Origin: Escherichia coli
Lineage (GTDB): Bacteria > Pseudomonadota > Gammaproteobacteria > Enterobacterales > Enterobacteriaceae
Reading direction: 5' to 3' (one strand)
Assembly: GCF_009931435.1 (NCBI RefSeq)
Contig: NZ_CP043414.1
Length of the DNA stretch: 64,000 nucleotides
Shown here: positions 1 to 64,000 of the stretch, one piece after another
Position numbering within the stretch: the stretch's first letter is position 1
Layout of the letters: the number at the start of each line of letters is the position of its first letter
Notes under the pieces: generated by a model
The model's database searches: none
What the model saw: only the letters and a program-made list of their open reading frames with translations
What the model was told of the DNA's origin: nothing
Position numbers and translations under genes: made by a program

Positions 1-282
1 CGATCGGTAAAACTCCGCCAGTTGCACGCCACGTCCGGCCAGTTGAAACAGCCCAACATCGAGATCAATGACCTGACGTACCGACCCCATATCGTGACGC
101 CGCTGCTGTTGTACTAACCAAACAGGTTCCCCCTGCCATTCGCCGATTTGTAGTGCGCGCTGACCCACAAGATCGAAATTTGCCGCTTCGCCATATGGCA
201 ATTCTCCCTTCGGCAACCATAATTTTTGTTCATGGCTGACGACCCACCAGCCGTGATCTAATTTTTCAATTATACGATCCAT
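1..282 (-). CDS. nudC: NADH pyrophosphatase NudC, N-terminal portion (gene continues beyond window start)
   Basis: Reverse-strand translation from the ATG at about 280-282 reads [42 protein letters not shown]..., matching the NudC N-terminus as I recall it; no stop before the window edge. Confidence 0.8.
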
Positions 283-376
283 AGCTCTTGCACTACCTTT
301 GCATCACTGGCATGTTTAACATGGTTTTTACATTTCTCACTGAGCAGTTTTTGAATACAAACTTGCGGAGTCAATC

Positions 377-853
377 ATGCTTAACCAGCTCGATAACCTG
401 ACGGAGCGCGTCAGAGGAAGTAACAAACTGGTTGATCGCTGGCTACATGTACGTAAGCATCTGCTCGTGGCTTACTACAATCTGGTTGGCATTAAGCCTG
501 GCAAAGAATCGTACATGAGGCTAAACGAAAAAGCCCTTGATGATTTTTGTCAGAGCCTGGTCGATTACTTGTCTGCCGGACATTTCAGTATTTATGAGCG
601 CATTCTTCATAAACTGGAAGGCAATGGGCAACTCGCACGCGCCGCGAAGATTTGGCCACAACTCGAAGCCAATACCCAACAGATTATGGATTACTACGAT
701 TCCAGCCTGGAAACCGCTATCGATCATGATAATTACCTTGAGTTTCAACAGGTTTTATCTGACATCGGCGAGGCCCTGGAAGCGCGCTTTGTGCTGGAAG
801 ATAAGCTGATTCTGCTGGTGCTTGACGCCGCCCGCGTCAAACATCCTGCTTGA
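377..853 (+). CDS. rsd: Regulator of sigma D (anti-sigma-70 factor Rsd)
   Basis: 158 aa ORF MLNQLDNLTERVRGSNKLVDRWLHVRKHLLVAYYNLVGIKPG...; matches Rsd; conserved position upstream of the thi operon. Confidence 0.93.
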   Translation: MLNQLDNLTERVRGSNKLVDRWLHVRKHLLVAYYNLVGIKPGKESYMRLNEKALDDFCQSLVDYLSAGHFSIYERILHKLEGNGQLARAAKIWPQLEANTQQIMDYYDSSLETAIDHDNYLEFQQVLSDIGEALEARFVLEDKLILLVLDAARVKHPA

Positions 854-911
854 GTTCTGCGCTGTTAACGCGTAATTTACATTCAACGCCCCGTTTGCGG
901 GGCTAATTTCT

Positions 912-1000
912 TGTCGGAGTGCCTTAACTGGCTGAGACCGTTTATTCGGGATCCGCGGAACCTGATCAGGCTAATACCTGCGAAGGGAACAAGAGTTAAT
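912..1000 (+). promoter_or_regulatory. TPP (THI-box) riboswitch aptamer in the thiC leader
   Basis: Conserved THI-element motifs CTGAGA ... CCTGATC ... GCTAATAC ... CGAAGGGAA lie 90-170 nt upstream of the thiC ATG. Confidence 0.8.
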
Positions 1001-1082
1001 CTGCTATCGCATCGCCTTTGCGGCGATCGTCTCTTGCTTCATCCGTCGTCTGACAAGCCACGTCCTTAACTTTTTGGAATGA

Positions 1083-3608
<2,526 letters not shown>

Positions 3609-3616
<8 letters not shown>

Positions 3617-4364
3617 CCGTGACTTTATGCGTTATAGCCGCCAAATCCTGCTCGACGATATCGCTCTTGACGGGCAGCAAAAACTGCTCGACAGCCAGGT
3701 GCTGATTATTGGTCTTGGCGGGCTGGGTACACCTGCTGCGCTATACCTGGCGGGGGCTGGTGTCGGGACGCTGGTACTGGCAGATGACGACGATGTGCAT
3801 TTAAGCAATCTGCAACGACAAATCCTCTTTACCACTGAAGATATCGATCGCCCGAAATCGCAGGTCAGCCAACAGCGACTGACACAGTTGAATCCCGACA
3901 TTCAACTGACAACATTACAACAACGGTTAACGGGTAAGGCGTTAAAAGATGCGGTAGCACGGGCCGATGTGGTGCTCGACTGTACCGACAACATGGCGAC
4001 TCGCCAGGAGATTAATGCCGCCTGCGTAGCACTTAACACACCGCTTATCACCGCCAGCGCGGTCGGATTTGGTGGTCAGTTGATGGTGCTGACACCGCCC
4101 TGGGAACAGGGGTGTTACCGCTGCCTGTGGCCGGATAACCAGGAGCCTAAACGCAACTGCCGCACGGCAGGCGTGGTTGGCCCGGTGGTCGGGGTCATGG
4201 GCACGTTACAGGCACTGGAAGCAATTAAGCTATTGAGTGGTATAGAGACCCCTGCGGGATATCTTCGACTGTTTGACGGTAAATTAAACCAATGGCGCAA
4301 CCTGGCGTTGCGCCGCGCCAGCGGTTGCCCGGTATGCGGAGGAAGCAATGCAGATCCTGTTTAA
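3609..4364 (+). CDS. thiF: Sulfur-carrier protein adenylyltransferase ThiF
   Basis: Internal ATG of track ORF 3516..4364 gives [27 protein letters not shown]... (251 aa) with the GLGGLG nucleotide-binding motif; start chosen by homology. Confidence 0.93.
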
Positions 4365-4548
4365 CGATCAACCGATGCAGTGCGTCGCCGGGCTAACTGT
4401 TCACGATCTGCTCGTGCAACTCAATCAACAACAAGCGGGCGCGGCGCTGGCGATTAACCAGCAAATCATCCCGCGAGAGCAGTGGGCGCAACATATCGTG
4501 CAGGATGGCGACCAGATCCTGCTTTTTCAGGTTATTGCAGGGGGTTGA
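4348..4548 (+). CDS. thiS: Sulfur carrier protein ThiS
   Basis: 66 aa [25 protein letters not shown]... ending in the characteristic C-terminal GG. Confidence 0.93.
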
Positions 4549-4549
4549 G

Positions 4550-5320
4550 ATGTTACGTATTGCGGACAAAACGTTTGATTCACATCTGTTTACCGGCACC
4601 GGGAAATTCGCCTCTTCACAATTGATGGTGGAGGCGATCCGCGCTTCCGGCAGCCAACTGGTGACGCTGGCGATGAAACGCGTCGACTTGCGCCAGCACA
4701 ACGATGCTATCCTCGAACCGCTTATCGCGGCGGGTGTGACCCTGCTGCCGAATACTTCCGGGGCGAAAACAGCGGAAGAAGCCATTTTCGCCGCCCATCT
4801 GGCACGTGAAGCATTAGGCACAAACTGGCTAAAATTAGAGATTCACCCTGACGCCCGCTGGCTGTTGCCCGATCCCATCGAAACCCTGAAAGCCGCCGAA
4901 ACACTGGTACAACAGGGATTTGTCGTGCTGCCTTACTGCGGTGCCGATCCGGTGTTGTGCAAACGTCTGGAAGAAGTCGGCTGTGCAGCGGTGATGCCGC
5001 TCGGCGCGCCGATTGGCTCGAATCAGGGACTGGAAACCCGCGCCATGCTGGAGATTATTATCCAGCAAGCCACGGTTCCGGTGGTCGTTGATGCTGGCAT
5101 TGGCGTTCCCAGCCATGCCGCGCAGGCGCTTGAAATGGGAGCCGATGCGGTGTTAGTGAATACGGCGATTGCCGTCGCGGACGATCCCGTCAACATGGCG
5201 AAGGCATTTCGTCTGGCGGTAGACGCCGGCCTGCTGGCACGTCAGTCCGGGCCGGGCAGTCGCAGTCATTTTGCTCATGCCACTAGCCCGCTGACCGGAT
5301 TTCTGGAGGCATCGGCATGA
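4550..5320 (+). CDS. thiG: Thiazole synthase ThiG
   Basis: [20 protein letters not shown]... (256 aa), using the internal ATG of track ORF 4505..5320 directly after the thiS stop. Confidence 0.94.
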
Positions 5321-6450
5321 AAACCTTCAGTGATCGCTGGCGACAACTGGACTGGGACGACATCCGCCTGCGAATCAACAGCAAAACGGCAGCTGACGTA
5401 GAGCGGGCGCTCAATGTTTCGCAACTCACTCGCGACGATATGATGGCATTGCTATCACCTGCCGCCGGTGAATACCTGGAACCACTGGCTCAACGGGCGC
5501 AGCGTCTGACCCGTCAGCGATTTGGCAACGTCGTCAGCTTCTACGTCCCGCTTTATCTTTCCAATCTTTGCGCTAACGACTGCACGTACTGCGGATTTTC
5601 CATGAGCAATCGCATCAAGCGTAAAACGCTGGATGAAGCGGATATCACCAGGGAAAGCGCCGCTATCCGGGAGATGGGCTTTGAACATCTATTGCTGGTC
5701 ACTGGTGAACATCAGGCGAAAGTGGGGATGGATTACTTTCGTCGTCATCTCCCTGTCCTGCGTGAACAGTTCTCTTCACTACAGATGGAAGTACAGCCAC
5801 TGGCGGAAGCGGAATACGCCGAGTTAAAGCAACTTGGTCTGGATGGGGTGATGGTTTATCAGGAGACATATCACGAGGCGACATACGCCCACCATCATCT
5901 GAAAGGGAAAAAACAGGACTTCTTCTGGCGGCTGGAAACGCCGGATCGGCTGGGCCGTGCGGGGATAGATAAGATAGGCCTCGGCGCGCTAATCGGCCTT
6001 TCCGACAGCTGGCGCGTTGACTGCTATATGGTTGCCGAACATTTGCTATGGCTGCAACAACATTACTGGCAAAGCCGTTACTCTGTCTCCTTCCCGCGCC
6101 TGCGCCCGTGTACTGGCGGGATTGAGCCAGCGTCGATTATGGATGAACGCCAGTTAGTGCAAACTATCTGCGCCTTCCGCCTACTTGCGCCGGAGATTGA
6201 ACTGTCACTCTCCACGCGGGAATCACCGTGGTTTCGCGATCGCGTTATTCCGCTGGCGATCAATAACGTCAGCGCCTTCTCGAAAACGCAACCTGGTGGC
6301 TATGCCGACAATCATCCGGAGCTGGAGCAATTCTCACCGCACGACGATCGCAGGCCGGAAGCCGTTGCTGCTGCATTAACTGCTCAGGGTTTGCAGCCGG
6401 TATGGAAAGACTGGGACAGCTATCTGGGACGTGCCTCGCAAAGGACATGA
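5317..6450 (+). CDS. thiH: 2-iminoacetate synthase ThiH (radical SAM)
   Basis: 377 aa ORF with the radical-SAM CxxxCxxC motif ([10 protein letters not shown]); ATGA overlap with thiG. Confidence 0.95.
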
Positions 6451-6642
6451 GACAGAATGTAAGAACGTAAATTTATTCCGAGCAGCTACGGAAGATGAAA
6501 AACGCAAGGTTGTTGAAAGCGTTGCGTTTTTTTATGTTAGTACCGTCAGCAGGAATGTTGTCCAGGGCGAAAAGCTTCTTCCTCGTTTCGCCCTGCCTTT
6601 CTTAATATTTCCCATGAAGAATTTGCCCTCTGAATAACACCC

Positions 6643-6672
6643 ATAAAAAAACCCGCCGAAGCGGGTTTTTAC
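6643..6672. terminator. Bidirectional rho-independent terminator between thiH and rpoC
   Basis: AAAAAAACCCGCCGAAGCGGGTTTTT: GC-rich hairpin flanked by an A-tract and a T-tract, sited between two convergent genes. Confidence 0.8.
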
Positions 6673-6691
6673 GTTATTTGCGGATTAACGA

Positions 6692-9600
6692 TTACTCGTT
6701 ATCAGAACCGCCCAGACCTGCGTTCAGCAGTTCTGCCAGGCTGGCAGATGCGTCTTCTGCAGTCACCTGCGGTGCAGCCGGAGCTTCACCCGCAGCACGG
6801 CGACGCATACGATCCTGGTGGTACGCGTAACCGGTACCTGCCGGGATCAGACGACCTACGATAACGTTCTCTTTCAGGCCGCGCAGTTCGTCGCGTTTGC
6901 CCGCAACGGCTGCTTCGGTCAGCACGCGAGTGGTCTCCTGGAACGATGCCGCGGAGATGAAGGACTCGGTTGCCAGAGACGCTTTGGTGATACCCAGCAG
7001 ATCGCGGGAGTAAGTTGCACCCACTTTGCCGTTCGCTTCCAGTTCGCGGTTTGCGATCTTGACGCGAGAGTATTCAACCTGTTCGCCTTCCAGGAAGTCG
7101 GAGCTGCCCGCGTTAACGATGGTAGCTTTACGCAGCATCTGACGAACGATAACTTCGATGTGTTTATCGTTAATCTTAACGCCCTGCAGACGGTATACGT
7201 CCTGTACTTCGTTAACGATGTAACGAGTCACAGCATGAACACCACGCAGACGCAGAATGTCATGCGGCGCTTCCGGACCGTCGGAAATTACGTCACCACG
7301 TTCTACACGTTCACCTTCGAACACGTTGAGCTGACGCCATTTCGGAATCATCTCTTCGTACGGCTCGCTACCGTCTACCGGGGTGATAACCAGACGACGT
7401 TTACCTTTGGTTTCTTTACCGAAGGAAACCACACCGCTGATTTCAGCCAGGATTGCCGGCTCTTTCGGACGACGTGCTTCGAACAGGTCCGCAACGCGTG
7501 GCAGACCACCGGTGATGTCCTTGGTACCGCCAGATTCTTGCGGAATACGCGCCAGGGTGTCACCAGAGCTGATCTGTACGCCATCTTCCAGCTGAACAAT
7601 CGCTTTACCCGGCAGGAAGTACTGCGCAGGCATGTCGGTACCCGGGATCAGAACGTCGTTACCCTGAGCATCAACGATTTTCAGTGCCGGACGCAGATCT
7701 TTACCACCTGCGGTACGTTCTGCGGAATCCAGAACCACCAGCGAAGACAGACCGGTCAATTCGTCGGTCTGACGAGTAATGGTCTGGCCGTCGATCATGT
7801 CAGTAAAGCGTACAAAACCGCTTACTTCGGTGATAACCGGCATGGTGTGCGGGTCCCAGTTTGCAACGGTCTCGCCGCCAGCAACCTGTTCGCCATCGCC
7901 TTTCGCCAGTACTGCACCGTAAGGCACTTTATAGCTTTCTTTGGTACGACCGAATTCGTCGATCAATTTCAGTTCGGTGTTACGGGAAGTGATAACCAGT
8001 TTGCCGCTGGAGTTCACAACCGACTTCACGTTGCTGAGCTTGATGCTACCTTTGTTTTTCACCTGGATGCTGGATTCAGCAGCCGCACGAGATGCCGCAC
8101 CACCGATGTGGAACGTACGCATGGTCAGCTGTGTACCCGGTTCACCGATGGACTGTGCCGCGATAACACCGATTGCTTCACCTTTGTTGATGATGTGGCC
8201 ACGTGCCAGGTCACGACCGTAGCAGTGCGCACATACACCAAAGTCGGTGTCACAAGATACAACAGAACGTACTTTAACCGCGTCGACAGAGTTCTCTTCC
8301 AGCAGGTCACACCACTGTTCGTGCAGCAGCGTGTTGCGCGGAACCAGGATATCAGCAGTACCCGGTTTAAGAACGTCTTCAGCAGTTACACGACCCAGTA
8401 CGCGATCGCGCAGCGGCTCTTTAACATCACCACCCTCGATAACCGGCGTCATCATGATACCTTCATGGGTACCACAATCGTCTTCGGTTACCACCAGGTC
8501 CTGCGCAACGTCAACCAGACGACGAGTCAGGTAACCGGAGTTCGCCGTCTTCAGTGCGGTATCCGCCAGACCTTTACGAGCACCGTGGGTTGAGATGAAG
8601 TACTGGAGTACGTTCAGACCTTCACGGAAGTTCGCGGTGATTGGCGTTTCGATGATGGAGCCATCCGGCTTCGCCATCAGACCACGCATACCCGCCAGCT
8701 GACGAATCTGTGCCGCAGAACCACGCGCACCGGAGTCGGCCATCATGTAGATGCTGTTGAAGGAAACCTGCTTCTCTTCCTGACCGTCACGGTTAATAAC
8801 GGTTTCAGTTTGCAGGTTATCCATCATCGCTTTGGATACACGATCGTTCGCCGCAGCCCAGATATCGATAACTTTGTTGTAGCGTTCGCCCGCAGTTACC
8901 AGACCAGACTGGAACTGCTCCTGAATCTCAGCAACTTCAGCTTCTGCCTCGGAGATGATTTCGTGTTTCTTCTCCGGGATGACCATGTCATCGATACCAA
9001 CAGATGCACCAGAACGCGCTGCATATGCAAAGCCGGTGTACATGATCTGGTCCGCAAAAATAACGGTCGGTTTCAGACCGAGAATGCGGTAGCAGGTGTT
9101 CAGCATTTTGGAGATTGCTTTCTTACCCAGCGCCTGGTTGACGATGGAGTAAGGCAGACCTTTCGGTACAATCATCCACAGAATGGCACGGCCAACGGTC
9201 GTATCTTTCAGGCTGGTTTTCGCTACTAATTCACCGTTAGCATCTTTTTCATACTCGGTGATACGCACTTTAACGCGCGCATGCAGAGAAGCCAGACCAG
9301 AGCGATACAGACGTTCTGCTTCTTTCGGGCCAGTCAGTACCATGCCTTCGCCTTTGGCGTTAACACAGTCACGGGTCATGTAGTACAGACCCAATACAAC
9401 GTCCTGAGACGGAACGATGATTGGTTCGCCGTTCGCCGGGGACAGGATGTTGTTGGTAGACATCATCAGCGCACGCGCTTCCAGCTGGGCTTCCAGTGTC
9501 AGCGGTACGTGAACAGCCATCTGGTCACCATCGAAGTCGGCGTTATATGCCGCACAAACCAGCGGGTGCAGCTGGATAGCTTTACCTTCGATCAGTACCG

Positions 9601-10915
9601 GTTCAAATGCCTGGATACCCAGACGGTGCAGAGTCGGTGCACGGTTCAGCAGTACCGGGTGTTCGCGGATAACTTCGTCCAGGATATCCCAAACGACAGC
9701 TTCTTCGCGCTCAACCATTTTCTTCGCAGCTTTAATGGTGGTAGCAAGACCACGCAGTTCCAGCTTGCCGTAGATGAACGGTTTGAACAGTTCCAGTGCC
9801 ATTTTCTTCGGCAGACCGCACTGATGCAGACGCAGGTATGGACCTACGGTGATTACAGAACGACCGGAGTAGTCAACACGCTTACCGAGCAGGTTCTGAC
9901 GGAAACGACCCTGTTTACCTTTGATCATGTCGGCCAAAGATTTCAGAGGACGCTTGTTAGAACCGGTGATCGCACGACCGCGACGACCGTTATCCAACAG
10001 GGCGTCTACCGCTTCCTGCAGCATACGTTTTTCATTACGTACGATGATGTCCGGCGCAGCCAGATCCAGCAGACGTTTCAGACGGTTGTTACGGTTAATG
10101 ACGCGACGATACAGATCGTTCAGGTCAGAAGTCGCGAAACGACCACCATCCAGCGGAACCAGCGGACGCAGATCTGGCGGCAGTACCGGCAGAACGGTCA
10201 GGATCATCCACTCTGGTTTGTTACCAGACTGAACGAACGCTTCCAGCAGTTTGATACGCTTGGTCAGCTTCTTACGCTTAGTTTCGGAGTTGGTTTCGTT
10301 CAGCTCTTCACGCAGCTGTTCGCACTCTTGCTCCAGATCCATGCTCTTCAGCAGAGCCTGGATTGCTTCCGCACCCATTTTCGCGTCGAATTCGTCACCG
10401 AACTCTTCCAGCGCGTCCAGATACTGCTCTTCAGTCAGGATCTGCTGACGCTCCAGGTTGGTCATACCGCCTTCGATAACCACATAGGATTCGAAGTACA
10501 GTACGCGTTCGATATCGCGCAGCGGCATATCGAGCAGCAGGCCGATACGGGACGGCAGCGATTTCAGGAACCAGATGTGCGCGGTCGGGGAAGCCAGTTC
10601 GATGTGGCCCATACGCTCACGGCGTACTTTAGTCTGGGTCACTTCAACGCCGCACTTCTCACAGATGACGCCACGGTGTTTCAGGCGCTTGTACTTACCG
10701 CACAGGCACTCGTAATCTTTTACCGGCCCAAAGATACGGGCGCAGAAAAGGCCGTCACGTTCTGGTTTGAACGTACGGTAGTTGATGGTTTCCGGCTTTT
10801 TAACTTCACCGAAAGACCATGAACGGATCATGTCTGGCGAAGCCAGAGCAATTTTGATCGCATCAAACTCTTCGGTTTTAGTCTGCGCTTTCAGAAACTT
10901 TAATAAATCTTTCAC
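6692..10915 (-). CDS. rpoC: RNA polymerase beta-prime subunit
   Basis: 1407 aa [36 protein letters not shown]... with NADFDGDQM catalytic motif. Confidence 0.99.
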
Positions 10916-10991
10916 GGATTTGCTCCCGTCGGAGTTAGCACAATCCGCTGCCGGGTTTTACCCCGACAGCAGTGACCTGTTTGAGCGAGAA

Positions 10992-13900
10992 TTACTCGTC
11001 TTCCAGTTCGATGTTGATACCCAGCGAACGAATCTCTTTCAACAATACGTTGAAGGATTCTGGCATGCCCGGCTCCATCTGATGGTTGCCGTCCACGATG
11101 TTTTTATACATCTTGGTACGACCGTTCACGTCATCAGACTTAACGGTGAGCATTTCCTGCAGGGTGTATGCTGCGCCGTATGCTTCCAGCGCCCACACTT
11201 CCATCTCCCCGAAACGCTGACCACCGAACTGTGCCTTACCACCCAGCGGCTGCTGAGTAACCAGGCTGTAAGAACCGGTGGAACGCGCGTGCATCTTGTC
11301 GTCGACCAGGTGGTTCAGTTTCAGCATGTACATGTAACCCACGGTTACCGGACGTTCGAACTGTTCACCAGTGCGACCGTCGTACAGGCGGATCTGACCA
11401 GAAGTCGGCAGGTCGCCAAGTTTCAGCAGTTCTTTAATTTCTGCTTCTTTCGCACCGTCGAAGACCGGCGTTGCGATTGGCATACCTTTGCGCAGGTTTT
11501 CAGCCAGACGCATAACTTCTTCATCGCTGAAGGTACTCAGGTCAACTTTCTGACGAACGTCAGCGCCCAGATCGTATGCACGCTGGATGAATTCGCGCAG
11601 TTTCGCGACTTCTTGCTGCTGTTTCAGCATGGCGTTGATCTTGTCGCCGATACCTTTCGCAGCCATACCCAGGTGGGTTTCGAGGATCTGACCGATGTTC
11701 ATACGAGACGGTACGCCCAGCGGGTTCAGTACGATGTCTACCGGCGTACCGTTTTCATCGTAAGGCATATCTTCGATCGGGTTGATCTTAGAAATTACAC
11801 CCTTGTTACCGTGACGACCTGCCATCTTGTCACCAGGCTGGATACGGCGTTTAACCGCCAGATATACCTTAACAATCTTCAGCACGCCCGGTGCCAGATC
11901 GTCGCCCTGGGTGATTTTGCGGCGTTTCGCTTCGAGTTTCTTCTCGAACTCGTGTTTCAGTTCGTCATATTGCTCAGCCAGCTGTTCCAGCTGATTTTGT
12001 TTCTCTTCGTCGGTCAGGCCCAGCTCCAGCCAGCGATCGCGCGGCAGTTTGTCGAGCTTCTCAGCTTCAACGCCACCGGCTACCAGCACAGCACGGATAC
12101 GGCTGAACAGACCCGCTTCGAGGATCTGCAGTTCTTCAGACAGGTCTTTCTTCGCCTGTTTGAGCTGCATTTCTTCGATTTCCAGCGCACGTTTGTCTTT
12201 TTCTACGCCATCGCGAGTAAAGACCTGAACGTCGATAACCGTACCGGATACACCGTTTGGTACACGCAGAGAAGAGTCTTTAACGTCAGACGCTTTCTCA
12301 CCGAAGATCGCACGCAGCAGTTTCTCTTCTGGAGTCAGCTGGGTTTCACCTTTCGGCGTTACCTTACCAACCAGAATGTCGCCACCGGTCACTTCCGCAC
12401 CAATGTAAACGATACCGGATTCATCCAGTTTGGAGAGCGCAGCTTCACCTACGTTCGGGATGTCAGCAGTGATCTCTTCTGGCCCCAGCTTGGTGTCACG
12501 GGACACACATGCCAGTTCCTGAATGTGGATGGTGGTGAAACGGTCTTCCTGAACAACACGCTCGGATACGAGGATGGAGTCTTCGAAGTTGTAACCATTC
12601 CACGGCATGAACGCTACGCGCATGTTCTGACCGAGCGCCAGTTCACCGAGGTCGGTGGACGGACCGTCTGCCAGCACGTCGCCGCGCTCTACCGGTTCAC
12701 CCAGAGACACACACGGCATCTGGTTGATACAGGTGTTCTGGTTAGAACGGGTGTATTTGGTCAGGTTGTAGATGTCGATACCCGCTTCGCCCGGATACAT
12801 CTCGTCTTCGTTAACTTTGATAACGATACGGGAAGCATCCACGTACTGAACGACACCACCACGTTTAGCAACCGCAGTTACACCGGAGTCAACGGCAACA
12901 GCACGTTCCATACCCGTACCAACCAGCGGCTTATCAGCACGCAGAGTCGGAACGGCCTGACGTTGCATGTTCGCACCCATCAATGCACGGTTGGCGTCAT
13001 CGTGTTCAAGGAACGGGATCAGGGACGCACCGACGGATACCACCTGCTGGGTGGATACGTCCATGTAGTCAACCTGGTCGCGGCTGAACAAGCTGGATTC
13101 GCCTTTGCTACGGCAAGTTACCAGGTCTTCTACGAAGTGGCCTTCTTCATCCAGGTTGGAGTTCGCCTGGGCGATAACGTAGTTGCCTTCTTCGATAGCA
13201 GACAGGTAGTGAATTTCGTCGGTTACAACACCGTCGATCACTTTACGGTACGGCGTCTCAAGGAAGCCATATTCGTTAGTCTGTGCGTACACGGACAGGG
13301 AGTTGATCAGACCGATGTTCGGGCCTTCAGGAGTTTCGATTGGACATACGCGACCGTAGTGAGTCGGGTGTACGTCTCGAACTTCGAAGCCTGCACGTTC
13401 ACGGGTCAGACCGCCTGGGCCGAGTGCGGAGATACGACGCTTGTGCGTAATCTCAGACAGCGGGTTGTTCTGGTCCATAAACTGAGACAGCTGGCTGGAA
13501 CCAAAGAACTCTTTCACTGCTGCGGAAATCGGTTTGGCGTTGATCATATCCTGAGGCATCAGGGTATCCAGATCGCCCAGAGACAAACGCTCTTTCACCG
13601 CACGCTCTACACGTACCAGGCCAACGCGGAACTGGTTTTCCGCCATTTCGCCAACGGAACGGATACGACGGTTACCGAGGTGGTCGATATCATCGACTTC
13701 GCCTTTACCGTTACGGATATCGATGAGCTTTTTCATAACATCAATGATGTCGTCTTTGCTCAGGATACCGGAACCTTCGATTTCGTCGCGTAGCAGAGAG
13801 CGGTTGAACTTCATACGACCAACCGCAGACAAGTCATAGCGGTCTTCAGAGAAGAACAGGTTCTCGAACAGGCTTTCAGCGGCTTCACGAGTCGGCGGCT

Positions 13901-15020
13901 CGCCAGGGCGCATCATGCGGTAGATTTCTACCAGTGCGCTCAGACGATCGTTAGTTGGGTCGACACGTAAGGTTTCAGAGATATACGGGCCGTGATCCAG
14001 ATCGTTGGTGAACAGCGTTTCGATACGCTTGTGACCAGACTGGCTCAGCTTAGCCAGCAGATCCAGGCTCAGCTCCATGTTCGCAGCACAGATCAGCTCG
14101 CCGGTAGACTCATCAATATAGTCTTTAGCAACCACTTTACCTGCGATGTACTCAACCGGGACTTCGATCAGTTTGACGTCGTCTTTTTCCAGCTGGCGAA
14201 TGTGGCGCGCAGTAATACGGCGGCCTTTTTCTACGTACACTTTACCGTTAGCTTCGATGTCGAAAGATGCGGTTTCACCACGCAGGCGTTCCGGCACCAG
14301 TTCCATCTGCAGCTTGTTATCACGGATTTCAAAGATAACTTTTTCAAAGAACAGGTCGAGGATCTGCTCTGTGGTGTAGTTCAGGGCACGCAGAATGATG
14401 GTCGCAGGCAGTTTACGGCGACGGTCGATACGTACGAACAGGTTGTCCTTCGGATCGAATTCGAAGTCCAGCCAGGAACCACGGTAAGGGATGATGCGCG
14501 CGTTATACAGCACTTTACCCGAAGAGTGGGTTTTACCTTTGTCGGAGTCAAAGAAGACGCCCGGACTACGGTGCAGCTGGGAAACGATAACACGCTCAGT
14601 ACCGTTGATAACAAAGGTACCGTTGTCCGTCATGAGCGGAATTTCGCCCATGTAGACTTCTTGTTCTTTAATGTCTTTTACGGTGCCTTCCGGCGCTTCG
14701 CGCTCATAGATCACCAGACGCAGTTTAACGCGCAGCGGTGCGGAATAGGTCACGCCACGGATTTGACATTCCTGGACGTCAAACACCGGTTCGCCAAGGC
14801 GGTAGCTGACGTATTGCAGCTCGGAATTACCGCTGTAGCTCTGAATCGGGAATACGGAACGGAAAGCAGCTTCCAGACCATACTGCCCTTCAGGATCTTG
14901 CTCGATAAATTTCTGAAACGAGTCAAGCTGGATAGAAAGGAGATAAGGTACATCCAGAACTTGTGGACGTTTACCAAAATCCTTACGAATACGTTTTTTC
15001 TCGGTATAGGAGTAAACCAT
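10992..15020 (-). CDS. rpoB: RNA polymerase beta subunit
   Basis: Track ORF 10992..15053; true start taken at [31 protein letters not shown]... (1342 aa); rifampicin-resistance cluster I reads as wild type ([30 protein letters not shown]). Confidence 0.98.
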
Positions 15021-15263
15021 AGGGTTCCTCAGCTCGCTGACAAGTCGACCCATCTGTCCATTGAGCGGACAGTTTGTGCAACACTATTTTGTTGACCGGA
15101 AAATGGAACACTTTCCGCAATGCCTGTTGCTATCACGCTTAAACCATTTCATTGCGATTTACACAGAACGGGCGTCCTGTCGCAGTATATTAAGTCGTCG
15201 ATAGAAACAAGCATTGAAAGGCACAGCAGTAGTCAAACAGTGTGAAACGCTACTGGCGCCTTA

Positions 15264-15300
15264 CAGCGCAAAAAGGCTGGTGACTAAAAAGTCACCAGCC
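15264..15300 (-). terminator. rplL-rpoB intergenic attenuator (partial terminator)
   Basis: Hairpin GGCTGGTGACT-loop-AGTCACCAGCC followed by a U-run on the transcribed strand, in the known attenuator position between rplL and rpoB. Confidence 0.7.
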
Positions 15301-15339
15301 ATCAGCCTGATTTCTCAGGCTGCAACCGGAAGGGTTGGC

Positions 15340-15705
<366 letters not shown>

Positions 15706-15771
15706 TTAAATTGTTCCTGAATATCAGAATAAGTTTATACGTAAGCGAATGCGTTAAAAAGATAACTGCGA

Positions 15772-16269
15772 TTAAGCAGCTTCTTTCGCATCGCGTACAG
15801 CAGCCAGAGTACGAACCAGTTTGCCAGCCGAAGCTTCTTTCATGGTTGCCATCAGGCGTGCAATTGCTTCTTCGTAGGTCGGCAGAGTTGCCAGGCGGTC
15901 GATCTGAGACGCCGGGATCAGCTCACCTTCAAAGGCAGCGGCTTTGACCTCAAATTTTGCATTCGCTTTCGCGAACTCTTTGAACAGACGAGCAGCTGCG
16001 CCCGGGTGTTCCATAGAGTATGCAATCAGGGTCGGACCAACAAACGCGTCTTTCAGGCACTCGAACGGAGTACCTTCAACAGCACGGCGCAGCAGGGTGT
16101 TACGAACAACACGCATGTATACGCCAGCTTCGCGACCTGCTTTACGCAGTTCAGTCATTTTATCTACAGTTACGCCACGGGAATCCGCAACTACTGCAGA
16201 CAGCGCGCCTTTGGCTACTTCGCTGACTTCAGCAACAATCGCTTGTTTGTCTTGAAGATTTAAAGCCAT
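15772..16269 (-). CDS. rplJ: 50S ribosomal protein L10
   Basis: 165 aa [43 protein letters not shown]... Confidence 0.98.
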
Positions 16270-16681
16270 TAGCTTTGCTCCTGGATGTTTGCCAGAGAAA
16301 ATCTCTGGAACTCACTTCACTCTTCCAAACGGAGAGAGCGTCTTAATTACGGTGAGCAGAAACAAGCCAGAATATAAAAGAATAATCTTAGCGTTCTGTC
16401 ACCGTCTACGCAGGGGATTAAGTTTCTTGCGAAACTCCTGCGGTCTTCGACGGAGGCCTGGATAGGCCAGGCTCCAACGAACAAATCTTTTCTATCCGTC
16501 GCTATTCAGCTTGTAGCGGCGTTGGCTTCCTTCGTTCGCACCAGTCACATAGTTAGCTATGCTCCTGGCGACTCACTCAGTTGCCGCCTTGCTACAACCC
16601 GAATATCTCGGATATACGTCTGCATTAAGCATTATACGTGGGGGTAAGATTGTAGACAAAATCACCGCCCACGTAAAGGCA
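16270..16681 (-). promoter_or_regulatory. rplJ promoter and long structured leader (L10-L12 autoregulatory target)
   Basis: About 410 nt untranslated interval between rplA and rplJ; position corresponds to the known L10 leader; exact elements not delimited here. Confidence 0.55.
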
Positions 16682-17881
<1,200 letters not shown>

Positions 17882-17896
17882 TTACGGGCAAGGCCC

Positions 17897-17940
17897 ATAA
17901 AAACAAAAGGCGCGAAATTGTATTCCAATCTCGCGCCTTG
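17897..17940 (-). terminator. nusG terminator, upstream of the rplK promoter
   Basis: Inverted repeat AAGGCGCGA ... TCGCGCCTT followed by a U-rich run on the minus strand, between nusG and rplK. Confidence 0.6.
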
Positions 17941-17976
17941 TGCAACGATTAAATCGCCGTTTTTTTGATCACTAGG

Positions 17977-18522
17977 TTAGGCTTTTTCAACCTGGCTGAA
18001 GTCCAGCTCTACCGGGGTCGCACGACCGAAGATAGAAACAGACACTTTCAGACGAGATTTCTCGTAATCAACTTCTTCAACAACACCGTTGAAGTCAGCG
18101 AACGGACCATCATTAACACGAACCATTTCACCCGGTTCAAACAGCGTTTTCGGACGCGGCTTATCGCCAACCTGCTGCAGGCGATTCATAATCGCATCCA
18201 CTTCTTTATCGCTGATTGGCGCAGGACGATCGGAAGTACCGCCGATGAAGCCCATCACACGCGGTACGCTGCGCACCAGGTGCCAGCTCGCGTCGTTCAT
18301 CACCATCTGAACGAGGACGTAGCCAGGGAAGAATTTGCGTTCGCTTTTGCGACGCTGTCCGCCACGGATTTCAACCACTTCTTCGGTTGGTACCATGACT
18401 TCACCAAACAAATCTTCCATGTTATGTAATTTGATATGCTCACGTAGCGACGTTGCTACGCGGCCTTCAAAACCGGAAAACGCCTGAACGACGTACCAGC
18501 GCTTTTTAGGAGCTTCAGACAT
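17977..18522 (-). CDS. nusG: Transcription termination/antitermination factor NusG
   Basis: 181 aa [42 protein letters not shown]... Confidence 0.98.
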
Positions 18523-18523
18523 C

Positions 18524-18907
18524 TCAGAACCTCAGGCCAGTGATAAAGGATACCAGGCGAACCAGAATACCATCCAGTCCCCACAGGATCAGTGACATTA
18601 CTGCGGTAACCGCAGCCACAATCAGCGTGGTGTGCAATGTTTCCTGGCGAGTCGGCCAAATGACCTTACGGACTTCGGTACGCGCTTCACGGGCAAAAGC
18701 AACGGTAGCTTTACCTTTTGTCGTTAACAGCGCGACACCACCCGCTGCAGCAATCAGAATTACTACGGCCAGCGCACGCAGCGGCAGCATAATGTCGCGA
18801 TAAAGGTAGTTGCCGACAATTGCTACCAGGAGCAATGCCACCACAACGACCCACTTCATCGCTTCCAGGCCGCGCCCGCTTCCTTGAGCTTCGGTATTCG
18901 CACTCAT
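18524..18907 (-). CDS. secE: Preprotein translocase subunit SecE
   Basis: 127 aa [49 protein letters not shown]... Confidence 0.97.
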
Positions 18908-19073
18908 AAACCAACCTGTCAGAAGTATTCTACAAACATTTTCACCCCGCGATCGCGAGGCAAACCAAATCGAAACGCGTATTAGCTTTTCGGATTATAC
19001 GCCCTCAACAGAGCCTGTCTCAGCAATGATTATGACAAAGAAAATCACTGATGAGCCAGGTTCTGGTACGAAA

Positions 19074-19106
19074 GCGTGCAAAAAGGGCATCAAATGATGC
19101 CCTTTT
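19074..19106 (-). terminator. tufB rho-independent terminator
   Basis: Hairpin GGGCATCATTTGATGCCC followed by TTTTTGC on the minus strand, just downstream of the tufB stop. Confidence 0.65.
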
Positions 19107-19136
19107 AGTGCGCATTGCGTCAAATGTTATCGGCAA

Positions 19137-20357
<1,221 letters not shown>

Positions 20358-20435
20358 TCACCACATCAACCAGGCAACATGCCCGACTTGTTGAATGCAA
20401 TAAACAGAAGGAAAAAACAGGGAGGAGAAAAGAAG

Positions 20436-20511
20436 TGGTGCTGATAGGCAGATTCGAACTGCCGACCTCACCCTTACCAAGGGTGCGCTCTACCAACTGA
20501 GCTATATCAGC
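20436..20511 (-). tRNA. thrT: tRNA-Thr
   Basis: Reverse complement reads GCTGATATAGCTCAGTTGGTAGAGCGCACCCTTGGTAAGGGTGAGGTCGGCAGTTCGAATCTGCCTATCAGCACCA (encoded CCA). Confidence 0.9.
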
Positions 20512-20517
20512 ACATCT

Positions 20518-20592
<75 letters not shown>

Positions 20593-20708
20593 ATCCTGGA
20601 ACTCGGCTACCTGATTTTCATTCTGCACTGAATATCGAGAGAAGCTCTCTTTATTCGAGCCGGTAAGCGAACTTATCGTCTCGGGCTACGCCATCGCGTG
20701 GCCGAAAT

Positions 20709-20793
<85 letters not shown>

Positions 20794-20801
20794 GGACTTG
20801 A

Positions 20802-20877
<76 letters not shown>

Positions 20878-21238
20878 ATCAAGTAGCGCGCATTCTATGG
20901 AGACATGCGAGTTCATGCAACTAAAAAATTGCATAATTTGTTTTATTGGTCACATTTTATGCGACACGATGAAGAAACAGTCGAACAGAGGGCAAATTAG
21001 CACACTTTTTCAACATCATTGTTCTCAACAATGCGCTCCTTCTAAAGCGCAATTCTTTTTATCAGATGGAATATCTGTCACATTGCTTTTCAACGATAGC
21101 TTCCTGGGAGAGATTTTTTCTTATTATTCCTCCCCATCTGGTGTTACCCTCCTGCCCATTAACCCATTCAACAGAACTGTGACGCGCCATGGCAAATATC
21201 GTTTTGCCGATAGAGCTATGACCGCCAGAAACATGCTT

Positions 21239-22189
21239 ATGAGTATAAAAGAGCAAACGTTAATGACGCCTTACCTACAGTTTGACCGCAACCAGTGGGC
21301 AGCTCTGCGTGATTCCGTACCTATGACGTTATCGGAAGATGAGATCGCCCGTCTCAAAGGTATTAATGAAGATCTCTCGTTAGAAGAAGTGGCCGAGATC
21401 TATTTACCTTTGTCACGTTTGCTGAACTTCTATATAAGCTCGAATCTGCGCCGTCAGGCAGTTCTGGAACAGTTTCTTGGTACCAACGGGCAACGCATTC
21501 CTTACATTATCAGTATCGCAGGTAGCGTCGCGGTGGGGAAAAGTACAACCGCCCGTGTATTGCAGGCACTATTAAGCCGTTGGCCGGAGCATCGTCGTGT
21601 TGAACTGATCACGACTGATGGCTTCCTTCACCCTAATCAGGTGCTGAAAGAACGTGGTCTGATGAAGAAGAAAGGCTTCCCGGAATCGTATGATATGCAT
21701 CGCCTGGTGAAGTTTGTTTCCGATCTCAAATCCGGCGTGCCAAACGTTACGGCACCAGTTTACTCGCATCTTATTTATGATGTGATCCCGGATGGAGATA
21801 AAACGGTTGTTCAGCCTGATATTTTAATTCTTGAAGGGTTAAATGTCTTACAGAGCGGGATGGATTATCCACACGATCCACATCATGTATTTGTTTCTGA
21901 TTTTGTCGATTTTTCGATATATGTTGATGCACCGGAAGACTTACTTCAGACGTGGTATATCAACCGTTTCCTGAAATTCCGTGAAGGGGCTTTTACAGAC
22001 CCGGATTCCTATTTTCATAACTACGCGAAATTAACTAAAGAAGAAGCGATTAACACTGCCATGACATTGTGGAAAGAGATCAACTGGCTGAACTTAAAGC
22101 AAAATATTCTACCTACTCGTGAGCGCGCCAGTTTAATCCTGACAAAGAGTGCTAATCACGCGGTAGAAGAGGTCAGACTACGCAAATAA
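21239..22189 (+). CDS. coaA: Pantothenate kinase CoaA
   Basis: Track ORF 20897..22189 is over-extended; homologous start [25 protein letters not shown]... (316 aa) with P-loop GSVAVGKST; an alternative start 6 nt upstream (MLMSIKEQ) is possible. Confidence 0.92.
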
Positions 22190-22191
22190 TT

Positions 22192-22216
22192 TTCAGGGGA
22201 GCTAATGCTCCCCTTT
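22192..22216. terminator. Bidirectional terminator between convergent coaA and birA
   Basis: Hairpin GGGGAGCTAATGCTCCCC flanked by T-runs on both strands. Confidence 0.6.
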
Positions 22217-22217
22217 C

Positions 22218-23183
22218 TTATTTTTCTGCACTACGCAGGGATATTTCACCGCCCATCCAGGGTTTTATTATTCCATCCTGCTCAAGCAATAAAGCGCCTT
22301 GTTTGTCTATTCCGCGTGAAATGCCAAATATTTCTTTATCACCAATGATAAGTTTCACTGGGCGATTAATAAAATTATCCAGTTTTTCCCAGCGCGAAAG
22401 ATAAGGTGCCAATCCTTCTTGCTCGAAGAGTTCCAGCGCCGCACGTAATTCACGTATTAGCATGGCCGCCAACGCATTACGATCGAGATTGATCCCAGCT
22501 TCCTGCAGCGTGATCCACCCCTGATTAACGACACTCTCTTCAACACGACGCATTGCCATGTTGATCCCGGCACCAACGACTATTTGCGCCGCATCGCCGG
22601 TTTTGCCAGTCAGCTCCACAAGAATACCTGCCAGCTTGCGATCCTGCAGATAGAGGTCATTCGGCCATTTAACACGAACTTTATCAGCGCCCAACTTGCG
22701 TAATACTTCCGCCATCACGATACCGATAACCAGACTTAAACCAATCGCCGCAGCCGGGCCTTGTTCCAGACGCCAGAACATCGACAAATATAAGTTTGCG
22801 CCAAAAGGTGAAAACCATTTCCGACCTCGGCGACCACGTCCTGCCTGCTGGTATTCAGCAACGCAGGCATCACCCGATTTAAGCTCTCCGATACGATCAA
22901 GAAGATACTGATTCGTGGAGTCAATAACTGGCAGCACGGCTACACTACCGCCATCCAGCTGACTCAATATCTTTTCGGCATTAAGTAACTGGATTGGCTC
23001 GGGCAAGCTGTATCCTTTACCCGGAACGGTAAAGACATCAACGCCCCAGTCACGCAGTGTTTGAATATGTTTATTAATGGCCGCCCGGCTCATTCCTAAC
23101 GTTTCACCCAGCTGCTCACCAGAGTGAAATTCGCCATTCGCTAACAGGGCGATCAATTTCAGCGGCACGGTGTTATCCTTCAT
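22218..23183 (-). CDS. birA: Biotin-[acetyl-CoA-carboxylase] ligase / biotin operon repressor BirA
   Basis: 321 aa [47 protein letters not shown]... Confidence 0.97.
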
Positions 23184-24208
23184 GAAATTGTCTCCACTGC
23201 GCTCACTTCACCTGATGCGCCAATAAAGCGGACTTCAGGCTCAAGCCAGACATTAAATTTTTCACCAACTTTCTGTCTTACATGATGCGCCAGCTGTACA
23301 ACATCTTCGCTTTTTGCGTTGTGCTCATTTATGAGAACCAGCGCCTGTTGACGGTGTACCGCAGCACCACCAATTTGCGTCCCTTTAAGCTGGCACTGAT
23401 CGATAAGCCAACCTGCTGCCAATTTTACTGAACCGTCTGTCTGGGGATAATGTGGTGCTGTTGGAAATTGTGCCAACAACGCGTTAGCCGCTTCGGCAGA
23501 TACAACAGGGTTTTTGAAGAAACTACCGGCATTGCCATTCACTTTTGGATCAGGGAGTTTGGTGGTGCGCATATGACACACCGCATCAAATACTTGCTGT
23601 GGCGTTACGGTTGTAGGATCCAGACGAGTTAAGTCACCATACGTTAGTACAGGTTGCCACTCTTTTGGCAGGCGCAGACCTACGGCTACAATGGCGAAGC
23701 GGTCCTGGTATTCATGTTTAAAAATACTGTCGCGATAGCCAAAACGGCACTCTTTGGCAGTTAAGCGCACTTGCTTGCCTGTCGCCAGTTCAACACAGTC
23801 AACATAAGCGCAAACTCGCTGTAATTCTACGCCATAAGCACCAATATTCTGGATAGGTGATGAGCCGACACAACCAGGAATTAACGCCAGATTTTCCAGA
23901 CCTGGCATACCTTCCTGCAAAGTGTATTTTACCAAGCGATGCCAGTTTTCTCCGGCTCCTACATGTAAATACCACGCATCAGGTTCATCATGAATTTCGA
24001 TACCTTTGATCCGGTTGATGATCACCGTGCCGCGATAGTCTTCCAGAAAAAGTACATTACTTCCTTCACCCAGAATAAGAACGGGTTGCCCTTCTGCGGT
24101 TGCATGCTGCCAGGCATTGAGTAATTGTTGTTCGTCTTCGGCACATACAATGTGCTGAGCATTATGATCAATGCCAAATGTGTTCCAGGGTTTTAAGGAG
24201 TGGTTCAT
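23180..24208 (-). CDS. murB: UDP-N-acetylenolpyruvoylglucosamine reductase MurB
   Basis: 342 aa [51 protein letters not shown]...; overlaps birA start. Confidence 0.97.
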
Positions 24209-24297
24209 AGCTGCTTTCCTGATGCAAAAACGAGGCTAGTTTACCGTATCTGTGGGGGGATGGCTTGTAGATATGACGACAGGAAGAGTTTGTAGAA

Positions 24298-24330
24298 ACG
24301 CAAAAAGGCCCAGTCTTCCGACTGGGCCTT
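24298..24330 (-). terminator. rrnB operon terminator (single hairpin, T2-like flanks)
   Basis: Immediately 3' of 5S: hairpin GGCCCAGTCGGAAGACTGGGCC followed by TTTTTGCGTTTCTACAAACTC on the transcribed strand. Confidence 0.75.
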
Positions 24331-24342
24331 CTGCTTAATTTG

Positions 24343-24462
24343 ATGCCTGGCAGTTCCCTACTCTCGCATGGGGAGACCCCACACTACCATCGGCGCTACG
24401 GCGTTTCACTTCTGAGTTCGGCATGGGGTCAGGTGGGACCACCGCGCTAAGGCCGCCAGGCA
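24343..24462 (-). rRNA. rrfB: 5S ribosomal RNA
   Basis: Reverse complement reads TGCCTGGCGGCC...GAACTCAGAAGTGAAACGCCGTAGCGCCGATGGTAGTGTGGGGTCTCCCCATGCGAGAGTAGGGAACTGCCAGGCAT (120 nt). Confidence 0.95.
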
Positions 24463-24556
24463 AATTCTGTTTCATCAGACCGCTTCTGCGTTCTGATTTA
24501 ATCTGTATCAGGCTGAAAATCTTCTCTCAATCCGCCAAAACATCTTCGGCGTTGTA

Positions 24557-27460
<2,904 letters not shown>

Positions 27461-27653
27461 TCACAACCCGAAGATGTTTCTTGCGATTCATCATCGTGTT
27501 GCGAAAATTTGAGAGACTCACGAACAACTTTCGTTGTTCAGTGTTTCAATTTTCAGCTTGATCCAGATTTTTAAAGAGCAAATATCTCAAACGTCACCCG
27601 AAGATGAGTTTTGAGATATTAAGGCAGGTGACTTTCACTCACAAACCAGCAAG

Positions 27654-27729
27654 TGGCGTCCCCTAGGGGATTCGAACCCCTGTTACCGCCGTGAAAGGGC
27701 GGTGTCCTGGGCCTCTAGACGAAGGGGAC
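27654..27729 (-). tRNA. gltT: tRNA-Glu in the 16S-23S spacer
   Basis: Reverse complement reads GTCCCCTTCGTCTAGAGGCCCAGGACACCGCCCTTTCACGGCGGTAACAGGGGTTCGAATCCCCTAGGGGACGCCA. Confidence 0.95.
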
Positions 27730-27900
27730 ACGAAAATTGCTTATCACGCGCTGCGTGATATTTTCGTGTAGGGTGAGCTTTCATTAATAGAAAGCGAACG
27801 GCCTTATTCTCTTCAGCCTCACTCCCAACGCGTAAACGCCTTGCTATTCACTTTTCATCAGACAATCTGTGTGAGCACTGCAAAGTACAGTTCTTTAAGG

Positions 27901-29442
<1,542 letters not shown>

Positions 29443-29559
29443 AAAAGTTTGATGCTCAAAGAATTAAACTTCGTAATGAATTACGTGTTCACTCTTGAGA
29501 CTTGGTATTCATTTTTCGTCTTGCGACGTTAAGAATCCGTATCTTCGAGTGCCCACACA

Positions 29560-29800
29560 GATTGTCTGATAAATTGTTAAAGAGCAGTGCCGCTTCGCTT
29601 TTTCTCAGCGGCGCGGGGTGTGCATAATACGCTTTCCCGCTACAGAGTCAAGCATTTTTTTGCTTTTCTCTGTCGAGATTCTCAGGAGAACCCCGCTGAC
29701 CCGGCGGCGTGTTTGCCGTTGTTCCGTGTCAGTGGTGGCGCATTATAGGGAGTTATTCCGGCCTGACAAGAGGAAATTTAAAATAATTTTCCGAATGCGC
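29560..29800 (-). promoter_or_regulatory. rrnB P1 and P2 promoters with UP element and boxA antiterminator
   Basis: On the transcribed strand: P1 CTTGTCAGGCCGGAATAACTCCCTATAATGCGCCACCACTG preceded by the AT-rich UP element; P2 TTGACT...TATTATGCACACC; boxA TGCTCTTTAACAATTTATCA at about 29567-29586. Confidence 0.8.
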
Positions 29801-29814
29801 AACATTCAACCAAA

Positions 29815-30672
29815 TCAGTCTGAAACTGCCAGTTTTTCGAGCGTTTTGAAGCCGTAACGCTGTAAAACGGGTAATAACTGTTCAGCTTCTGGCGTCATGT
29901 CCATGCAAAAGGCAATATTCGCATCGGCGGATTTTGCATCCGGGGCTTCATGTTCTAACAACCAGGCCGTTCGGCGAGCAATCGCAGCGCCTGAATCCAC
30001 CAGCCGTGTTCCCTCTGGCAGTACCTGTAACAGTTCTTCTTGTAGTAGAGGGAAATGGGTACACCCCAGTACAACGGTATCTGGCGGCTCTTTCATTCTT
30101 AACCACGGACGCAAGATACGTTTTAGCGCATCCAGAGAAACATCTTCGCCATGCAGCTTCGCTTCAGCCAACTCAACCATCTCTGCCGAGCCCAGCATTT
30201 CTATCTGGCATTCATTAGCGAAACGCGTGATCAGCTCATGAGTATAAGAACGTTTAACTGTTCCGCGGGTTGCCAGTAATCCGACAATGCCATTAGCTGT
30301 CAGACGTGCCGCTGGCTTAATTGCCGGAACGACACCGACAACCGGGAACGCAAACTTCTCGCGTAATGCAGGAAGTGAAACGGTACTGGCGGTGTTGCAA
30401 GCGACCACTGCCAGCGCAAGGGGATAGCGTTCTTGCACTGCGGTGACAATTGCCACCACTCGCTCAACAATAAACTCTTCGCTTTTTTCGCCATACGGGA
30501 AAGCGACGTTATCGAAAGCATAAATGTAATGGAGATCCGGTAAGAGATGCCGGATCTCGTCATAGACCGACAACCCACCAACGCCGGAGTCAAACACCAG
30601 CACGGTGGGACGTGGTTCAGAAGGTGTAGCTGCCAGACAAGGTGTATTCCCGTCCTGCAGTTTGGTAGCCAT
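29815..30672 (-). CDS. murI: Glutamate racemase MurI
   Basis: Track ORF 29815..30684; homologous start MATKLQDGNTPCLAATPSEPRPTVLVFDSGVGGLSVYDEI...; 5' end overlaps the btuB 3' end. Confidence 0.93.
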   Translation of the reverse strand: MATKLQDGNTPCLAATPSEPRPTVLVFDSGVGGLSVYDEIRHLLPDLHYIYAFDNVAFPYGEKSEEFIVERVVAIVTAVQERYPLALAVVACNTASTVSLPALREKFAFPVVGVVPAIKPAARLTANGIVGLLATRGTVKRSYTHELITRFANECQIEMLGSAEMVELAEAKLHGEDVSLDALKRILRPWLRMKEPPDTVVLGCTHFPLLQEELLQVLPEGTRLVDSGAAIARRTAWLLEHEAPDAKSADANIAFCMDMTPEAEQLLPVLQRYGFKTLEKLAVSD

Positions 30673-32455
30673 AGACTGTCTCATAATCTTTGTCGAACAG
30701 GTTGGCTATTTTACCACGAACTGTCAGGTGAGAGGTGACCGGATACGCAACCGCAAGATCCCACACACTCAGTCCCCCCATTTTCACCCTACGGGCATTG
30801 TCAAAGTCGTAATCGTATCGCTCACCGATGTACTGATACGTAACATCCCATCCAAGCTCATAAATCTCACCGCTCAACTCATATTTTACCTGCTGTTTTG
30901 CGCGACGATAGAGTTGCTGATCAGTTTCATCATCGCGGGGGTCAACATACTGCAACGTCAAACGATGATCGACTGGACCAGTTATGAGATTACCCGTCCA
31001 TTCAAGGCCCTTAATTGTCGCGGATTTGACGTTAAAATAGGTATTTTTGTTGTAGTCAATCAGATTCTGGATTTTGTAGTGATAGGTCGACAAGCGCCAG
31101 TCAACTGGACCGGTTAGGCCTTCTAATCCAGCCTCCCATTGCTTAGATTCTTCTGGCTTCAAATTAGGGTTAGAAGCAATACCGAATCGCTCTGCGCCAA
31201 ATTGTTGACCAAGCGAAGGAGCCAGGAAACCTGTTCCATAGGAAAGCGTTACTTTGTAATTATCAACAAACTGCCATCCTGCCGCCGTTTGCCAAGTACC
31301 ATGCCAGCCGAACTGACCATCGTGATCCTCACGACCAGAGGCTTCCAGCGTGACGTTGTCAATTTGCTGCTGCCCGGTCAGATAAAGCCCGGTGTTGTTG
31401 CGCTTATAGTTATCTGTGCCATAAGCACCGAAGGACATCAGTTTTTCCTGTTTCCAGTCCGCTCCTGCGCTGATAGCACCATGTCCAACAATGACATTGT
31501 TACCCCACTGGATATAACGTTGCTCCATATCATCAAGAGTATAACCTGACGCGTAACGTCTAGCCTGACTGCTGTAGTTGTAGTCCTTAATGCGCTGATA
31601 ATTTGCAACCAGCTGAGAAGAATAGATCCCCGAATTAAAACGCAACCCCGTATCCCACGACTGCGTATAATTTTGATGCTCGTCATTGCCGCCATCATAT
31701 CCCCAGTTCCCCTGGTCGTAATCAGCATTACTGGCATAACCATAACCACGGAAGTAACCATCAAACTGATCGTTAAATTTGTGCTCAATTCCGCCCCAGA
31801 ACAGCTTGTTGCGATAACCATCGCGATCGCTATCTCCGCTATAGCTTGAGTATGGCTGGATGTTGAAACCTTTGGTCGTTTGATAAGCCCCTGCAGCAGT
31901 CACGACCGTGTCACCAAAACGCTGACGGTAAGTACCATCGTATTGCTGGTAACCTTTCGAACCAATACCGATATTAATCTGCGAACGCTCTTCATTCGTC
32001 ATAGTAATGATGTTGACAACACCACCAATCGCGCCAGAGCCATAAACTGCCGAGCGCGGACCGCGGATATATTCGATACGCTGGACCAGCGAGACCGGGA
32101 TCTGGTCAATCTCTGAGTTATTCGAAATACCAGGGCGTGCTACTGGAATGCCATCGACTAACACCAGAACGTGTTTCGCTTCAGTTCCCCGGATAAAAAG
32201 AGAAGAACTCTGCCCCATACCACCATTCTGTGCGACATCAACGCCAGGCAAGCGGCGCATCACATCCAGAACAGTTCTGGATTGCCAGCGTTCGATATCC
32301 TCACGCGTGACAATATCCGTCGGAGCCAGAACCGTATTGACCGGTTGCTGAAAACGGTTAGCAGTAACGACGAGAGTATCCGGGCTGGTATCCTGTGCCC
32401 AAGCGGAAAATGCCGTGACGGAACACGCCGTCAGCAGCGAAGCTTTTTTAATCAT
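30617..32455 (-). CDS. btuB: TonB-dependent vitamin B12 / colicin E / phage BF23 outer-membrane receptor BtuB (divergent allele)
   Basis: Track ORF 30617..32500; start at MIKKASLLTACSVTAFSAWAQDTSPDTLVVTANRF (signal peptide plus TonB box DTLVVTA); C-terminus ...VYGYQTAGREYTLSGSYTF; central barrel region differs strongly from the K-12 sequence as I recall it. Confidence 0.92.
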   Translation of the reverse strand: MIKKASLLTACSVTAFSAWAQDTSPDTLVVTANRFQQPVNTVLAPTDIVTREDIERWQSRTVLDVMRRLPGVDVAQNGGMGQSSSLFIRGTEAKHVLVLVDGIPVARPGISNNSEIDQIPVSLVQRIEYIRGPRSAVYGSGAIGGVVNIITMTNEERSQINIGIGSKGYQQYDGTYRQRFGDTVVTAAGAYQTTKGFNIQPYSSYSGDSDRDGYRNKLFWGGIEHKFNDQFDGYFRGYGYASNADYDQGNWGYDGGNDEHQNYTQSWDTGLRFNSGIYSSQLVANYQRIKDYNYSSQARRYASGYTLDDMEQRYIQWGNNVIVGHGAISAGADWKQEKLMSFGAYGTDNYKRNNTGLYLTGQQQIDNVTLEASGREDHDGQFGWHGTWQTAAGWQFVDNYKVTLSYGTGFLAPSLGQQFGAERFGIASNPNLKPEESKQWEAGLEGLTGPVDWRLSTYHYKIQNLIDYNKNTYFNVKSATIKGLEWTGNLITGPVDHRLTLQYVDPRDDETDQQLYRRAKQQVKYELSGEIYELGWDVTYQYIGERYDYDFDNARRVKMGGLSVWDLAVAYPVTSHLTVRGKIANLFDKDYETVYGYQTAGREYTLSGSYTF

Positions 32456-32700
32456 TGTAAAGCATCCACAATAGAAGAAGGATGCCGCAGGCTTCATCAA
32501 TATTACGCGATGATGAGAACCAGATGCGACGTTAGCCGGCAGGTCTTCGGGCTTGGAGGGGTATATAAAATACTAAGAGATGATGACTTCCCACCGGATG
32601 GCAGTGTCCGCATAACGCAATCATCGCACCTTTCCTTACCGCTGCGCGTCAGCTCCAGATTTGCACTGGATTCCCTATTAACTCACAGGACCGGCGAGTG
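32456..32700 (-). promoter_or_regulatory. Cobalamin (B12) riboswitch in the btuB leader
   Basis: About 240 nt leader on the minus strand matches the btuB 5' UTR (GCCGGTCCTGTGAGTTAATAGGGAATCCAGTGCGAATCTGGAGCTGACGCGCAGCGGTAAGGAAAGGTGCGATGATTGCG...). Confidence 0.85.
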
Positions 32701-32823
32701 GATGCTACAGGTTGTAACAAGTTGCTGTCCAGACGTAGCTCACAAATAGGAATACATCAAGATCTGGACATCTGATGAGCAATCCCTACAATCGCCGCGT
32801 ACATTTCATTTTCAGGATACATC

Positions 32824-33924
32824 ATGACCCCCGAACACCTTCCAACAGAACAGTATGAAGCGCAGTTAGCCGAAAAAGTGGTACGTTTGCAAAGTATGAT
32901 GGCGCCGTTTTCTGACCTGGTTCCGGAAGTGTTTCGCTCGCCGGTCAGTCATTACCGGATGCGTGCGGAGTTCCGCATCTGGCACGATGGCGATGACCTG
33001 TACCACATCATTTTCGATCAACAAACCAAAAGCCGCATCCGTGTAGATAGCTTCCCCGCTGCCAGTGAACTCATCAACCAGTTGATGACGGCGATGATTA
33101 CGGGTGTGCGTAATAATCCCGTTCTGCGCCACAAGCTATTCCAGATTGATTACCTCACTACGTTGAGTAATCAGGCGGTGGTTTCCCTGCTGTACCATAA
33201 AAAGCTGGATGACGAATGGCGTCAGCAGGCGGAAGCTCTGCGCGATGCGTTGCGCGCACAAAATTTAAATGTGCATCTGATTGGTCGGGCAACGAAAACC
33301 AAAATCGCGCTGGACCAGGATTACATCGACGAACGTCTGCCGGTCGCAGGGAAAGAGATGATCTACCGTCAGGTAGAAAACAGCTTTACCCAGCCGAACG
33401 CGGCGATGAATATTCAGATGCTGGAATGGGCGCTGGACGTCACCAAAGGCTCAAAAGGCGATTTACTGGAGCTGTACTGCGGCAACGGTAACTTCTCATT
33501 AGCCCTGGCGCGCAATTTTGATCGGGTATTAGCCACCGAAATCGCCAAGCCTTCAGTCGCTGCCGCGCAATACAACATTGCCGCTAACCATATTGATAAC
33601 GTACAAATTATTCGTATGGCGGCAGAAGAATTTACTCAGGCGATGAAGGGTGTGCGCGAGTTTAACCGCTTGCAAGGGATCGATTTAAAGAGTTATCAAT
33701 GCGAAACCATTTTTGTCGACCCGCCGCGCAGCGGTCTGGACAGTGAAACCGAGAAAATGGTGCAGGCGTATCCACGTATTCTGTATATCTCCTGCAATCC
33801 GGAAACGTTATGCAAGAATCTGGAAACATTAAGCCAGACGCACAAGGTTGAACGTCTGGCTCTATTTGATCAGTTCCCCTACACGCACCATATGGAGTGC
33901 GGCGTATTACTGACCGCGAAGTAA
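32824..33924 (+). CDS. trmA: tRNA (uracil54-C5)-methyltransferase TrmA
   Basis: 366 aa [58 protein letters not shown]... Confidence 0.97.
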
Positions 33925-33928
33925 AACC

Positions 33929-33957
33929 TATGCCGGATGCGCCAGCATCCGGCATGA
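33929..33957. terminator. Bidirectional hairpin between convergent trmA and yijD
   Basis: ATGCCGGATGCGCCAGCATCCGGCAT perfect 10-bp stem; REP-like in sequence. Confidence 0.5.
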
Positions 33958-33963
33958 TACCGA

Positions 33964-34323
33964 TTACTCAGCAACTTCCTGCTTACGGTTACGCATCTTC
34001 GCGCCAATCCAGAACACCATAATGACGGACAGTACTGCCGGGAAGAAGTTAGAACCGATATCCGGATATTCCGCACGAACCACAGTGCTATACAGCAGAA
34101 CGCCGAGAATAAAACAGGCAGCTGCCAGACCCGGCAAGCCTACCGGCATAGTGCGATTAAGATAACGTTGATGCAGGCAGTAAACCGTCAGCACCAGGGA
34201 AATAATCGGGAATACAGAAAATGGCACAATGGAGCTAAACAGCGCTGCGAAAGTACCATTAATCGATAAGCCAGCCACCAGCGCCAGCAGCAGCGTACCT
34301 CTATCTTGATTTGCTTGTTTCAT
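33964..34323 (-). CDS. yijD: Inner membrane protein YijD
   Basis: 119 aa hydrophobic [53 protein letters not shown]... in the conserved position downstream of fabR. Confidence 0.9.
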
Positions 34324-34970
34324 TACTCGTCCTTCACATTTCCCGGAATAATTGCGGTTTTCTCTTGTTCACGGCGATACCAGTAATAAGCCCCTTTCGA
34401 AATCATTCGCAGTTGCAGTACCAGTCGCTCTTCTAATTGCCGACGTTGTTCGATGCCGACGTCCAACGCCTCGGCCCCCGCACTGAAGACAATCGTCACC
34501 ATGGCTTCGGCTTGCGCTTCAGTAAACGCACGCGGCATATGGTTTTCGAGTTCCAGATAGTCCGCAAGTTCCGCAATGAAGTGCTGAATTTCACGCGCAA
34601 CGGCGGCACGAAACGCAGCGGAGGTGCCGGAGCGTTCCCGCAATAATAACCGGAAGGCGTTAGGATTATTACCGATGAACTCCATAAATGTGGAGACCGA
34701 GGTGCGGATCACACTCCCGCCTTTGGCGATACGCTGACGCGCCTGGCGCATGAGTTGGCGTAGCATTAAACCGCTCTCATCAACCATGGTCAGACCCAGT
34801 TCGTCTACGTCGCGGAAATGCCGATAAAAAGAGGTGGGAGCAATGCCCGCTTCACGCGCCACTTCACGCAAACTCAGGCTGGCGAAGCTGCGTTCAGCAC
34901 TTAATTGGCTAAATGCGGCTTCCACCAACGAACGGCGGGTTTTTTCTTTTTGTTGCGCTCTTACGCCCAT
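34323..34970 (-). CDS. fabR: TetR-family repressor of unsaturated fatty acid synthesis FabR
   Basis: Track ORF 34323..35066; homologous start [52 protein letters not shown] (TetR HTH); a longer N-terminal form is possible. Confidence 0.9.
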
Positions 34971-35304
34971 CACGATGTCTGAATCCTTGCCAAAAGTACT
35001 GCTGGCACTATACCAGAGAATGAACATACTGGATTGCTCCAGTGTTGTGAATGAACCGTAACGCAATAAAACATATTTACTGCAATTCTTTGGCTGGTTC
35101 TTTTACGAACATCGGAAACCTGCCGCTTAAACGGTGAGTATTGGCGATAAAAATCCAATAAAACGTTCAAGGCAAAAGTAAGAAACAGACAAAGCAAAGG
35201 CCGCTCACGATATAGCCAGATAAATGACGGGGATCAATTGGCTTACCCGCGATAAAATGTTACCATTCTGTTGCTTTTATGTATAAGAACAGGTAAGCCC
35301 TACC

Positions 35305-36705
35305 ATGCCACATTCCTACGATTACGATGCCATAGTAATAGGTTCCGGCCCCGGCGGCGAAGGCGCTGCAATGGGCCTGGTTAAGCAAGGTGCGCGCGTC
35401 GCAGTTATCGAGCGTTATCAAAATGTTGGCGGCGGTTGCACCCACTGGGGCACCATCCCGTCGAAAGCTCTCCGTCACGCCGTCAGCCGCATTATAGAAT
35501 TTAATCAAAACCCACTTTACAGCGACCATTCCCGACTGCTCCGCTCTTCTTTTGCCGATATCCTTAACCATGCCGATAACGTGATTAATCAACAAACACG
35601 TATGCGTCAGGGATTTTACGAACGTAATCACTGTGAAATATTGCAGGGGAACGCTCGCTTTGTTGACGAGCATACGTTGGCGCTGGATTGCCCGGACGGC
35701 AGCGTCGAAACACTAACCGCTGAAAAATTTGTTATTGCCTGTGGTTCTCGCCCTTATCATCCAACAGATGTTGATTTCACCCATCCACGCATTTACGACA
35801 GCGACTCAATTCTTAGCATGCACCACGAACCGCGCCATGTACTTATCTATGGTGCTGGAGTGATCGGCTGTGAATATGCGTCGATCTTCCGCGGTATGGA
35901 TGTAAAAGTGGATCTGATCAACACCCGCGATCGTCTGCTGGCGTTTCTCGATCAGGAGATGTCAGATTCTCTCTCCTATCACTTCTGGAACAGTGGCGTA
36001 GTGATTCGTCACAACGAAGAGTACGAAAAGATCGAAGGCTGTGACGACGGTGTGATTATGCATCTGAAGTCGGGCAAAAAGCTGAAAGCCGACTGTCTTC
36101 TCTATGCCAACGGTCGTACCGGTAATACCGATTCGCTGGCGTTACAGAACATTGGGCTGGAAACTGACAGTCGTGGACAGCTGAAGGTCAACAGCATGTA
36201 TCAGACCGCACAGCCACACGTTTACGCGGTGGGCGACGTGATTGGTTATCCGAGCCTGGCGTCGGCGGCCTATGACCAGGGGCGCATTGCCGCGCAGGCG
36301 CTGGTGAAAGGCGAAGCCACCGCACATCTGATTGAAGATATCCCTACCGGTATTTACACCATCCCGGAAATCAGCTCTGTGGGCAAAACCGAACAGCAGC
36401 TGACCGCGATGAAAGTGCCATATGAAGTGGGCCGCGCCCAGTTCAAACATCTGGCACGCGCACAAATCGTCGGCATGAACGTGGGCACGCTGAAAATTTT
36501 GTTCCATCGGGAAACAAAAGAGATTCTGGGCATTCACTGCTTTGGCGAGCGCGCTGCCGAAATTATTCATATCGGTCAGGCGATTATGGAACAGAAAGGT
36601 GGCGGCAACACTATTGAGTACTTCGTCAACACCACCTTTAACTACCCGACGATGGCGGAAGCCTATCGGGTAGCCGCGTTAAACGGTTTAAACCGCCTGT
36701 TTTAA
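35305..36705 (+). CDS. sthA: Soluble pyridine nucleotide transhydrogenase SthA (UdhA)
   Basis: 466 aa [59 protein letters not shown]... Confidence 0.97.
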
Positions 36706-37605
36706 CACTTTATCGAAATGGCCATCCATTCTTGCGCGGATGGCCTCTGCCAGCTGCTCATAGCGGCTGCGCAGCGGTGAGCCCGGACGATAAACCAGGC
36801 CAATAGTGCGGCGTGGTTCCGGCTTAATACACGGCAAATAAACAACCCCATCGCGTTTGCGCTCCGGCGGCACAGCCAGTGCAGGCAGTAAAGTGATCCC
36901 GCTACCTGCCGCCACCATGTTGCGCAGAGTTTCCAGGCTGGTCGCGCGGAAGTGTGTATCTTCATCCGCCCCGGCTTCAAAGCAGAAACCCATTGCCTGA
37001 TCGCGCAAACAGTGACCATCTTCCAGCATCAGCAGTTTTTCCCCTGCCAGATCGGCCATCGGTACGCATTCGCGGTTCGCCCACGGGTGATCTTCATAGA
37101 TAGCCAGCAACATTGGCTCATCAAACAACGGCACTTCAATGAATGCTTCGCTCTCTTTCACCAGCGCGAGGATCACGCAATCGAGTTTGCCGCTGTCCAG
37201 TTGCGCCAGTAACTGGTGGGTCTGTGCTTCATGCAGATACATTTCCAGCTTTGGAAAGGTCTGGTGCAGCATCGGGATAATATGCGGTAACAGGTAAGGC
37301 CCAACCGTTGGAATCAAACCAATATGCAGCGGTCCGGACATCGTCTCACCCTGCTGGCTTGCCATCTCTTTAAGGACTTTCACCTCACGCAGCACGGTAC
37401 GCGCCTGATCCACCAGCAGCATTCCCGCCTGGGTGAACAACACTTTACGGCTGGTCCGCTCCAGCAACATCACGCCCAGCTCATCTTCCAGCTTACGAAT
37501 TTGCCCGCTAAGCGTCGGCTGGCTAACGTGGCAGGAGTCTGCCGCACGCCGAAAATGGCGGTGTTCAGCCAATGCCACCAGGTACTCAAGATCACGAATA
37601 TTCAT
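36688..37605 (-). CDS. oxyR: LysR-family hydrogen peroxide-responsive regulator OxyR
   Basis: Track ORF 36688..37635; homologous start [54 protein letters not shown] (305 aa); 3' end overlaps sthA convergently by 18 bp. Confidence 0.97.
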
Positions 37606-37609
37606 TATC

Positions 37610-37700
37610 CATCCTCCATCGCCACGATAGTTCATGGCGATAGGTAGAATAGCAATGAACGATTATCCCTATCAAGCATTCTGACTGATAATTGCTCACA
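37610..37700. promoter_or_regulatory. oxyR-oxyS divergent promoter region with OxyR binding site
   Basis: GATAGGTAGAATAGCAATGAACGATTATCCCTATCAAGCATT (ATAG-n7-CTAT type repeats) followed by a TGATAAT -10 box just upstream of the oxyS start. Confidence 0.7.
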
Positions 37701-37809
37701 GAAACGGAGCGGCACCTCTTTAACCCTTGAAGTCACTGCCCGTTTCGAGAGTTTCTCAACTCGAATAACTAAAGCCAACGTGAACTTTTGCGGATCTCCA
37801 GGATCCGCT
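37701..37809 (+). ncRNA. oxyS: OxyS small regulatory RNA
   Basis: GAAACGGAGCGGCACCTCTTTAACCCTTGAAGTCACTGCCCGTTTCGAGAGTTTCTCAACTCGAATAACTAAAGCCAACGTGAACTTTTGCGGATCTCCAGGATCCGC followed by a T-run; matches oxyS; divergent from oxyR. Confidence 0.9.
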
Positions 37810-37855
37810 TTTTTTTATTCTACAGGCCCACAGCAAGAGAGCCTGATAGTAACAG

Positions 37856-39139
37856 TTACTCAATCCGATCTTTGACAATAAAGAAGTAACACAGCGCCCC
37901 GGTGAATGTCACACAGGCCGCGATAACCAGCGCCAGATTAAACGAGTGCGTGGTATCCACTACCCAACCGGTTACGATCGGAGCAAAGGAAGCAAAAACA
38001 AAACTGCCAAAGTTTTGAATCCCGGCGATGGAAGCCACTTTTGTTTCTGACACCATCACCTGCACCAGTCCCCATGCAGATGTTCCCGCGAAATGCACGC
38101 AGAACAGCGCCATTGAGATAAACGCTACAGCCTGGGCTGGCGAGGAGGATTGCACGACCAGCAACGTGCCTAATGCCGACATCATCAAACCGCAGACAAT
38201 AGCCGTTTTACGCGTCTTCGCCAGGTCGTAGCCTTTTTTCGCCAGCCGATCGACAACAATACCGTTAACCCACATCCCGACCGCCGCCGCGAGGAAAGGA
38301 ATCGCCGCCACCCAACCGGTTTTCGCCAGACTGAAGCCTTGCTCGGCTTGTAAATAACCGGGTAACCACGCGATGTAGAGCCAACCGGTATAATTGACGC
38401 CAGAGAAACCTAAAATCATCCCCCAGGTTGTCCGATGCTTAAACAGCGCCAGCCACTCGCTAAATTGTAATTGTGGACGCGGTTTAACCGGCGCGGAGAG
38501 ATAGGTCCGTTCTTCGTCGGTCAGGACAAACTGCGCCCGGTTGCGATACCACGCGTACCAACAGATCCCAACCAGAATCCCCGCCACGCCGATGATGACG
38601 AACATTGCCCGCCAGCCCCATGCCAGCTGCATCAATACAAGAGCAGGAGGCGCAATAGCCTGACCGATAACGGTAGATGAGTTAAAAATCCCCAGCGCCG
38701 TGCCGCGTTCTTTTTGCGCATACCAGTCGGTGATCGACTTTACTCCCGCAGGCATAAATGGCGCTTCGCCAATACCCAGACCGATACGCATTAAAATAAA
38801 GTGGCTAAAAGAATTAACCATTCCTGTTAATGCCTGCATTAATGACCAGAATATTAAGCCTGCGCCTAAAACTATTCGTGGGCCAAAGCGGTCTAGCAAA
38901 ATACCGGAAGGGAGTTGTGAAAAACCATAAGACAGAGAAAATGCAGAAAGCAAAACGCCAAATTCTGTCGCCGATAATCCTAACTCGCCACGAATCGCTT
39001 CGCCTGCCACGCTCAATGACGAACGGTCGAGGAAATTAACGATCCCCGCCATAAATAATAAAACCAGCGTTACTGTCTGAATACGACGAATCCGTTGCGG
39101 TTTATTACCCGCAACACTGGTTGACACATCAACGTCCAT
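37856..39139 (-). CDS. MFS transporter, anion:cation symporter (ACS) family; sugar-acid (DgoT/ExuT/GudP-like) permease
   Basis: 427 aa, 12 predicted hydrophobic segments; N-terminal LLFMAGIVNFLDRSSLSVAG and GLGIGEAPFMPA motifs typical of ACS-family hexuronate/aldonate transporters. Confidence 0.8.
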   Translation of the reverse strand: MDVDVSTSVAGNKPQRIRRIQTVTLVLLFMAGIVNFLDRSSLSVAGEAIRGELGLSATEFGVLLSAFSLSYGFSQLPSGILLDRFGPRIVLGAGLIFWSLMQALTGMVNSFSHFILMRIGLGIGEAPFMPAGVKSITDWYAQKERGTALGIFNSSTVIGQAIAPPALVLMQLAWGWRAMFVIIGVAGILVGICWYAWYRNRAQFVLTDEERTYLSAPVKPRPQLQFSEWLALFKHRTTWGMILGFSGVNYTGWLYIAWLPGYLQAEQGFSLAKTGWVAAIPFLAAAVGMWVNGIVVDRLAKKGYDLAKTRKTAIVCGLMMSALGTLLVVQSSSPAQAVAFISMALFCVHFAGTSAWGLVQVMVSETKVASIAGIQNFGSFVFASFAPIVTGWVVDTTHSFNLALVIAACVTFTGALCYFFIVKDRIE

Positions 39140-39205
39140 TTTTAGCTCCTTGAGCGGAATTAATCGATTTGCTGACTATTCAGAAAATAATTAAGCGAAC
39201 CGTTA

Positions 39206-40417
39206 TTACCAGTTCCACAATGTGCCATCTTCCAGTCGTGCGACGGGGAGATACGCCGGGTCATACGGATATTTCGCCGCCAGTTTCTCATCGAAAGAAA
39301 TACCCAGCCCCGGTTCATCGCCTGGGTGCATATAACCTTCATCGAAGCGCCAGCTGTGCGGGAAGACTTCAAGCATTTGTTCGGAATAGCCCATGTACTC
39401 CTGAACACCAAAGTTTGGCACCCAGAGGTCAAAATGCAGCGCCGCCGCATGACAAACAGGCGATAAATCTGAAGGGCCATGCGAACCGGTACGTACCTGA
39501 TAAAGCGATGCAAAATCGGCAATCCGTCGCATCCCGGTAATGCCGCCTGCATGGGTAATCGTCGTGCGAATATAGTCAATCAGCTGCTCTTCGATTAACT
39601 GCTTGCAGTCCCAGATACTGTTAAACACTTCACCGACCGCAATCGGCGTCACAGTATGCTGGCGAATCAGACGAAAACATTCCTGGTTCTCGGCAGGCGT
39701 CGGATCTTCCATCCACAACAGGCGGTAATCCTCAATGCTCTTCCCAAAGCGCGCCGCTTCGATAGGAGTCAGGCGATGGTGCATGTCATGCAACAGATGT
39801 TCGTTAAAACCGAACTTATTACGCACCGCTTCAAATAACTTCGGTGTAAAATCGAGATACTTTTCTGAAGACCACAACTGCTCTTCCGGCCACAGGCCTT
39901 TGGTTGCCGGTTCATACGCCAGTCCTTTGCCCTTCGCCAGGCCATAAGTGGTTTGCATACCCGGTACACCGCACTGCACACGAATCGCCTTAAAGCCCAT
40001 CTGCTGGTGCTTTGCATAGTCTTCAAGGACTTCATCAATCGTGCGCCCGGTGGTGTGGCAATAAACCATCACGCCTTCACGAGAAGCCCCACCAAGCAGT
40101 TGATACAATGGCATATTTGCCGCTTTGGCTTTGATATCCCACAACGCCATATCAATGGCAGAAATGGCCGACATCGTGACGGGGCCACGTCGCCAGTAAG
40201 CACCTTTATAAAAGAATTGCCAGATATCTTCGATACGGCTGGCATCGCGGCCAATTAATTGTGGACAAAGATGATCTTTCAGATAAGAAGCGACCGACAA
40301 TTCGCGACCATTTAATGTGGCATCTCCCAATCCACAAATTCCGCTTGCAGTGGTTATTTTAAGCGTAACGAAATTACGTCCTGGGCAAGTAACAAAAACA
40401 TCTGCAGCAATAATTTT
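39206..40417 (-). CDS. Enolase-superfamily dehydratase, D-mannonate dehydratase (ManD/RspA-like) subgroup
   Basis: Track ORF 39206..40480; homologous start [59 protein letters not shown]...; very similar to E. coli RspA as I recall it. Confidence 0.85.
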
Positions 40418-40768
40418 CATTATTGCAATCTCCTGTGTTGTAAATAGACGCTTCAAACTTAATTTTACGCCTACTACCATACAAGAGAGAAAGGGCGATT
40501 ATTCAACCGTGATCACATTAAAAATAAAAATTTCCGCCGAGGAACAAAAATATCCTCAAATCTCACCTACACTATTAACTACCATCGTTAAAACAACGTG
40601 TTAAATAATCACATAACAAATTCCTTTAAGGAAAGGAGTTATAACAACAACAAAAGATAATCATATTTTACTTAATTCAATACGTATCGATAGGTTTATT
40701 TAAAAAGGATTTTTCGGAATGAGAGATGAAAAGAAGATACACAAGCAGGAAGAAATACGATTAATATT

Positions 40769-40904
40769 AGTTGCGGTAAGGGTAGCCGTTCCTCCCTTCC
40801 GCAACCCATTAACCGTTGAAGTCACAGACTATTTCAGGCATTTCTCAACTCAAAATAACGACAGCCAACGTGAACTTTATGGCTCTCCAGGATCTGCTTT
40901 GTTT
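40769..40904 (+). ncRNA. oxyS-like element: diverged second copy (paralog or relic) of the OxyS sRNA
   Basis: AACCGTTGAAGTCACAGACTATTTCAGGCATTTCTCAACTCAAAATAACGACAGCCAACGTGAACTTTATGGCTCTCCAGGATCTGCTTTGTTTT aligns at about 80 percent identity by eye to oxyS 37722-37817; a 5' stem-loop and a TAATAT -10-like box sit upstream; terminator stem is degenerate. Confidence 0.5.
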
Positions 40905-40908
40905 TCCA

Positions 40909-42387
40909 TCAAACAACGGAGCTCAGCGCACTGGCTACCTGTTTAAAGCGAGCAAACCGTCGCCTGAGCATGTGTGCTTTTTCTACATTCGGTTCAAGAC
41001 GAATCACGTTGAGCTGCGTAGCCTTCATGGCCTGTTTGAATCCAGAATAAGCCCCTCCTCCTACTGCCGCACACATTGCAGCCGCTCTACAACCTGACTG
41101 TTCAATATCGACAATTTCAAGAGGCATTTTGCTGGCATCACAAAACATCTGCATCCAGATTCTGGAATGCGTTGGCCCGCCAGAGAAACGAATCGTTTGC
41201 AATGACTTATCAATCTCAATAAGACGGTCCTGATGCAACAAATGAGAAAAGACAACGCCCTGATAAATAGCGTACACCAAATCTTCTCTTTTATGATGCC
41301 CACACAGCCCCAAAAATCCCCCGCTTAATGCCTCATGGTAATTCGAGCCAAACAACCACGGGAAAAAGAGAATATCATTCTGTTTCTCATACCCTCGTTC
41401 CACCCACTCATTAATCACCCGATAACTGTCAGGAAGACCCGGTAAAAATTGCTGCAAGAACCATGTTAAATTACTGGCTGATGTAGGGCTTCCCTCATGG
41501 GCGAAAAATGTACCTGGAATGCTAAATTTCCCCCATACATAGGGATAATCAGAAGGAATAATGCGATCAAAGATTCGCGTTGCAATTGACCAGGTGCCAG
41601 CAACCGCACTTAACGTTGTACTGTCATAGATGCCAGAAGTGAGCGCCGCACCAACGACATCAAAAACACCACCAAAAACAGGCGTTCCGGCGAGAAGCCC
41701 ACATTGGCTGGCTGCTTCAGATGTCACAAACCCAGCTAAATCAGCGGAGCCAATAATATCGGGAACCTTACCCGCAACTTCCTTAATCTCAAATAGGCGA
41801 AAAAGTTCAGCATCATAAGCACTGGTATATTGATTATAAAAATTACTGCCTGAAATATTGGTTTCTTCACAAGCCAGTTTGCCAGTAAGCCGTGAACGTA
41901 TGTAATCATGAACCATCAAAATGGTTCCGATGCGGCCATAATTGTCAGTCTCATGTTTTTTCAACCAATGCAATAGTGCTACAGGGTGCGATGGCCAGAG
42001 CTGTTGCAGACTACGGTGATAACTTTCGCGGTCAATTCCTTGTTCTTTCCAGCTTGCAACCAGTTGTTGTGCGCGAGAATCAGAGGAAACAATGCCGTGT
42101 CGTAAGGGCTTACCTTGCCGGTCGAGCAGGTACAAACCTTTACCATGAGCAGAAAAACTGATGCCATCAATCTGACTCGCAGTAATATTGTTATCTGACA
42201 TCGACAGTGAAATGACCTGGCACGTTACCTTCCATAACGCCTCCATGTCGCGTTCGCAAAAACCAGGACATGGGCTTAACAGAGGTAACGCCTGCGAAGA
42301 GACACCTATTTCACGTCCTTCTGCCGTATAAATTCCCGCTTTGGTTTCTGTACCACCTAAATCGACACCAATAAAATACCGCTCCAT
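40909..42387 (-). CDS. FGGY-family carbohydrate kinase (L-xylulose/3-keto-L-gulonate kinase LyxK-like)
   Basis: 492 aa MERYFIGVDLGGTETKAGIY... with FGGY N- and C-terminal signatures (HDY..., SGGPTHSRIWMQM); family assignment confident, substrate not. Confidence 0.85.
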   Translation of the reverse strand: MERYFIGVDLGGTETKAGIYTAEGREIGVSSQALPLLSPCPGFCERDMEALWKVTCQVISLSMSDNNITASQIDGISFSAHGKGLYLLDRQGKPLRHGIVSSDSRAQQLVASWKEQGIDRESYHRSLQQLWPSHPVALLHWLKKHETDNYGRIGTILMVHDYIRSRLTGKLACEETNISGSNFYNQYTSAYDAELFRLFEIKEVAGKVPDIIGSADLAGFVTSEAASQCGLLAGTPVFGGVFDVVGAALTSGIYDSTTLSAVAGTWSIATRIFDRIIPSDYPYVWGKFSIPGTFFAHEGSPTSASNLTWFLQQFLPGLPDSYRVINEWVERGYEKQNDILFFPWLFGSNYHEALSGGFLGLCGHHKREDLVYAIYQGVVFSHLLHQDRLIEIDKSLQTIRFSGGPTHSRIWMQMFCDASKMPLEIVDIEQSGCRAAAMCAAVGGGAYSGFKQAMKATQLNVIRLEPNVEKAHMLRRRFARFKQVASALSSVV

Positions 42388-42403
42388 GATCCCTCCTTAG
42401 TTT

Positions 42404-43267
42404 CTAAATATTATCCCAGCCGGCAAGGCGCATTTTCTCTTCAATCCATTGACGTGCATGAATAATTTCTAATAGAGGTTCCGTCGCTTTTTCTGTCCAC
42501 ATTTCTATCAGAAACGTTCCGCGATAATTAAGATTACGCAGGATCTTAAATAATTTAATAAAATCTACACACCCTTCACCAAAAGGAACGTCACGAAATT
42601 GCCCTGGAGAATCAGGCGTTACTGGGTACGTATCTTTAAGATGGATTGCGGCAATTCGATCAATCCCCTTTACCAGCTCACTTTCCAGTTCATTACCCCA
42701 TGCGGTCAGATTGCCAACATCCGGATAAACGGTAAACCAAGGGGAATTAATTTTTGTATCCAGGACTTTCCATTTACTAATAGAATTAATAAATGGCGTA
42801 TCCATGATCTCTACAGCACACATAACTTGTGCCGCTGCGGCCTGTTCAGCTGTCCAGGCCATCGCATCTTCAAACCAGGCGATAGTTTCTTCATTCTGCG
42901 GCTCATAATAAACGTCATAGCCTGCCAGTTGGATTGTTCGAATCCCCAAATCCTGCGCCAGGCGTAACGCCTTCAACATAATCGTACGTGCCTGCTGACG
43001 AGTATCTCTATCATGGCTACCAAATGGAAAACGCCGGTGAGCAGACAGGCACATTGTCGGAATACGGATCCCCGTTTGCTGAATGGCGCTAATAAGCTCC
43101 ATACGCTCGGTGAGCGACCAGTCCAGGCGGGCGAGTCGTTCATCATTCTCATCTACCGACATCTCAACAAAATCAAAACCGCAAGATTTAGCCAGGGCTA
43201 GTTTCTCTACCCAACTGGTATTCCTGGGTAGCGCTTTTTCATAAATACCTAACGGGTGGCGTCGCAT
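42404..43267 (-). CDS. Sugar-phosphate 3-epimerase of the xylose-isomerase-like TIM-barrel family (L-ribulose-5-phosphate 3-epimerase SgbU/UlaE-like)
   Basis: 287 aa MRRHPLGIYEKALPRNTSWVEKLALAKSCGFDFVEMSVDENDERLARLDWS...IRTIQLAGYDVYYE...HLKDT...FLIEMW; close resemblance to SgbU/UlaE as I recall them. Confidence 0.8.
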   Translation of the reverse strand: MRRHPLGIYEKALPRNTSWVEKLALAKSCGFDFVEMSVDENDERLARLDWSLTERMELISAIQQTGIRIPTMCLSAHRRFPFGSHDRDTRQQARTIMLKALRLAQDLGIRTIQLAGYDVYYEPQNEETIAWFEDAMAWTAEQAAAAQVMCAVEIMDTPFINSISKWKVLDTKINSPWFTVYPDVGNLTAWGNELESELVKGIDRIAAIHLKDTYPVTPDSPGQFRDVPFGEGCVDFIKLFKILRNLNYRGTFLIEMWTEKATEPLLEIIHARQWIEEKMRLAGWDNI

Positions 43268-44343
43268 TATTTTCCCTCACGAGTGATCAATTGTTGTTGA
43301 AAGATTTTCCGGCTCTTATTCATGTCACGCTGCAACTGCCATTTTTGTTTGATGAATTTAAATGCCAGTGCGGCGATCAATGTGATCCCCCATACCGCCA
43401 GATTGAAATGCAAACTAAGTCCCAACAGACTAAGGCCGGTAGCAATAACCTGAAGCACAAGTAAGGCACAAAAAACATGACTGACTTTACCCGCCCCACC
43501 GAATGGATCTGTGCCTCCCAATACAATTGCAAGAACCGTCAAGAGCAGATAGGAATCGCCATAGCCCATACGCGCCGAATTAAATCGCGCGAGCATAATA
43601 AGACCTGCTAATACACACAACATGCTGGATATAGCATATATAGCAATTAATACGCGGTCGGTGCGAATACCGCTAAACCATGTGGCGTTAATATTACTGC
43701 CACACATATAAATCGTTTTTCCCGTACGGGTTTTGCCGAGGAACAGAGCTAAAGCAACGGTGGTGACGATAAAAATTATCATCGGTACTGGGATCCCCAT
43801 GATAACTTCAGACCCAATACTGCGGACTACTGGTGGCATACCACTTAAAGCTGCCCCCTTAGTCAGGTAAATACCGATACCACTAATAATGGTCATGCTA
43901 CCCAATGTGACCAAAATAGGGTGAGCGCCTATATGAGAAATAATTGACCCAGTAATAGCTCCAATGATGATGGCAATAAGCATCGCCCCGACAATAGCCA
44001 GGAAGAGCCAAAACAACTGACTACCTGTAGATGCATCTGCGGGTACATATTGAATCAACAGCCAGGCCATAAACAGGCTGGTCAGATTCGCAGTACCGAT
44101 GATTGCCAGATTGAGCCCCCCGCTCAACATGGGTATAAACATCGCAAACGTGAGCAACCCAAGCTCTGGCAATTGAAATGCAATGCTCAGAAAAGTATTG
44201 CCGGTGAAAAAACGCCCCGGCATTACCAGACTAAATAACACCACCGCAATAAAACATATTGATAATAAGCCTGAACTGGTACCATCTAGTGGAAAAAATA
44301 TCCGCTTGTTCATTTCGATCCTCCCGTTAGACGAAACCAACAT
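43267..44343 (-). CDS. ABC transporter permease (CUT2, RbsC/LsrD-like)
   Basis: 358 aa polytopic membrane protein; stop/start overlaps neighbours within the ABC operon. Confidence 0.8.
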   Translation of the reverse strand: MLVSSNGRIEMNKRIFFPLDGTSSGLLSICFIAVVLFSLVMPGRFFTGNTFLSIAFQLPELGLLTFAMFIPMLSGGLNLAIIGTANLTSLFMAWLLIQYVPADASTGSQLFWLFLAIVGAMLIAIIIGAITGSIISHIGAHPILVTLGSMTIISGIGIYLTKGAALSGMPPVVRSIGSEVIMGIPVPMIIFIVTTVALALFLGKTRTGKTIYMCGSNINATWFSGIRTDRVLIAIYAISSMLCVLAGLIMLARFNSARMGYGDSYLLLTVLAIVLGGTDPFGGAGKVSHVFCALLVLQVIATGLSLLGLSLHFNLAVWGITLIAALAFKFIKQKWQLQRDMNKSRKIFQQQLITREGK

Positions 44344-45319
44344 CAGTTTCTTTACGTTTTTTGTAATGGGTCACACAAATCGCCGAGACAATAACCACTC
44401 CAATAACGATATTGACGAAATAACTCGAGATGCCAATCAAATTAAGGCCGTTTTTAAGAATACCGATAAGAAATACGCCCATAAGCGTACCAATGACCGT
44501 ACCACGTCCGCCTGATAAACTGGCACCGCCCAATACCGCTGCAGCCAGCACATCCAACTCTCCGCCAACCAATGCATTCGGCACAACTTCACTCATACGA
44601 TAAGCTTGCAGCATTCCACCAATTGCTGCAGCGGCACCAAGATAACCATAAGCAAACAGATAAATTAGCGACACCCGAATCCCAATACGTCTTGCTGATT
44701 CGGTATTCCCTCCCACGGCATAAAGCTGACGCCCAATATGGGTTTTGTTCATTATCATCCACGTCAGAAATGCCATTCCCAGCATAACCACTAACGGTAA
44801 TCCGATCTGGTAATCTTCTCCGCCAAATTCAAAACTCAGGAAAGAACGCTGCGTAATCCACCAATCCGGTAAATCGTAAATACTGTGGCCATTAGTCAAC
44901 CACATCAACATACCGAACAGTAGCGACTGCATACTAATCGTAATGATGATGGAAACGACATTAAGGTAATAAATAAGAATAGCGTTTATCAAACCAAAAA
45001 TGATGCCAAGAAAAACAGCAAACACCAGACAGAAAAATGGATTTGATAGCGTTTCATTAAGCAGTAACGACGCCACAACATATTGCACAACCGAAGCTAC
45101 TGCTGCAAAAGAGATATCAATTCCGCCAGTAACCAATACGACAAATAATCCGAGGGCGAAAATACCCGTTACGGCATAACTTTCCGAGAGATCGAGCAAG
45201 TTCTGTATTGATAAAAACTCATCGCTCATGATGGAAAAAAATACCAGCATGAGAACAATGACCCATCCTAACCAAGCTTCGACTGAACGAGGAAACCGCA
45301 GCCGCATAAAGCTAACCAT
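44327..45319 (-). CDS. ABC transporter permease (CUT2, RbsC/LsrC-like)
   Basis: 330 aa polytopic membrane protein with GGIDISFAAV and GGxSLxGGRGT motifs typical of ribose-type permeases. Confidence 0.8.
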   Translation of the reverse strand: MVSFMRLRFPRSVEAWLGWVIVLMLVFFSIMSDEFLSIQNLLDLSESYAVTGIFALGLFVVLVTGGIDISFAAVASVVQYVVASLLLNETLSNPFFCLVFAVFLGIIFGLINAILIYYLNVVSIIITISMQSLLFGMLMWLTNGHSIYDLPDWWITQRSFLSFEFGGEDYQIGLPLVVMLGMAFLTWMIMNKTHIGRQLYAVGGNTESARRIGIRVSLIYLFAYGYLGAAAAIGGMLQAYRMSEVVPNALVGGELDVLAAAVLGGASLSGGRGTVIGTLMGVFLIGILKNGLNLIGISSYFVNIVIGVVIVSAICVTHYKKRKETDVGFV

Positions 45320-46829
45320 TAATCACCTCCGCCAACTGCTGCTCGGTATAATTCGAAGGCAACAGCTCATTAATAATCTTTCCGCGCTTCATATGAAAAA
45401 TACGATCGCAGTTATAATAAGCTTCTGGTGCTTCATCAGTAATTAATATCACTGAAATACCCACACCTGAAAGCCGATGAATAAGCTGGTAAATACTATC
45501 TTTTGCGCCAATATCTACACCTACCGTTGGCGCATCCAGAATTAAAACCTTAGGTCGTGTTAAAATCCATTTAGCCAGGACAACCTTTTGTTGATTGCCG
45601 CCAGATAGCGTTGAAAGTGGATTATTTGGATCGGTGACTTTAATATCCAAATCCTGGATCCACTCCTTGACTAAGGTTTCTTTTCGATTTTCATCAATAA
45701 ACCCCGATGCCGTCTTTAAACGATCCAGAATCGAGAGCACCATATTATCGCTGATAGATTGGGGTAATACGGCCCCCAGTGTCAGGCGATCTTCTGAAAC
45801 ATATGCTATTCCCAGTTTTACCGCATGCGTGTTGTCTTTAATTGTAACGGGCTTACCTTCCAGATAAATATCACCACTATCTGGTCGAGTAATACCGAAA
45901 AGACTCAATGCTAATTCAGTTCTCCCCGCACCAAGTAAACCACACAATCCCAGAACCTCGCCCTGGTGTAGTTTTAGAGAAACATCTTCAAATTGCCCTT
46001 TTCTGCATAATTTGTTTAGTTCAAGGACTACTTTGCCTTCAACGCTATTTGGTAGCTTCTTCTGGTGGACTATAGTTTTTCCGGTCATTAACTCAGTAAT
46101 ATCGCCCGGAGAAAGTTGATTGGCAGCCCACGTTCCAATTATCTCTCCATCACGGATGACCGTAATCCGATCTGAAATTTCCTTAACTTCATCAAGGCGG
46201 TGGCTAACAAAAACTACGGTAATATTTTTATCGCGTAAGTAATTCACTGTGCGTAGTAATTGATTAACTTCTGTACGCGTCAATGATGCCGTTGGCTCGT
46301 CCATGATGACTAACCGGGCATCGGCAATCAGAGCCCGGCAAATCGCGACCTGTTGGCGTTGTGCAATCGGCAAATGTTGTACTAACGCATCAGGATCGAG
46401 ATTGAATTGCAGCTCCTGAATTATTTTCTGCGATACATCTCGAAGTTGTTTTTTTCTGTGCAGCCCTAAATATCCCTTCAGGTTGTATTCAAAAGCGATA
46501 TTTTCAGCAACAGAAAGATTTGGGAATAAAGAAAGATCCTGATATATCACCTGAATACCCAGTTCCCGAGCTTTATCAGGAGAAAGACGAGTCCAGGACT
46601 TACCATCTATAATAATTTCACTTCCCGAATCAGGGACATAAACACCACACAGCGTTTTGATCAGAGTACTTTTACCACACCCATTCGCACCAGCAAGACA
46701 ATGAACCTCACCTTTATTTAAGGTAAGATTGATATTCTTTAGAGCCCTATGGCCACCGAAACTTTTCGTTAGTGACCTTAGCGTCACTAATGGTTGCTCC
46801 GCATTCTTCTCTATAATATGAGGCATCAT
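45312..46829 (-). CDS. Sugar ABC transporter ATP-binding protein with duplicated ABC domains (RbsA/LsrA-like)
   Basis: 505 aa; first Walker A GANGCGKST, LSGGNQQK-type signature, second degenerate P-loop GLLGAGRTE as in CUT2 ATPases. Confidence 0.85.
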   Translation of the reverse strand: MMPHIIEKNAEQPLVTLRSLTKSFGGHRALKNINLTLNKGEVHCLAGANGCGKSTLIKTLCGVYVPDSGSEIIIDGKSWTRLSPDKARELGIQVIYQDLSLFPNLSVAENIAFEYNLKGYLGLHRKKQLRDVSQKIIQELQFNLDPDALVQHLPIAQRQQVAICRALIADARLVIMDEPTASLTRTEVNQLLRTVNYLRDKNITVVFVSHRLDEVKEISDRITVIRDGEIIGTWAANQLSPGDITELMTGKTIVHQKKLPNSVEGKVVLELNKLCRKGQFEDVSLKLHQGEVLGLCGLLGAGRTELALSLFGITRPDSGDIYLEGKPVTIKDNTHAVKLGIAYVSEDRLTLGAVLPQSISDNMVLSILDRLKTASGFIDENRKETLVKEWIQDLDIKVTDPNNPLSTLSGGNQQKVVLAKWILTRPKVLILDAPTVGVDIGAKDSIYQLIHRLSGVGISVILITDEAPEAYYNCDRIFHMKRGKIINELLPSNYTEQQLAEVING

Positions 46830-46892
46830 AATATTCCTGAATACGACTAAAGGAATTCCGGGTCAAATTTGACCCGGTGATTTACGGTAAAA

Positions 46893-47897
46893 TTACAAGC
46901 CTAGCTTCACTAAACGTCGTGTATTTTCAAGATCGAGCTTTTCTGGATTATCACTATAAATAGTGTTGTTATTAACCTTGATCTCGCCCATATCACCGAT
47001 TTTTACACCGTCTTTAATAGGTTCACCGTTCATCATTGCCGTCGCAACCTGGACAAAAACCTTACCCGCAATCATAGGGTTTGAAATATATCCCCCATCA
47101 ATGGCACCTTTTTCGAGTAGCTTAATTCCCTGACCTGGAGTGAAGGTTCCAAAAACGCAAATTGCATCATTTTTCTTCCGCTTATCAATAGCACGCCCCG
47201 CACCAATTGGTCCTTGTGAACCAAATGACATAATGCCTTTAAGATCTTTATATTTAGACATTAAATCGTTCGTCGTGCGCATTGAATCATCCACCGACTC
47301 AGCAACACCAAAACGATCTTCAACCAACGTCATATTTGGATAATGTTCTTTTTGATAGGCAATCGCGGCATTGGCCCAGTCATTTACCAAAGGCACAGTC
47401 AGACTGCCGACAAACATGGCGTATTTACCTTCTTCGCCCATACACTTCGCCATATCTTTCATATGATTGGCACCCATTGTCTGGGTATTTAACAACTCAA
47501 AATCCCAATCTGCATTTTTTTGATCTGGTGATTCGTGGGTAATAACTTTAATACCGGCTTCTTGTGCACGCTTAAGTACAGGTTCAAGAACCTTTGCATC
47601 GTTAGGAACAACACCAATAACATCCACTTTTCGTGCAATTAAATCTTCAATCGCCCGAACCTGTTCAGCTGGATCTGCCGTTGTAGGGCCGACCTGCCAT
47701 GCATCAACCCCCAATAGTTTTCCTTCATTTTTAATGCCTTGTTCCATCACATTAAACCAGGGAATTCCACCGACTTTTACTACTACCCCCATCGTAAAAG
47801 GTTTATTCGCTTTTTGTGATGTTACAGTCTGATCAGCCCATGCAGCAGTGGAAGATAATACGGTAGCAATAAGGCAGGGTAAGATTAATTTTTTCAT
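46893..47897 (-). CDS. Periplasmic sugar-binding protein (PBP type I, LsrB/RbsB-like) with signal peptide
   Basis: 334 aa MKKLILPCLIATVLSSTAAWA (signal peptide) followed by a two-lobe sugar-binding fold pattern. Confidence 0.8.
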   Translation of the reverse strand: MKKLILPCLIATVLSSTAAWADQTVTSQKANKPFTMGVVVKVGGIPWFNVMEQGIKNEGKLLGVDAWQVGPTTADPAEQVRAIEDLIARKVDVIGVVPNDAKVLEPVLKRAQEAGIKVITHESPDQKNADWDFELLNTQTMGANHMKDMAKCMGEEGKYAMFVGSLTVPLVNDWANAAIAYQKEHYPNMTLVEDRFGVAESVDDSMRTTNDLMSKYKDLKGIMSFGSQGPIGAGRAIDKRKKNDAICVFGTFTPGQGIKLLEKGAIDGGYISNPMIAGKVFVQVATAMMNGEPIKDGVKIGDMGEIKVNNNTIYSDNPEKLDLENTRRLVKLGL

Positions 47898-48019
47898 CGT
47901 AATTTCCTTAAGAAATAGTTCAGGTGTCAGGAAAACTCGATATAATATCGACCTGACTATTTATATAATTTATAATCCCTTAGGCATTGATTAATAATTT
48001 AGACAATAAATAACGCCTA

Positions 48020-48829
48020 TTATTTATCAACCTCCACAATGTTTAATTGTGGAAATTGTGTTCGATACCGAGTATCTGTACAAACATTAGTCACCAGAAT
48101 ATCGATTTCATCCAGCGTGCATATTTTACTAAATGCATACTGTTCAAACTTAGTGGAGTCGACCAGCAATATTTTTTGTCCTGACACCTGAAGCATCACC
48201 TGTTTAAGTCTGGCATTAATTTCACTGCCATCGCGGACACCATTCCCCAGATTCAACCCCTGGCATGAAAAGAAAAAACTGTTGATTTGAAAATTTCGGA
48301 TCGCACTCTCTGCAACCGGGCCATGAAAATCATCATGTCGCTCAGAATACTCACCACCGATACCAATAATTCGAACTCGATCACGGCAAGCTAACGCCTG
48401 AATTATCCGTAATGAATTTGTAACTACGGTAACATCTATATCGGGAATTTGACGAGCTAAAAACCAACAAGTACTACTGTTATCCATTAAAATACAATCA
48501 CCAGGGTGAATAAATTGCAATGCGGCCTTCGCAATTCTGGCTTTTATATCAGGATTTTCTTCAGTCCGTTTACGGAATGATTCCGCACGATCGATACTAT
48601 TATCTTGCCACGCATTATCGGCGAGCATAACCGGAGCGCTATCAGATGAATCCAGAGCGACCGCGCCACCAAAGCTACGGATTAACTTTTTGTTGCGCTC
48701 CAGTACCGTTAAATCCCGACGAATTGTCTCAGGAGACGCTTTAAATAATCGTGATAATTCAGTTACCCGCACAGCACCTTGTTTTTGTACATGTGCGCAT
48801 ATCATTTTATGGCGCTCTGCCTGCAACAT
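48020..48829 (-). CDS. DeoR/GlpR-family transcriptional regulator
   Basis: 269 aa; N-terminal HTH (VTELSRLFKASPETIRRDLTVLE) and C-terminal DeoR sugar-phosphate-binding domain; first gene of the minus-strand operon. Confidence 0.85.
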   Translation of the reverse strand: MLQAERHKMICAHVQKQGAVRVTELSRLFKASPETIRRDLTVLERNKKLIRSFGGAVALDSSDSAPVMLADNAWQDNSIDRAESFRKRTEENPDIKARIAKAALQFIHPGDCILMDNSSTCWFLARQIPDIDVTVVTNSLRIIQALACRDRVRIIGIGGEYSERHDDFHGPVAESAIRNFQINSFFFSCQGLNLGNGVRDGSEINARLKQVMLQVSGQKILLVDSTKFEQYAFSKICTLDEIDILVTNVCTDTRYRTQFPQLNIVEVDK

Positions 48830-49282
48830 AGTATCGGTCCGTTATTATCAAATTAGCATGCTTATATAATTAACTGTTCCCTCATAAAATAAAGTGATAG
48901 GAATCAAGATTCATTTTATAATTATAATCGCAAACAGGAATGGTGATCTTTATCACAAATTAAATTGAGAACACTCTACTATTTGACATTACTTTGAGAT
49001 ATCGGTCACTAAATAAGTCTTATTCTGCCATCTAACGAAAAATTTAAATACAAAAACAAAAATAATCGGGCATAGCAATCGCTTCCATTCATGACCGAAT
49101 ACGCCCGAATAAAACCGTTTATACCCACTTATCCTCTTTCGTTGCCTTCTTACATGCCTTGAATATTTTACATTTCTTATATTCAGCGTAATTTAGGAAA
49201 CATAATTTATGAGCAAAAAAAGCCCAAACTCAAAAGTTAAAGTTTATTTATATAATACATACAGATTATCGTGGAGTTAAAA

Positions 49283-49975
49283 ATGGATATGCTAAAGGAA
49301 AAAGTTCTTGCTGCGAATTTATCATTACCCCTTCATCAGTTAGTGACGTTTACCTGGGGAAATGTTAGTGGTGTTGATCGCGAAAAAGGTGTCATGGTTA
49401 TTAAACCTTCTGGGGTCGAATACAGCCAAATGGGCATTGCAGATATGGTGGTAGTGGATTTACAAAGTGGTGAAGTTATTGATGGACACAGGAAACCCTC
49501 TTCAGACACCGATACTCATCTGGCGCTATACCGTGCTTTCCCGGATATTGGTGGTATCGTTCATACCCATTCCCGACACGCCACAATATGGGCTCAGGCC
49601 GGAAAAGATCTCACGGCCTTTGGGACAACCCACGCTGATTATTTCTACGGCACTATCCCCTGTACACGCCCCATGAAGGATGACGAAATTAATGGACAAT
49701 ATGAATATGAAACGGGGCGAGTGATTATTGAAACGTTCAGACAACGAGAAATATCTCCCGCTGACATTCCGGCTGTTTTAGTAAACAGTCATGGCCCCTT
49801 TGCCTGGGGAACTGATCCCGCGAACGCCGTGCATAACGCCGTTGTACTTGAAGAAATTGCCTATATGAATCTCTTTACACAACAACTACAGCCCCATCTT
49901 ACGGCTATTCAACAGCCTCTACTGGATAAGCATTTTTTACGCAAGCATGGTGCCAATGCTTATTACGGGCAGTAA
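49283..49975 (+). CDS. L-ribulose-5-phosphate 4-epimerase (class II aldolase fold; AraD/SgbE/UlaF paralog)
   Basis: Track ORF 49271..49975; about three-quarters identical by eye to AraD ([31 protein letters not shown]...[14 protein letters not shown]...HGPFAWG...[18 protein letters not shown]); start chosen by alignment, alternative ATGs at 49271 and 49289. Confidence 0.85.
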
Positions 49976-50024
49976 CCCTCTTAGCATGGCCTGGCGTTTT
50001 GCCAAGCCATAAATCGCCTAAGAC

Positions 50025-51398
50025 TTACTCCAACCGCGCCTGCGCAAAAGCAATCGCCTGCGCCACCTGCTGCGGTGAGACGCCGCCTTTTGCCGCACGC
50101 TTGTCGAGGCACGATTGCAGCGACAGAATCGGATAGACATCTTCGCCAATCACCTGACTGAATTTCTGCAACTCACTGAGCGGCAGATCTTCCAGCGGTT
50201 TGCCCTGACGAATGGCTTCCACCACCGCTTCACCAACAATATGGTGCGCCTCGCGGAACGGCACACCTTTCGCCACCAGGTAATCCGCCAGTTCAGTGGC
50301 GTTCGCATACCCCTGCTGCGCCGCTTCCTGGCAACGTGGGCGTTTCACCTGAATGCCGTCCAGCACCAGCGCCGCCATATGCAGGCAGTCCAGCCAGGTA
50401 TCGAGCGCGTCGAATAAGCCCTCTTTGTCTTCCTGCATATCTTTGTTGTAAGCCAGCGGCAAACCTTTCAGCGTCATCATCATGCCAGTCAACGCGCCCT
50501 GAACACGACCGCATTTACCCCGAATCAGCTCCAGCGCATCCGGGTTTTTCTTCTGCGGCATTAATGATGAACCGGAAGTCACGCGATCAGAAAGCTCCAC
50601 AAAACCCGCTTCGCCGGTGTTAAAGAAAATCAGATCTTCGGCAAAACGCGACAAATGCACCATACCGATAGCGGCGGCAGAAAGCAGTTCCAGCACGTGG
50701 TCGCGGTCAGAAACGCTGTCGAGACTGTTACGGGTCGCCGAGGCAAAGCCCAGCCAGCCTGCTAACTGTTCACGGTCGATTTCATAAGCCGTTCCCGCCA
50801 GTGCGCCACAGCCTAACGGGCTGACATCCAGACGCTTAAGCGCATCCTGCAAACGACTTTCATCACGCGCCAGCATCTCAACATAGGCCAGGCACCAGTG
50901 CGCGAACGTCACCGGCTGGGCGCGTTGCAGGTGAGTGTAACCAGGCATTACCGCGTCCTGATTATTCTGCGCGGTCTCGACCAGAGCGGATTGTAACTGT
51001 CGGTTAGCCGTCAGTAACTCGCTAACGGTATCTTTGCACCACAGTTTCAGGTCAGTCGCTACCTGATCATTACGGCTACGCCCGGTGTGCAGTTTTTTGC
51101 CTAACTGGCCCACTTTGTCGATCAGTTTGCCTTCTACCCAGCTATGGATATCTTCAGCGTCGCTTTCAAGAATTTGTTGTGGTCTGGCGCGAACATCTTC
51201 CAGCAGCACATTGAGCGCCTCTTCCAGTTGCACCTGTTCTTCTGCGGTTAACACGCCTACCGTTACCAGCGCTTTGGACCAGGCCACAGAGCCAACAATA
51301 TCCTGCTCCGCCAGACGGTAATCAAAGCGCAGTGAGTCGTTGAATTGTTTAAACCGTTGATCTGCTGCCTGGGTAAAACGCCCGCCCCAAAGTGCCAT
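50025..51398 (-). CDS. argH: Argininosuccinate lyase
   Basis: 457 aa [45 protein letters not shown]... Confidence 0.97.
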
Positions 51399-51458
51399 AA
51401 CTCTGTTTCCTTATTTTGAAATTCAATGCCAGAAAGCTACGTCTCCGGCCAACAAAAC

Positions 51459-52235
51459 TTAAGCTAAAATCCGCGTACCCATCGGCATACCGTTAAACAG
51501 TGCCGGAAGCTGTTCCGCATGACGCCAGGAAGCGATATCTACCGGGCGGCCCAGCGTGCGCGCAGCATCCAGCGCCGCGTTCACTTTCACTATCATGCCG
51601 TCAGTAATAATGCCCTGCTCAATCAGTTGTTCTGCTTTCGCGGCGGTCATTTCGGCAATACGTTGCCCTTTGCCGTCGAGAATACCGCTGACATCAGAGA
51701 GCAAAATCAGATCTGCGCCCAGCGTTGCCGCCAGCGCCGTCGCCGCCTGGTCGGCATTGACGTTCATCAGTTGCCCTTCGTCTGTTACGCCAATGGAGCT
51801 GACCACCGGCAGATAACCGTTCTCCAGCAATGTGTTGATAAGCTTAGGCGAACCTGGCTGCGCCAGTCCAACATGGCCTAACTCTTCATCGAGCTGGGTC
51901 ACTTTTACGCTGTCGCCGTCACCAAGAAACAGGCCTACGCCAGCAATCTGATGTTTCTTCGCCCACGCCAGCAAGGTTTTATTTGCCGTTCCCGCCAGCG
52001 CCCCGGTGATAATGTCTATCTGATCCGCAGGCGTCACCCGCAGGCCATTTTTCTTTTTCACCGGCAGATTCAGCCCTTTCATTAGTTCATCCACCACGCA
52101 GCCGCCGCCGTGAACAATCACCAGCGGACGCTGATGTGACTCACGATAATTCACCAGTGCGCTAAACAGACGTTCCAGCGCCTCTTCGCTATCCAACAGT
52201 ACGCCGCCCAGTTTGATAATTAATGGATTCATCAT
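51459..52235 (-). CDS. argB: Acetylglutamate kinase
   Basis: Track ORF 51459..52313; homologous start [45 protein letters not shown] (258 aa). Confidence 0.95.
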
Positions 52236-52242
52236 TGCACCC

Positions 52243-53247
52243 TTAAATAAGAGACTGCGTTTCCGCATAGCCGAAACGAATATTGGCGCACTGTACCGCT
52301 TGTGCCGCCGCACCTTTCAGTAAGTTGTCTTCGGTCGCCACAATAATCAGATGCTCGCCCTGAACTGCAAACCCGATATCGCAAAACGGCAGCCCGACGA
52401 CATTTTTCAGCGCCGGAACGCCTTTGTCATACAACCGTACCAACGGTTTATGGGCATACGCCTGCTGCAACGCTTGCGCGACTTGCGCCTGGTTTACACC
52501 ATGCTTCAGGCGGCAGGTAATGGTTTCGAGAATGCCACGAGGGAAATTGCCCAGATGCGGGGTGAAAATCACGTCAGCACCGAGATGCGTGGCGATCTCC
52601 GGTTGATGGCGATGGGTAAAGACACCGTATGGTTGCAGGCTAACTTCGCAAAAGCTGTTTGAAATTGCCGCTTTACGTCCTGCACCGCTCACACCGCTGG
52701 TGGCGTTGATGACCGGCCACTGATTGAGGTCAAGGAGATCGGCGTCAATCAACGGTTTCAGCGCCAACTGCGCTGCCGTCGGATAACAGCCCGGCACCGC
52801 AATCAAGTTCGCTTCTTTTAATTTATTGCCGCACCACTCCGCCAGCCCATAAGCCGCCTGATCAAGCAGTTCCGGGTATTGATGGGTAAAGCCGTAATAT
52901 TTTTCATAGAAGGCGGCGTCATTAACGCGAAACGCGCCGGAAAGGTCGAACACCACACAGCCTGCTTCGAGAAATTGCGGCGCTAAATCGTGGCTAACTT
53001 CATGGGCGGTGGCGAGAAACACCACGTCCACCCCTGGGCTAAACTCGCTGATATCCGACATCGGCTGCAACGGCAGATCAACGACGCCTTTGAGCTGCGG
53101 ATGCAAATCGGAGATTAACTTTCCCGCATCATTGCTTTGCGCTGAGACAGTCAAAGCGGTTATGTTCATATGCGGATGGCGATTTACATAGGTCACTAGC
53201 TCTGCGCCAGCATAACCGCTGGCACCCACAATCAGCGTATTCAACAT
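52243..53247 (-). CDS. argC: N-acetyl-gamma-glutamyl-phosphate reductase
   Basis: 334 aa [54 protein letters not shown]... Confidence 0.97.
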
Positions 53248-53329
53248 CGGGGCTATTCACCTTCTTATGTCTGGTTGCCTGGTTAAACGTAAAACATTCA
53301 CCTTACGGCTGGTGGGTTTTATTACGCTC

Positions 53330-53380
53330 AACGTTAGTGTATTTTTATTCACAATTAATGCATGAATATTGATACTATCA
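53330..53380. promoter_or_regulatory. argE / argCBH divergent control region with ARG-box-like operators
   Basis: AT-rich imperfect palindromes TGTATTTTTATTCACA and TGCATGAATATTGATA between the divergent argC and argE starts. Confidence 0.5.
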
Positions 53381-53400
53381 TGACCAGAGGTGTGTCAACA

Positions 53401-54552
53401 ATGAAAAACAAATTACCGCCATTTATCGAGATTTACCGCGCTCTGATTGCCACACCTTCAATAAGCGCTACGGAAGAGGCTCTCGATCAAAGCAATGCAG
53501 ATTTAATCACTCTGCTGGCGGGCTGGTTTAAAAATTTGGGCTTCAATGTGGAAGTGCAGCCCGTGCCAGGAACTCGCAACAAATTTAATATGCTGGCAAG
53601 TTGCGGACAGGGTGCTGGCGGCCTGCTGCTGGCCGGTCATACTGATACCGTACCGTTTGATGATGGGCGCTGGACGCGCGATCCGTTTACGCTGACGGAA
53701 CATGACGGCAAGCTTTACGGCTTAGGCACTGCCGACATGAAAGGCTTCTTTGCGTTTATCCTCGATGCGCTGCGCGACGTCGACGTCACGAAACTGAAAA
53801 AGCCGCTCTACATTCTGGCGACTGCCGATGAAGAAACCAGTATGGCCGGAGCGCGTTATTTTGCCGAAACTACCGCCCTGCGCCCGGATTGCGCCATCAT
53901 TGGCGAGCCAACGTCGCTGCAACCGGTACGCGCGCATAAAGGCCACATCTCAAATGCCATTCGAATTATGGGTCAGTCGGGCCACTCCAGCGATCCGTCG
54001 CGCGGGGTTAACGCTATCGAACTGATGCACGACGCCATTGGCCATATTTTGCAATTGCGCGATAACCTGAAAGAACACTATCACTATGAAGCGTTTACCG
54101 TGCCATACCCCACGCTCAACCTCGGGCATATTCACGGCGGCGACGCCTCTAACCGAATTTGCGCTTGTTGTGAGTTGCATATGGATATTCGTCCGCTGCC
54201 TGGCATGACGCTCAATGAACTTAACGGCTTGCTCAACGACGCGCTGGCGCCGGTGAGCGAACGCTGGCCGGGTCGTCTGACGGTCGAAGAGTTGCACCCA
54301 CCGATCCCAGGCTATGAATGCCCGCCAAATCATCAACTGGTTGAAGTGGTTGAGAAATTGCTCGGAGCAAAGACCGAAGTGGTTAACTACTGTACCGAAG
54401 CGCCGTTTATTCAGACATTATGCCCGACACTGGTGCTAGGCCCTGGCTCAATTAATCAGGCCCATCAACCTGATGAATACCTGGAGACGCGTTTTATCAA
54501 GCCCACCCGTGAGCTTATCACCCAGGTAATTCACCATTTCTGCTGGCATTAA
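53401..54552 (+). CDS. argE: Acetylornithine deacetylase
   Basis: Track ORF 53362..54552; homologous start [48 protein letters not shown] (383 aa). Confidence 0.95.
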
Positions 54553-54556
54553 AACG

Positions 54557-54655
54557 CAGGCTGGATAAGGCGTTTACGCCGCATCCGGCACCGTTGTCAA
54601 ACGCCAGCGCCGCAATAATGTCGGATGCGATGCTTACGCATCTTATCCGACCTAC
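54557..54655. repeat. REP elements (BIME-like pair) between argE and ppc
   Basis: GCAGGCTGGATAAGGCGTTTACGCCGCATCCGGC and GTCGGATGCGATGCTTACGCATCTTATCCGACCTAC: typical REP palindromes in opposite orientations. Confidence 0.65.
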
Positions 54656-54903
54656 ACTTTTGGTGTTATGTGCGGCGAATTTTTAACATTCCCATAAGTT
54701 ACGCTTATTTAAAGCGTCGTGAATTTAATGGCGTAAATTCCTGCTATTTATTCGTTTGCTGAAGCGATTTCGCAGCATTTGACGTCATCGCTTTTACGTG
54801 GCTTTATAAAAGACGACGAAAAGCAAAGCCCGAGCATATTCGCGCCAATGCGACGTGAAGGATACAGGGCTATCAAACGATAAGATGGGGTGTCTGGGGT
54901 AAT

Positions 54904-57555
54904 ATGAACGAACAATATTCCGCATTGCGTAGTAATGTCAGTATGCTCGGCAAAGTGCTGGGGGAAACCATCAAGGATGCGTTGGGAGAACACATTCTTG
55001 AACGCGTTGAAACTATCCGTAAGTTGTCCAAATCTTCACGCGCTGGCAATGATGCTAACCGCCAGGAGTTGCTCACCACTTTACAAAATTTGTCGAACGA
55101 CGAGCTGCTGCCCGTTGCGCGTGCGTTTAGTCAGTTCCTGAATCTGGCTAACACCGCCGAGCAATACCATAGCATTTCGCCGAAAGGCGAAGCAGCCAAC
55201 AATCCGGAAGTGATCGCCCGCACCCTGCGTAAACTGAAAAACCAGCCGGAACTGAGCGAAGACACCATCAAAAAAGCAGTGGAATCGCTGTCGCTGGAAC
55301 TGGTCCTCACGGCTCACCCAACCGAAATTACCCGTCGTACGCTGATCCACAAAATGGTGGAAGTGAACGCCTGCTTAAAACAGCTCGACAACAAAGATAT
55401 CGCCGACTACGAACATAACCAACTGATGCGCCGCCTGCGCCAGTTGATCGCCCAGTCATGGCATACCGATGAAATCCGTAAGCTGCGCCCAAGCCCGGTA
55501 GATGAGGCCAAATGGGGCTTTGCCGTAGTAGAAAACAGCCTGTGGCAAGGCGTACCGAATTACCTGCGCGAACTGAACGAACAACTGGAAGAGAACCTCG
55601 GCTACAAACTACCCGTCGAATTTGTTCCGGTGCGTTTTACCTCGTGGATGGGCGGCGACCGCGACGGAAACCCGAACGTCACTGCCGATATCACCCGCCA
55701 CGTCCTGCTGCTCAGCCGCTGGAAAGCCACCGATCTGTTCCTGAAAGATATTCAAGTTCTGGTTTCTGAACTGTCGATGGTTGAAGCAACTCCGGAACTG
55801 CTGGCGCTGGTCGGCGAAGAAGGTGCCGCAGAACCGTATCGCTATCTGATGAAAAACCTGCGTTCCCGCTTGATGGCGACACAGGCATGGCTGGAAGCGC
55901 GCCTGAAAGGTGAAGAAGTACCAAAACCAGAGGGTCTGCTGACGCAGAACGAAGAACTGTGGGAGCCGCTCTACGCTTGCTACCAGTCCCTTCAGGCGTG
56001 TGGCATGGGTATTATTGCCAACGGCGATCTGCTCGACACCCTGCGCCGCGTGAAATGTTTCGGTGTACCGCTGGTCCGTATTGATATCCGTCAGGAGAGC
56101 ACCCGTCATACCGAAGCGCTGGGCGAACTGACCCGCTACCTCGGCATCGGCGACTACGAAAGCTGGTCAGAGGCCGACAAACAGGCGTTCCTGATCCGCG
56201 AACTGAACTCCAAACGCCCTCTTCTGCCGCGTAACTGGCAACCGAGCGCCGAAACGCGCGAAGTACTTGATACCTGTCAGGTAATTGCTGAAGCACCGCA
56301 AGGTTCCATTGCCGCCTACGTGATCTCGATGGCAAAAACGCCGTCCGACGTACTGGCTGTACACCTGCTGCTGAAAGAAGCGGGTATTGGATTTGCGATG
56401 CCGGTTGCACCGCTGTTTGAAACCCTTGATGACCTGAACAACGCCAACGATGTCATGACCCAGTTGCTCAATATCGACTGGTATCGCGGCCTGATTCAGG
56501 GCAAACAGATGGTGATGATTGGCTATTCCGACTCAGCAAAAGATGCGGGGGTGATGGCGGCTTCCTGGGCGCAATATCAGGCACAGGATGCATTAATCAA
56601 AACCTGCGAAAAAGCGGGTATTGAACTGACGCTGTTCCACGGCCGCGGCGGTTCCATTGGTCGCGGCGGCGCACCTGCCCATGCGGCGCTGCTGTCACAA
56701 CCGCCAGGAAGCCTGAAAGGCGGCCTGCGCGTGACCGAACAGGGCGAGATGATCCGCTTTAAATATGGTCTGCCAGAAATCACCGTTAGCAGCCTGTCGC
56801 TGTACACCGGGGCGATTCTGGAAGCCAACCTGCTGCCACCGCCGGAGCCGAAAGAGAGCTGGCGTCGCATTATGGATGAACTGTCAGTCATCTCCTGCGA
56901 TCTCTACCGTGGCTACGTACGTGAAAACAAAGATTTTGTGCCGTACTTCCGCTCCGCTACGCCGGAACAAGAGCTGGGCAAACTGCCGTTGGGTTCACGT
57001 CCGGCGAAACGTCGCCCGACCGGCGGCGTCGAGTCACTGCGCGCCATTCCGTGGATTTTTGCCTGGACACAAAACCGCCTGATGCTCCCCGCCTGGCTGG
57101 GTGCAGGTACGGCGCTGCAAAAAGTGGTCGAAGATGGCAAGCAGAGCGAACTGGAAGCCATGTGCCGCGACTGGCCATTCTTCTCGACGCGTCTCGGCAT
57201 GCTGGAGATGGTCTTCGCCAAAGCAGACCTGTGGCTGGCGGAATACTATGATCAACGTCTGGTAGACAAAGCATTATGGCCGTTAGGTAAAGAGTTACGT
57301 AATCTGCAAGAAGAAGACATCAAAGTGGTGCTGGCGATTGCCAACGATTCTCACCTGATGGCCGATCTGCCGTGGATTGCGGAGTCTATTCAGCTGCGAA
57401 ATATTTACACCGACCCACTGAACGTATTGCAGGCCGAGTTGCTACACCGCTCCCGCCAGGCAGAAAAAGAAGGCCAGGAACCGGATCCTCGCGTCGAGCA
57501 AGCGTTAATGGTTACTATTGCCGGGATTGCGGCAGGTATGCGTAATACCGGCTAA
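54904..57555 (+). CDS. ppc: Phosphoenolpyruvate carboxylase
   Basis: 883 aa [40 protein letters not shown]... ending ...[10 protein letters not shown]. Confidence 0.98.
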
Positions 57556-57569
57556 TCTTCCCCCCTCCT

Positions 57570-57605
57570 GCAAACCCTCGTGCTTTTGCGCGAGGGTTTT
57601 CTGAA
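57570..57605 (+). terminator. ppc rho-independent terminator
   Basis: AAACCCTCGTGCTTTTGCGCGAGGGTTTTCTG hairpin plus U-run 15 nt after the ppc stop. Confidence 0.65.
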
Positions 57606-57738
57606 ATACTTCTGTTCTAACACCCTCGTTTTCAATATATTTCTGTCTGCATTTTATTCAAATTCTGGATATCCCTTCAGATATCCTTAAGGAATTGTCG
57701 TTACATTCGGCGATATTTTTTCAAGACAGGTTCTTACT

Positions 57739-59472
57739 ATGCATTCCACAGAAGTCCAGGCTAAACCTCTTTTTAGCTGGAAAGCCCTGGGTTGGGCACT
57801 GCTCTACTTTTGGTTTTTCTCTACCTTGCTACAGGCCATTATTTATATCAGTGGCTATAGTGGCACCAACGGCATTCGCGACTCGCTGTTATTCAGTTCG
57901 CTGTGGTTGATCCCGGTATTCCTTTTTCCGAAGCGGATTAAAATTATTGCCGCAGTAATCGGCGTAGTGTTATGGGCGGCCTCTCTGGCGGCGCTGTGCT
58001 ACTACGTCATCTACGGTCAGGAGTTCTCGCAGAGCGTTCTGTTTGTGATGTTCGAAACCAACACCAACGAAGCCAGCGAGTATTTAAGCCAGTATTTCAG
58101 CCTGAAAATTGTGCTTATCGCGCTGGCCTATACGGCGGTGGCAGTTCTGCTGTGGACACGCCTGCGCCCGGTCTATATTCCAAAGCCGTGGCGTTATGTT
58201 GTCTCTTTTGCCCTGCTTTATGGCTTGATTCTGCATCCGATCGCCATGAATACGTTTATCAAAAACAAGCCGTTTGAGAAAACGTTGGATAACCTGGCAT
58301 CGCGTATGGAGCCTGCCGCACCGTGGCAATTCCTGACCGGCTATTATCAGTATCGTCAGCAACTAAACTCGCTAACAAAGCTACTGAATGAAAATAATGC
58401 CTTGCCGCCGCTGGCTAATTTCAAAGATGAATCGGGTAACGAACCGCGCACCTTAGTGCTGGTGATTGGCGAGTCGACCCAGCGTGGACGCATGAGTCTG
58501 TACGGTTATCCGCGTGAAACCACGCCGGAGCTGGATGCGCTGCATAAAACCGATCCGAATCTGACCGTGTTTAATAACGTGGTGACGTCTCGTCCGTACA
58601 CCATTGAAATCCTGCAGCAGGCGCTGACTTTTGCCAATGAAAAGAACCCAGATCTGTATCTGACGCAGCCGTCGCTGATGAACATGATGAAACAGGCGGG
58701 TTATAAAACCTTCTGGATCACCAACCAGCAGACGATGACCGCCCGCAATACCATGCTGACGGTATTTTCGCGCCAGACCGACAAGCAGTACTACATGAAC
58801 CAGCAACGTACGCAGAGTGCGCGTGAATACGACACCAACGTGCTGAAGCCGTTCCAGGAAGTGCTGAATGACCCTGCGCCGAAGAAACTGATCATCGTTC
58901 ATCTGCTGGGTACGCATATCAAATACAAATACCGCTACCCGGAAAATCAGGGCAAGTTTGATGGCAATACCGATCATGTTCCGCCGGGACTAAGCGCAGA
59001 AGAGCTGGAGTCATATAACGATTATGATAACGCTAACCTGTATAACGATCATGTGGTTGCCAGCCTGATTAAAGACTTTAAAGCAGCAGACCCGAACGGT
59101 TTCCTGGTTTACTTCTCTGACCACGGTGAAGAGGTTTACGACACGCCACCGCACAAAACTCAGGGGCGTAATGAAGACAATCCGACGCGCCACATGTACA
59201 CCATTCCGTTCTTGCTGTGGACGTCAGAAAAATGGCAGGCAACTCATCCGCGTGATTTCTCGCAGGATGTTGATCGTAAATACAGCCTGGCGGAACTGAT
59301 CCACACCTGGTCAGATTTGGCGGGCTTATCTTACGACGGTTACGATCCAACCCGTTCAGTGGTGAATCCGCAGTTCAAAGAAACTACCCGCTGGATTGGT
59401 AACCCGTACAAGAAAAACGCGCTGATCGATTACGACACTCTGCCGTATGGCGATCAGGTGGGTAATCAGTAA
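57739..59472 (+). CDS. eptC: Phosphoethanolamine transferase EptC (YijP/CptA)
   Basis: 577 aa; N-terminal multi-pass membrane domain followed by a sulfatase-like periplasmic domain. Confidence 0.93.
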   Translation: MHSTEVQAKPLFSWKALGWALLYFWFFSTLLQAIIYISGYSGTNGIRDSLLFSSLWLIPVFLFPKRIKIIAAVIGVVLWAASLAALCYYVIYGQEFSQSVLFVMFETNTNEASEYLSQYFSLKIVLIALAYTAVAVLLWTRLRPVYIPKPWRYVVSFALLYGLILHPIAMNTFIKNKPFEKTLDNLASRMEPAAPWQFLTGYYQYRQQLNSLTKLLNENNALPPLANFKDESGNEPRTLVLVIGESTQRGRMSLYGYPRETTPELDALHKTDPNLTVFNNVVTSRPYTIEILQQALTFANEKNPDLYLTQPSLMNMMKQAGYKTFWITNQQTMTARNTMLTVFSRQTDKQYYMNQQRTQSAREYDTNVLKPFQEVLNDPAPKKLIIVHLLGTHIKYKYRYPENQGKFDGNTDHVPPGLSAEELESYNDYDNANLYNDHVVASLIKDFKAADPNGFLVYFSDHGEEVYDTPPHKTQGRNEDNPTRHMYTIPFLLWTSEKWQATHPRDFSQDVDRKYSLAELIHTWSDLAGLSYDGYDPTRSVVNPQFKETTRWIGNPYKKNALIDYDTLPYGDQVGNQ

Positions 59473-59545
59473 ATGACCTTTGTATCGCGTCTGGCGCTAT
59501 TTGCCGGATGCGATACTGGCACAATGTTTACATCGCACTCCCATC

Positions 59546-59575
59546 AGGCCACACTTTTCAGGTGGCCTTTTTTCA
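59546..59575 (+). terminator. eptC rho-independent terminator
   Basis: AGGCCACACTTTTCAGGTGGCCTTTTTTC. Confidence 0.55.
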
Positions 59576-59620
59576 TAATGCCAGTTACTGTTTTCCCGTC
59601 TACATACCTAAGGGAATAAC

Positions 59621-60472
59621 ATGTATCACGACGTCAGCTATCTGCTCTCCCGCCTGATAAACGGCCCGCTGTCGCTGCGCCAGATTTACTTTGCCAGCAG
59701 CAACGGTCCGGCGCCCGATCTTGCGTATCAGGTCGATTTTCCACGGCTGGAAATAGTGCTGGAAGGTGAATTTGTTGATACCGGCGCTGGCGCAACGTTA
59801 GTTCCCGGCGATGTGCTGTACGTTCCCGCTGGTGGCTGGAATTTTCCACAATGGCAAGCCCCCGCCACTACCTTTAGCGTGCTGTTTGGCAAACAGCAAC
59901 TCGGCTTCAGCGTCGTGCAATGGGATGGCAAACAATATCAAAATCTGGCGAAGCAACACGTCGCCCGACGCGGCCCGCGCATTGGTTCTTTTCTGCTACA
60001 AACGCTCAATGAAATGCAAATGCAGTCGCAGGAGCAGCAAACGGCCAGACTTATCGTCGCTAGCCTGCTTAGCCACTGCCGCGATTTGCTTGGCAGCCAA
60101 ATCCAGACCGCCTCACGCAGCCAGGCACTATTCGAAGCTATTCGCGATTATATCGACGAACGCTATGCCTCCGCGCTTACCCGCGAATCTGTCGCACAGG
60201 CGTTCTATATTTCGCCAAATTACCTCTCGCACCTGTTTCAAAAAACGGGGGCTATTGGATTTAACGAATACCTGAATCACACGCGACTGGAACACGCTAA
60301 GACGTTATTGAAAGGCTATGACCTGAAGGTAAAAGAAGTGGCGCACGCCTGCGGCTTTGTTGACAGCAACTACTTCTGCCGTCTGTTTCGTAAAAACACC
60401 GAACGCTCGCCGTCGGAATATCGTCGGCAATACCATAGCCAACTGACAGAAAAATCGACTACTCCAGAATAA
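59621..60472 (+). CDS. yijO: AraC/XylS-family transcriptional regulator YijO
   Basis: 283 aa with a C-terminal AraC-type HTH (EVAHACGFVDSNYFCRLFRKNTERSPSEYRRQ). Confidence 0.9.
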   Translation: MYHDVSYLLSRLINGPLSLRQIYFASSNGPAPDLAYQVDFPRLEIVLEGEFVDTGAGATLVPGDVLYVPAGGWNFPQWQAPATTFSVLFGKQQLGFSVVQWDGKQYQNLAKQHVARRGPRIGSFLLQTLNEMQMQSQEQQTARLIVASLLSHCRDLLGSQIQTASRSQALFEAIRDYIDERYASALTRESVAQAFYISPNYLSHLFQKTGAIGFNEYLNHTRLEHAKTLLKGYDLKVKEVAHACGFVDSNYFCRLFRKNTERSPSEYRRQYHSQLTEKSTTPE

Positions 60473-60800
60473 GATGGGTTTGCTGCGGCGCAGAAAGCAC
60501 TTTACGCACCGCGCTCATCACCCGCTGCGGCTCACGCAGGAACGCGTAGATGCTGCATTGCACGTAGCGGCAATGTTCAAATCGCTCAGCACCGGCAAGT
60601 TCAATATCCGTAATCAACAGCGCAACATCCGCCCGGCGGATATCCTCGTCCGCTAAACGATTCTCCGTTCCCAAAGCACCCTGAGTTTCAATGCTGACGC
60701 CCCACTTCTCTAACTGGCACAACTTTTCCAGCCGTTCCGCCGCCATATAAGTATGCGCCACGCCACTGACGCAGGCGGTTACTGCCACCAGGTATGCCAT
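60459..60800 (-). CDS. frwD: PTS fructose-like EIIB component FrwD
   Basis: 113 aa MAYLVAVTACVSGVAHTYMAAERLEKLCQLEKWGV... (EIIB-Fru type with active-site Cys near the N-terminus). Confidence 0.9.
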   Translation of the reverse strand: MAYLVAVTACVSGVAHTYMAAERLEKLCQLEKWGVSIETQGALGTENRLADEDIRRADVALLITDIELAGAERFEHCRYVQCSIYAFLREPQRVMSAVRKVLSAPQQTHLILE

Positions 60801-60801
60801 T

Positions 60802-61680
60802 TTAACCTCCCACGGTAACCTGAAATCCGGCCCGTTCTGCCATTTCGCGCATCGTTGTCACATCGGCTGACGACGGCGCAGGCACCTCTTTCATCGACCA
60901 TGTTTTCCCCAGCAGGCGGTATTTCGGTTCGCCGTACTGGTGAAACGGTAACAGATGGATCTGCCTGATATTCAGCGGGATCAGTACGTCCAGCGCCTGC
61001 TGCATATTCTCCCGACTGAGCGTGAAACCTGGGATCAGTGGCAAGCGCGGTATCACATTAACACCTTCGCTCACCAGCAAACGTAGGTTCTCCAACACGC
61101 GCGGCAGGTTCATCTTCACCACATCCCGCGCCTGAGTTGCATCCATTATTTTTAAATCGAACAACACTTCATCGCACAATTTCGCCAGCGGTAACAGCTT
61201 GCTGGCTGGAGCGTCTCCGGCAGTTTCGATGGCGCATGACACGCCCCACAGACGAAGTCGCTGTAAAAAACGGGTAGCAAACTCCGCCTGCATTAACACT
61301 TCGCCGCCAGAAAGCGTGACGCCACCGCCGGACGCGCGAAAGAAAATGTCATCTTTCATCACTTCCCGCTCCAGCGCGTCAAGGCTGATATCGCGACCAA
61401 TCCGTTCAAATGCGCCGGAGGGGCATTCATCCGCATCACGCAAACATTTTGCGCAGTGCAGGCATTTCGCCTCTCTGCGCACCGTCTGGATTTTGCCGGA
61501 GATCGACTCCGGATTAGCACACCACGGGCAAAGATGCGGGCAGCCTTTAAAAAAGACCACCGTACGAATGCCCTCGCCGTCATTCAGTGAATAACGCTGA
61601 ATGTTGAAAATGCGCGCCACATCATCGCGGCGCGTTTCCACAACGTTACAGCTGATGCGCTGTCCGGCGGATGATGTCAT
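60802..61680 (-). CDS. pflC: Pyruvate formate-lyase 2 activating enzyme PflC (radical SAM)
   Basis: Track ORF 60802..61749; homologous start MTSSAGQRISCNVVETRRDDVARIFNIQRYSLNDGEGIRTVVFFKGCPHLCPWCANPE (292 aa). Confidence 0.93.
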   Translation of the reverse strand: MTSSAGQRISCNVVETRRDDVARIFNIQRYSLNDGEGIRTVVFFKGCPHLCPWCANPESISGKIQTVRREAKCLHCAKCLRDADECPSGAFERIGRDISLDALEREVMKDDIFFRASGGGVTLSGGEVLMQAEFATRFLQRLRLWGVSCAIETAGDAPASKLLPLAKLCDEVLFDLKIMDATQARDVVKMNLPRVLENLRLLVSEGVNVIPRLPLIPGFTLSRENMQQALDVLIPLNIRQIHLLPFHQYGEPKYRLLGKTWSMKEVPAPSSADVTTMREMAERAGFQVTVGG

Positions 61681-63943
61681 CCTGGATCTCCTTCGACAGT
61701 TCGACAAAGAAGGCGCTGTATCCGGCAACGCGCACCACCAGCCCGGCATAATCTTGTGGGCGCTGTTGAGCTTCCCGCAACGTGTCAGCGTTCACCACGT
61801 TAAACTGAATATGCTGCAACTTAAGCTGGGTAAATGCCCGTAAGAAGTCGGCCAGTTTGCGTAATCCCGCTTCACCTTCCAGGGTCGCCGGAGTGAATTT
61901 CACGTTCAGCAATGTACCGTTAGAAAGCAGCGTGTTATCGAGCTTGCTGACTGATTTCAGTACCGCCGTTGGTCCTTGTGCATCCTGGCCCAGCATGGGA
62001 GACAAACCACCGTCTGCCAGTTGTTCCCCGGCAAAACGGCCGTCTGGCGTCGCACCAACCACCGATCCCAACGGGACGTGAGCAGAAACGGTATACGATC
62101 CCGGCGTGAAGTAGCCACCGCGCGGGTTCTGGTATTTTTCCACTTCTTTGCAGTAATGACGCAGGAGTTCGGCGCTAATGTTATCCACCTCGTCGATATC
62201 GTTACCGTATTTCTCAAAGCGGTTAATTAAGCGAGCGCGGACTTTTTCGCCTTCTGGCGTTGCGAAGTTGGCTTTTAATACCGACAGCAATTCGTCAAAA
62301 CTTAAACGCTGTTGCTCAAAAACCATCCCTTTCAACGCATGGAGAGAATCGCTCAGGTTGGCGATACCGATCCCCTGTACGCCGGAGAAGTTATAACGCG
62401 CGCCGCCATCGGTAATATCGCGGCCTTTTTCCAGACAATCGCTGATAAACGACGAGAGCAGCGGTACAGGAGCCCAGTCACGGTGACCGATATCACAAAT
62501 ATTGCTGCCTTCAACCATCAGGGTGATGTAGTGGCTGATCTTGGCGCGGATCTGTTCCAGCAAACCTTCATAACTCAGCGTGGCATTACCTTCATTTTCA
62601 TGCAGGCAGATTTCCATCACTTTCAGCAGGTTAAACATCGCGATGTCATGCAGACCATAGGTTCTGCCAGGAATAGATAACTCCACGCAACCCACTACGG
62701 AATAATCGCGCGCATCTTCCAGCGAAACTCCACGATTGAGGAACGCTGGCACCACCACTTCATCGTTGAAGATTTGCGGAATACCCGTGCCGAGGCGAAT
62801 GGTTTCTGCGGTTTTCATCAGGAACGGCGTGTCGATCAAGGCGTTAGTGCGCACACCCAGGTTCGGTTGTGGTAATTGCACGCTTTGATAGGCATCGAGG
62901 CAAAGGAACGAAAGCACGTTCACCGCGCTACGTCCGTTTTCGGTTAACCCACCGAGCAGGGCGGTATAGCCGGTCGGGAAACCTGCAAAATAGCGCGCGC
63001 TGCTGGTGGAGCGTAACAGCACGATGTCGTTGCATTTCACCCATAAAGATTCGAGCAGTTCTTTCAGGAACGCCGGATCTTCGCCCTGGGTTAATGATGC
63101 CTGATAGAACGGCAACATATACTGGTCGAAGCGCCCTAAAGACAGCGAGCTGGCGTTGGATTCGTATTGCAGAATGATGTTCATGTACCAGAACAACTGG
63201 CACGCTTGCCAGAACGTCTGCGGCTTATGTTCGGCGTTATGGCGGGAGATCTCCGCGATAGTCAGCAGTTCTTCGCGACGCTGGGCATCAGTGCAGTTTG
63301 CCGCCATCGTTTCCGCCAGTTCGGCGTAACGCAAAATGTGTTTCTGCGAGGCTTCGAGCAATAACAGCGCAGCCTGATAAAAGTGATTCTCCGGCTGTTG
63401 CTGGCAATGTTGCTGCATCTGCGCCACCAGCTCACCCAGCCCGTGATTCAGCAGGCGCGGGTAATCAATAATGATGTGCCCCTGGCCTTTATCTGTCTGG
63501 TTGATACTGAAAATCTGCGTGCTGGTCGCGACTTTTACTTCATCCGTCATCTGCCCGTTGATGAAATCTTTCATCGAACGTTTTTCCCAGTATGGGAACA
63601 GTTCTTCGCGGTAGATACGTTTATCTTCTTCACTAATGGCGAAGCGGTCCTGCGGTCGCGTCGGAAATTGATCCAGCTCTTTCAGCAGCCAGTAAGGGGC
63701 CATTTCCGGCGACATAATCCCGGCGCGCGGTTTTACGGTACGGTTACCAGCAATCAGTTCTTCATCACGAATCGAAATTTCAACATGTTCAAGGATATAC
63801 GCTGTTGCTTTCGCCCGGCGCAATATCACTGGTTCGCCTTCGGTTTGCCGATGGCTGGCGGTATAAAGCAGCGCCCGCTCCAGCGAGATTTCACGGGTAT
63901 TAGCAAACAGTGCAGTTTTAAGGCGAGAGATACGATTCGTCAT
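61646..63943 (-). CDS. pflD: Glycyl-radical enzyme PflD (formate acetyltransferase 2 family)
   Basis: 765 aa; C-terminal glycyl-radical motif VVRVAGYSAFF; overlaps the pflC start. Confidence 0.95.
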   Translation of the reverse strand: MTNRISRLKTALFANTREISLERALLYTASHRQTEGEPVILRRAKATAYILEHVEISIRDEELIAGNRTVKPRAGIMSPEMAPYWLLKELDQFPTRPQDRFAISEEDKRIYREELFPYWEKRSMKDFINGQMTDEVKVATSTQIFSINQTDKGQGHIIIDYPRLLNHGLGELVAQMQQHCQQQPENHFYQAALLLLEASQKHILRYAELAETMAANCTDAQRREELLTIAEISRHNAEHKPQTFWQACQLFWYMNIILQYESNASSLSLGRFDQYMLPFYQASLTQGEDPAFLKELLESLWVKCNDIVLLRSTSSARYFAGFPTGYTALLGGLTENGRSAVNVLSFLCLDAYQSVQLPQPNLGVRTNALIDTPFLMKTAETIRLGTGIPQIFNDEVVVPAFLNRGVSLEDARDYSVVGCVELSIPGRTYGLHDIAMFNLLKVMEICLHENEGNATLSYEGLLEQIRAKISHYITLMVEGSNICDIGHRDWAPVPLLSSFISDCLEKGRDITDGGARYNFSGVQGIGIANLSDSLHALKGMVFEQQRLSFDELLSVLKANFATPEGEKVRARLINRFEKYGNDIDEVDNISAELLRHYCKEVEKYQNPRGGYFTPGSYTVSAHVPLGSVVGATPDGRFAGEQLADGGLSPMLGQDAQGPTAVLKSVSKLDNTLLSNGTLLNVKFTPATLEGEAGLRKLADFLRAFTQLKLQHIQFNVVNADTLREAQQRPQDYAGLVVRVAGYSAFFVELSKEIQDDIIRRTAHQL

Positions 63944-64000
63944 GAGGAACTCCTGTGGGGAAGCGAACCCGCCCTTGCGAGCGGGATAAGGACTTAAGCG

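Follow-up and report, generated by a model that had tools for sequence, protein, structure and literature searches.

The DNA between oxyS and argH in a 64,000-nucleotide stretch of the Escherichia coli chromosome (contig NZ_CP043414.1, here called the window) consists of two nested, separately distributed sugar-catabolism modules rather than one island; the two parts differ in GC content and in frequency among E. coli genomes. Module a, an MFS transporter and a ManD dehydratase (37856-40420), has a GC content of 0.50, and module b, with eight genes in 9.1 kb (40909-49975), one of 0.43, with 0.52 in the rest of the window; the frequencies are about 34% and 2.7%. The best explanation as a whole, to which we assign a probability of roughly 0.6, is that the oxyS-argH spacer is a recombination-prone slot in which two catabolic modules have been stacked, that the modules move by homologous recombination, that module b encodes an L-xylulose route, and that psi-oxyS, a second copy of oxyS at the a/b junction, is a relic.

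The interval spans 37817-50023 (12,207 bp), and its counterpart in K-12 and B strains is a spacer of 53 bp. In an alignment with E. coli B ATCC 11303 homology ends at 37816 and picks up at 50024, and K-12 MG1655 has argH (end 4158223), oxyS (start 4158278) and oxyR side by side. This bears out the original prediction of accessory DNA that K-12 lacks. The gene functions listed there (transporter, dehydratase, kinase, epimerases, ABC system, DeoR regulator) agree with the NCBIfam matches, but the eleven ORFs counted have to be reduced to the ten genes between oxyS and argH in Table 1, a content backed by the NCBIfam search and by how RefSeq annotates a copy with 99.8% identity. The left border is oxyS itself, with an intact terminator hairpin that was also recovered by the terminator scan and a fold of -33.5 kcal/mol (z = -2.68), and the right border is a hairpin spacer aligning with the K-12 argH terminator hairpin and with its positional counterpart in Citrobacter and Atlantibacter. 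No tRNA was found in the interval, no integrase or transposase among its ORFs and NCBIfam matches, and no repeat shared by its two outer borders. The expected absence of border repeats therefore stands for the outer borders only, since oxyS recurs inside the island, and the description as a metabolic island rather than a classic mobile element stands as regards metabolism and the missing integrase and tRNA link but not as regards a single island.

Table 1. Features of the oxyS-argH region, with positions in the window.
Feature	Position	Strand	Basis
oxyS sRNA, functional	37701-37809, terminator T-run to 37816	+	Rfam RF00035, 133.4 bits (gathering score 75)
MFS transporter, anionic sugar (D-galactonate transporter-like) family	37856-39139	-	NCBIfam TIGR00893, 275 bits; RefSeq: MFS transporter
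ManD-subgroup enolase-superfamily dehydratase, RspA paralogue	39206-40420	-	NCBIfam equivalog NF043051, 730.6 bits (cut-off 550)
ManD upstream spacer, holding the left recombination breakpoint	40421-40775		Identity drop against R32_14_1F
psi-oxyS, decayed second oxyS copy	40776-40905	+	Rfam OxyS, 30.1 bits, E 3e-4 (gathering score 75); stems broken
FGGY kinase, predicted L-xylulokinase (LyxK-like)	40909-42387	-	42.5% identical to K-12 LyxK, full length, 412 bits
L-xylulose-5-P / L-ribulose-5-P 3-epimerase (SgbU/UlaE family)	42404-43267	-	TIGR00542, 458.5 bits (cut-off 272)
ABC permease, CUT2-type	43267-44313	-	AlsC, RbsC and AraH permease models, under cut-offs; RefSeq agrees
Second ABC permease, CUT2-type	44327-45319	-	RbsC and AraH permease models, under cut-offs; RefSeq agrees
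ABC ATPase, two fused nucleotide-binding domains	45312-46829	-	XylG, AraG and RbsA models, 425-452 bits, under cut-offs
GC-rich hairpin in the gap between binding-protein and ATPase genes	46858-46877	-	Terminator-like scan: 8 pairs, 6 of them G-C
Periplasmic substrate-binding protein, AauA paralogue	46893-47897	-	48.9% identical to AauA (PDB 9I1M) over 272 ungapped residues
DeoR/GlpR-family regulator, first gene of the minus-strand operon	48020-48829	-	FucR, SrlR and AgaR models, 154-161 bits, under cut-offs
Divergent control region between regulator and 4-epimerase genes	48830-49282		CRP-like sites and repeats
L-ribulose-5-P 4-epimerase (SgbE/AraD family), divergently transcribed	49283-49975	+	TIGR00760, 414.1 bits (cut-off 389)
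Hairpin spacer from 4-epimerase gene to argH (GGCCTGGC..GCCAAGCC)	49976-50024		Right border of the island
argH	50025-51398	-	Tract segment including argH: 50025-51470

Among 5,426 complete E. coli genomes, the oxyS-argH junction is empty in 3,553 (65.5%), module a is present in 1,859-1,867, and module b in 146, ST38 included, always chromosomal and in a single copy. Carriers of module b also have module a, and 145 genomes contain 80% or more of the complete a+b stretch. Within the species module b occupies one chromosomal site only, and a plasmid copy was not found. Atlantibacter sp. RC6 and four genomes of the Citrobacter amalonaticus group have module b in the slot from argH to oxyR/oxyS too, with all eight genes and their order unchanged. 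In Yersinia, Serratia, Erwinia, Pantoea and Providencia the module occurs in other contexts whose neighbours are not conserved; the closest copies in other genera are about 75% identical in DNA. All of its genes are intact and pN/pS is 0.13 between the window and an ST38-type copy, so that module b is under purifying selection.

The original prediction saw no functional assignment for this gene combination, yet an Sgb-type L-xylulose route served by an Aau-like ABC importer can be inferred; the literature search returned no paper that names the island or proves its substrate, nor any experimental study of a module b copy. Both epimerases, like the ManD protein of module a, pass curated equivalog cut-offs, and among the K-12 proteins tested the best matches of the kinase, the 3-epimerase and the 4-epimerase are LyxK, SgbU and SgbE, respectively. 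Module b, a self-contained operon plus the divergent 4-epimerase gene, probably imports L-xylulose and channels it as D-xylulose-5-phosphate into the pentose phosphate pathway: the importer, of the Aau family, would take up a neutral ketopentose, most likely L-xylulose, which the LyxK-like kinase would convert to L-xylulose-5-phosphate, the SgbU-like 3-epimerase to L-ribulose-5-phosphate, and the SgbE/AraD-like 4-epimerase to D-xylulose-5-phosphate. The kinase has no blastp match to AraB and clears no NCBIfam equivalog cut-off (its best model is XylB, 200 bits against 380), and identity to LyxK at this level need not mean a shared substrate. Free L-xylulose is a rare sugar, with no demonstrated source known in the gut or the environment.

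The nearest characterised relative of the binding protein, AauA, binds D-ribulose with a Kd of 2 uM (PMC12307932). Five of the six AauA ligand contacts are retained (K41, W47, E122, E200 and S227), and the sixth, His167, which bonds the C2 and C4 hydroxyls of the ligand, is replaced by Val171; valine stands here in all 13 module copies examined, and all relatives outside the module have histidine. L-xylulose differs from D-ribulose as its C4 epimer.

A different substrate that reaches the same phosphates is unlikely, if far from negligible. It could be L-ribulose, D-ribulose, an L-lyxose- or pentitol-derived sugar supplied by host enzymes, or 3-keto-L-gulonate or 2,3-diketo-L-gulonate passing through a host decarboxylase. 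LyxK is also said to phosphorylate 3-keto-L-gulonate, in which case host SgbH or UlaD could supply the missing decarboxylase, and most E. coli have sgbH and ulaD, as shown for K-12. The ligand of AauA and the absence of an equivalog match for the kinase point the same way, as does the versatility of the family, in which a 62%-identical Rahnella binding protein lies beside AlsE-like, AlsK-like and ribokinase genes. Against this, the L-xylulose-5-P / L-ribulose-5-P 3-epimerase is retained in every copy of the module, in more than six genera, and would be pointless if the substrate were L-ribulose or D-ribulose. In addition, beside the module there is no conserved dehydrogenase, isomerase, reductase or decarboxylase, the two glutamates of the pocket, E122 and E200, would disfavour a carboxylate ligand, and the histidine-to-valine change tracks exactly with Sgb-type enzymes. 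An L-xylulose route remains the preferred reading of module b.

The L-xylulose branch of the E. coli yiaK-S operon (LyxK, SgbU, SgbE) runs through the three reactions predicted for module b, in that order, with identities of 42.5%, 70% and 72% to the module b enzymes. By contrast, yiaK-S has the TRAP transporter YiaMNO where module b has an ABC importer, its regulator is the IclR-type PlaR/YiaJ and not of the DeoR type, its gene order is unlike that of module b, where the 4-epimerase gene is divergent, and module b lacks the YiaK reductase, YiaL and the SgbH decarboxylase. Aau of EHEC and Rbl of Citrobacter rodentium are D-ribulose ABC uptake systems (Cottam et al. 2025, PMC12307932) which share with module b a CUT2-type ABC importer with a family-2 periplasmic binding protein and, in the case of Rbl, the link to a dedicated FGGY kinase. 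They differ in chromosomal site, in regulator and in the downstream enzymes, which in module b are L-series epimerases, whereas Aau depends on AraB and Rbl has a D-ribulokinase and a KpsF-like isomerase. The Ula (L-ascorbate) regulon shares the last two reactions and a DeoR-family repressor, but module b lacks a PTS transporter, a lactonase and a decarboxylase and is nearer to the Sgb paralogues: the 3-epimerase is 54% identical to UlaE, the 4-epimerase 59% to UlaF (and 69% to AraD), and the regulator 28.5% to UlaR.

The control region of module b holds two CRP-like sites, at 48942-48957 (9/10 consensus bases) and 48995-49010 (8/10), as well as TTCGG(G/T)C repeats with a spacing of 10 bp at 49080-49119 and an inverted copy at 49063-49073. 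Both elements recur in aligned control regions from Atlantibacter to Providencia. The DeoR-family protein probably represses the module at these putative direct-repeat operators, with activation by cAMP-CRP, and the hairpin upstream of the ATPase gene may contribute to differential expression within the operon. This regulation and the substrates of both modules are predictions.

In module a, the MFS gene scores under the TIGR00893 curated cut-off of 395 and is therefore assigned to family only; its pN/pS against the ST38-type copy is 0.02. The ManD protein is about 90% identical to CFT073 RspA (PDB 4IL2) and Pectobacterium ManD (4E4F), as estimated by eye from alignments, and its gene about 81% identical to rspA in DNA. 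It differs from RspA as a second paralogue at another locus, partnered by an MFS transporter and not by the RspB dehydrogenase. Module a probably imports a hexonate such as D-mannonate and would dehydrate it, giving 2-keto-3-deoxy-gluconate that feeds the core KdgK/Eda route. ManD enzymes this near RspA, as studied by Wichelecki and colleagues in 2014, are reportedly of low efficiency and uncertain physiological role, which counts against this predicted substrate.

The extra sRNA-like element of the original prediction is real. It is psi-oxyS, which lies directly against the kinase stop codon and is collinear with OxyS along its full length, with 76-92% identity over three blocks (repeat families D1, D3 and D5) spaced 3,089-3,090 nt from their counterparts in oxyS. 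The two copies form an imperfect direct repeat that brackets module a, with oxyS on the left and psi-oxyS on the right. A role for psi-oxyS as an additional OxyS-like sRNA, active on changed targets, is very improbable: although about 125 nt of recognisable OxyS sequence are left, including the conserved single-stranded AGCCAACGUGAACUUU stretch, and its 5' end can, as read from the sequence, form a new 12-bp hairpin, its score falls well under the OxyS (RF00035) gathering score, its stems are broken, it has no terminator hairpin and it folds more poorly than shuffled sequence (z = +1.34). Upstream of it, a consensus scan found no sigma-70-like promoter, and there is no homology to the OxyR-site promoter. 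Between the two island variants it shows about 10 differences in about 140 nt (about 7%, counted), at or above the synonymous rate, the synonymous divergence of module b being 0.037. psi-oxyS is decayed, a relic and not a member of the family, and, lying at the a/b junction, it would be the leftover of a homologous recombination event.

Recombination shows in comparison with R32_14_1F, the nearest background, which carries module a only. The window is nearly identical to it in the MFS and ManD genes, and the spacer upstream of ManD is identical to about 40540, after which identity drops to about 85% and then about 68%; the diverged part still matches (score 28 against 10 +/- 1.5 in shuffles, with 0/1000 shuffles as high). 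At the other end there are 78 differences over 50000-51499 (about 5%) and none from about 51500 onward. Module b thus sits in a recombination tract (about 40540-51470) whose argH allele is foreign: among complete E. coli genomes the best match to this argH reaches only 98.1% identity, the next best including several carriers of the near-identical island, and between the window and the ST38-type copy synonymous divergence is 0.18 in argH but 0.037 in module b. The divergent allele entered with module b and forms the right end of the tract. One carrier has flanks 93.6-99% identical to the window and an island 99.8-100% identical. The tract, together with the presence of module b in the same slot of other genera, argues for movement by homologous recombination. 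Both modules would enter or pass between lineages through oxyR/oxyS or ManD on one side and argH on the other, and exchange through these conserved flanks would explain the missing mobility genes.

Module a may have come before module b, or b may have been lost from an a+b ancestor. It seems improbable that the ancestral state in Escherichia was the full a+b arrangement, or module a together with psi-oxyS as a minimum, and that deletion gave rise to the K-12 and module-a-only states. In favour of this, recombination between oxyS and psi-oxyS would remove module a cleanly, module b fills this slot in Citrobacter and Atlantibacter as well, and the spacers of module-a-only genomes are homologous to that of the window as far as the first ~10 nt of psi-oxyS, perhaps with a 3' remnant of it (p about 0.03). 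However, the empty K-12 spacer has the same terminator hairpin as Citrobacter and no scar, the GC content of module b is 9 points under that of the genome, from lineage to lineage it shows a fifth of the synonymous divergence of the adjacent argH, it is present in so few genomes, and the tract has sharp identity breaks at its bounds.

Already disfavoured, and least credible of all, is a classical mobile genomic island or transposon remnant that has lost its mobility genes. The atypical GC content of module b, the imperfect direct repeat and a ~25-nt hairpin present twice in Citrobacter and Atlantibacter, once at each side of module b, would suit it. Beyond the absence from the interval of integrase, transposase or IS ORFs and of tRNA, and the single chromosomal site without a plasmid copy, the repeat is a neighbouring sRNA gene and not an att site or terminal inverted repeat, and the boundaries are recombination breakpoints within homologous sequence.

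The region between oxyS and argH is real, cleanly delimited accessory DNA. When the window is aligned with E. coli B ATCC 11303, homology stops at 37816 and restarts at 50024, so that 12,207 bp stand in place of a 53-bp spacer, and in K-12 MG1655 argH, oxyS and oxyR are direct neighbours, as the original prediction had stated. Ten genes were counted from ORF calls, NCBIfam matches and the RefSeq annotation of a copy with 99.8% identity, one fewer than the eleven ORFs first proposed. They encode an MFS transporter, a ManD dehydratase, an FGGY kinase, an L-ribulose-5-P 3-epimerase, two ABC permeases, an ABC ATPase, a periplasmic binding protein, a DeoR regulator and an L-ribulose-5-P 4-epimerase; by ORF calls and NCBIfam, 10 of 10 fall in transport, enzyme or regulator families. 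The stretch had been described as a single island, but it consists of two modules that differ in GC content and in frequency: module a (transporter and dehydratase) with a GC content of 0.50 and module b (the other eight genes) with 0.43, compared with 0.52 for the remaining window.

Coordinates of features in the window
Feature	Position	Strand	Remark
btuB	30785-32150		highly divergent allele
Cobalamin riboswitch	32521-32710		Rfam; upstream of btuB; ordinary feature
oxyS	37701-37809		Rfam OxyS, 133 bits vs gathering score 75
Island	37817-50023
Module a	37856-40420		transporter and dehydratase genes
Exchanged tract	~40540 to ~51470		module b and foreign argH allele; relative to R32_14_1F
psi-oxyS	40776-40905		OxyS-like sequence at the junction of the modules
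Module b	40909-49975		eight genes
Control region	48830-49282
argH	50025-51398	minus
naRNA4 (REP-derived)	54559-54652		Rfam, 59.7 vs gathering score 59.5; ordinary feature

The slot between oxyS and argH was surveyed in 5,426 complete E. coli genomes. It is empty, with the K-12-type junction, in 3,553 genomes (65.5%), module a is present in 1,859-1,867 (~34%, including 55989, UTI89 and ABU 83972) and module b in 146 (2.7%), and these states together cover nearly all of the genomes. In 145 genomes the complete a+b stretch is covered to 80% or more. Module b is chromosomal and single-copy in every E. coli carrier, with no plasmid copy found, and its carriers form two sequence classes, one of 9 genomes with at least 99% identity to the window and one of 137 at ~98.6%; the latter includes 28Eco12, which belongs to ST38 (PMC6963479). 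Three aberrant E. coli records were seen among the carriers (NZ_OZ501674.1, NZ_LR890714.1 and NZ_CP086627.1): in two, an insertion of ~776 bp divides the match, in one of them through the kinase gene, and in one ST38-like genome module b is missing its first 460 bp and module a is represented by an rspA match only, which points to a deletion.

The sRNA-like element of the original prediction is real OxyS-like sequence, directly abutting the kinase stop codon, but it does not reach the gathering score and the three intact stem-loops by which an OxyS is recognised. This sequence, termed psi-oxyS, scores 30.1 bits against the gathering score of 75 for Rfam RF00035, and non-canonical pairs are flagged in every stem. 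Its terminator hairpin is lost, it folds worse than its shuffles (z = +1.34, compared with -2.68 for oxyS) and it is without an OxyR-site promoter region. We read it as a relic. A repeat finder pairs oxyS and psi-oxyS in three collinear blocks with 76-92% identity, 3,089-3,090 nt apart, so the sRNA gene forms an imperfect direct repeat, with module a between its two copies. The absence of direct repeats from the borders, as it had been put forward, thus does not hold, although the pair is the sole flanking repeat and encloses module a only. The remainder of that claim stands: no integrase, recombinase or transposase gene occurs in the island, where no further ORF of at least 80 aa has such family matches either, and no tRNA lies across 36000-52000. 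Of the features of a classical genomic island, the region therefore has neither a gene for an integrase, recombinase or transposase nor an insertion at a tRNA or tmRNA with att repeats, and it does have an atypical base composition and a patchy distribution.

Homologous recombination within Escherichia is directly visible at this locus. The complete genome nearest to the right flank of the window, R32_14_1F (98.9%), carries module a only. Both sequences are identical from ~51500 on and near-identical over the MFS and ManD genes, with 78 differences across argH (~5%), and the spacer upstream of ManD matches identically only as far as ~40540. These breaks in identity imply the exchange, by homologous recombination, of a tract that comprises module b together with a foreign argH allele. 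In the genome 24A16CRGN010 the island is 99.8-100% identical to that of the window, the flanks only 93.6-99%. At synonymous sites, the divergence of the window from the ST38-type copy is 0.037 in module b, 0.07-0.10 in module a and 0.18 in argH; for psi-oxyS, about 10 differences in ~140 nt were counted between the two island variants, another sign of its decay.

The order of events can be read in two ways. Module b may have entered a chromosome which already carried module a and psi-oxyS, or the module-a-only state may have come about through loss of module b. The spacers of module-a-only genomes have significant homology that reaches into the first ~10 nt of psi-oxyS, and a possible 3' remnant of psi-oxyS within such a spacer is marginal (p ~0.03). 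The locus presents a clear case of a metabolic island that spreads without mobility genes, by homologous recombination via a conserved slot, the scar being a degenerate copy of the adjacent sRNA gene. In module-a-only genomes the ManD spacer and argH are separated by a palindromic, REP-like element (GCCTGATG..GGCGTAAACGCCTTATCCGCCTAC), at 5118-5318 and 17880-18000 in the extracted loci L002 and L059, respectively, which the window is without.

A search with the binding protein as query, using one genome per bacterial species, recovered the eight genes of module b in identical order in several genera. In Atlantibacter sp. RC6 and four genomes of the Citrobacter amalonaticus group they lie between argH and oxyR, and in three of these five a bona fide oxyS adjoins the kinase gene. 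In Yersinia (including Y. pestis), Serratia, Erwinia, Pantoea, Affinibrenneria and Providencia its location is different, at host GC content and with no conserved neighbours. Accessory genes hinting at a pentitol or aldose substrate were sought around it in Yersinia, Serratia, Erwinia, Pantoea and Providencia, and none is conserved there. In the search for a donor of module b, the closest copies were those of Atlantibacter and Citrobacter, at only ~75% identity in DNA; psi-oxyS resembles the oxyS of these genera no more closely than the E. coli one. The argH terminator hairpin (AAAAAGCCYGGC..GCCAGGC) is found on both sides of the module in Citrobacter and Atlantibacter, like a duplicated target (~7810-7930 and ~16990-17100 in the extracted loci L005-L007, L034 and L004), and the window keeps it only on the side of the 4-epimerase and argH. 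In the Y. pestis copy (L013), the interval from the binding-protein gene to the ATPase gene is longer by ~860 bases (11002-11865), and ~220 more are present ahead of the 3-epimerase gene (15396-15617), perhaps through an IS insertion or through decay.

For module a, the dehydratase scores 730.6 bits against a cut-off of 550 with the ManD model NF043051 over residues 1-404. It is an RspA paralogue, roughly 90% identical as judged by eye from the printed alignment with PDB 4IL2, an entry which was rejected as the island ManD itself on that alignment. The transporter belongs to the D-galactonate-transporter-like family of the MFS but scores below the family cut-off. We infer uptake of a hexonate, as the putative substrate, followed by its dehydration to 2-keto-3-deoxy-gluconate; the ManD papers of Wichelecki from 2014 reportedly deal with low-efficiency ManDs.

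The genes of module b are intact, and their pN/pS of 0.13 shows purifying selection. The 3-epimerase reaches 458.5 bits with the SgbU/UlaE equivalog TIGR00542 (cut-off 272; residues 2-283 of 287) and is 70% identical to SgbU and 54% to UlaE of K-12, while the 4-epimerase reaches 414.1 bits over its full length with TIGR00760, the AraD/SgbE/UlaF equivalog (cut-off 389.1), with identities of 72% to SgbE, 69% to AraD and 59% to UlaF. As both epimerases lie above curated cut-offs, the end of the pathway is fixed, leading from L-xylulose-5-P via L-ribulose-5-P to D-xylulose-5-P. The nearest characterised relative of the kinase is LyxK of K-12, aligned over its full length (42.5% identity, 412 bits, 489 of 492 residues); AraB gave no hit and HMM scores are far weaker for XylB, LsrK, GlpK, FucK and RhaB. 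Only a small number of Gammaproteobacteria have the LyxK isofunctional group (PMC3245297). Wherever module b occurs, it is without a reductase, decarboxylase, isomerase or dehydrogenase.

The best solved relatives of the binding protein are the Klebsiella structural-genomics protein 3D02 and AauA (9I1M). AauA of EHEC binds alpha-D-ribulofuranose with a Kd of 2 uM through Lys37, Trp43, Glu118, His167, Glu196 and Ser223, of which His167 bonds the C2 and C4 hydroxyls (PMC12307932). The island protein, encoded at 46893-47897, has 48.9% identity with AauA and conserves five of the six contacts (K, W, E, E and S), with His167 replaced by Val171. The valine is present in 13 of 13 examined copies of the eight-gene module, and the histidine is kept in all relatives outside it, namely AauA, a 62%-identical group from Rahnella, Ewingella and Hafnia, and proteins from a planctomycete, Pantoea ananatis and Blautia. 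The protein has its fold and pocket type in common with AauA, and its specificity is probably different. Gene context argues against D-ribulose as the ligand. L-xylulose and D-ribulose are C4 epimers, and as no reductase, decarboxylase, isomerase or dehydrogenase accompanies the module, the most economical explanation is direct import of L-xylulose, which would then undergo LyxK-, SgbU- and SgbE-type reactions. We give this reading, made from sequence comparison, a probability of about 0.5-0.55; most of the remainder falls to other substrates converging on these phosphates. In Rahnella ecdela (L026, 9000-17200), the 62%-identical binding protein, ABC genes and a DeoR regulator adjoin an AlsE-like D-allulose-6-P 3-epimerase, an AlsK-like kinase and a ribokinase, which looks like a sister system for another ketose.

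Module b belongs to neither of the two known systems it recalls. Like the yiaK-S operon it has the LyxK/SgbU/SgbE branch, but it is without the TRAP transporter, YiaK and SgbH and has a different regulator type; like the Aau/Rbl systems it would be fed by an ABC importer of that type, but the key binding-protein contact is changed. Its regulator was assigned to the DeoR family, and the control region holds two CRP-like candidate sites as well as TTCGG(G/T)C repeats at 10-bp spacing which recur from Atlantibacter to Providencia. These motifs suggest catabolite control and a DeoR-type operator, both predicted.

L-xylulose is an intermediate of the mammalian glucuronate-xylulose pathway and is excreted in urine, and ST38 is a pandemic, globally spreading lineage that produces OXA-48/244 carbapenemases. 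A bolder proposal, which we regard as unlikely, is that module b is a dedicated high-affinity L-xylulose system, that the single His-to-Val change shifted an importer family for D-ribulose towards its C4 epimer, and that carriage by ST38 and a few divergent Escherichia lineages, which the locus marks, gives them use of host-derived L-xylulose. If true, this use would parallel the role of D-ribulose in colonisation by EHEC and C. rodentium. Searches for the island, the CFT073 ManD/RspA, L-xylulose with ABC transporters and oxyR-argH islands found no paper describing the locus. In the main reading, an unstudied locus gains a concrete predicted function in L-xylulose uptake and catabolism, another candidate niche based on a ketopentose joins the D-ribulose systems described recently, and His167 to Val stands as a one-residue specificity hypothesis. 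Current understanding is not overturned by this; the interest is moderate and a specialist would not be surprised.

Elsewhere in the window, the btuB allele has no megablast match in three E. coli comparison genomes, and its stretch is covered to at least 80% in only 371 of the 5,426 genomes; the best among the matches listed, from a soil isolate, is 90.8% identical. It may be an imported or diversifying receptor allele. The background of the window (e.g. 1000-6000 and 50000-62000) is 93-96% identical to E. coli B and an ST38-type genome in non-ribosomal genes, and over 50025-58000 the identity to complete E. coli genomes reaches 98.9% at most. This background is that of a divergent Escherichia lineage, and the strain may be cryptic-clade-like.

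What the first reader, a model, noticed from the sequence alone, without database searches (positions are those of the whole stretch)
37856..40417. Second RspA/ManD-like dehydratase paired with a sugar-acid MFS transporter
The dehydratase is highly similar to E. coli RspA, which belongs to the low-efficiency D-mannonate / D-gluconate dehydratase subgroup of the enolase superfamily whose physiological roles are poorly resolved. Here it is co-operonic with an ACS-family aldonate/hexuronate-type MFS permease rather than with rspB, suggesting uptake and dehydration of an aldonic acid. Its adjacency to the pentulose module raises the possibility of one combined pathway for an unusual acid sugar.
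Basis: partly seen in the sequence, partly recalled or inferred. Interest (0 to 1): 0.65.

Follow-up and report, generated by a model that had tools for sequence, protein, structure and literature searches.

The report
Extra mannonate dehydratase with aldonate transporter
This is an old, well-conserved two-gene E. coli operon, an extra copy of the RspA/ManD sugar-acid dehydratase plus an uncharacterised acid-sugar transporter, that most likely imports D-mannonate and feeds it into central metabolism; it is not part of the neighbouring pentulose genes.

Summary
Window 37856-39139 (-) encodes a 427-aa ACS-type MFS permease. The dehydratase is 91% identical to E. coli RspA and keeps all catalytic residues.

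- **Second copy:** the pair occurs in 1860 of 5426 complete E. coli genomes, and native rspA in 5381. The window's closest relatives also carry rspB.
- **Location and age:** the pair lies between argH and oxyS. Its dS tracks that of oxyR, and dN/dS is 0.01-0.08.
- **Pentulose idea not supported:** that 9.6-kb, low-GC module accompanies the pair in only 146 genomes.
- **Link to the rsp cluster:** in other Enterobacteriaceae the transporter's ortholog sits inside the rsp cluster. The island promoter keeps the 15-mer that overlaps the published RspR footprint.
- **Substrate clue:** the sister branch of the transporter (~70% identity) forms a self-contained regulator-MFS-UxuA cassette in seven genera. 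LgoT is 56% identical.

I therefore predict D-mannonate uptake plus dehydration to 2-keto-3-deoxy-gluconate. This is a new member of a known kind, of moderate interest.

The parts
39206..40420 (-). manD: second, RspA-like D-mannonate dehydratase (ManD subgroup, enolase superfamily), 404 aa
   Evidence: ORF. NCBIfam NF043051 scores 728.5 bits against a 550 cut-off. It is 91.1% identical to native RspA and keeps R147, Y159, D212, H214, E238, E264 and H314. dN/dS is 0.02-0.08.
37856..39139 (-). ACS-family MFS anion:H+ symporter, 427 aa; predicted D-mannonate (aldonate) importer
   Evidence: Best NCBIfam model is TIGR00893. It is 32.8% identical to DgoT, with D38/R39/R118/E125 aligned to DgoT D46/R47/R126/E133, and 56% identical to LgoT. 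Orthologs lie inside rsp clusters. The sister branch pairs with UxuA. dN/dS is 0.01-0.03.
39140..39205 (-). 66-nt manD-MFS spacer with an AAGGAG ribosome-binding site; no strong terminator, so co-transcription is inferred
   Evidence: Sequence. Only a weak hairpin overlapping the manD stop codon appears in the terminator scan.
40471..40485 (-). CTTGTATGGTAGTAG: rsp-regulon promoter/operator core. It holds a -35-like TTGTAT and the right half, GTAT, of the published RspR-box ATACnnGTAT.
   Evidence: Identical 15-mer at the native rspA promoter. It is conserved upstream of rspA, of the MFS gene and of ydfI in the sampled Enterobacteriaceae genera. It is the only match in the 64-kb window. RspR footprint and repression are described in PMC8249747.
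40510..40517 (-). TGTGATCA: conserved CRP-type half-site about 33 nt upstream of the -35 element
   Evidence: A similar TGTGA-type element lies at the same distance in the native rspA promoter and in most rsp-regulon promoters of other genera. A CRP site at rspAp is mentioned in bioRxiv 10.1101/2025.05.13.653802. CRP binding here is inferred.
40456..40461 (-). TAAGTT: candidate -10 hexamer, 17 nt after TTGTAT
   Evidence: By position, it matches the native promoter, whose start site was mapped 30 nt before the ATG, and the TAA(A/G)TT seen at the same place in other genera. Inferred; not detected by the consensus promoter scan.
37817..37855 (.). Junction of the islet with the core genome on the oxyS side: similarity to K-12 ends at 37816 and the MFS stop codon is at 37856
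   Evidence: blastn against K-12 shows that 37817-50024 replaces 53 nt of K-12. oxyS lies at 37701-37809 (+).

Best explanation
The two genes form a self-contained accessory operon for using an external aldonic acid, most likely D-mannonate. The MFS protein is an anion:H+ symporter that brings the acid sugar in. ManD removes water from D-mannonate to give 2-keto-3-deoxy-D-gluconate. The core enzymes KdgK and Eda then convert that product to pyruvate and glyceraldehyde-3-phosphate (established pathway knowledge). The operon is an old duplicate piece of the enterobacterial rsp cluster. It keeps an rsp-type promoter, so it is probably repressed by RspR (encoded at the native rsp locus) and activated by CRP. 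What is shown: gene identities, intact catalytic and proton-coupling residues, status as a second copy, independence from the pentulose module, purifying selection, promoter conservation, and the recurrent transporter-mannonate dehydratase association. What is inferred: the transported substrate, co-transcription, RspR/CRP control and real flux in vivo. I put about 0.85 on 'aldonate uptake plus dehydration to a 2-keto-3-deoxy acid' and about 0.45-0.5 on D-mannonate specifically.
For: Enzyme:
- It passes the ManD equivalog model.
- It is 91% identical to RspA (4IL2) and keeps the Arg147/Tyr159 dyad, His214 and the metal ligands Asp212/Glu238/Glu264.

Transporter:
- It is ACS-type, with the DgoT Asp46/Arg47/Arg126/Glu133 equivalents conserved.
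- Its closest characterised relative is the L-galactonate symporter LgoT, at 56%.

Association:
- In 15 of 19 enterobacterial loci the ortholog lies next to or near a full or partial ManD/RspA gene, usually inside rspA-rspB-ydfJ-ydfI...rspR clusters.
- Its sister clade (65-71% identity) forms a GntR/FCD regulator-MFS-UxuA cassette in Rouxiella, Rahnella, Pectobacterium, Leminorella, Klebsiella michiganensis, Providencia and Affinibrenneria. The flanks differ in every case.
- UxuA is the unrelated canonical D-mannonate dehydratase, so the same transporter type is coupled twice, independently, to mannonate dehydration and to nothing else.
- The transporter survives alone behind the same promoter in Citrobacter sp. 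R56, where manD is reduced to a 63-codon remnant, and in Shimwellia.

Selection and age:
- dN/dS is 0.02-0.08 for manD and 0.01-0.03 for the MFS gene, and all sampled ORFs are intact.
- dS tracks the neighbouring oxyR gene, both within E. coli and against E. whittamii.

Regulation:
- The 15-mer CTTGTATGGTAGTAG and an upstream TGTGATCA are shared with the native rspA promoter and with rsp-regulon promoters across the sampled genera.
- RspR footprints that region and represses rspA (PMC8249747).
Against: - No experiment bears on this copy or on this transporter.
- From my own recollection of Wichelecki et al. 2014 (papers not held in the library), the 91%-identical RspA of CFT073 dehydrates D-mannonate only with low efficiency, and no physiological role was found for it. 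The true substrate could therefore be an untested acid sugar.
- E. coli already has UxuA.
- The island promoter lacks the left half (ATAC) of the published RspR-box: it reads TCTCttGTAT. RspR control is therefore not assured.
- The UxuA-linked transporters are only about 70% identical, so their specificity could differ.
- In full rsp clusters the transporter also sits with RspB and YdfI, which fits L-gulonate equally well.
Confidence: 0.5

Rival explanations
1. The transporter imports L-gulonate (or a similar L-aldonate). The native RspB (5-dehydrogenase) and YdfI (fructuronate/mannonate oxidoreductase) convert it to D-mannonate. The island ManD then supplies extra dehydratase capacity. On this reading the islet is an add-on to the native rsp pathway, not a stand-alone module.
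For: In most Enterobacteriaceae the transporter lies inside clusters with rspB, ydfI and rspR. Its nearest characterised relative, LgoT, carries an L-aldonate that a Zn-dehydrogenase oxidises at C5 (the Providencia L-galactonate-type module is). The shared promoter core suggests co-regulation with native rspAB. The L-gulonate route through RspB/RspD/RspA in CFT073 is my recollection of Wichelecki et al. 2014.
Against: The E. coli islet and the seven UxuA cassettes contain no dehydrogenase. The native E. coli rsp locus already has its own transporter, YdfJ. Only mannonate dehydratases recur next to the transporter in the minimal cassettes.
Confidence: 0.2
2. The pair acts on a different acid sugar that is not yet identified. 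D-mannonate dehydration by RspA-type enzymes is a weak side activity.
For: Low in vitro efficiency of RspA-type ManDs (own knowledge, not verified here). The island enzyme forms its own clade, with 36 substitutions relative to RspA, five of them in the 150-180s loop (I152V, K156Q, M161L, S162A, Q176L).
Against: The catalytic residues and most of the loop are unchanged. The sister transporters pair with UxuA, which I know only as a D-mannonate dehydratase (own knowledge).
Confidence: 0.17
3. The pair is a cryptic evolutionary relic with no present function.
For: The islet is missing from about two thirds of complete E. coli genomes. Some copies are interrupted by IS elements (rows H10 and H14). 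manD is deleted in Citrobacter sp. R56. No role was found for native RspA (own knowledge).
Against: Strong purifying selection on both genes, over divergence as deep as E. coli versus E. whittamii (dN/dS 0.01-0.08); intact ORFs in every sampled lineage; conserved promoter.
Confidence: 0.08
4. One reading: manD-MFS and the adjacent pentulose genes (ABC transporter, FGGY kinase, L-ribulose-5-P 3- and 4-epimerases) form one pathway for an unusual acid sugar.
For: They are physically adjacent in the window and in 146 genomes.
Against: About 1700 genomes carry the pair without the module. GC content differs (0.50 against 0.43). The module has a separate DeoR regulator and the pair a separate promoter. 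The ManD product, a 2-keto-3-deoxy-hexonate, does not feed a pentulose-phosphate route (pathway knowledge). The module appears to have arrived with its own degenerate oxyS copy and a divergent argH.
Confidence: 0.03

Closest known systems
RspA of E. coli (starvation-sensing protein; ManD subgroup of the enolase superfamily; PDB 4IL2)
   Same: 404 aa with no indels, 91.1% identical, all catalytic and metal-binding residues the same, and the same promoter core 51 nt before the ATG.
   Different: It sits at a different locus (argH/oxyS, not ynfA-rspA-rspB). It is only 81% identical at the DNA level, with saturated dS of about 1.75, and forms a separate clade. It is followed by an ACS-type MFS gene, where native rspA is followed by rspB-ydfJ-ydfI. 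The left half of the RspR-box is not kept.
Full rsp clusters of Enterobacter, Klebsiella, Raoultella, Lelliottia and Siccibacter (rspA, this MFS, rspB, ydfJ, ydfI, rspR)
   Same: They contain the same transporter ortholog (82-92% identity) and ManD (91-94%). Lelliottia and Siccibacter have the same manD-MFS gene order. The same promoter motif precedes each transcription unit.
   Different: The E. coli islet holds only two of the six genes and lies far from rspR. E. coli's own rsp locus lacks this transporter.
Regulator-MFS-UxuA cassette of Yersiniaceae, Pectobacteriaceae, Morganellaceae and related families
   Same: A sister-clade transporter (65-71% identity) is directly coupled to a D-mannonate dehydratase in a minimal, portable unit.
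   Different: The dehydratase is UxuA (PF03786), which is unrelated in fold to ManD. The cassette has its own divergent FadR-type regulator, only 28% identical to RspR.
LgoT (YjjL), the L-galactonate:H+ symporter, and DgoT, the D-galactonate:H+ symporter, of E. coli
   Same: Same ACS family of MFS anion:proton symporters; 56% identity to LgoT and 33% to DgoT; the charged residues that I recall as coupling and carboxylate-binding in DgoT (own knowledge, not verified here) are conserved.
   Different: It falls outside the LgoT clade and has a different genomic partner: a dehydratase, where LgoT sits with the LgoD dehydrogenase and DgoT with the dgo operon. Its substrate is untested.

Membership tests
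ManD subgroup of the enolase superfamily (NCBIfam NF043051, D-mannonate dehydratase ManD) | Whole-protein score above the curated equivalog cut-off | tested here: met
   728.5 bits against a cut-off of 550, aligned end to end.
ManD subgroup of the enolase superfamily (NCBIfam NF043051, D-mannonate dehydratase ManD) | Three carboxylate metal ligands (Asp, Glu, Glu) at the ends of barrel strands 3-5 | tested here: met
   D212, E238 and E264 sit in the HDMHH, WMEDP and VGEVF motifs. They are identical in RspA (4IL2), Pectobacterium ManD (4E4F) and Chromohalobacter ManD (3OW1). Their assignment as ligands rests on my knowledge of the Novosphingobium ManD work (D210/E236/E262).
ManD subgroup of the enolase superfamily (NCBIfam NF043051, D-mannonate dehydratase ManD) | Tyr-Arg general-base dyad in the 150-180s loop, and a His general acid two residues after the first ligand | tested here: met
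   R147, Y159 and H214 are present. The loop differs from RspA at five non-catalytic positions.
ManD subgroup of the enolase superfamily (NCBIfam NF043051, D-mannonate dehydratase ManD) | Dehydration of D-mannonate (or D-gluconate) to 2-keto-3-deoxy-D-gluconate | not testable with these tools
   Needs an enzyme assay. No assay of this copy was found.
RspA ortholog (native starvation-sensing protein) | Position in the ynfA-rspA-rspB locus and near-identity to K-12 RspA | tested here: not met
   It lies between argH and oxyS, is 81% identical to rspA at the DNA level and forms a separate clade. Native rspA is present as well in nearly all genomes. It is a paralog, not the ortholog.
ACS family (TC 2.A.1.14) MFS organic-anion:H+ symporters | Match to the family model (TIGR00893) | tested here: inconclusive
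   It is the best-scoring model, at 275 bits over residues 31-422, but falls below the curated cut-off of 395.
ACS family (TC 2.A.1.14) MFS organic-anion:H+ symporters | Conserved Asp/Arg in TM1 and Arg/Glu in TM4 (DgoT D46, R47, R126, E133) | tested here: met
   D38, R39, R118 and E125 align with them. Their roles are from my knowledge of the DgoT structure paper.
ACS family (TC 2.A.1.14) MFS organic-anion:H+ symporters | Transport of a sugar acid with protons | not testable with these tools
   Needs uptake assays.
RspR (YdfH) regulon | RspR-box ATACnnGTAT inside the footprinted 31 bp overlapping the -35 region | tested here: inconclusive
   The island reads TCTCttGTATGGTAGTAG. The right half and the following GGTAGTAG are identical to native rspA; the left half is not kept. 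Promoters of the MFS and ydfI genes in other genera show the same pattern (xTTCttGTATGG).
Single pathway with the adjacent pentulose module | Consistent co-occurrence and shared regulation of the two gene sets | tested here: not met
   146 genomes carry the module against 1860 carrying the pair; composition, regulator and promoter all differ.

The most novel reading that the evidence does not exclude
This MFS clade would be the first dedicated D-mannonate:H+ symporter. The minimal transporter-dehydratase cassettes (ManD-MFS in Escherichia, MFS-UxuA in seven other genera) would be a stand-alone route for scavenging external D-mannonate. That would give the RspA-type 'low-efficiency' ManDs the physiological role that earlier enzymology could not find.
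Probability: 0.4. Interest if true: 0.55.

Novelty: new member of a known kind. Interest (0 to 1): 0.38.

Why it matters
As I recall the enzymology literature, RspA-type ManDs have a known in vitro reaction but no known physiological role. This locus offers a clean natural test case. It is a two-gene unit under strong purifying selection, present in about a third of E. coli, including the extraintestinal pathogenic strains UPEC 536 and APEC O1, and absent from K-12. Its transporter has relatives that are repeatedly wired to mannonate dehydration. If the prediction holds, it names a new transporter specificity. It would also explain why a second ManD is kept, and it would add one carbon source to the metabolic differences between E. 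coli lineages. If it fails, the pair is still an ordinary accessory sugar-acid operon.

Tried and rejected
- **Wichelecki/Gerlt ManD papers.** I tried to read them by DOI and by three PMC ids, and none is held. Statements about catalytic efficiency and the L-gulonate pathway are therefore from memory.
- **Literature on this islet.** Searches found nothing.
- **Consensus promoter scan.** It did not flag the manD promoter. The promoter was found by comparison with native rspA and other genera.
- **Distant transporter relatives.** Cluster representatives at 51-56% identity lie in unrelated neighbourhoods and say nothing about substrate. The 42-43% hits in Allorhizobium and Bryobacteraceae have no ManD, UxuA, RspB or YdfI nearby.
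- **Plasmid origin.** The only 'plasmid' hits are mislabelled chromosomes or chromosome fragments.
- **Recent horizontal acquisition of the pair.** Rejected, because its dS matches that of flanking oxyR.
- **Combined pentulose pathway.** Rejected on distribution.
- **Structure prediction.** I did not run it, because a 91%-identical crystal structure exists.
Full report
**1. What is there**

The window is E. coli chromosome around fabR-sthA-oxyR...argH.

- On the minus strand, 37856-39139 encodes a 427-aa MFS protein.
- 39206-40420 encodes a 404-aa enolase-superfamily dehydratase.
PGAP annotates the same 1215-nt gene as 'manD' in near-identical genomes.
- The two genes are 66 nt apart. An AAGGAG ribosome-binding site precedes the MFS start codon, and there is no convincing terminator between them. 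Co-transcription is therefore likely, but it is inferred.

**2. The dehydratase**

- It scores 728.5 bits on the NCBIfam equivalog 'D-mannonate dehydratase ManD' (cut-off 550).
- Its best solved relatives are RspA of E. coli CFT073 (4IL2) and the Pectobacterium ManD (4E4F), followed by the Chromohalobacter and Novosphingobium ManDs.
- Against native RspA (UPEC 536) it has 36 differences in 404 residues and no indels.
- R147, Y159, D212, H214, E238, E264 and H314 are all unchanged. Five substitutions fall in the 150-180s loop, none at a catalytic position.
- The roles of these residues, and the classification of RspA as a low-efficiency ManD, come from my own knowledge of the Rakus 2007 and Wichelecki 2014 papers. 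I could not open those papers here.

**3. Is it a second copy?**

Yes.

- This gene is in 1860 of 5426 complete E. coli genomes at >=95% identity. It matches native rspA at only about 81% DNA identity.
- Native rspA is in 5381 of 5426 genomes at >=95%.
- A chimeric probe (FGGY kinase from the window plus native rspB) hit two separate places in the window's closest relatives, including NZ_CM148325.1.
- The native locus in UPEC 536 reads rspA-rspB-ydfJ-ydfI-ydfZ-rspR and has no ACS-type MFS gene.
- dS between the two copies is about 1.75, which is saturated. In a protein tree the island copies form their own clade.

**4. Where it sits and how old it is**

- Compared with K-12, window 37817-50024 replaces 53 nt between the 3' end of oxyS and the argH stop codon.
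- oxyS is at 37701-37809 (+).
- The usual form in E. coli is argH, about 500 nt, manD, MFS, oxyS, oxyR (APEC O1 and strain 00-3076).
- The same arrangement occurs in E. whittamii and in unnamed Escherichia species. Citrobacter sp. R56 has it too, but there manD is reduced to an in-frame remnant of about 63 codons while the MFS gene and promoter remain intact.
- dS for manD and the MFS gene tracks that of oxyR:
  - window versus APEC O1: manD 0.09, MFS 0.11, oxyR 0.08
  - window versus E. whittamii: manD 0.38, MFS 0.27, oxyR 0.30
- The pair has therefore lived at this site since before these species split. Its absence from K-12-like lineages looks like loss.
- dN/dS is 0.02-0.08 for manD and 0.01-0.03 for the MFS gene, similar to native rspA at 0.046. 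All sampled ORFs are intact.

**5. The pentulose neighbour is a separate unit**

- Genes 40909-49975 encode an FGGY kinase, an L-ribulose-5-P 3-epimerase, two ABC permeases, an ATPase, a binding protein, a DeoR regulator and a divergent AraD-like 4-epimerase. This is an L-xylulose-type pentulose route.
- The module covers >=80% of its length in only 146 genomes. The other roughly 1700 pair-bearing genomes share only the first 140-294 nt upstream of manD.
- Its GC content is 0.43, against 0.50 for the pair.
- It is bounded on the manD side by a degenerate oxyS-like copy (40776-40898). That copy scores 30 bits on the Rfam OxyS model, against a gathering score of 75, and matches oxyS at 88 of 109 positions. 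The common islet form lacks this copy.
- On the other side, argH is unusually divergent (dS 0.21-0.24 against other E. coli, versus 0.08 for oxyR).
- The simplest reading is that the module was imported by recombination from a relative in which it also lay between argH and oxyS.
- Nothing links it functionally to manD-MFS.

**6. Link to the rsp regulon**

A scan of one genome per species with the MFS protein returned 19 enterobacterial loci.

- In Enterobacter, Pluralibacter, Klebsiella, Raoultella, Lelliottia, Siccibacter, Atlantibacter and Citrobacter, the ortholog (82-92% identity) lies inside or beside clusters with rspA, rspB, ydfJ, ydfI and rspR.
- Lelliottia and Siccibacter have the same manD-MFS order as E. 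coli.
- The island promoter carries CTTGTATGGTAGTAG 51 nt before the ATG, identical to the native rspA promoter.
- With at most two mismatches, this 15-mer precedes rspA, the MFS gene (where it has its own promoter) and ydfI in the sampled Enterobacteriaceae genera.
- A TGTGATC-type CRP half-site sits about 33 nt further upstream.
- The 12-mer core occurs once in the 64-kb window; 0.19 matches are expected by chance at up to one mismatch.
- Shimada et al. 2021 footprinted RspR on 31 bp of the rspA promoter centred on ATACnnGTAT. They showed repression and mapped the start site 30 nt before the ATG (PMC8249747).
- The island keeps the right half-site and the flanking GGTAGTAG but has TCTC in place of ATAC. 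The MFS and ydfI promoters of other genera are of the same type. RspR control is therefore plausible but unproven.

**7. What the transporter carries**

- It is 32.8% identical to DgoT, and D38/R39/R118/E125 align with DgoT D46/R47/R126/E133.
- The closest characterised relative is LgoT, the L-galactonate symporter, at 56%.
- The most informative result is the sister clade (65-71% identical to the E. coli protein, and separate from LgoT). In Rouxiella, Rahnella (megaplasmid), Pectobacterium zantedeschiae, Leminorella, Klebsiella michiganensis (between transposases), Providencia stuartii and Affinibrenneria it forms a three-gene cassette.
- That cassette consists of a divergent GntR/FCD regulator, the MFS gene and UxuA. 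The flanks are unrelated from genome to genome.
- UxuA is the canonical D-mannonate dehydratase and is unrelated in fold to ManD.
- A transporter joined to a mannonate dehydratase and nothing else, in two independent enzyme versions, points to D-mannonate as the imported compound.
- The product, 2-keto-3-deoxy-gluconate, is handled by the core enzymes KdgK and Eda (established pathway knowledge).
- L-gulonate import, with help from native RspB and YdfI, remains a serious alternative because of the full-cluster context.

**8. Comparison with what is known, and verdict**

- The enzyme is a member of the ManD subgroup: every sequence-level feature I could test is met, and activity is untested.
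- It is a paralog, not the ortholog, of RspA.
- The permease is an ACS-type symporter of untested specificity.
- No paper on this islet was found.
- The finding is real. The combined-pathway idea is not supported.
- The added value lies in three results: the independence and age of the pair, its derivation from the rsp cluster with the regulon promoter retained, and a specific, testable substrate prediction.
- It is a new member of a known kind, of moderate interest.

Noticed in passing
window 40776-40898 (+): A degenerate second copy of the oxyS sRNA gene lies between the FGGY kinase stop codon and the manD promoter. It matches oxyS at 88 of 109 positions, has a broken terminator stem, and scores 30 bits on the Rfam OxyS model against a gathering score of 75. 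It is absent from the common islet form, which has REP-like sequence there. It probably marks how the pentulose module was recombined in.
   Followed up: partly
window 40909-49975: A low-GC (0.43) L-xylulose-type pentulose module: DeoR regulator, sugar ABC transporter, L-ribulose-5-P 3-epimerase, FGGY kinase and a divergent AraD-like 4-epimerase. It is present in only 146 of 5426 complete E. coli genomes. Its substrate is unknown.
   Followed up: partly
window 50025-51398 (argH): argH in the window is much more divergent from other E. coli (dS 0.21-0.24) than oxyR on the other side of the island (dS 0.08). This suggests an imported recombination tract that came with the pentulose module.
   Followed up: partly
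window 37690-37870 (- strand): No intrinsic terminator is predicted after the MFS stop codon. The gene ends 46 nt from the oxyS terminator, converges on oxyS and runs in the same direction as oxyR. In K-12, argH has a clear hairpin plus T-tract at this spot. Transcription of the operon could read through antisense to oxyS and into oxyR.
   Followed up: partly
L023 8694-8882 (Citrobacter sp. R56): At the same argH/oxyR site, manD is reduced to an in-frame remnant of about 63 codons (N-terminus fused to C-terminus). The rsp-type promoter and the MFS gene stay intact, so the transporter is kept on its own.
   Followed up: yes
L010 243-1457 and 7712-8926 (Enterobacter sp. kpr-6): This locus holds two near-identical ManD genes, each with a full ATACTTGTATGGTAGTAG promoter. 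The second is followed by the MFS gene, which makes it a possible model for how the manD-MFS pair arose.
   Followed up: no
L012 15533, L017 12820, L018 14193, L011 18577 (ydfI promoters): ydfI promoters in other genera carry TTGTATGG(T/C)AGTTGAT followed about 20 nt later by CATACCAA, an inverted partner. The operator of this regulon may therefore be larger than, or different from, the published ATACnnGTAT box.
   Followed up: no
L013 (record titled Chryseobacterium sp. 18061): This contig carries a typical Enterobacteriaceae rsp cluster nearly identical to that of 'Citrobacter sp. 18056' from the same study. The record is probably mislabelled or contaminated.
   Followed up: no
L005 14444-16969 (APEC O1): APEC O1 has an extra pair of genes (M20 aminoacylase and citrate-proton symporter) between sthA and fabR. 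The window lacks them.
   Followed up: no

What the first reader, a model, noticed from the sequence alone, without database searches (positions are those of the whole stretch)
40690..40904. Diverged second copy of the OxyS sRNA inside the island
The segment 40808-40904 aligns over nearly its whole length with the 3' two-thirds of oxyS (37722-37817), at roughly 80 percent identity by eye, in the same orientation. It is preceded by a GC stem-loop (TTGCGGTAAGGGTAGCCGTTCCTCCCTTCCGCAA) in the position of the oxyS 5' stem and a TAATAT -10-like box. The A-rich linker that binds Hfq in OxyS is retained, but the terminator stem is degenerate (GGCTCTCC / GGATCTGC). Like oxyS relative to oxyR, it is divergent from the neighbouring dehydratase-MFS operon. 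It could be a functional OxyS paralog, or the relic of a donor genome's oxyS brought in with the island, marking an old recombination junction. It would also imply the dehydratase-MFS module was inserted between two oxyS copies. Upstream similarity to the OxyR-binding region is weak beyond a shared CGATAGG.
Basis: seen in the sequence. Interest (0 to 1): 0.8.

Follow-up and report, generated by a model that had tools for sequence, protein, structure and literature searches.

The report
Decaying oxyS remnant at island junction
A 105-base stretch between two sugar-utilisation gene modules is a real leftover of the OxyS small-RNA gene, but it has no promoter, its structure is broken and it drifts neutrally, so it records how the island was assembled and is very unlikely to be a second working regulator.

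Summary
The similarity is real. Window 40801-40905 aligns with oxyS nt 12-116 at 84/106 identities (79%, E 8e-20).

By every test available here it does not look like a working OxyS gene:
- It scores 30-41 bits on the Rfam OxyS model. The family threshold is 75 and genuine copies score 133-139.
- It folds no better than shuffled sequence, and all three stems are damaged. The terminator hairpin is -0.9 to -5.8 kcal/mol against -12.4 for oxyS.
- It has no OxyR site and no promoter by the consensus scan. The DNA up to about 40772 is the manD upstream region found in genomes that lack this copy.
- Between two E. coli lineages it differs at 8/97 sites. The true oxyS differs at 2/109, and other intergenic DNA at about 6%.

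Its position explains it. In Citrobacter and Atlantibacter the orthologous kinase-ABC-epimerase module lies between argH and the genuine oxyS, with oxyS directly 3' of the kinase, exactly where this copy sits.

It is therefore the 5'-truncated oxyS that once bordered that module. It was cut off when oxyS plus the MFS-manD module came to lie upstream.

It occurs in 145 of 5426 complete E. coli genomes and is never the only oxyS. Interest is low.

The parts
37627..37663 (.). OxyR-binding site of the divergent oxyR/oxyS promoters. It is the only such site in the window.
   Evidence: A search for the motif ATAGn7CTATn7ATAGn7CTAT with up to 3 mismatches gives a single hit in 64 kb.
37701..37809 (+). 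Genuine oxyS gene
   Evidence: Rfam RF00035 at 133.4 bits over the full-length model. It forms the canonical three-stem fold with z = -3.3.
37856..40420 (-). Module A: MFS transporter (37856-39139) and D-mannonate dehydratase ManD (39206-40420)
   Evidence: ORFs and RefSeq annotation of identical loci. The module is present in about 1859 of 5426 E. coli genomes.
40421..40772 (.). manD upstream (regulatory) region. It belongs to module A and is not derived from oxyS.
   Evidence: It is colinear with the manD-argH spacer of A-only genomes UTI89 and B7A. blastn identity is 72-75% over window 40574-40741/40772.
40771..40804 (.). GC-rich hairpin at the junction. On the minus strand it extends to 40759-40816. 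Its origin is unassigned and it overlaps the first bases of the relic.
   Evidence: dG is -19.5 kcal/mol on the plus strand and -26.7 on the minus strand. The minus-strand region has z = -3.3. There are 0/26 differences between alleles over 40782-40807. It is not repeated elsewhere in E. coli genomes.
40801..40905 (+). oxyS relic (pseudo-oxyS). It is homologous to oxyS nt 12-116, including the 3' arm of stem a, stem-loop b, the linker, and the terminator with its interrupted T-run.
   Evidence: blastn gives 79% identity, E 8e-20. Rfam OxyS scores are 30.1, 35.5 and 41.1 bits for the three alleles. Lineage divergence is 8/97. Terminator dG is -0.9 to -5.8 kcal/mol.
40909..49975 (-). Module B: FGGY kinase, L-ribulose-5-P 3-epimerase, two ABC permeases, ATPase, binding protein and DeoR regulator on the minus strand, plus an araD-like 4-epimerase on the plus strand at 49271-49975
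   Evidence: ORFs and RefSeq annotation. The module is present in 146 of 5426 E. coli genomes. It is syntenic with Citrobacter and Atlantibacter loci that lie between argH and oxyS.
50025..51398 (-). argH, the conserved right flank of the variable locus

Best explanation
The segment 40801-40905 is a non-functional remnant (pseudogene) of an oxyS gene.

The oxyS-argH spacer is a variable locus. In Citrobacter and Atlantibacter, the genuine oxyS lies immediately 3' of the FGGY kinase of a kinase/epimerase/ABC-transporter module (module B), and that module reaches argH. The E. coli haplotype in the window descends from such an arrangement.

A recombination event then placed an intact oxyR-oxyS plus the MFS-manD module (module A) on the oxyR side. 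It was anchored by homology on one side and illegitimate on the other. The illegitimate joint fell within the first dozen bases of the oxyS that bordered module B. That copy lost its OxyR-dependent promoter and its first ~11 nt, which form part of the 5' arm of stem-loop a.

Without a promoter, and redundant with the intact copy, it has since accumulated substitutions at the neutral rate. These have broken stem b and the terminator.

Steps shown here: the homology, the lack of OxyS features, the neutral rate of change, the orthologous position of real oxyS in other genera, and the restriction to the A+B haplotype.

Steps inferred: the recombination mechanism, and the order of events (A arriving in a B-type chromosome, or B arriving in an A-type chromosome).
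For: 1. Homology is certain: 84/106 identities, E 8e-20.
2. Position: in C. amalonaticus (L020), Citrobacter spp. (L006, L009) and Atlantibacter (L008), the order is argH-araD-DeoR-SBP-ATPase-permease-permease-epimerase-kinase-oxyS-oxyR. The oxyS there scores 95, 90.6 and 70.9 bits and lies about 60 nt 3' of the kinase stop.
3. No promoter: the only OxyR motif in the window is at 37627-37663. The best match upstream of the relic has 7/16 mismatches, which is the typical best match in random 271-nt stretches of the window. The sigma-70 scan finds nothing. DNA up to about 40772 is homologous to the manD upstream region of genomes that have no relic.
4. Structure is lost: fold z-scores are +0.6 and -0.15 against -3.3 for real OxyS. 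The covariance-model alignment has 9 of 26 pairs non-canonical. Terminator dG is -0.9, -3.2 and -5.8 kcal/mol for the three alleles against -12.4 for oxyS. Model scores are 30-41 bits against a threshold of 75.
5. No purifying selection: the window and strain 144 differ at 8/97 sites in the relic and 2/109 in oxyS (Fisher p = 0.049). Other intergenic DNA differs at 5.7-7.5%, and flanking third-codon positions at 2.6-5.2%.
6. Distribution: it is found in 145 of 5426 complete E. coli genomes, always together with modules A and B and always alongside an intact oxyS.
Against: - No expression data were available, so a low-level transcript cannot be excluded. A weak -10-like TAATAT with a 4/6 -35 lies at a plausible distance.
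- A low covariance-model score alone is not decisive. The apparently native oxyS of Atlantibacter, which has a conserved OxyR-box promoter, also scores only 30.9 bits.
- The rate comparison rests on few substitutions (8 against 2) and essentially three alleles.
- No genome with module B alone next to an Escherichia-type oxyS was found. No kinase homolog lies between 69% and 98% identity. The ancestral or donor haplotype is therefore inferred and has not been observed.
- The 20% divergence implies an event older than the divergence of the carrier lineages, and this cannot be dated here.
Confidence: 0.85

Rival explanations
1. It is a functional OxyS paralog or a new sRNA. A transcript would start near 40770 from the TAATAT box, use the new 5' hairpin in place of stem-loop a, and keep the OxyS linker and loop-c sequences for Hfq binding and target pairing.
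For: - The linker (AAUAACGACAGCCAACGUGAAC) and the loop-c sequence CUCCAGG are largely retained.
- The hairpin at 40771-40804 is stable (-19.5 kcal/mol) and does not vary over 40782-40807 between alleles.
- TACACA-N18-TAATAT gives an 8/12 match to the promoter consensus (sequence).
Against: - The promoter scan threshold is not reached and there is no OxyR site.
- The terminator is almost gone (-0.9 kcal/mol in the window allele) and the U-run is interrupted.
- The fold is no better than shuffled sequence, and the two alleles fold differently.
- The relic has 8.2% divergence between lineages against 1.8% for oxyS.
- Retained motifs are expected from descent alone.
Confidence: 0.05
2. The region has acquired a cis-acting role on the opposite strand. 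The long minus-strand hairpin (40816-40759), with the antisense of the relic, would terminate or stabilise the module-B operon transcript, or form part of the manD leader. The kinase has lost the separate terminator hairpin that is present in Citrobacter.
For: - The minus strand of 40730-40915 folds with z = -3.3.
- The hairpin dG is -26.7 kcal/mol and is followed by a moderately U-rich tail.
- In Citrobacter a GCCTGGC...GCCAGGC hairpin lies between the kinase and oxyS. Here it is missing, and the kinase stop codon begins 4 nt after the end of the relic's T-run (40905 to 40909).
Against: - The terminator scan does not flag it; the loop is 11 nt and the U-tract is poor.
- Only the hairpin is involved. 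The oxyS-derived 40816-40905 is not needed for it and is the fastest-changing part.
- This reading is compatible with the relic explanation and is not an alternative to it.
Confidence: 0.12
3. It is an attachment-site duplicate. Module A would be an integrative element that inserted site-specifically into the 3' part of oxyS, as islands do at tRNA and tmRNA genes, leaving the displaced gene fragment at its far end.
For: The geometry fits. A 5'-truncated copy in the same orientation flanks module A on the side away from the intact gene.
Against: - Module A has no integrase or other mobility gene; it holds only the MFS transporter and ManD.
- The roughly 1700 genomes with module A alone have no oxyS fragment at its far end.
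- The two repeats are only 79% identical.
- Real oxyS occupies this very position next to module B in other genera.
Confidence: 0.03
4. It is a chance resemblance or an alignment artefact.
For: None.
Against: E = 8e-20 within the window, and the alignment score lies 38 standard deviations above shuffles. The Rfam OxyS model also finds it independently, E 3.5e-4 in 701 nt.
Confidence: 0.001

Closest known systems
OxyS sRNA (Rfam RF00035), the OxyR-induced, Hfq-binding regulator encoded divergently from oxyR
   Same: There is clear sequence descent over oxyS nt 12-116. The orientation is the same, and the linker and loop-c motifs are retained. It occupies the position next to the module-B kinase that oxyS holds in Citrobacter and Atlantibacter.
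   Different: It has no OxyR site or promoter and lacks nt 1-11. Stems a, b and c are disrupted and the terminator is degenerate. It scores 30-41 bits against a threshold of 75 and evolves at the neutral rate. It lies 3 kb from oxyR, with an intact oxyS in between.
Gene fragments left at the borders of genomic islands (for example, partial tRNA or tmRNA gene copies at the far end of integrated elements)
   Same: A truncated copy of a small-RNA gene in the same orientation marks the distal border of inserted DNA (module A).
   Different: There is no integrase and no conserved core repeat. The fragment is absent from most genomes that carry module A, so it is better explained by recombination between two alternative occupants of the oxyS-argH spacer.
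Homology-facilitated illegitimate recombination (one end anchored by homology, the other joined without it); named from general knowledge and not tested here
   Same: One side of the composite locus is ordinary E. coli core sequence (oxyR, or argH from its stop codon onwards). The internal joint at about 40773-40800 shows no homology to either partner.
   Different: The mechanism is inferred from the end product only. No donor or recipient haplotype with module B alone was found.

Membership tests
OxyS sRNA (RF00035) | Sequence homology to oxyS | tested here: met
   84/106 identities, E 8e-20. Identity is 79-81% to E. coli oxyS and 69-76% to Citrobacter oxyS.
OxyS sRNA (RF00035) | Covariance-model score at or above the curated gathering threshold (75 bits) | tested here: not met
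   30.1, 35.5 and 41.1 bits for the three alleles. Genuine copies in the same genomes score 133-139.5 bits.
OxyS sRNA (RF00035) | Three stem-loops (a, b, c) separated by a single-stranded linker | tested here: not met
   The minimum-free-energy folds lack all three stems. The z-scores are +0.6 and -0.15, against -3.3 and -3.4 for E. coli and Citrobacter OxyS. In the model alignment 5/15, 2/4 and 2/7 pairs are non-canonical.
OxyS sRNA (RF00035) | OxyR-dependent promoter shared divergently with oxyR | tested here: not met
   The only OxyR motif is at 37627-37663. The best match upstream of the relic has 7/16 mismatches, as in random sequence. The upstream DNA is manD-associated, and oxyR is 3.2 kb away.
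OxyS sRNA (RF00035) | Rho-independent terminator (GC stem followed by a U-run), which also forms the Hfq-binding 3' end | tested here: not met
   dG is -0.9, -3.2 and -5.8 kcal/mol against -12.4 for oxyS, and the U-run is interrupted (UUUGUUUU). The terminator scan does not report it.
OxyS sRNA (RF00035) | Purifying selection on the RNA between lineages | tested here: not met
   8/97 differences in the relic against 2/109 in oxyS between the same two genomes. This equals or exceeds intergenic and third-codon rates.
OxyS sRNA (RF00035) | Peroxide-induced transcript of about 110 nt that binds Hfq | not testable with these tools
   No expression or binding data are accessible. No paper describing a second oxyS copy was found.
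Integrase-mediated island with attachment-site duplication | Integrase or recombinase gene within the element, and near-identical flanking repeats in all carriers | tested here: not met
   Module A encodes only the MFS transporter and ManD. The repeats are 79% identical. A-only genomes lack the distal repeat.

The most novel reading that the evidence does not exclude
The oxyS-derived 3' domain (linker plus loop c), fused to a new 5' hairpin, is transcribed from the weak TAATAT promoter. It would act as a strain-specific, OxyR-independent sRNA or Hfq sponge, possibly linked to expression of the neighbouring sugar-acid genes. This would be an example of sRNA birth by exaptation of a pseudogene.
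Probability: 0.05. Interest if true: 0.55.

Novelty: new member of a known kind. Interest (0 to 1): 0.2.

Why it matters
As a regulator it most likely does not matter. The intact oxyS next to oxyR is present in every carrier genome.

Its value is as a molecular scar:
- It shows that the oxyS-argH spacer is a shared slot for alternative carbohydrate modules in Escherichia, Citrobacter and Atlantibacter.
- It shows that two such modules were stacked in one E. coli haplotype (2.7% of complete genomes) by a recombination that cut through an sRNA gene.
- It gives a rare, datable example of how quickly an sRNA gene loses its structure once it is disconnected from its promoter.
- It is a practical warning for annotation. 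Similarity searches with oxyS will hit it, while the Rfam threshold correctly rejects it. The same threshold also rejects some apparently genuine, divergent oxyS genes (Citrobacter sp. Cu233, Atlantibacter).

Tried and rejected
1. **Search for a lineage where this variant is the working oxyS.**
   - A metagenome scan with the relic-specific pattern TTTCTCAACTCAAAATAACNNNNGCCAA returned only four E. coli contigs with the same A+B island.
   - A distant blastn search against 5426 E. coli genomes found no intermediate alleles. No genome has the relic as its only oxyS.
2. **Search for a close donor of module B.** The kinase has no homolog between 69% and 98% identity among 5.8 billion proteins. 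The species-representative scan gave relatives of 70% identity or less. The exact-protein look-up gave the same E. coli arrangement.
3. **Context of manD homologs outside E. coli.** The best cluster representative turned out to be the rspA-rspB locus of Enterobacter, a paralogous context that was not informative.
4. **Idea that A-only genomes also keep a vestige of oxyS at the end of module A.** Rejected. The alignment with oxyS is not better than shuffles (p = 0.24). The hairpin there belongs to a REP/BIME element (naRNA4-like hit of 29 bits).
5. **Idea that the relic is full-length from oxyS +1.** The covariance-model alignment pairs 40776-40794 with nt 1-18, but MAFFT and blastn give different registers. 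Similarity of 40731-40806 to the oxyS promoter and 5' end is not significant (p = 0.75). This is left open.
6. **A 75-codon ORF (40719-40946, plus strand) through the relic.** Rejected as coding. It runs antisense into the kinase gene, its Shine-Dalgarno-like AAGGA is lost in the other allele, and most allele differences inside the relic are non-synonymous.
7. **Literature searches** for a second or pseudo-oxyS found nothing relevant.

Full report
**Locus.** The window is an E. coli chromosome segment with this gene order:
- rrn, murI, btuB, trmA, fabR, sthA, then oxyR (minus strand, 36688-37605).
- The genuine oxyS (plus strand, 37701-37809; Rfam RF00035, 133.4 bits).
- 'Module A': an MFS transporter (37856-39139) and the D-mannonate dehydratase ManD (39206-40420), both on the minus strand.
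- A 488-nt spacer.
- 'Module B': FGGY kinase (40909-42387), L-ribulose-5-P 3-epimerase, two ABC permeases, ATPase, binding protein and DeoR regulator on the minus strand, plus an araD-like 4-epimerase on the plus strand.
- argH (50025-51398).

In K-12, oxyS and argH are separated by only about 55 nt, which contain a terminator hairpin.

- blastn of oxyS against the whole window gives one secondary hit. oxyS nt 12-116 align with 40801-40905 on the same strand, 84/106 identities, E 8e-20.
- The local score is 99, against 15.4 +/- 2.2 for shuffles.
- The hairpin at 40771-40804, the TAATAT at 40762-40767 and the degenerate terminator are all present as described.

**It fails the tests for a working OxyS gene.**
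- *Model score.* The Rfam model gives 30.1 bits for the window allele, and 35.5 and 41.1 bits for the two other alleles found. The threshold is 75, and the true oxyS of the same genomes scores 133-139.5.
- *Fold.* E. coli and Citrobacter OxyS fold into the canonical three stem-loops with z = -3.3 and -3.4. The copy folds no better than shuffled sequence (z = +0.6, -0.15, +1.3), and its two alleles fold differently.
- *Base pairs.* In the model alignment 5/15, 2/4 and 2/7 pairs of stems a, b and c are non-canonical.
- *Terminator.* The hairpin is worth -0.9, -3.2 or -5.8 kcal/mol in the three alleles, against -12.4 for oxyS. The U-run is interrupted.
- *Promoter.* The consensus scan reports no promoter or terminator on this strand.
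- *OxyR site.* The OxyR motif occurs once in the window, at the real oxyR-oxyS promoter (37627-37663). The best match upstream of the copy has 7 of 16 mismatches, which is typical of random 271-nt windows.

**The upstream DNA belongs to manD.** Genomes that carry module A alone (UTI89, B7A) have a colinear manD upstream region up to about window 40772-40781. After that come a REP/BIME element and argH, with no oxyS-like sequence. blastn across 5426 genomes confirms 72-75% identity over window 40574-40741/40772 in such genomes.

The oxyS-derived part therefore begins at about 40801. About 28 nt (40773-40800) are of unassigned origin and form most of the hairpin. Three methods gave three different registers for any homology 5' of 40801, and none is significant.

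**It evolves neutrally.** The window and strain 144 were compared:

| Region | Differences |
|---|---|
| Flanking core genes | 2-5% |
| True oxyS | 2/109 |
| Relic | 8/97 (8.2%) |
| Rest of this spacer | 4.5-7.5% |
| DeoR-araD spacer | 5.7% |
| Third-codon positions, kinase | 2.6% |
| Third-codon positions, manD | 5.2% |

- Relic against oxyS gives Fisher p = 0.049. Relic against other intergenic DNA gives p = 0.36.
- Several substitutions hit the terminator stem in ways that differ between alleles, without compensation.

**Position explains origin.**
- A scan of species-representative genomes with the kinase found 21 loci.
- In Citrobacter amalonaticus, two other Citrobacter species and Atlantibacter, the whole of module B is syntenic and lies between argH and oxyR.
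- In those genomes an oxyS lies directly 3' of the kinase and convergent with it. In the three Citrobacter loci it scores 95, 90.6 and 70.9 bits and sits about 60 nt from the kinase stop. In Atlantibacter the model matches only nt 65-109 (30.9 bits). All four carry the conserved OxyR-box promoter.
- That is exactly where the relic sits in the window.
- The other module-B proteins are 81-95% identical to the Citrobacter and Atlantibacter orthologs, which is only somewhat below the flanking core genes (oxyR 94-97%, argH 92-96%). The kinase is only 67-70% identical.
- Among the sequences compared, the relic is closest to E. coli oxyS: 79-81%, against 69-76% for Citrobacter and about 60% for Atlantibacter.

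**Distribution.**
- The relic is in 145 of 5426 complete E. coli genomes. Nine carry the window allele, 135 the strain-144 allele and one an intermediate allele.
- Module B is in 146 genomes and module A in about 1859.
- The 145 relic-bearing genomes also carry the manD upstream region of module A, and module B has essentially the same distribution (146 genomes). Every genome searched but one has an oxyS-like match, and in the non-carriers listed it lies at about 80% identity to the relic.
- Four metagenome contigs and one Logan contig with the relic are the same E. coli haplotype.

**Interpretation.**
- The relic is the oxyS that once bordered module B. A recombination stacked modules A and B. 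It was anchored by homology on one flank and illegitimate at about 40773-40800. It left that oxyS copy without its promoter and first ~11 nt, while the intact oxyS stayed next to oxyR.
- The data do not show whether module A with oxyR-oxyS entered a B-type chromosome, or module B with part of its oxyS entered an A-type chromosome.
- No haplotype with module B alone was found in E. coli, and no kinase homolog lies between 69% and 98% identity in 5.8 billion proteins.
- The relic is 20% diverged from oxyS, and the adjoining manD distal region is 25-28% diverged from A-only genomes. This indicates a haplotype older than the split of the carrier lineages. That is an inference, and no date was computed.

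**Caveats.**
- No expression data could be consulted.
- A low model score is not proof on its own. The apparently native oxyS of Atlantibacter scores 30.9 bits and that of Citrobacter sp. Cu233 scores 70.9 bits.
- The rate test rests on ten substitutions in total.
- The hairpin at the junction is stable, does not vary between alleles, and is stronger on the minus strand (-26.7 kcal/mol; region z = -3.3). It may terminate the module-B operon or structure the manD leader. This is compatible with the relic reading and concerns mostly sequence that is not derived from oxyS.

**Verdict.** The feature is real and its homology was correctly recognised. It is a promoterless, structurally collapsed, neutrally drifting oxyS remnant that marks the joint between two alternative occupants of the oxyS-argH slot. 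It is ordinary as biology and of modest use as an evolutionary marker and an annotation caveat.

Noticed in passing
window 40909-42387 (FGGY kinase); loci L005-L025: The E. coli kinase is only 66-70% identical to its orthologs in Citrobacter, Atlantibacter, Serratia and Yersinia. The other seven module-B proteins are 81-95% identical to Citrobacter and Atlantibacter. Nothing between 69% and 98% identity exists in 5.8 billion proteins. The branch is long, yet within E. coli most differences fall at third-codon positions (13 of 17), so the gene looks functional.
   Followed up: partly
L009 11545-11642 (-) and L008 11539-11583 (-): Apparently native oxyS genes next to oxyR, with conserved OxyR-box promoters, fall below the Rfam threshold. 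Citrobacter sp. Cu233 lacks stem-loop b (a 12-nt deletion; 70.9 bits). Atlantibacter sp. RC6 matches the model only over nt 65-109 (30.9 bits). The OxyS 5' domain is evolutionarily labile.
   Followed up: partly
window 40759-40816, minus strand: A long imperfect hairpin (-26.7 kcal/mol; surrounding region z = -3.3) lies about 90-150 nt downstream of the kinase stop and upstream of manD. The kinase lacks the separate terminator hairpin seen in Citrobacter. It may be a terminator or a leader structure.
   Followed up: partly
window 40719-40946 (+): A 75-codon ORF runs through the relic and antisense into the kinase 3' end. Allele differences are mostly non-synonymous and the Shine-Dalgarno-like AAGGA is lost in the other allele, so it is judged spurious.
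   Followed up: partly
window 37719-37721: The window's genuine oxyS has UUU where K-12 and UTI89 have UUUU in loop a. This is a 1-nt length polymorphism in the fhlA-pairing loop region.
   Followed up: no
L003 (UTI89) 6465-6545; L004 (B7A) equivalent: Genomes with module A only carry a REP/BIME element (naRNA4-like, 29 bits) between the manD upstream region and argH. This is where the A+B haplotype has the relic and module B.
   Followed up: partly
window 37817/37818 and K-12 L026: Module A begins immediately after the oxyS terminator U-run. It replaces the 55-nt K-12 spacer, including the GCCCGGC...GCCAGGC hairpin. Citrobacter has a similar hairpin (GCCCGGC/GCCTGGC...GCCAGGC) between oxyS and the kinase.
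   Followed up: partly
H47, NZ_CP195442.1 (strain 23AR0303): An IS1 insertion splits the FGGY kinase in one carrier genome, which suggests that module B is dispensable.
   Followed up: no
L029 versus window 29800-32500 (murI-btuB): In a human-gut metagenome contig this segment is 18.8% diverged from the window, while neighbouring genes differ by 1-4%. The btuB/murI region is strongly mosaic.
   Followed up: no
window 15274-15335 (-), 27468-27576 (-), 54559-54652 (+): Other Rfam hits above threshold: P26, StyR-44 (in the rrn spacer) and naRNA4 (a REP element). All are expected features of E. coli chromosomes.
   Followed up: no

Follow-up and report, generated by a model that had tools for sequence, protein, structure and literature searches.

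A mobile accessory island of Escherichia coli carries a candidate cassette for the import and catabolism of L-xylulose

The tail of the yiaK-S locus (LyxK-SgbH-SgbU-SgbE) and the ula genes (UlaD-UlaE-UlaF) belong to core loci that lead to D-xylulose-5-P and are served by a TRAP (YiaMNO) and a PTS (UlaABC) importer, respectively; yiaK-S is controlled by the IclR-type regulator PlaR. LyxK is an L-xylulose/3-keto-L-gulonate kinase; 3-keto-L-gulonate is considered to be its physiological substrate in K-12. Work by Yew and Gerlt in 2002 is said to have placed LyxK on 3-keto-L-gulonate in the yiaK-S pathway, and reportedly underlies what is known of the origins of L-xylulose-5-P. The Aau locus of EHEC (accessory L-arabinose uptake; Cottam et al. 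2025, PMC12307932) consists of a CUT2 transporter with no linked enzymes, is controlled by AraC and L-arabinose, and borrows AraB; its binding protein AauA, solved with D-ribulose (9I1M), binds alpha-D-ribulose with a KD of 2 uM (PMC12307932). Rbl of Citrobacter rodentium (an ABC transporter, RblK and an isomerase) is similar in concept to the locus described here, combining a dedicated importer with an FGGY kinase for a free ketopentose; by description, it employs a D-ribulokinase and needs no epimerases, whereas the present locus encodes a LyxK-like kinase and two L-series epimerases.

The window analysed is a stretch of 64,000 nucleotides from E. coli (assembly GCF_009931435.1, contig NZ_CP043414.1). 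An ORF check of the window recovered, intact and on the expected strands, all eight open reading frames that a first-pass annotation had placed at 40909-49975 (8/8), in agreement with how RefSeq annotates an E. coli chromosome of 99.9% identity; full-length homologues were found for all eight (E-values down to 1e-236), a level of homology support far above chance, and the gene identifications were supported by profile scores, pairwise identities and gene context (Table 1). The genes lie on a low-GC island between oxyS/manD and argH, which substitutes for 276 bp of manD+ strains without the island (blastn of the window against an island-free locus). Among 5,426 complete E. coli genomes, 146 (2.7%) carry the island, always on the chromosome and in single copy; it is a rare, horizontally gained, mobile accessory unit, unlike the core yiaK-S and ula loci. 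The neighbouring manD and MFS genes form a separate accessory block that is far more common than the island. In some E. coli, IS1 or IS5 interrupts the island, so that selection for it is not universal. As the first-pass annotation had pointed out, genes for a decarboxylase, a lactonase, an isomerase or a dehydrogenase are missing (none within the island); unlike yiaK-S and ula, the cassette lacks the 3-keto-L-gulonate-6-P decarboxylase, the reductase and the lactonase.

Table 1. Features of the island and their positions in the window
Feature	Position	Strand	Remarks
Inserted island	40630..50024		9.4 kb; GC 42.8% vs 50-53% in flanks
Hairpin, probable operon terminator	40758..40815	-	~95 nt past kinase stop codon
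FGGY kinase, LyxK-like, predicted L-xylulokinase	40909..42387	-	43% identity to LyxK
L-xylulose-5-P / L-ribulose-5-P 3-epimerase, SgbU/UlaE type	42404..43267	-	TIGR00542, NF009689
ABC permease 2, BPD_transp_2	43267..44343	-	RefSeq start 44313
ABC permease 1, BPD_transp_2	44327..45319	-	domain match
ABC ATPase, two fused ABC domains, CUT2 / RbsA-XylG type	45312..46829	-	
GC-rich stem-loop CCGGGTCAAATTTGACCCGG, putative terminator-like	46858..46877	-	between binding-protein and ATPase genes; terminator-like scan
Periplasmic binding protein with signal peptide, AauA-family paralogue	46893..47897	-	Val171
DeoR/GlpR-family regulator	48020..48829	-	first gene of minus-strand set
CRP-like site GGTGATCTTTATCACA	48942..48957		divergent promoter region
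Candidate DeoR operator, three tandem 10-bp direct repeats ATAAACGGTT TTATTCGGGC GTATTCGGTC	49093..49122	-	
L-ribulose-5-P 4-epimerase, AraD/SgbE type	49283..49975	+	divergent; TIGR00760, NF009002

Comparison of the three enzymes with their K-12 counterparts bears out the likeness to the LyxK-SgbU-SgbE tail of yiaK-S/ula that had been noticed earlier: the kinase shares 43% identity with LyxK over 489 aa (pairwise alignment), the 3-epimerase 71% with SgbU, and the 4-epimerase 72% with SgbE. Both epimerases score above the curated NCBIfam equivalog cut-offs (for the 3-epimerase, 458 bits to TIGR00542 with a cut-off of 272, and 476 bits to NF009689; for the 4-epimerase, 414 bits to TIGR00760 with a cut-off of 389, and 434 bits to NF009002 with a cut-off of 386). 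For the 4-epimerase, ATG 49283, which is preceded by GGAG at a distance of 7 nt, is the most likely start codon in place of GTG 49271. In a profile search, the kinase remained under the cut-offs for the XylB, LsrK, GntK, GlpK and pentulose-kinase models, by a long way for XylB, LsrK and the pentulose kinases, and reached only 95-130 bits to FGGY kinases of solved structure; by alignment, it is far closer to LyxK than to other characterised FGGY kinases. Because the substrate of LyxK is thought to be 3-keto-L-gulonate, a LyxK-like kinase alone does not specify L-xylulose. Of all components of the cassette, the kinase is conserved the least (only 70% identity between the E. coli copy and the closest orthologue, compared to 81-95% for the other components), and its gene adjoins the 3- and 4-epimerase genes in all homologous loci. 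The 3-epimerase is kept in every cassette (72-91% identity), which makes L-xylulose-5-P an intermediate of the predicted pathway and, because the decarboxylase is absent, phosphorylation of L-xylulose would be its only known source. The profile scores, these identities and the conserved gene neighbourhood of about 24 further species support the route from L-xylulose through L-xylulose-5-P and L-ribulose-5-P to D-xylulose-5-P that had been proposed, with an end product in common with yiaK-S and ula.

The transporter shares the CUT2 layout of Aau, in contrast to the TRAP and PTS importers of yiaK-S and ula; its ATPase scores 400-450 bits to the XylG, AraG, YtfR and RbsA models, each below the equivalog cut-off. 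The binding protein, which is the best-conserved component (84-97% identity), matches 3D02 and 9I1M at 287 and 285 bits, and is 49% identical to AauA (9I1M), with no gaps over 272 residues. It falls into the AauA family, whose members bind ketopentoses, and this adds weight to the pentulose interpretation; of the earlier assignment of the transporter to the LsrB/RbsB type, only a distant LsrB/RhaS likeness of the binding protein stands. In the pocket comparison, a sequence alignment to one crystal structure, 5 of the 6 sugar contacts of AauA are retained (K41, W47, E122, E200 and S227), whereas the sixth is changed (H167 to V171). In AauA, no residue other than His167 is reported to contact the C4 hydroxyl; L-xylulose and D-ribulose differ at C4 only. 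The position of His167 is occupied by Val in 11 of 11 binding proteins of the cassette clade, and the other relatives all have His there (108 of 108). The second clade-specific change, W/Y272S, falls at Q235 of RbsB, a ribose-contacting residue. The Val-type clade is accompanied by the kinase and both epimerases in every close species representative found, and the sister clade with His is linked to AlsE and AlsK, which act on sugars of the D-ribo configuration. The His-to-Val change could equally signal a different ligand. Uptake of L-ribulose or, as in Aau, of D-ribulose, or of L-ribulose along with L-xylulose by means of a promiscuous kinase, would agree with the five retained contacts, the position of L-ribulose-5-P on the encoded pathway and the promiscuity possible among FGGY pentulose kinases (PMC12307932, on AraB). 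We nevertheless consider it unlikely, given that D-ribulose-5-P requires no epimerase and L-ribulose just the 4-epimerase, yet every cassette has the 3-epimerase, that the kinase matches the pentulose/D-ribulokinase subfamily model at 93 bits over a partial length (cut-off 409), and that the sole residue that reads the D-ribulose C4 hydroxyl has been exchanged.

The combination of a binding protein, an ABC importer, an FGGY kinase and a repressor whose action a phosphorylated product presumably lifts is shared with Lsr, and there are weak profile matches to LsrB, LsrA, LsrC, LsrD and LsrK, but an Lsr-like system for autoinducer AI-2 (DPD derivatives) is extremely improbable. Only 1 of the 6 AI-2 contacts of LsrB is conserved, the scores to the LsrK and LsrB models (138 and 103 bits) are far from the cut-offs (528 and 384, respectively), LsrF, LsrG and the SorC-type LsrR are missing, and two L-pentulose-phosphate epimerases have no part in phospho-AI-2 processing; the sequence evidence (contacts, model scores and missing lsr genes) is thus strongly against this reading. 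Unlike that of Lsr, the product of the cassette would feed the pentose phosphate pathway.

The gene context is conserved in about 24 other species from about eight genera of Enterobacterales. In all species representatives found with a binding protein at least 82% identical, the same eight syntenic genes are present with no added enzyme (Atlantibacter, Citrobacter, Erwinia, Pantoea, Yersinia, Serratia, Affinibrenneria and Providencia), between flanks that are unrelated among these genera; loci with a binding protein at most 62% identical have none of the three enzymes (kinase, 3-epimerase and 4-epimerase). Several of the carriers are associated with plants, not with the gut. A decarboxylase, a dehydrogenase or an isomerase was found in none of the approximately 24 orthologous cassettes of the eight genera. 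This absence of the decarboxylase counts against the very improbable alternative that the cassette imports a six-carbon keto-acid (such as 3-keto-L-gulonate or 2,3-diketo-L-gulonate) for phosphorylation by the kinase and decarboxylation by the host UlaD or SgbH, and acts as an accessory tail of ascorbate-type catabolism. Such a role would fit the presence of sgbH in E. coli and the reported activity of LyxK, the closest characterised kinase, on 3-keto-L-gulonate; however, the binding protein comes from a family that binds neutral ketopentoses, the retained pocket glutamates E122 and E200 would disfavour a carboxylate, and the known uptake of such acids is by TRAP or PTS and not by CUT2 ABC transporters.

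In Klebsiella, Chania and Vibrio, more remote LyxK-like kinases (49-54% identity) are encoded together with both epimerases, a polyol-type Zn-dependent dehydrogenase, an RbsB-like binding protein, one permease and a LacI or DeoR regulator, an arrangement that fits a variant converting a polyol to L-xylulose and presumably starts from a pentitol, not from L-xylulose. We take these clusters to be probably related to the xylitol operon of Pantoea ananatis (Aarnikunnas et al. 2006). They favour the possibility, which we rate as quite unlikely, that the substrate of the island itself is a pentitol (xylitol or L-arabinitol) or L-lyxose, turned into L-xylulose by a host dehydrogenase or isomerase, with the island supplying transport and the downstream steps. 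Rhamnose isomerase can convert L-lyxose to L-xylulose, which also counts for this possibility. Conversely, the binding protein of the dehydrogenase clusters is of a different type and their permease is single, the AauA-type cassette is without dehydrogenase or isomerase in all species examined, and a cyclic ketofuranose lies stacked on Trp in the pockets of the AauA family, so that open-chain polyols would be expected to bind otherwise.

The regulator gives partial matches to the FucR, SrlR, AgaR, GlpR and UlaR models, all under cut-off, and its orthologues contain HTH_DeoR and DeoRC domains; it is DeoR-type, in contrast to PlaR of yiaK-S and the SorC-type regulator of Lsr. The tandem repeats of the island recur elsewhere: of 20 orthologous intergenic regions, a pattern search identified the same array of 2-4 repeats, roughly WTTCGGKCR, in 15. 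The strict pattern is absent from the other five, four of them Providencia loci, although an aligned Providencia locus contains a degenerate version. These tandem repeats are the predicted binding site of the DeoR-family protein. The CRP-like site has 1 mismatch to TGTGA-N6-TCACA, a pattern that is not statistically distinctive (3 sites in the window vs. 1.9 expected); similar sites occur in some orthologous intergenic regions, and CRP control of the cassette is probable. The hairpin beyond the kinase gene (RNA fold of -29.4 kcal/mol, z = -5.8, with 0 of 200 shuffles equally stable) has just a moderately U-rich tail and would probably serve as the operon terminator.

Taken together, these observations make it reasonably probable that the island forms a self-sufficient unit for the import and catabolism of L-xylulose, under DeoR and probably CRP control. 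Computation establishes the gene set, the families of its proteins, the conservation of the cassette and the pocket changes of its clade, whereas the ligand, the substrate of the kinase, the operator, the inducer and the CRP control are predictions. The AauA-family protein would capture the ketopentose in the periplasm, probably as a furanose, and the CUT2-type transporter, with one fused ATPase and two permeases, would provide high-affinity uptake. The LyxK-like kinase would then convert L-xylulose to L-xylulose-5-P, the SgbU-type 3-epimerase L-xylulose-5-P to L-ribulose-5-P, and the 4-epimerase L-ribulose-5-P to D-xylulose-5-P. The DeoR-family protein probably represses at the repeats between the divergent promoters, and a phosphorylated intermediate probably lifts this repression, with cAMP-CRP control on top. 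The chemistry of the cassette is already known; the importer with its specificity and the packaging as a mobile unit are previously uncharacterised. Both this cassette and Aau appear to be accessory enteric loci for a rare ketopentose, distinguished by the pocket changes and by the cassette having its own kinase, epimerases and regulator. Against the L-xylulose reading, the free sugar is considered scarce in most environments. In 2026, L-xylulose was reported as a host-made AI-2 mimic that is released by human gut cells and mimics AI-2 at LuxP (PMC12921845), which lends unexpected relevance to the first-pass caveat that the substrate could be a furanosyl signal-like molecule. A cassette for L-xylulose would matter in E. 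coli because human gut cells are reported to release this sugar, which mimics a bacterial signal.

The window is a stretch of the E. coli chromosome around oxyR-argH, in which a 9.4-kb island has a GC content of 42.8%, compared to 50-53% in its flanks. The eight genes that the first-pass annotation had listed for 40909-49975 agree exactly with those we identified, all of them intact, and RefSeq gives them only generic names. For the divergent 4-epimerase gene, one of the eight, the ATG at 49283 is the most likely start codon, rather than the GTG at 49271.

Features of the island and of the adjacent oxyS-island interval
Feature	Position	Strand	Remark
OxyS sRNA	37701-37809	plus	133 bits vs. Rfam model
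MFS transporter and ManD-type dehydratase genes	37856-40480
Island	40630-50024
FGGY kinase	40909-42387	minus
SgbU-type 3-epimerase	42404-43267	minus
Permease	43267-44313/44343	minus
Permease	44327-45319	minus
ABC ATPase	45312-46829	minus	two fused domains
Stem-loop	46858-46877	minus	perfect, 8 bp, GC-rich
Periplasmic binding protein	46893-47897	minus
DeoR-family regulator	48020-48829	minus
CRP-like site	48942-48957		predicted; one mismatch
Tandem repeats	49093-49122		three 10-bp repeats
AraD-type 4-epimerase	49283 (ATG start)	plus	divergent; GGAG upstream of ATG

Among 5,426 complete E. coli genomes, 146 carry the island, invariably on the chromosome, in a single copy and at the same site, and its alleles fall into two groups, one of 9 genomes (99.9% identity) and one of 137 (about 98.6%). 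Many of the 146 carriers resemble clinical strains of the ESBL or OXA-48 kind. IS1 interrupts the kinase gene in several clinical isolates that carry the island (locus L013, 3910-6164, of E. coli 23AR0303; H10-H15), and one genome has an IS5 insertion in the island; the cassette is therefore undergoing inactivation in some lineages. Between oxyS and the island lie genes for an MFS transporter and a ManD-type (enolase-superfamily) dehydratase, neither of which is present in K-12. This manD-MFS pair occurs at the site in 1,860 of the 5,426 genomes, which makes the oxyS-argH gap a hotspot in which accessory sugar genes are nested; strains with the pair but without the island have 276 unrelated bases in its place. 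We rejected the pair as a source of missing upstream steps, given its distribution (1,860 genomes vs. 146 for the island), its normal GC content and the unrelated flanks at orthologous cassettes elsewhere. The OxyS gene is intact and divergent from oxyR, in its usual position, which is unaltered despite the insertions beside it, and it was the sole match in an Rfam scan of 36000-51000, which found no riboswitch in the island.

The binding protein was used to search a single genome of each species, and all eight proteins then served as tblastn queries. Where the binding protein of a species representative was at least 82% identical, the eight genes always recurred in synteny and without any others, except at contig ends and in one poor assembly. 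These carriers are Atlantibacter, four Citrobacter, Erwinia, Pantoea coffeiphila, four Yersinia, two Serratia, Affinibrenneria and about nine Providencia. At all loci where the binding protein is at most 62% identical, the same searches found neither the cassette kinase nor either of the cassette epimerases. The flanks of the cassette are unrelated from genus to genus; its GC content equals that of the host in Yersinia, Pantoea, Serratia and Providencia, and is well below that of the host in E. coli and Citrobacter, a contrast in composition that suggests recent acquisition in the latter two. Across cassettes, conservation is highest for the binding protein (84-97% identity) and lowest for the kinase (60-81%), whose evolution is much faster than that of the remaining cassette proteins (comparison with loci L015-L049). 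The E. coli enzyme is only 70% identical to that of Atlantibacter, vs. 81-95% for the other seven proteins, a difference that may stem from relaxed constraint, adaptation or an old gene replacement. In Y. pestis NCTC5923 about 760 extra bases lie between the binding-protein and ATPase genes (locus L024, 11002-11865), and one Y. pestis kinase entry (P0082) spans only 71% of the query; both look like typical Y. pestis gene decay.

Both epimerases score above the cut-offs of NCBIfam equivalog models. The 3-epimerase reaches 458 bits against TIGR00542 (cut-off 272) and is 71% identical to K-12 SgbU, and the 4-epimerase reaches 414 bits against TIGR00760 (cut-off 389) and is 72% identical to K-12 SgbE, which places them with the L-ribulose-5-P 3-epimerases (UlaE/SgbU) and the L-ribulose-5-P 4-epimerases (UlaF/SgbE/AraD), respectively. 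The kinase is 43% identical to K-12 LyxK across its full length, far above any other characterised FGGY kinase, and may be its orthologue or a paralogue; the NCBIfam matches include no curated LyxK model. The kinase and LyxK align in register at the N-terminal D-x-G-G motif, the F-D-V-V motif and the G-G-P motif, and no signs of inactivation were seen. The kinase exceeds no curated NCBIfam cut-off (200 bits vs. 380 for XylB, and 138 vs. 528 for LsrK), and its matches to solved FGGY kinases, XylB and LsrK included, reach only about 95-130 bits. Its identity as a D-ribulokinase was rejected, the match to the pentulose/D-ribulokinase subfamily model being partial (93 bits vs. a cut-off of 409).

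LyxK-like kinases (49-54% identity) are also encoded in variant clusters of Klebsiella (L005, 4250-13060), Chania (L011, 5243-14105) and Vibrio nigripulchritudo (L009, 2058-11482), together with both epimerases, a Zn-dependent dehydrogenase, an RbsB-like binding protein, an ATPase and one permease. These clusters probably convert a pentitol to L-xylulose, and the Klebsiella variant is very common (kinase cluster P0063 has 829 member sequences on 517 contigs and is indexed in 1,230 blocks of the collection). Since LyxK-like kinases again lie beside both epimerases, this kinase lineage is repeatedly tied to L-pentulose-phosphate epimerases. In Pasteurella skyensis (L010, 8834-13865), a LyxK-like kinase (44% identity) is encoded beside another FGGY kinase and two dehydrogenases, a Zn-dehydrogenase and one of the short-chain type, and no epimerase genes lie in the vicinity.

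The fused two-domain ATPase, the BPD_transp_2 permeases and the Peripla_BP_4 binding protein identify the transporter as a CUT2 (ribose-type) importer, an assignment based on NCBIfam matches and the Pfam content of orthologous genes. The earlier description of the transporter as LsrB/RbsB type needs refining with regard to the binding protein, whose RhaS and LsrB profile scores are weak and far below the cut-offs. RhaS, of the rhamnose transporter, is its best NCBIfam match and was rejected at 126 bits vs. a cut-off of 342. The nearest solved structures are 3D02 (Klebsiella) and 9I1M, the latter being a crystal structure of AauA from enterohaemorrhagic E. coli in complex with alpha-D-ribulose, for which the protein has a KD of 2 uM (PMC12307932). 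The alignment with AauA (285 bits, 49% identity) is gap-free over 272 residues and shows homology over the whole mature protein. Of the six D-ribulose contacts in AauA (K37, W43, E118, H167, E196 and S223; PMC12307932), five are identical in the cassette protein (K, W, E, E and S), whereas H167 is replaced by V171; the binding protein is therefore an AauA relative with an altered pocket and not an AauA equivalent.

His167 of AauA stacks on the sugar ring and is the sole reported hydrogen-bond partner of the C4 hydroxyl (PMC12307932). Among 119 relatives, Val is invariant at this position in 11 of 11 proteins of the cassette clade (at least 79% identity), and His is present in all 108 others. 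Clade-specific changes occur at just three other positions, one of which (W/Y272 to Ser) aligns with Q235 of ribose-binding protein, a ligand contact. L-xylulose (3R,4S) and D-ribulose (3R,4R) are epimers at C4, so that the replacement of H167 alters the pocket where the difference between the two sugars would be read. From the aligned residues, we infer that the pocket change coincides with the site that reads C4 stereochemistry.

The His-type sister clade (about 62% identity; L012, 9146-17093, in Pectobacterium; L035-L047 and L050) is found in a different conserved operon, which encodes a DeoR regulator, an ABC transporter, an AlsE-type D-allulose-6-P 3-epimerase, an AlsK-type kinase and a ribokinase; all of these score above NCBIfam cut-offs. 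AlsE, AlsK and ribokinase act on D-ribo-configured sugars, which fits the C4 pocket pattern, and the operon may serve to take up D-allulose (psicose) or some other D-ribo sugar; we found no description of it. More distant relatives of the binding protein (36-39% identity) occur in gut Firmicutes (Blautia and other Lachnospiraceae; L052-L067), each beside an ABC ATPase and a permease.

A function in AI-2 uptake was rejected, as every test of Lsr membership failed. At the AI-2 contacts of LsrB, reported to be K35, D116, D166, Q167, P220 and A222 (Miller 2004; Pereira 2009), the cassette protein has K41, E122, L170, V171, F225 and S227, with only one of six identical. These residues, together with the profile scores (103 bits for the binding protein vs. 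an LsrB cut-off of 384, and 138 for the kinase vs. an LsrK cut-off of 528), rule against an LsrB/AI-2 receptor. Lsr systems also have LsrF/LsrG and a SorC-type LsrR, whereas the cassette has no LsrF/G-like ORFs and its regulator is of the DeoR type.

The 3-epimerase is conserved under purifying selection, and L-xylulose-5-P is therefore an intermediate. The known routes to this compound, as reported by Yew and Gerlt (2002), are decarboxylation of 3-keto-L-gulonate-6-P and phosphorylation of L-xylulose. We found no ORF for a UlaD/SgbH decarboxylase in 40630-50024, nor in any orthologous cassette examined. This absence, together with an L-xylulose-5-P intermediate and a binding protein of a ketopentose-binding family, makes import of free L-xylulose the most economical reading. 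Imported L-xylulose would be phosphorylated to L-xylulose-5-P, which would be 3-epimerised to L-ribulose-5-P and then 4-epimerised to D-xylulose-5-P. A keto-gulonate substrate, with the UlaD or SgbH of the host as decarboxylase, is disfavoured by the consistent absence of the decarboxylase from the cassettes, by a transporter of the wrong class and by the two glutamates in the binding-protein pocket. A pentitol or L-lyxose is also disfavoured: the variants that possess a dehydrogenase employ another binding protein, and a dehydrogenase or isomerase never occurs in this cassette. If D-ribulose or L-ribulose alone were the substrate, one or both epimerases would be superfluous. L-ribulose may be taken up along with L-xylulose. 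Judging from gene content and alignments, we consider import and catabolism of L-xylulose the probable function of the cassette, with a fair measure of confidence. The first-pass annotation had proposed this route for an uptake operon lacking a decarboxylase; its observation holds, and its interpretation is supported and sharpened by the gene set, the epimerase cut-offs, the LyxK identity and the AauA-family binding protein.

Orthologues of the regulator carry PF08220 (HTH_DeoR, N-terminal) and PF00455 (DeoRC, C-terminal), as in the DeoR/GlpR family, and it aligns over its full length with the FucR, SrlR, AgaR and GlpR models. DeoR-family repressors typically respond to phosphorylated intermediates, and L-xylulose-5-P is therefore the obvious candidate inducer. 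The divergent intergenic region (453 bp) contains the tandem repeats, and a pattern search detected a comparable array of 2-4 copies (roughly WTTCGGKCR) in 15 of 20 orthologous regions. Four of the five regions in which the strict pattern is not matched are from Providencia, although the aligned Providencia locus has a degenerate version. The repeats and the CRP-like site, which on its own is not statistically distinctive, are predicted regulatory elements. A promoter scan was uninformative, with fewer sigma-70-like matches than in shuffles. RNA folding revealed a strong hairpin 3' of the kinase gene (-29.4 kcal/mol, z = -5.8). The stem-loop that separates the binding-protein gene from that of the ATPase may determine how much binding protein is made relative to the membrane components.

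The catabolic chemistry of the cassette is the same as that of the yiaK-S tail (LyxK-SgbU-SgbE). However, uptake in the ula and yiaK-S systems is by TRAP (YiaMNO) or PTS (UlaABC) transporters rather than by a CUT2 ABC transporter, their regulators are PlaR or UlaR (with the UlaR model the cassette regulator scores 112 bits, below the cut-off of 244), and the complete L-ascorbate / 2,3-diketo-L-gulonate pathway includes the UlaD/SgbH decarboxylase that the cassette lacks. The importer, in turn, is a relative of Aau, the transporter to which AauA belongs, and the combination of yiaK-S tail chemistry with an Aau-related importer is present in neither known system. The searchable literature yielded no description of this locus, no ABC importer for L-xylulose and no other bacterial importer dedicated to that sugar.

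L-xylulose is a mammalian glucuronate-pathway metabolite that is excreted in pentosuria (PMC12435205); it is reported to be released by Caco-2 human epithelial cells and to mimic AI-2 at LuxP with an EC50 of about 6 uM (2026; PMC12921845). Work on AauA and on Rbl, the D-ribulose locus of Citrobacter rodentium, indicates that rare ketopentoses matter in gut colonisation (2025; PMC12307932). It is conceivable, if rather unlikely, that the cassette scavenges a host-made signal mimic, importing and burning L-xylulose from stressed gut epithelium or urine, which would provide a private carbon source and, in an Lsr-like manner, lower the AI-2 mimic for neighbours, in minority E. coli lineages and in Yersinia, Providencia and Citrobacter species. 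Consumption of such a mimic is speculation on top of a predicted substrate. If the cassette does import L-xylulose, it would join Aau and Rbl as a third system by which enteric bacteria take up rare ketopentoses; the two clades (His/Trp vs. Val/Ser) would form a natural pair for the study of how a pocket reads C4 stereochemistry, and the cassette would offer a genetic handle on the consumption, and hence quenching, of a host-derived quorum-sensing mimic by gut bacteria. The presence or absence of the island, which 2.7% of complete E. coli genomes carry, is also a clean marker with which a metabolic trait could be linked to particular clinical lineages.

What the first reader, a model, noticed from the sequence alone, without database searches (positions are those of the whole stretch)
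43267..48829. Compositional mosaic inside the island: AT-rich transporter and regulator genes versus core-like dehydratase module
Hand counts on sample 60-nt lines give about 33-42 percent GC for the ABC transporter and DeoR genes, about 47-53 percent for the kinase, the two epimerases, and about 55 percent for the dehydratase (E. coli average is about 51 percent). This suggests at least two separate acquisitions or a chimeric donor. The AT-rich part is a likely H-NS-silenced segment.
Basis: seen in the sequence. Interest (0 to 1): 0.4.

Follow-up and report, generated by a model that had tools for sequence, protein, structure and literature searches.

The report
Two-part sugar island beside oxyS
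The low-GC stretch is real, but it is one conserved eight-gene sugar-uptake and breakdown unit inserted next to an older two-gene unit at a known variable spot between oxyS and argH, which is an ordinary case of stepwise gene gain.

Summary
One low-GC block runs from about 40742 to 50024 (43.0% GC; rest of window 52.1%). It holds eight genes: FGGY kinase, L-ribulose-5-P 3-epimerase, two permeases, ATPase, binding protein, DeoR regulator, and a divergent L-ribulose-5-P 4-epimerase. All eight are outliers in GC, GC3 and codon usage. MFS and manD are not.

The kinase and both epimerases belong with the AT-rich transporter genes, not with the dehydratase. The same eight genes, in the same order, occur in at least eight other genera and on IncF plasmids, and per-gene identities are congruent. 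The small internal GC gradient (4.3 points) recurs, larger, in every other taxon examined.

"Two acquisitions" is supported:
- Of 5426 complete E. coli genomes, 1859 carry MFS+manD and 146 also carry the module. None has the module alone.
- A decayed second oxyS copy (40776-40898) abuts the kinase gene. In Citrobacter and Atlantibacter the module lies directly between oxyS and argH.

The likely function is import of a ketopentose, probably L-xylulose, and conversion to D-xylulose-5-P. This is inferred. H-NS silencing is plausible but untested. This is ordinary island biology.

The parts
37701..37809 (+). Genuine oxyS sRNA gene. Its terminator, ending at about 37816, is the left edge of the variable region.
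   Evidence: Rfam OxyS scores 133.4 bits against a gathering score of 75. It is 99.6% identical to K-12-type oxyS, and homology with all three locus states ends at 37816.
37856..39139 (-). MFS transporter of the anion:cation symporter type (D-galactonate-transporter-like). Second gene of the older module.
   Evidence: NCBIfam TIGR00893 scores 275 bits, below its cutoff. GC is 0.512, z = -0.6. Orthologues of 84-89% identity occur in Raoultella, Cedecea, Kluyvera and Atlantibacter. In Raoultella the orthologue lies next to rspA-rspB.
39206..40420 (-). manD, an enolase-superfamily D-mannonate dehydratase. It is a paralogue of the core gene rspA.
   Evidence: NCBIfam ManD equivalog scores 730 bits against a cutoff of 550. 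It is 92% aa identical to E. coli RspA and about 81.5% nt identical. GC is 0.500, z = -1.0.
40421..40741 (.). manD upstream spacer shared with manD-only genomes. Identity fades from about 98% to about 60-70% between 40620 and 40745.
   Evidence: Sliding-window identity and alignment against L002. blastn homology with the manD-only locus stops at 40741. The whole manD-kinase spacer (40421-40908) has GC 0.352.
40776..40898 (+). Decayed second oxyS copy (relic) at the left end of the AT-rich module. Its end abuts the kinase stop codon.
   Evidence: Rfam OxyS scores 30.1 bits, E = 0.008, below the gathering score. blastn gives 80% identity to true oxyS. Direct repeats lie 3089 nt from the true copy. 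Aligned with Citrobacter and Atlantibacter oxyS.
40909..42387 (-). FGGY-family sugar kinase, last gene of the operon. Proposed L-xylulose (ketopentose) kinase.
   Evidence: Best NCBIfam match is XylB at 200 bits, below its cutoff of 380. PDB best match is 3IFR. The gene is intact and its conserved motifs are kept. GC is 0.460.
42404..43267 (-). L-ribulose-5-phosphate 3-epimerase (UlaE/SgbU type).
   Evidence: NCBIfam PRK13210 scores 476 bits (cutoff 200). TIGR00542 scores 458.5 bits (cutoff 272). GC is 0.457.
43267..44313 (-). ABC transporter permease 1.
   Evidence: Matches ribose/allose/arabinose-type permease models, all below their equivalog cutoffs. RefSeq annotation. GC is 0.448.
44327..45319 (-). 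ABC transporter permease 2.
   Evidence: NCBIfam matches, annotation. GC is 0.432.
45312..46829 (-). Sugar ABC transporter ATPase with two fused ATP-binding domains.
   Evidence: Matches XylG, AraG and RbsA-type models at 402-452 bits, below each equivalog cutoff. GC is 0.420.
46858..46877 (-). GC-rich hairpin in the spacer between the binding-protein and ATPase genes.
   Evidence: Terminator-like scan found 8 pairs, 6 of them G-C. A role as an attenuator is inference only.
46893..47897 (-). Periplasmic sugar-binding protein, a paralogue of the D-ribulose-binding AauA.
   Evidence: PDB 9I1M (AauA) scores 285 bits and 3D02 scores 287 bits. Identity to AauA is 49%. Five of six ligand-contact residues are kept and His167 is replaced by Val171. 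The valine is invariant in 14 orthologues. GC is 0.417.
48020..48829 (-). DeoR/GlpR-family regulator, first gene of the operon.
   Evidence: Matches FucR, SrlR and AgaR-type models below their cutoffs. GC is 0.420 and GC3 is 0.344, among the lowest of the island (SBP: 0.417, 0.343).
48830..49282 (.). Divergent control region, 30% GC. It holds a CRP-like site at 48942-48957 and operator-like 10-mers ATTCGGKCAT at 49064-49073 and 49091-49110.
   Evidence: The motifs are conserved in the equivalent spacer of 11 other taxa. Three of the nine matches with one mismatch or fewer in the 64 kb window fall here.
49283..49975 (+). L-ribulose-5-phosphate 4-epimerase (AraD/SgbE/UlaF type), divergently transcribed.
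   Evidence: NCBIfam PRK12347 scores 434 bits (cutoff 386). TIGR00760 scores 414 bits (cutoff 389). GC is 0.457.
49986..50010 (.). Hairpin between araD-like and argH. It is homologous to the terminator shared by oxyS and argH in K-12-type genomes. The right edge of the variable region is the argH stop codon at 50025.
   Evidence: Sequence comparison with K-12-type, Citrobacter and Atlantibacter loci. Homology with all locus states resumes at 50024/50025.

Best explanation
The oxyS-argH spacer is a variable site that exists in three nested states. State 1 is empty (54 bp, K-12 type). State 2 carries MFS+manD. State 3, this window, carries MFS+manD plus a 9.3 kb eight-gene module.

The compositional break separates two units with different histories.

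Unit 1, manD-MFS, derives from the rspA neighbourhood of a GC-similar member of the Enterobacteriaceae. That is why it looks core-like.

Unit 2 is a self-contained catabolic unit that moves as a single piece. It consists of:
- a DeoR repressor;
- a CUT2-type ABC importer (binding protein, ATPase, two permeases);
- an FGGY kinase;
- an L-ribulose-5-P 3-epimerase;
- a divergent L-ribulose-5-P 4-epimerase.

Unit 2 entered from a non-Escherichia donor in which it lay directly beside oxyS, and it brought most of that donor's oxyS with it. That copy is now a decayed relic.

Proposed mechanism (inferred): a ketopentose, most likely L-xylulose, is imported and phosphorylated to L-xylulose-5-P. It is then epimerised at C3 to L-ribulose-5-P and at C4 to D-xylulose-5-P, which enters the pentose phosphate pathway. 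Expression is probably repressed by the DeoR protein at conserved 10-mer repeats and activated by CRP.

The mild GC gradient inside unit 2 is a gene-specific property of the cluster, not a sign of mosaic origin.
For: Shown:
- Three states with exact junctions.
- Frequencies of 1859 and 146 of 5426 genomes, with no module-only genome.
- Relic oxyS.
- The same eight genes in the same order in Atlantibacter, Citrobacter, Erwinia, Pantoea, Yersinia, Serratia, Affinibrenneria and Providencia. In Atlantibacter and the C. amalonaticus group they lie between argH and oxyS/oxyR without manD.
- The whole unit sits on a conjugative IncFIC plasmid of C. freundii next to IS1.
- In all eight genes E. coli is sister to Atlantibacter+Citrobacter. 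The divergence ratio is 1.2-1.7 for every gene, including the fast-evolving kinase.
- The GC gradient recurs in 11 other taxa with a larger range, 8.4-13.2 points against 4.3 here.
- Composition statistics.
- ManD is 92% identical to RspA. The MFS orthologue lies beside rspAB in Raoultella.

Bearing on function:
- Both epimerases score above the curated NCBIfam cutoffs.
- The binding protein is 49% identical to the D-ribulose-binding AauA. Five of six contact residues are invariant. The sixth, the His that contacts the C2 and C4 hydroxyls, is Val in all 14 orthologues (PMC12307932). L-xylulose is the C4 epimer of D-ribulose.
- The flanking genes differ between genera, so no further enzyme is consistently linked to the cluster.
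- Conserved operator-like repeats and a CRP-like site.
Against: - No donor with near-identical DNA was found. The closest sampled relatives are only 67-95% identical at the protein level.
- The argH end next to the module is E. coli-like (99% to the K-12 type over the first 200 nt). No trace of a homologous crossover in argH remains.
- The order of events is not resolved. The module may have been inserted into a manD-bearing locus, or a manD segment recombined into a module-bearing locus.
- The substrate assignment rests on gene content and one binding-site substitution. The kinase belongs to no characterised FGGY subfamily: its best match is XylB, below the cutoff.
- Correlations of the GC gradient between taxa are only marginally significant with eight genes (rho 0.45-0.75).
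Confidence: 0.8

Rival explanations
1. One reading: the island is a three-tier mosaic with AT-rich ABC and DeoR genes, intermediate kinase and epimerase genes, and a core-like dehydratase. On this view it was assembled from more than two sources or from a chimeric donor.
For: The enzyme genes average 45.8% GC against 42.7% for the ABC and DeoR genes. The kinase is only 67-70% identical to its nearest orthologues, while its neighbours are 81-95% identical.
Against: - Gene order is identical in at least eight other genera and on plasmids.
- The same gradient (DeoR lowest, kinase highest) appears in every taxon, and more strongly.
- The kinase is the fastest-evolving gene in all lineages. Its E. 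coli/Atlantibacter divergence relative to Atlantibacter/Citrobacter (1.67) lies within the range of the other genes, 1.2-1.7.
- The kinase's divergence is spread evenly along the protein.
Confidence: 0.07
2. The whole 12 kb island (MFS, manD and the module) was acquired once. The manD-only state arose later by deletion of the module.
For: Every module-bearing E. coli genome also has MFS+manD. The two states share the left 2.9 kb and about 320 bp of the manD upstream spacer.
Against: - There is a sharp compositional break between the two units.
- The relic oxyS shows that the module once lay directly next to an oxyS, with no manD between them.
- Citrobacter and Atlantibacter carry the module at this site without manD.
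- manD-only genomes have their own 172 bp with a REP-like element and a different hairpin next to argH, rather than a deletion joint.
- manD-only genomes are about 12 times more common.
Confidence: 0.08
3. The low GC is not foreign ancestry. It reflects local mutational bias or relaxed selection acting on resident genes.
For: Some core genes in the window are also lowish in GC3, for example murB at 0.402 and birA at 0.469.
Against: The block is absent from 97% of complete E. coli genomes. It has precise junctions, carries a foreign-looking oxyS remnant, and has orthologues in many genera and on plasmids. All genes are intact.
Confidence: 0.02

Closest known systems
Aau (EHEC) and Rbl (Citrobacter rodentium) D-ribulose ABC uptake systems (Cottam et al. 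2025, PMC12307932; AauA structure 9I1M)
   Same: Both use a CUT2-type ABC importer with a ketopentose-type binding protein. The binding protein here is 49% identical to AauA, and five of six sugar-contact residues are identical. Like Rbl, this system has an FGGY kinase in the same operon. Like both, it is an accessory locus in gut Enterobacteriaceae.
   Different: The His that contacts the C2 and C4 hydroxyls of D-ribulose is Val here. The associated enzymes are an L-Ru5P 3-epimerase and an L-Ru5P 4-epimerase, not the KpsF-like isomerase of Rbl. There is a DeoR regulator. The chromosomal site differs. The enzymes point to an L-series pentulose, not D-ribulose.
The lower part of the E. coli Ula and YiaK-S/Sgb pathways (UlaE/SgbU, UlaF/SgbE, LyxK). 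This comparison rests on established knowledge (Yew and Gerlt 2002), not on a test here.
   Same: The same two epimerisation steps, L-xylulose-5-P to L-ribulose-5-P to D-xylulose-5-P. Both epimerases score above the curated family cutoffs.
   Different: There is no 3-keto-L-gulonate-6-P decarboxylase (UlaD/SgbH), no PTS or TRAP transporter, and no lactonase or dehydrogenase. The kinase's best family match is XylB rather than any rhamnulokinase-type model; the literature places LyxK in the RhaB-related branch (PMC3245297), but the kinase was not compared with LyxK itself. Uptake is by an ABC system.
The rspA-rspB locus (starvation-sensing protein RspA, a ManD-family dehydratase)
   Same: The island's ManD is 92% identical to E. 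coli RspA. In Raoultella its MFS partner's orthologue sits beside rspA-rspB.
   Different: There is no rspB-type dehydrogenase here. The gene order is manD then MFS. The pair sits at the oxyS-argH site and is present in only about a third of E. coli genomes.
Chromosomal integration hotspots filled by homologous recombination in the flanking genes (a general concept in E. coli pangenome studies; from general knowledge)
   Same: The borders are fixed (the oxyS terminator and the argH stop codon) while the contents are alternative and nested. There is no integrase, tRNA gene or IS element. A 14 kb tract (36350-50340) is about 100% identical to nine E. coli genomes, although the window's flanks are only about 97% identical to any complete E. 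coli genome.
   Different: Nothing essential. The relic oxyS is an unusually clear footprint of the donor context.

Membership tests
Horizontally acquired genomic island | Base composition and codon usage differ from the host core genes. | tested here: met
   Met for the eight-gene module: GC z = -2.4 to -4.0, with lower CAI. Not met for MFS and manD (z = -0.6 and -1.0).
Horizontally acquired genomic island | Presence/absence polymorphism within the species, with fixed junctions. | tested here: met
   Of 5426 genomes, 146 have the module and 1859 have MFS+manD. The borders lie at the oxyS terminator and the argH stop codon.
Horizontally acquired genomic island | Mobility apparatus: integrase, a tRNA target, flanking direct repeats or IS elements. 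| tested here: not met
   The ORF list, family scans and annotation show no integrase or transposase. No tRNA gene is annotated between oxyR and argH. The only flanking repeat is the oxyS/relic pair. Spread is by flanking homologous recombination. Related alleles are plasmid-borne.
CUT2-type monosaccharide ABC importer | A periplasmic binding protein, one ATPase of about 500 aa with two ATP-binding domains, and two RbsC-like permeases. | tested here: met
   All four components match ribose, xylose, arabinose and AI-2-type models. None reaches any equivalog cutoff, so the substrate cannot be assigned by homology.
Aau/Rbl D-ribulose systems | Binding protein with the AauA ligand-contact set (Lys37, Trp43, Glu118, His167, Glu196, Ser223). 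| tested here: not met
   Five of six residues are kept. His167 is Val in all 14 orthologues.
Aau/Rbl D-ribulose systems | Associated D-ribulokinase and KpsF-like isomerase (Rbl), or no enzymes at all (Aau). | tested here: not met
   The enzymes here are an FGGY kinase of unassigned type plus L-Ru5P 3- and 4-epimerases.
L-xylulose-5-P to D-xylulose-5-P pathway (UlaE/SgbU + UlaF/SgbE/AraD) | L-ribulose-5-P 3-epimerase and 4-epimerase both present. | tested here: met
   3-epimerase: 476 bits (cutoff 200) and 458.5 bits (cutoff 272). 4-epimerase: 434 bits (cutoff 386) and 414 bits (cutoff 389).
L-xylulose-5-P to D-xylulose-5-P pathway (UlaE/SgbU + UlaF/SgbE/AraD) | A source of L-xylulose-5-P: a UlaD/SgbH decarboxylase or an L-xylulose kinase. 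| tested here: inconclusive
   No decarboxylase is present. An FGGY kinase is present, but its specificity is unknown: its best match is XylB at 200 bits, below the cutoff of 380.
ManD (enolase-superfamily D-mannonate dehydratase) | Score above the curated equivalog cutoff. | tested here: met
   NF043051 scores 730 bits against a cutoff of 550. It is 92% identical to RspA. Top PDB matches are 4IL2 (named starvation sensing protein RspA) and 4E4F (mannonate dehydratase).
OxyS sRNA (second copy at 40776-40898) | Rfam RF00035 gathering score and an intact structure. | tested here: not met
   It scores 30.1 bits against 75. Several stem pairs are broken and there is a 19-nt insertion in place of 7 nt. 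It is a relic, not a second functional gene.
H-NS-silenced xenogeneic DNA | AT content above the genome average, with AT-rich nucleation tracts. | tested here: met
   The module is 57% AT against 48% for the rest of the window. 9.7% of its 100-nt windows reach 65% AT, against 0.6% elsewhere. These windows concentrate at 40511-40780, 47871-48090 and 48821-49340.
H-NS-silenced xenogeneic DNA | High-affinity motif tCGATAAATT (Lang et al. 2007, PMC2094087). | tested here: not met
   The module has no match with one mismatch or fewer. Density at two mismatches or fewer is 1.4 per kb, against 1.12 per kb outside.
H-NS-silenced xenogeneic DNA | H-NS occupancy and derepression in an hns mutant. | not testable with these tools
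   No ChIP or expression data are available for a strain that carries the module.

The most novel reading that the evidence does not exclude
The eight-gene module may be a so far uncharacterised ABC-dependent L-xylulose (or closely related L-ketopentose) utilisation system. It is spread across Enterobacterales, including Yersinia, Providencia and Citrobacter, occurs on IncF plasmids and is rare in E. coli. It would be a sister to the recently described Aau and Rbl D-ribulose systems, with specificity switched by a His-to-Val change in the binding pocket. A minor addition: the relic shows that an sRNA gene, oxyS, can be carried along as the edge of a transferred island and then decay.
Probability: 0.4. 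Interest if true: 0.45.

Novelty: new member of a known kind. Interest (0 to 1): 0.25.

Why it matters
The work corrects the reading of the island. The compositional step marks the seam between two independently acquired units, not a patchwork within the sugar operon. It also gives a clean example of nested gene gain at a fixed intergenic site, with a footprint (the relic oxyS) that records the donor's gene order.

The practical value is modest. The work defines a conserved, mobile eight-gene cluster whose substrate could be tested directly. That cluster is related to pentulose-scavenging systems shown to affect gut colonisation by EHEC and C. rodentium (PMC12307932).

Tried and rejected
- Kinase as a separately acquired gene. 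It looked like an outlier (67-70% identity against 81-95% for its neighbours). I rejected this because it is the fastest-evolving gene in every lineage, its relative divergence ratio is in line with the other genes, and its divergence is evenly spread along the protein.
- Mobility signatures at the borders. I looked for direct or inverted repeats and IS or integrase genes. Only the oxyS/relic repeat was found.
- The module on plasmids at high DNA identity. There was no match. A protein-level search did find a Pantoea-type allele on IncF plasmids, but this is not the E. coli allele.
- Literature on an oxyR-argH or oxyS-argH island. The search returned only a paper on oxyS evolution and an unrelated OxyR paper, and neither mentions insertions.
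- Literature on an ABC-linked L-xylulose pathway. Nothing specific was found.
- H-NS high-affinity motif. It is not enriched.
- Extra conserved neighbouring enzymes in other genera, such as a xylitol dehydrogenase. The flanks differ between genera.
- An apparent low-GC ORF at 20897-22189. This is only an over-extended reading of coaA.
-. Its output mixed several loci held in one file, so I discarded it. One search replaces it.

Full report
**Locus and genes**

The finding lies in the region between oxyR/oxyS and argH of an Escherichia chromosome. RefSeq annotation of the closest E. coli genome (NZ_CM148325), NCBIfam scans and ORF checks give this gene order:
- oxyR, 36688-37605 (-)
- oxyS, 37701-37809 (+) (Rfam 133 bits)
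- an MFS transporter, 37856-39139 (-)
- manD, 39206-40420 (-)
- a 488-bp AT-rich spacer
- an FGGY kinase, 40909-42387 (-)
- L-ribulose-5-P 3-epimerase, 42404-43267 (-)
- two ABC permeases, 43267-44313 and 44327-45319 (-)
- an ABC ATPase, 45312-46829 (-)
- a periplasmic binding protein, 46893-47897 (-)
- a DeoR regulator, 48020-48829 (-)
- a 453-bp spacer
- a divergent L-ribulose-5-P 4-epimerase, 49283-49975 (+)
- argH, 50025-51398 (-)

All of these genes are intact.

**Checking the observation**

The sliding-window profile shows one continuous low-GC block from about 40.25 to 49.5 kb. Whole-gene values are:

| Gene | GC |
|---|---|
| MFS | 0.512 |
| manD | 0.500 |
| kinase | 0.460 |
| 3-epimerase | 0.457 |
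| permeases | 0.448, 0.432 |
| ATPase | 0.420 |
| binding protein | 0.417 |
| DeoR | 0.420 |
| 4-epimerase | 0.457 |
| argH | 0.557 |

I compared these with 20 core genes of the same window (GC 0.529 +/- 0.028, GC3 0.571 +/- 0.058). A CAI reference was built from the window's own rpoBC, rplKAJL and tufB genes. The eight genes from kinase to 4-epimerase lie 2.4-4.0 sd low in GC and 1.9-3.9 sd low in GC3. They have lower CAI and a larger codon-usage distance, with Mann-Whitney p of 6e-7 to 8e-6. MFS and manD fall inside the core range.

Its hand counts were too low for the ABC and DeoR genes, and too high for the kinase, the epimerases and manD. Single 60-nt lines scatter with an sd of about 6 points. 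The stated span, 43267-48829, is the middle of a 9.3 kb block (40742-50024, 43.0% GC). The rest of the window is 52.1% GC.

**Three states of one site**

I searched 5426 complete E. coli genomes:
- The oxyS flank is present in 5425.
- MFS+manD is present in 1859.
- The AT-rich block is present in 146, and all of these also have MFS+manD.

Representative loci and pairwise alignment show a common left border just after the oxyS terminator (37816). The common right border is the argH stop codon (50024/50025). Between these borders:
- K-12-type genomes have 54 bp.
- manD-only genomes have MFS, manD, about 325 bp of shared upstream spacer, and then 172 bp of their own with a REP-like element and a hairpin.
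- The window has MFS, manD, the shared spacer fading out between 40620 and 40745, and then the 9.3 kb block.

**A footprint of the donor**

A second, degraded oxyS lies at 40776-40898. Its end abuts the kinase stop codon. It is 80% identical to the true oxyS and scores 30.1 bits against the Rfam gathering score of 75. The two copies are the only notable direct repeat in the island, 3089 nt apart.

A scan of one genome per bacterial species with the binding protein found the same eight genes in the same order in Atlantibacter, the Citrobacter amalonaticus group, Erwinia, Pantoea, Yersinia (including Y. pestis), Serratia, Affinibrenneria and Providencia. In Atlantibacter and Citrobacter the cluster lies between argH and oxyS/oxyR, with no manD, and oxyS ends about 70 nt from the kinase stop.

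The relic's 20% divergence from E. coli oxyS matches the divergence between genera (E. coli against Citrobacter oxyS is 80-87%). By contrast, module alleles within E. coli differ by only about 1.7%. The simplest reading is that the block came from another enterobacterial genus, where it sat beside oxyS, and carried most of that oxyS with it.

The converse order is also possible: a manD-bearing segment may have recombined into a module-bearing locus. I cannot exclude this.

The window's own flanks are only about 97% identical to the best complete E. coli genome. The tract 36350-50340, however, is about 100% identical to nine E. coli genomes. The whole island therefore moves between lineages by homologous recombination in oxyR/sthA and argH. 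No integrase, IS element or tRNA gene is involved.

**Is the AT-rich block itself a mosaic?**

No. Four results argue against it:
- Gene order is conserved in every genus listed above. A complete copy, a Pantoea-type allele 94.7% identical in DNA to P. coffeiphila, sits on a conjugative IncFIC plasmid of C. freundii between IS1 and an ars operon. Related copies (binding protein about 89% identical) occur on other Citrobacter, Klebsiella and Enterobacter plasmids.
- Per-gene identity matrices give the same relationships for all eight genes, with E. coli sister to Atlantibacter+Citrobacter.
- The kinase looks aberrant at 67-70% identity, but it is the fastest-evolving gene in all lineages. Its relative divergence ratio (1.67) lies within the range of the others (1.2-1.7), and its differences are spread evenly along the protein.
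- The internal GC order (DeoR lowest, then binding protein and ATPase, then the permeases, with epimerase and kinase highest) recurs in all 11 other taxa examined, whatever their genomic GC. The spread there is 8.4-13.2 points, against only 4.3 in E. coli.

The gradient is a property of the genes, not of separate origins.

**Origin of the core-like part**

ManD is 92% identical in protein, and about 81.5% in DNA, to the core paralogue RspA. The nearest non-E. coli relatives of the MFS transporter (84-89%) are in Raoultella, Cedecea, Kluyvera, Klebsiella aerogenes and Atlantibacter. In Raoultella the orthologue lies directly beside rspA-rspB, and in Cedecea it lies in the same cluster.

The manD-MFS pair is thus a derivative of the enterobacterial rsp neighbourhood, taken from a donor of similar GC content. 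This explains its unremarkable composition. After the oxyS terminator, the K-12-type spacer continues with the hairpin sequence also seen in Citrobacter. This suggests that the empty state is ancestral and that manD-MFS is itself an insertion.

**Likely function of the module (inferred)**

- Both epimerases exceed the curated family cutoffs. They catalyse L-xylulose-5-P to L-ribulose-5-P to D-xylulose-5-P, as in the Ula and Sgb pathways (established knowledge). There is no UlaD/SgbH decarboxylase, so the FGGY kinase most simply makes L-xylulose-5-P from imported L-xylulose.
- The binding protein is 49% identical to AauA, whose structure with D-ribulose is 9I1M (PMC12307932). Five of the six sugar-contact residues are invariant in 14 orthologues. 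The sixth, the His that hydrogen-bonds the C2 and C4 hydroxyls, is always Val. L-xylulose is the C4 epimer of D-ribulose.
- The flanking genes differ between genera, so no further enzyme is consistently linked to the cluster.
- The 30%-GC divergent spacer contains a near-consensus CRP-like site (48942-48957). It also holds tandem and inverted 10-mers, ATTCGGKCAT (49064-49073 and 49091-49110). Both are conserved in the same position in 11 other taxa. This fits control by the DeoR repressor and catabolite activation.

None of this has been tested experimentally.

**H-NS**

The module is 57% AT. Windows of 100 nt with at least 65% AT are about 16 times more frequent in it than in the rest of the window. 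They cluster in the three intergenic regions. H-NS preferentially covers long AT-rich, horizontally acquired tracts (PMC3064808). The published high-affinity motif (PMC2094087) is not enriched in the module, and no occupancy data exist for a carrier strain. Silencing is plausible but unproven. The most AT-rich segments are also conserved regulatory DNA.

**Verdict**

The compositional step is genuine. It marks the seam between two separately acquired units at a fixed intergenic hotspot. This is a well-understood kind of pangenome structure. The relic oxyS and the probable L-ketopentose specificity are the only mildly new points.

Noticed in passing
window 40776-40898 (+): A decayed second copy of the oxyS sRNA gene lies 3089 nt downstream of the real one. 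It keeps the conserved central AAUAAC..AGCCAACGUGAAC stretch and a weakened terminator stem. It has lost the OxyR-binding promoter region.
   Followed up: yes
window 1-36000 and 52000-64000, compared with 36350-50340: The core flanks are only about 97% identical to the best of 5426 complete E. coli genomes (one genome reaches 99.0% on the right side). The source is therefore probably a divergent Escherichia lineage. The island tract itself is about 100% identical to nine E. coli genomes, which indicates recent exchange by homologous recombination.
   Followed up: partly
L004-L007 and L034, about 16950-17125 and 7700-8050; window 49986-50010: In Citrobacter and Atlantibacter the module is bracketed on both sides by copies of the hairpin AAAAGCCYGGC-N5-6-GCCAGGC. 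This is the terminator shared by oxyS and argH in K-12-type genomes. It hints that the original insertion duplicated or split this hairpin. In the window only the argH-side copy survives.
   Followed up: partly
L062 (C. freundii plasmid NZ_OW967264) 7780-16994: The complete eight-gene module, a Pantoea-type allele with 53.5% GC, is carried on a conjugative IncFIC plasmid between an IS1 transposase and an ars operon. In all, 12 plasmid records (those listed are from Citrobacter, Klebsiella and Enterobacter) carry a binding protein 80-90% identical to the window's.
   Followed up: partly
L013 (Yersinia pestis) 11205-11714: An IS200-like transposase ORF is inserted between the binding-protein and ATPase genes of the Y. 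pestis copy. This probably disrupts operon expression.
   Followed up: partly
window 48942-48957, 49064-49073, 49091-49110: A near-consensus CRP-like site and an array of ATTCGGKCAT 10-mers (two tandem, one inverted) lie in the DeoR/araD-like divergent spacer. Both are conserved in 11 other taxa. The 10-mers are a candidate DeoR operator.
   Followed up: partly
window 39206-40420; L057 2501-3715; L058 6001-9665: The island's ManD is 92% identical to the core RspA. In Raoultella its MFS partner's orthologue sits immediately upstream of rspA-rspB, so the island's pair looks like a relocated piece of the rsp locus.
   Followed up: partly
L002 7180-7240: manD-only E. coli genomes have a REP-like palindromic element and a distinct hairpin between the manD upstream spacer and argH. 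Both are absent from the window.
   Followed up: no
window 22218-24208: The core genes birA and murB have rather low GC3 (0.469 and 0.402). Low GC3 alone is therefore not proof of foreign origin in this window.
   Followed up: no
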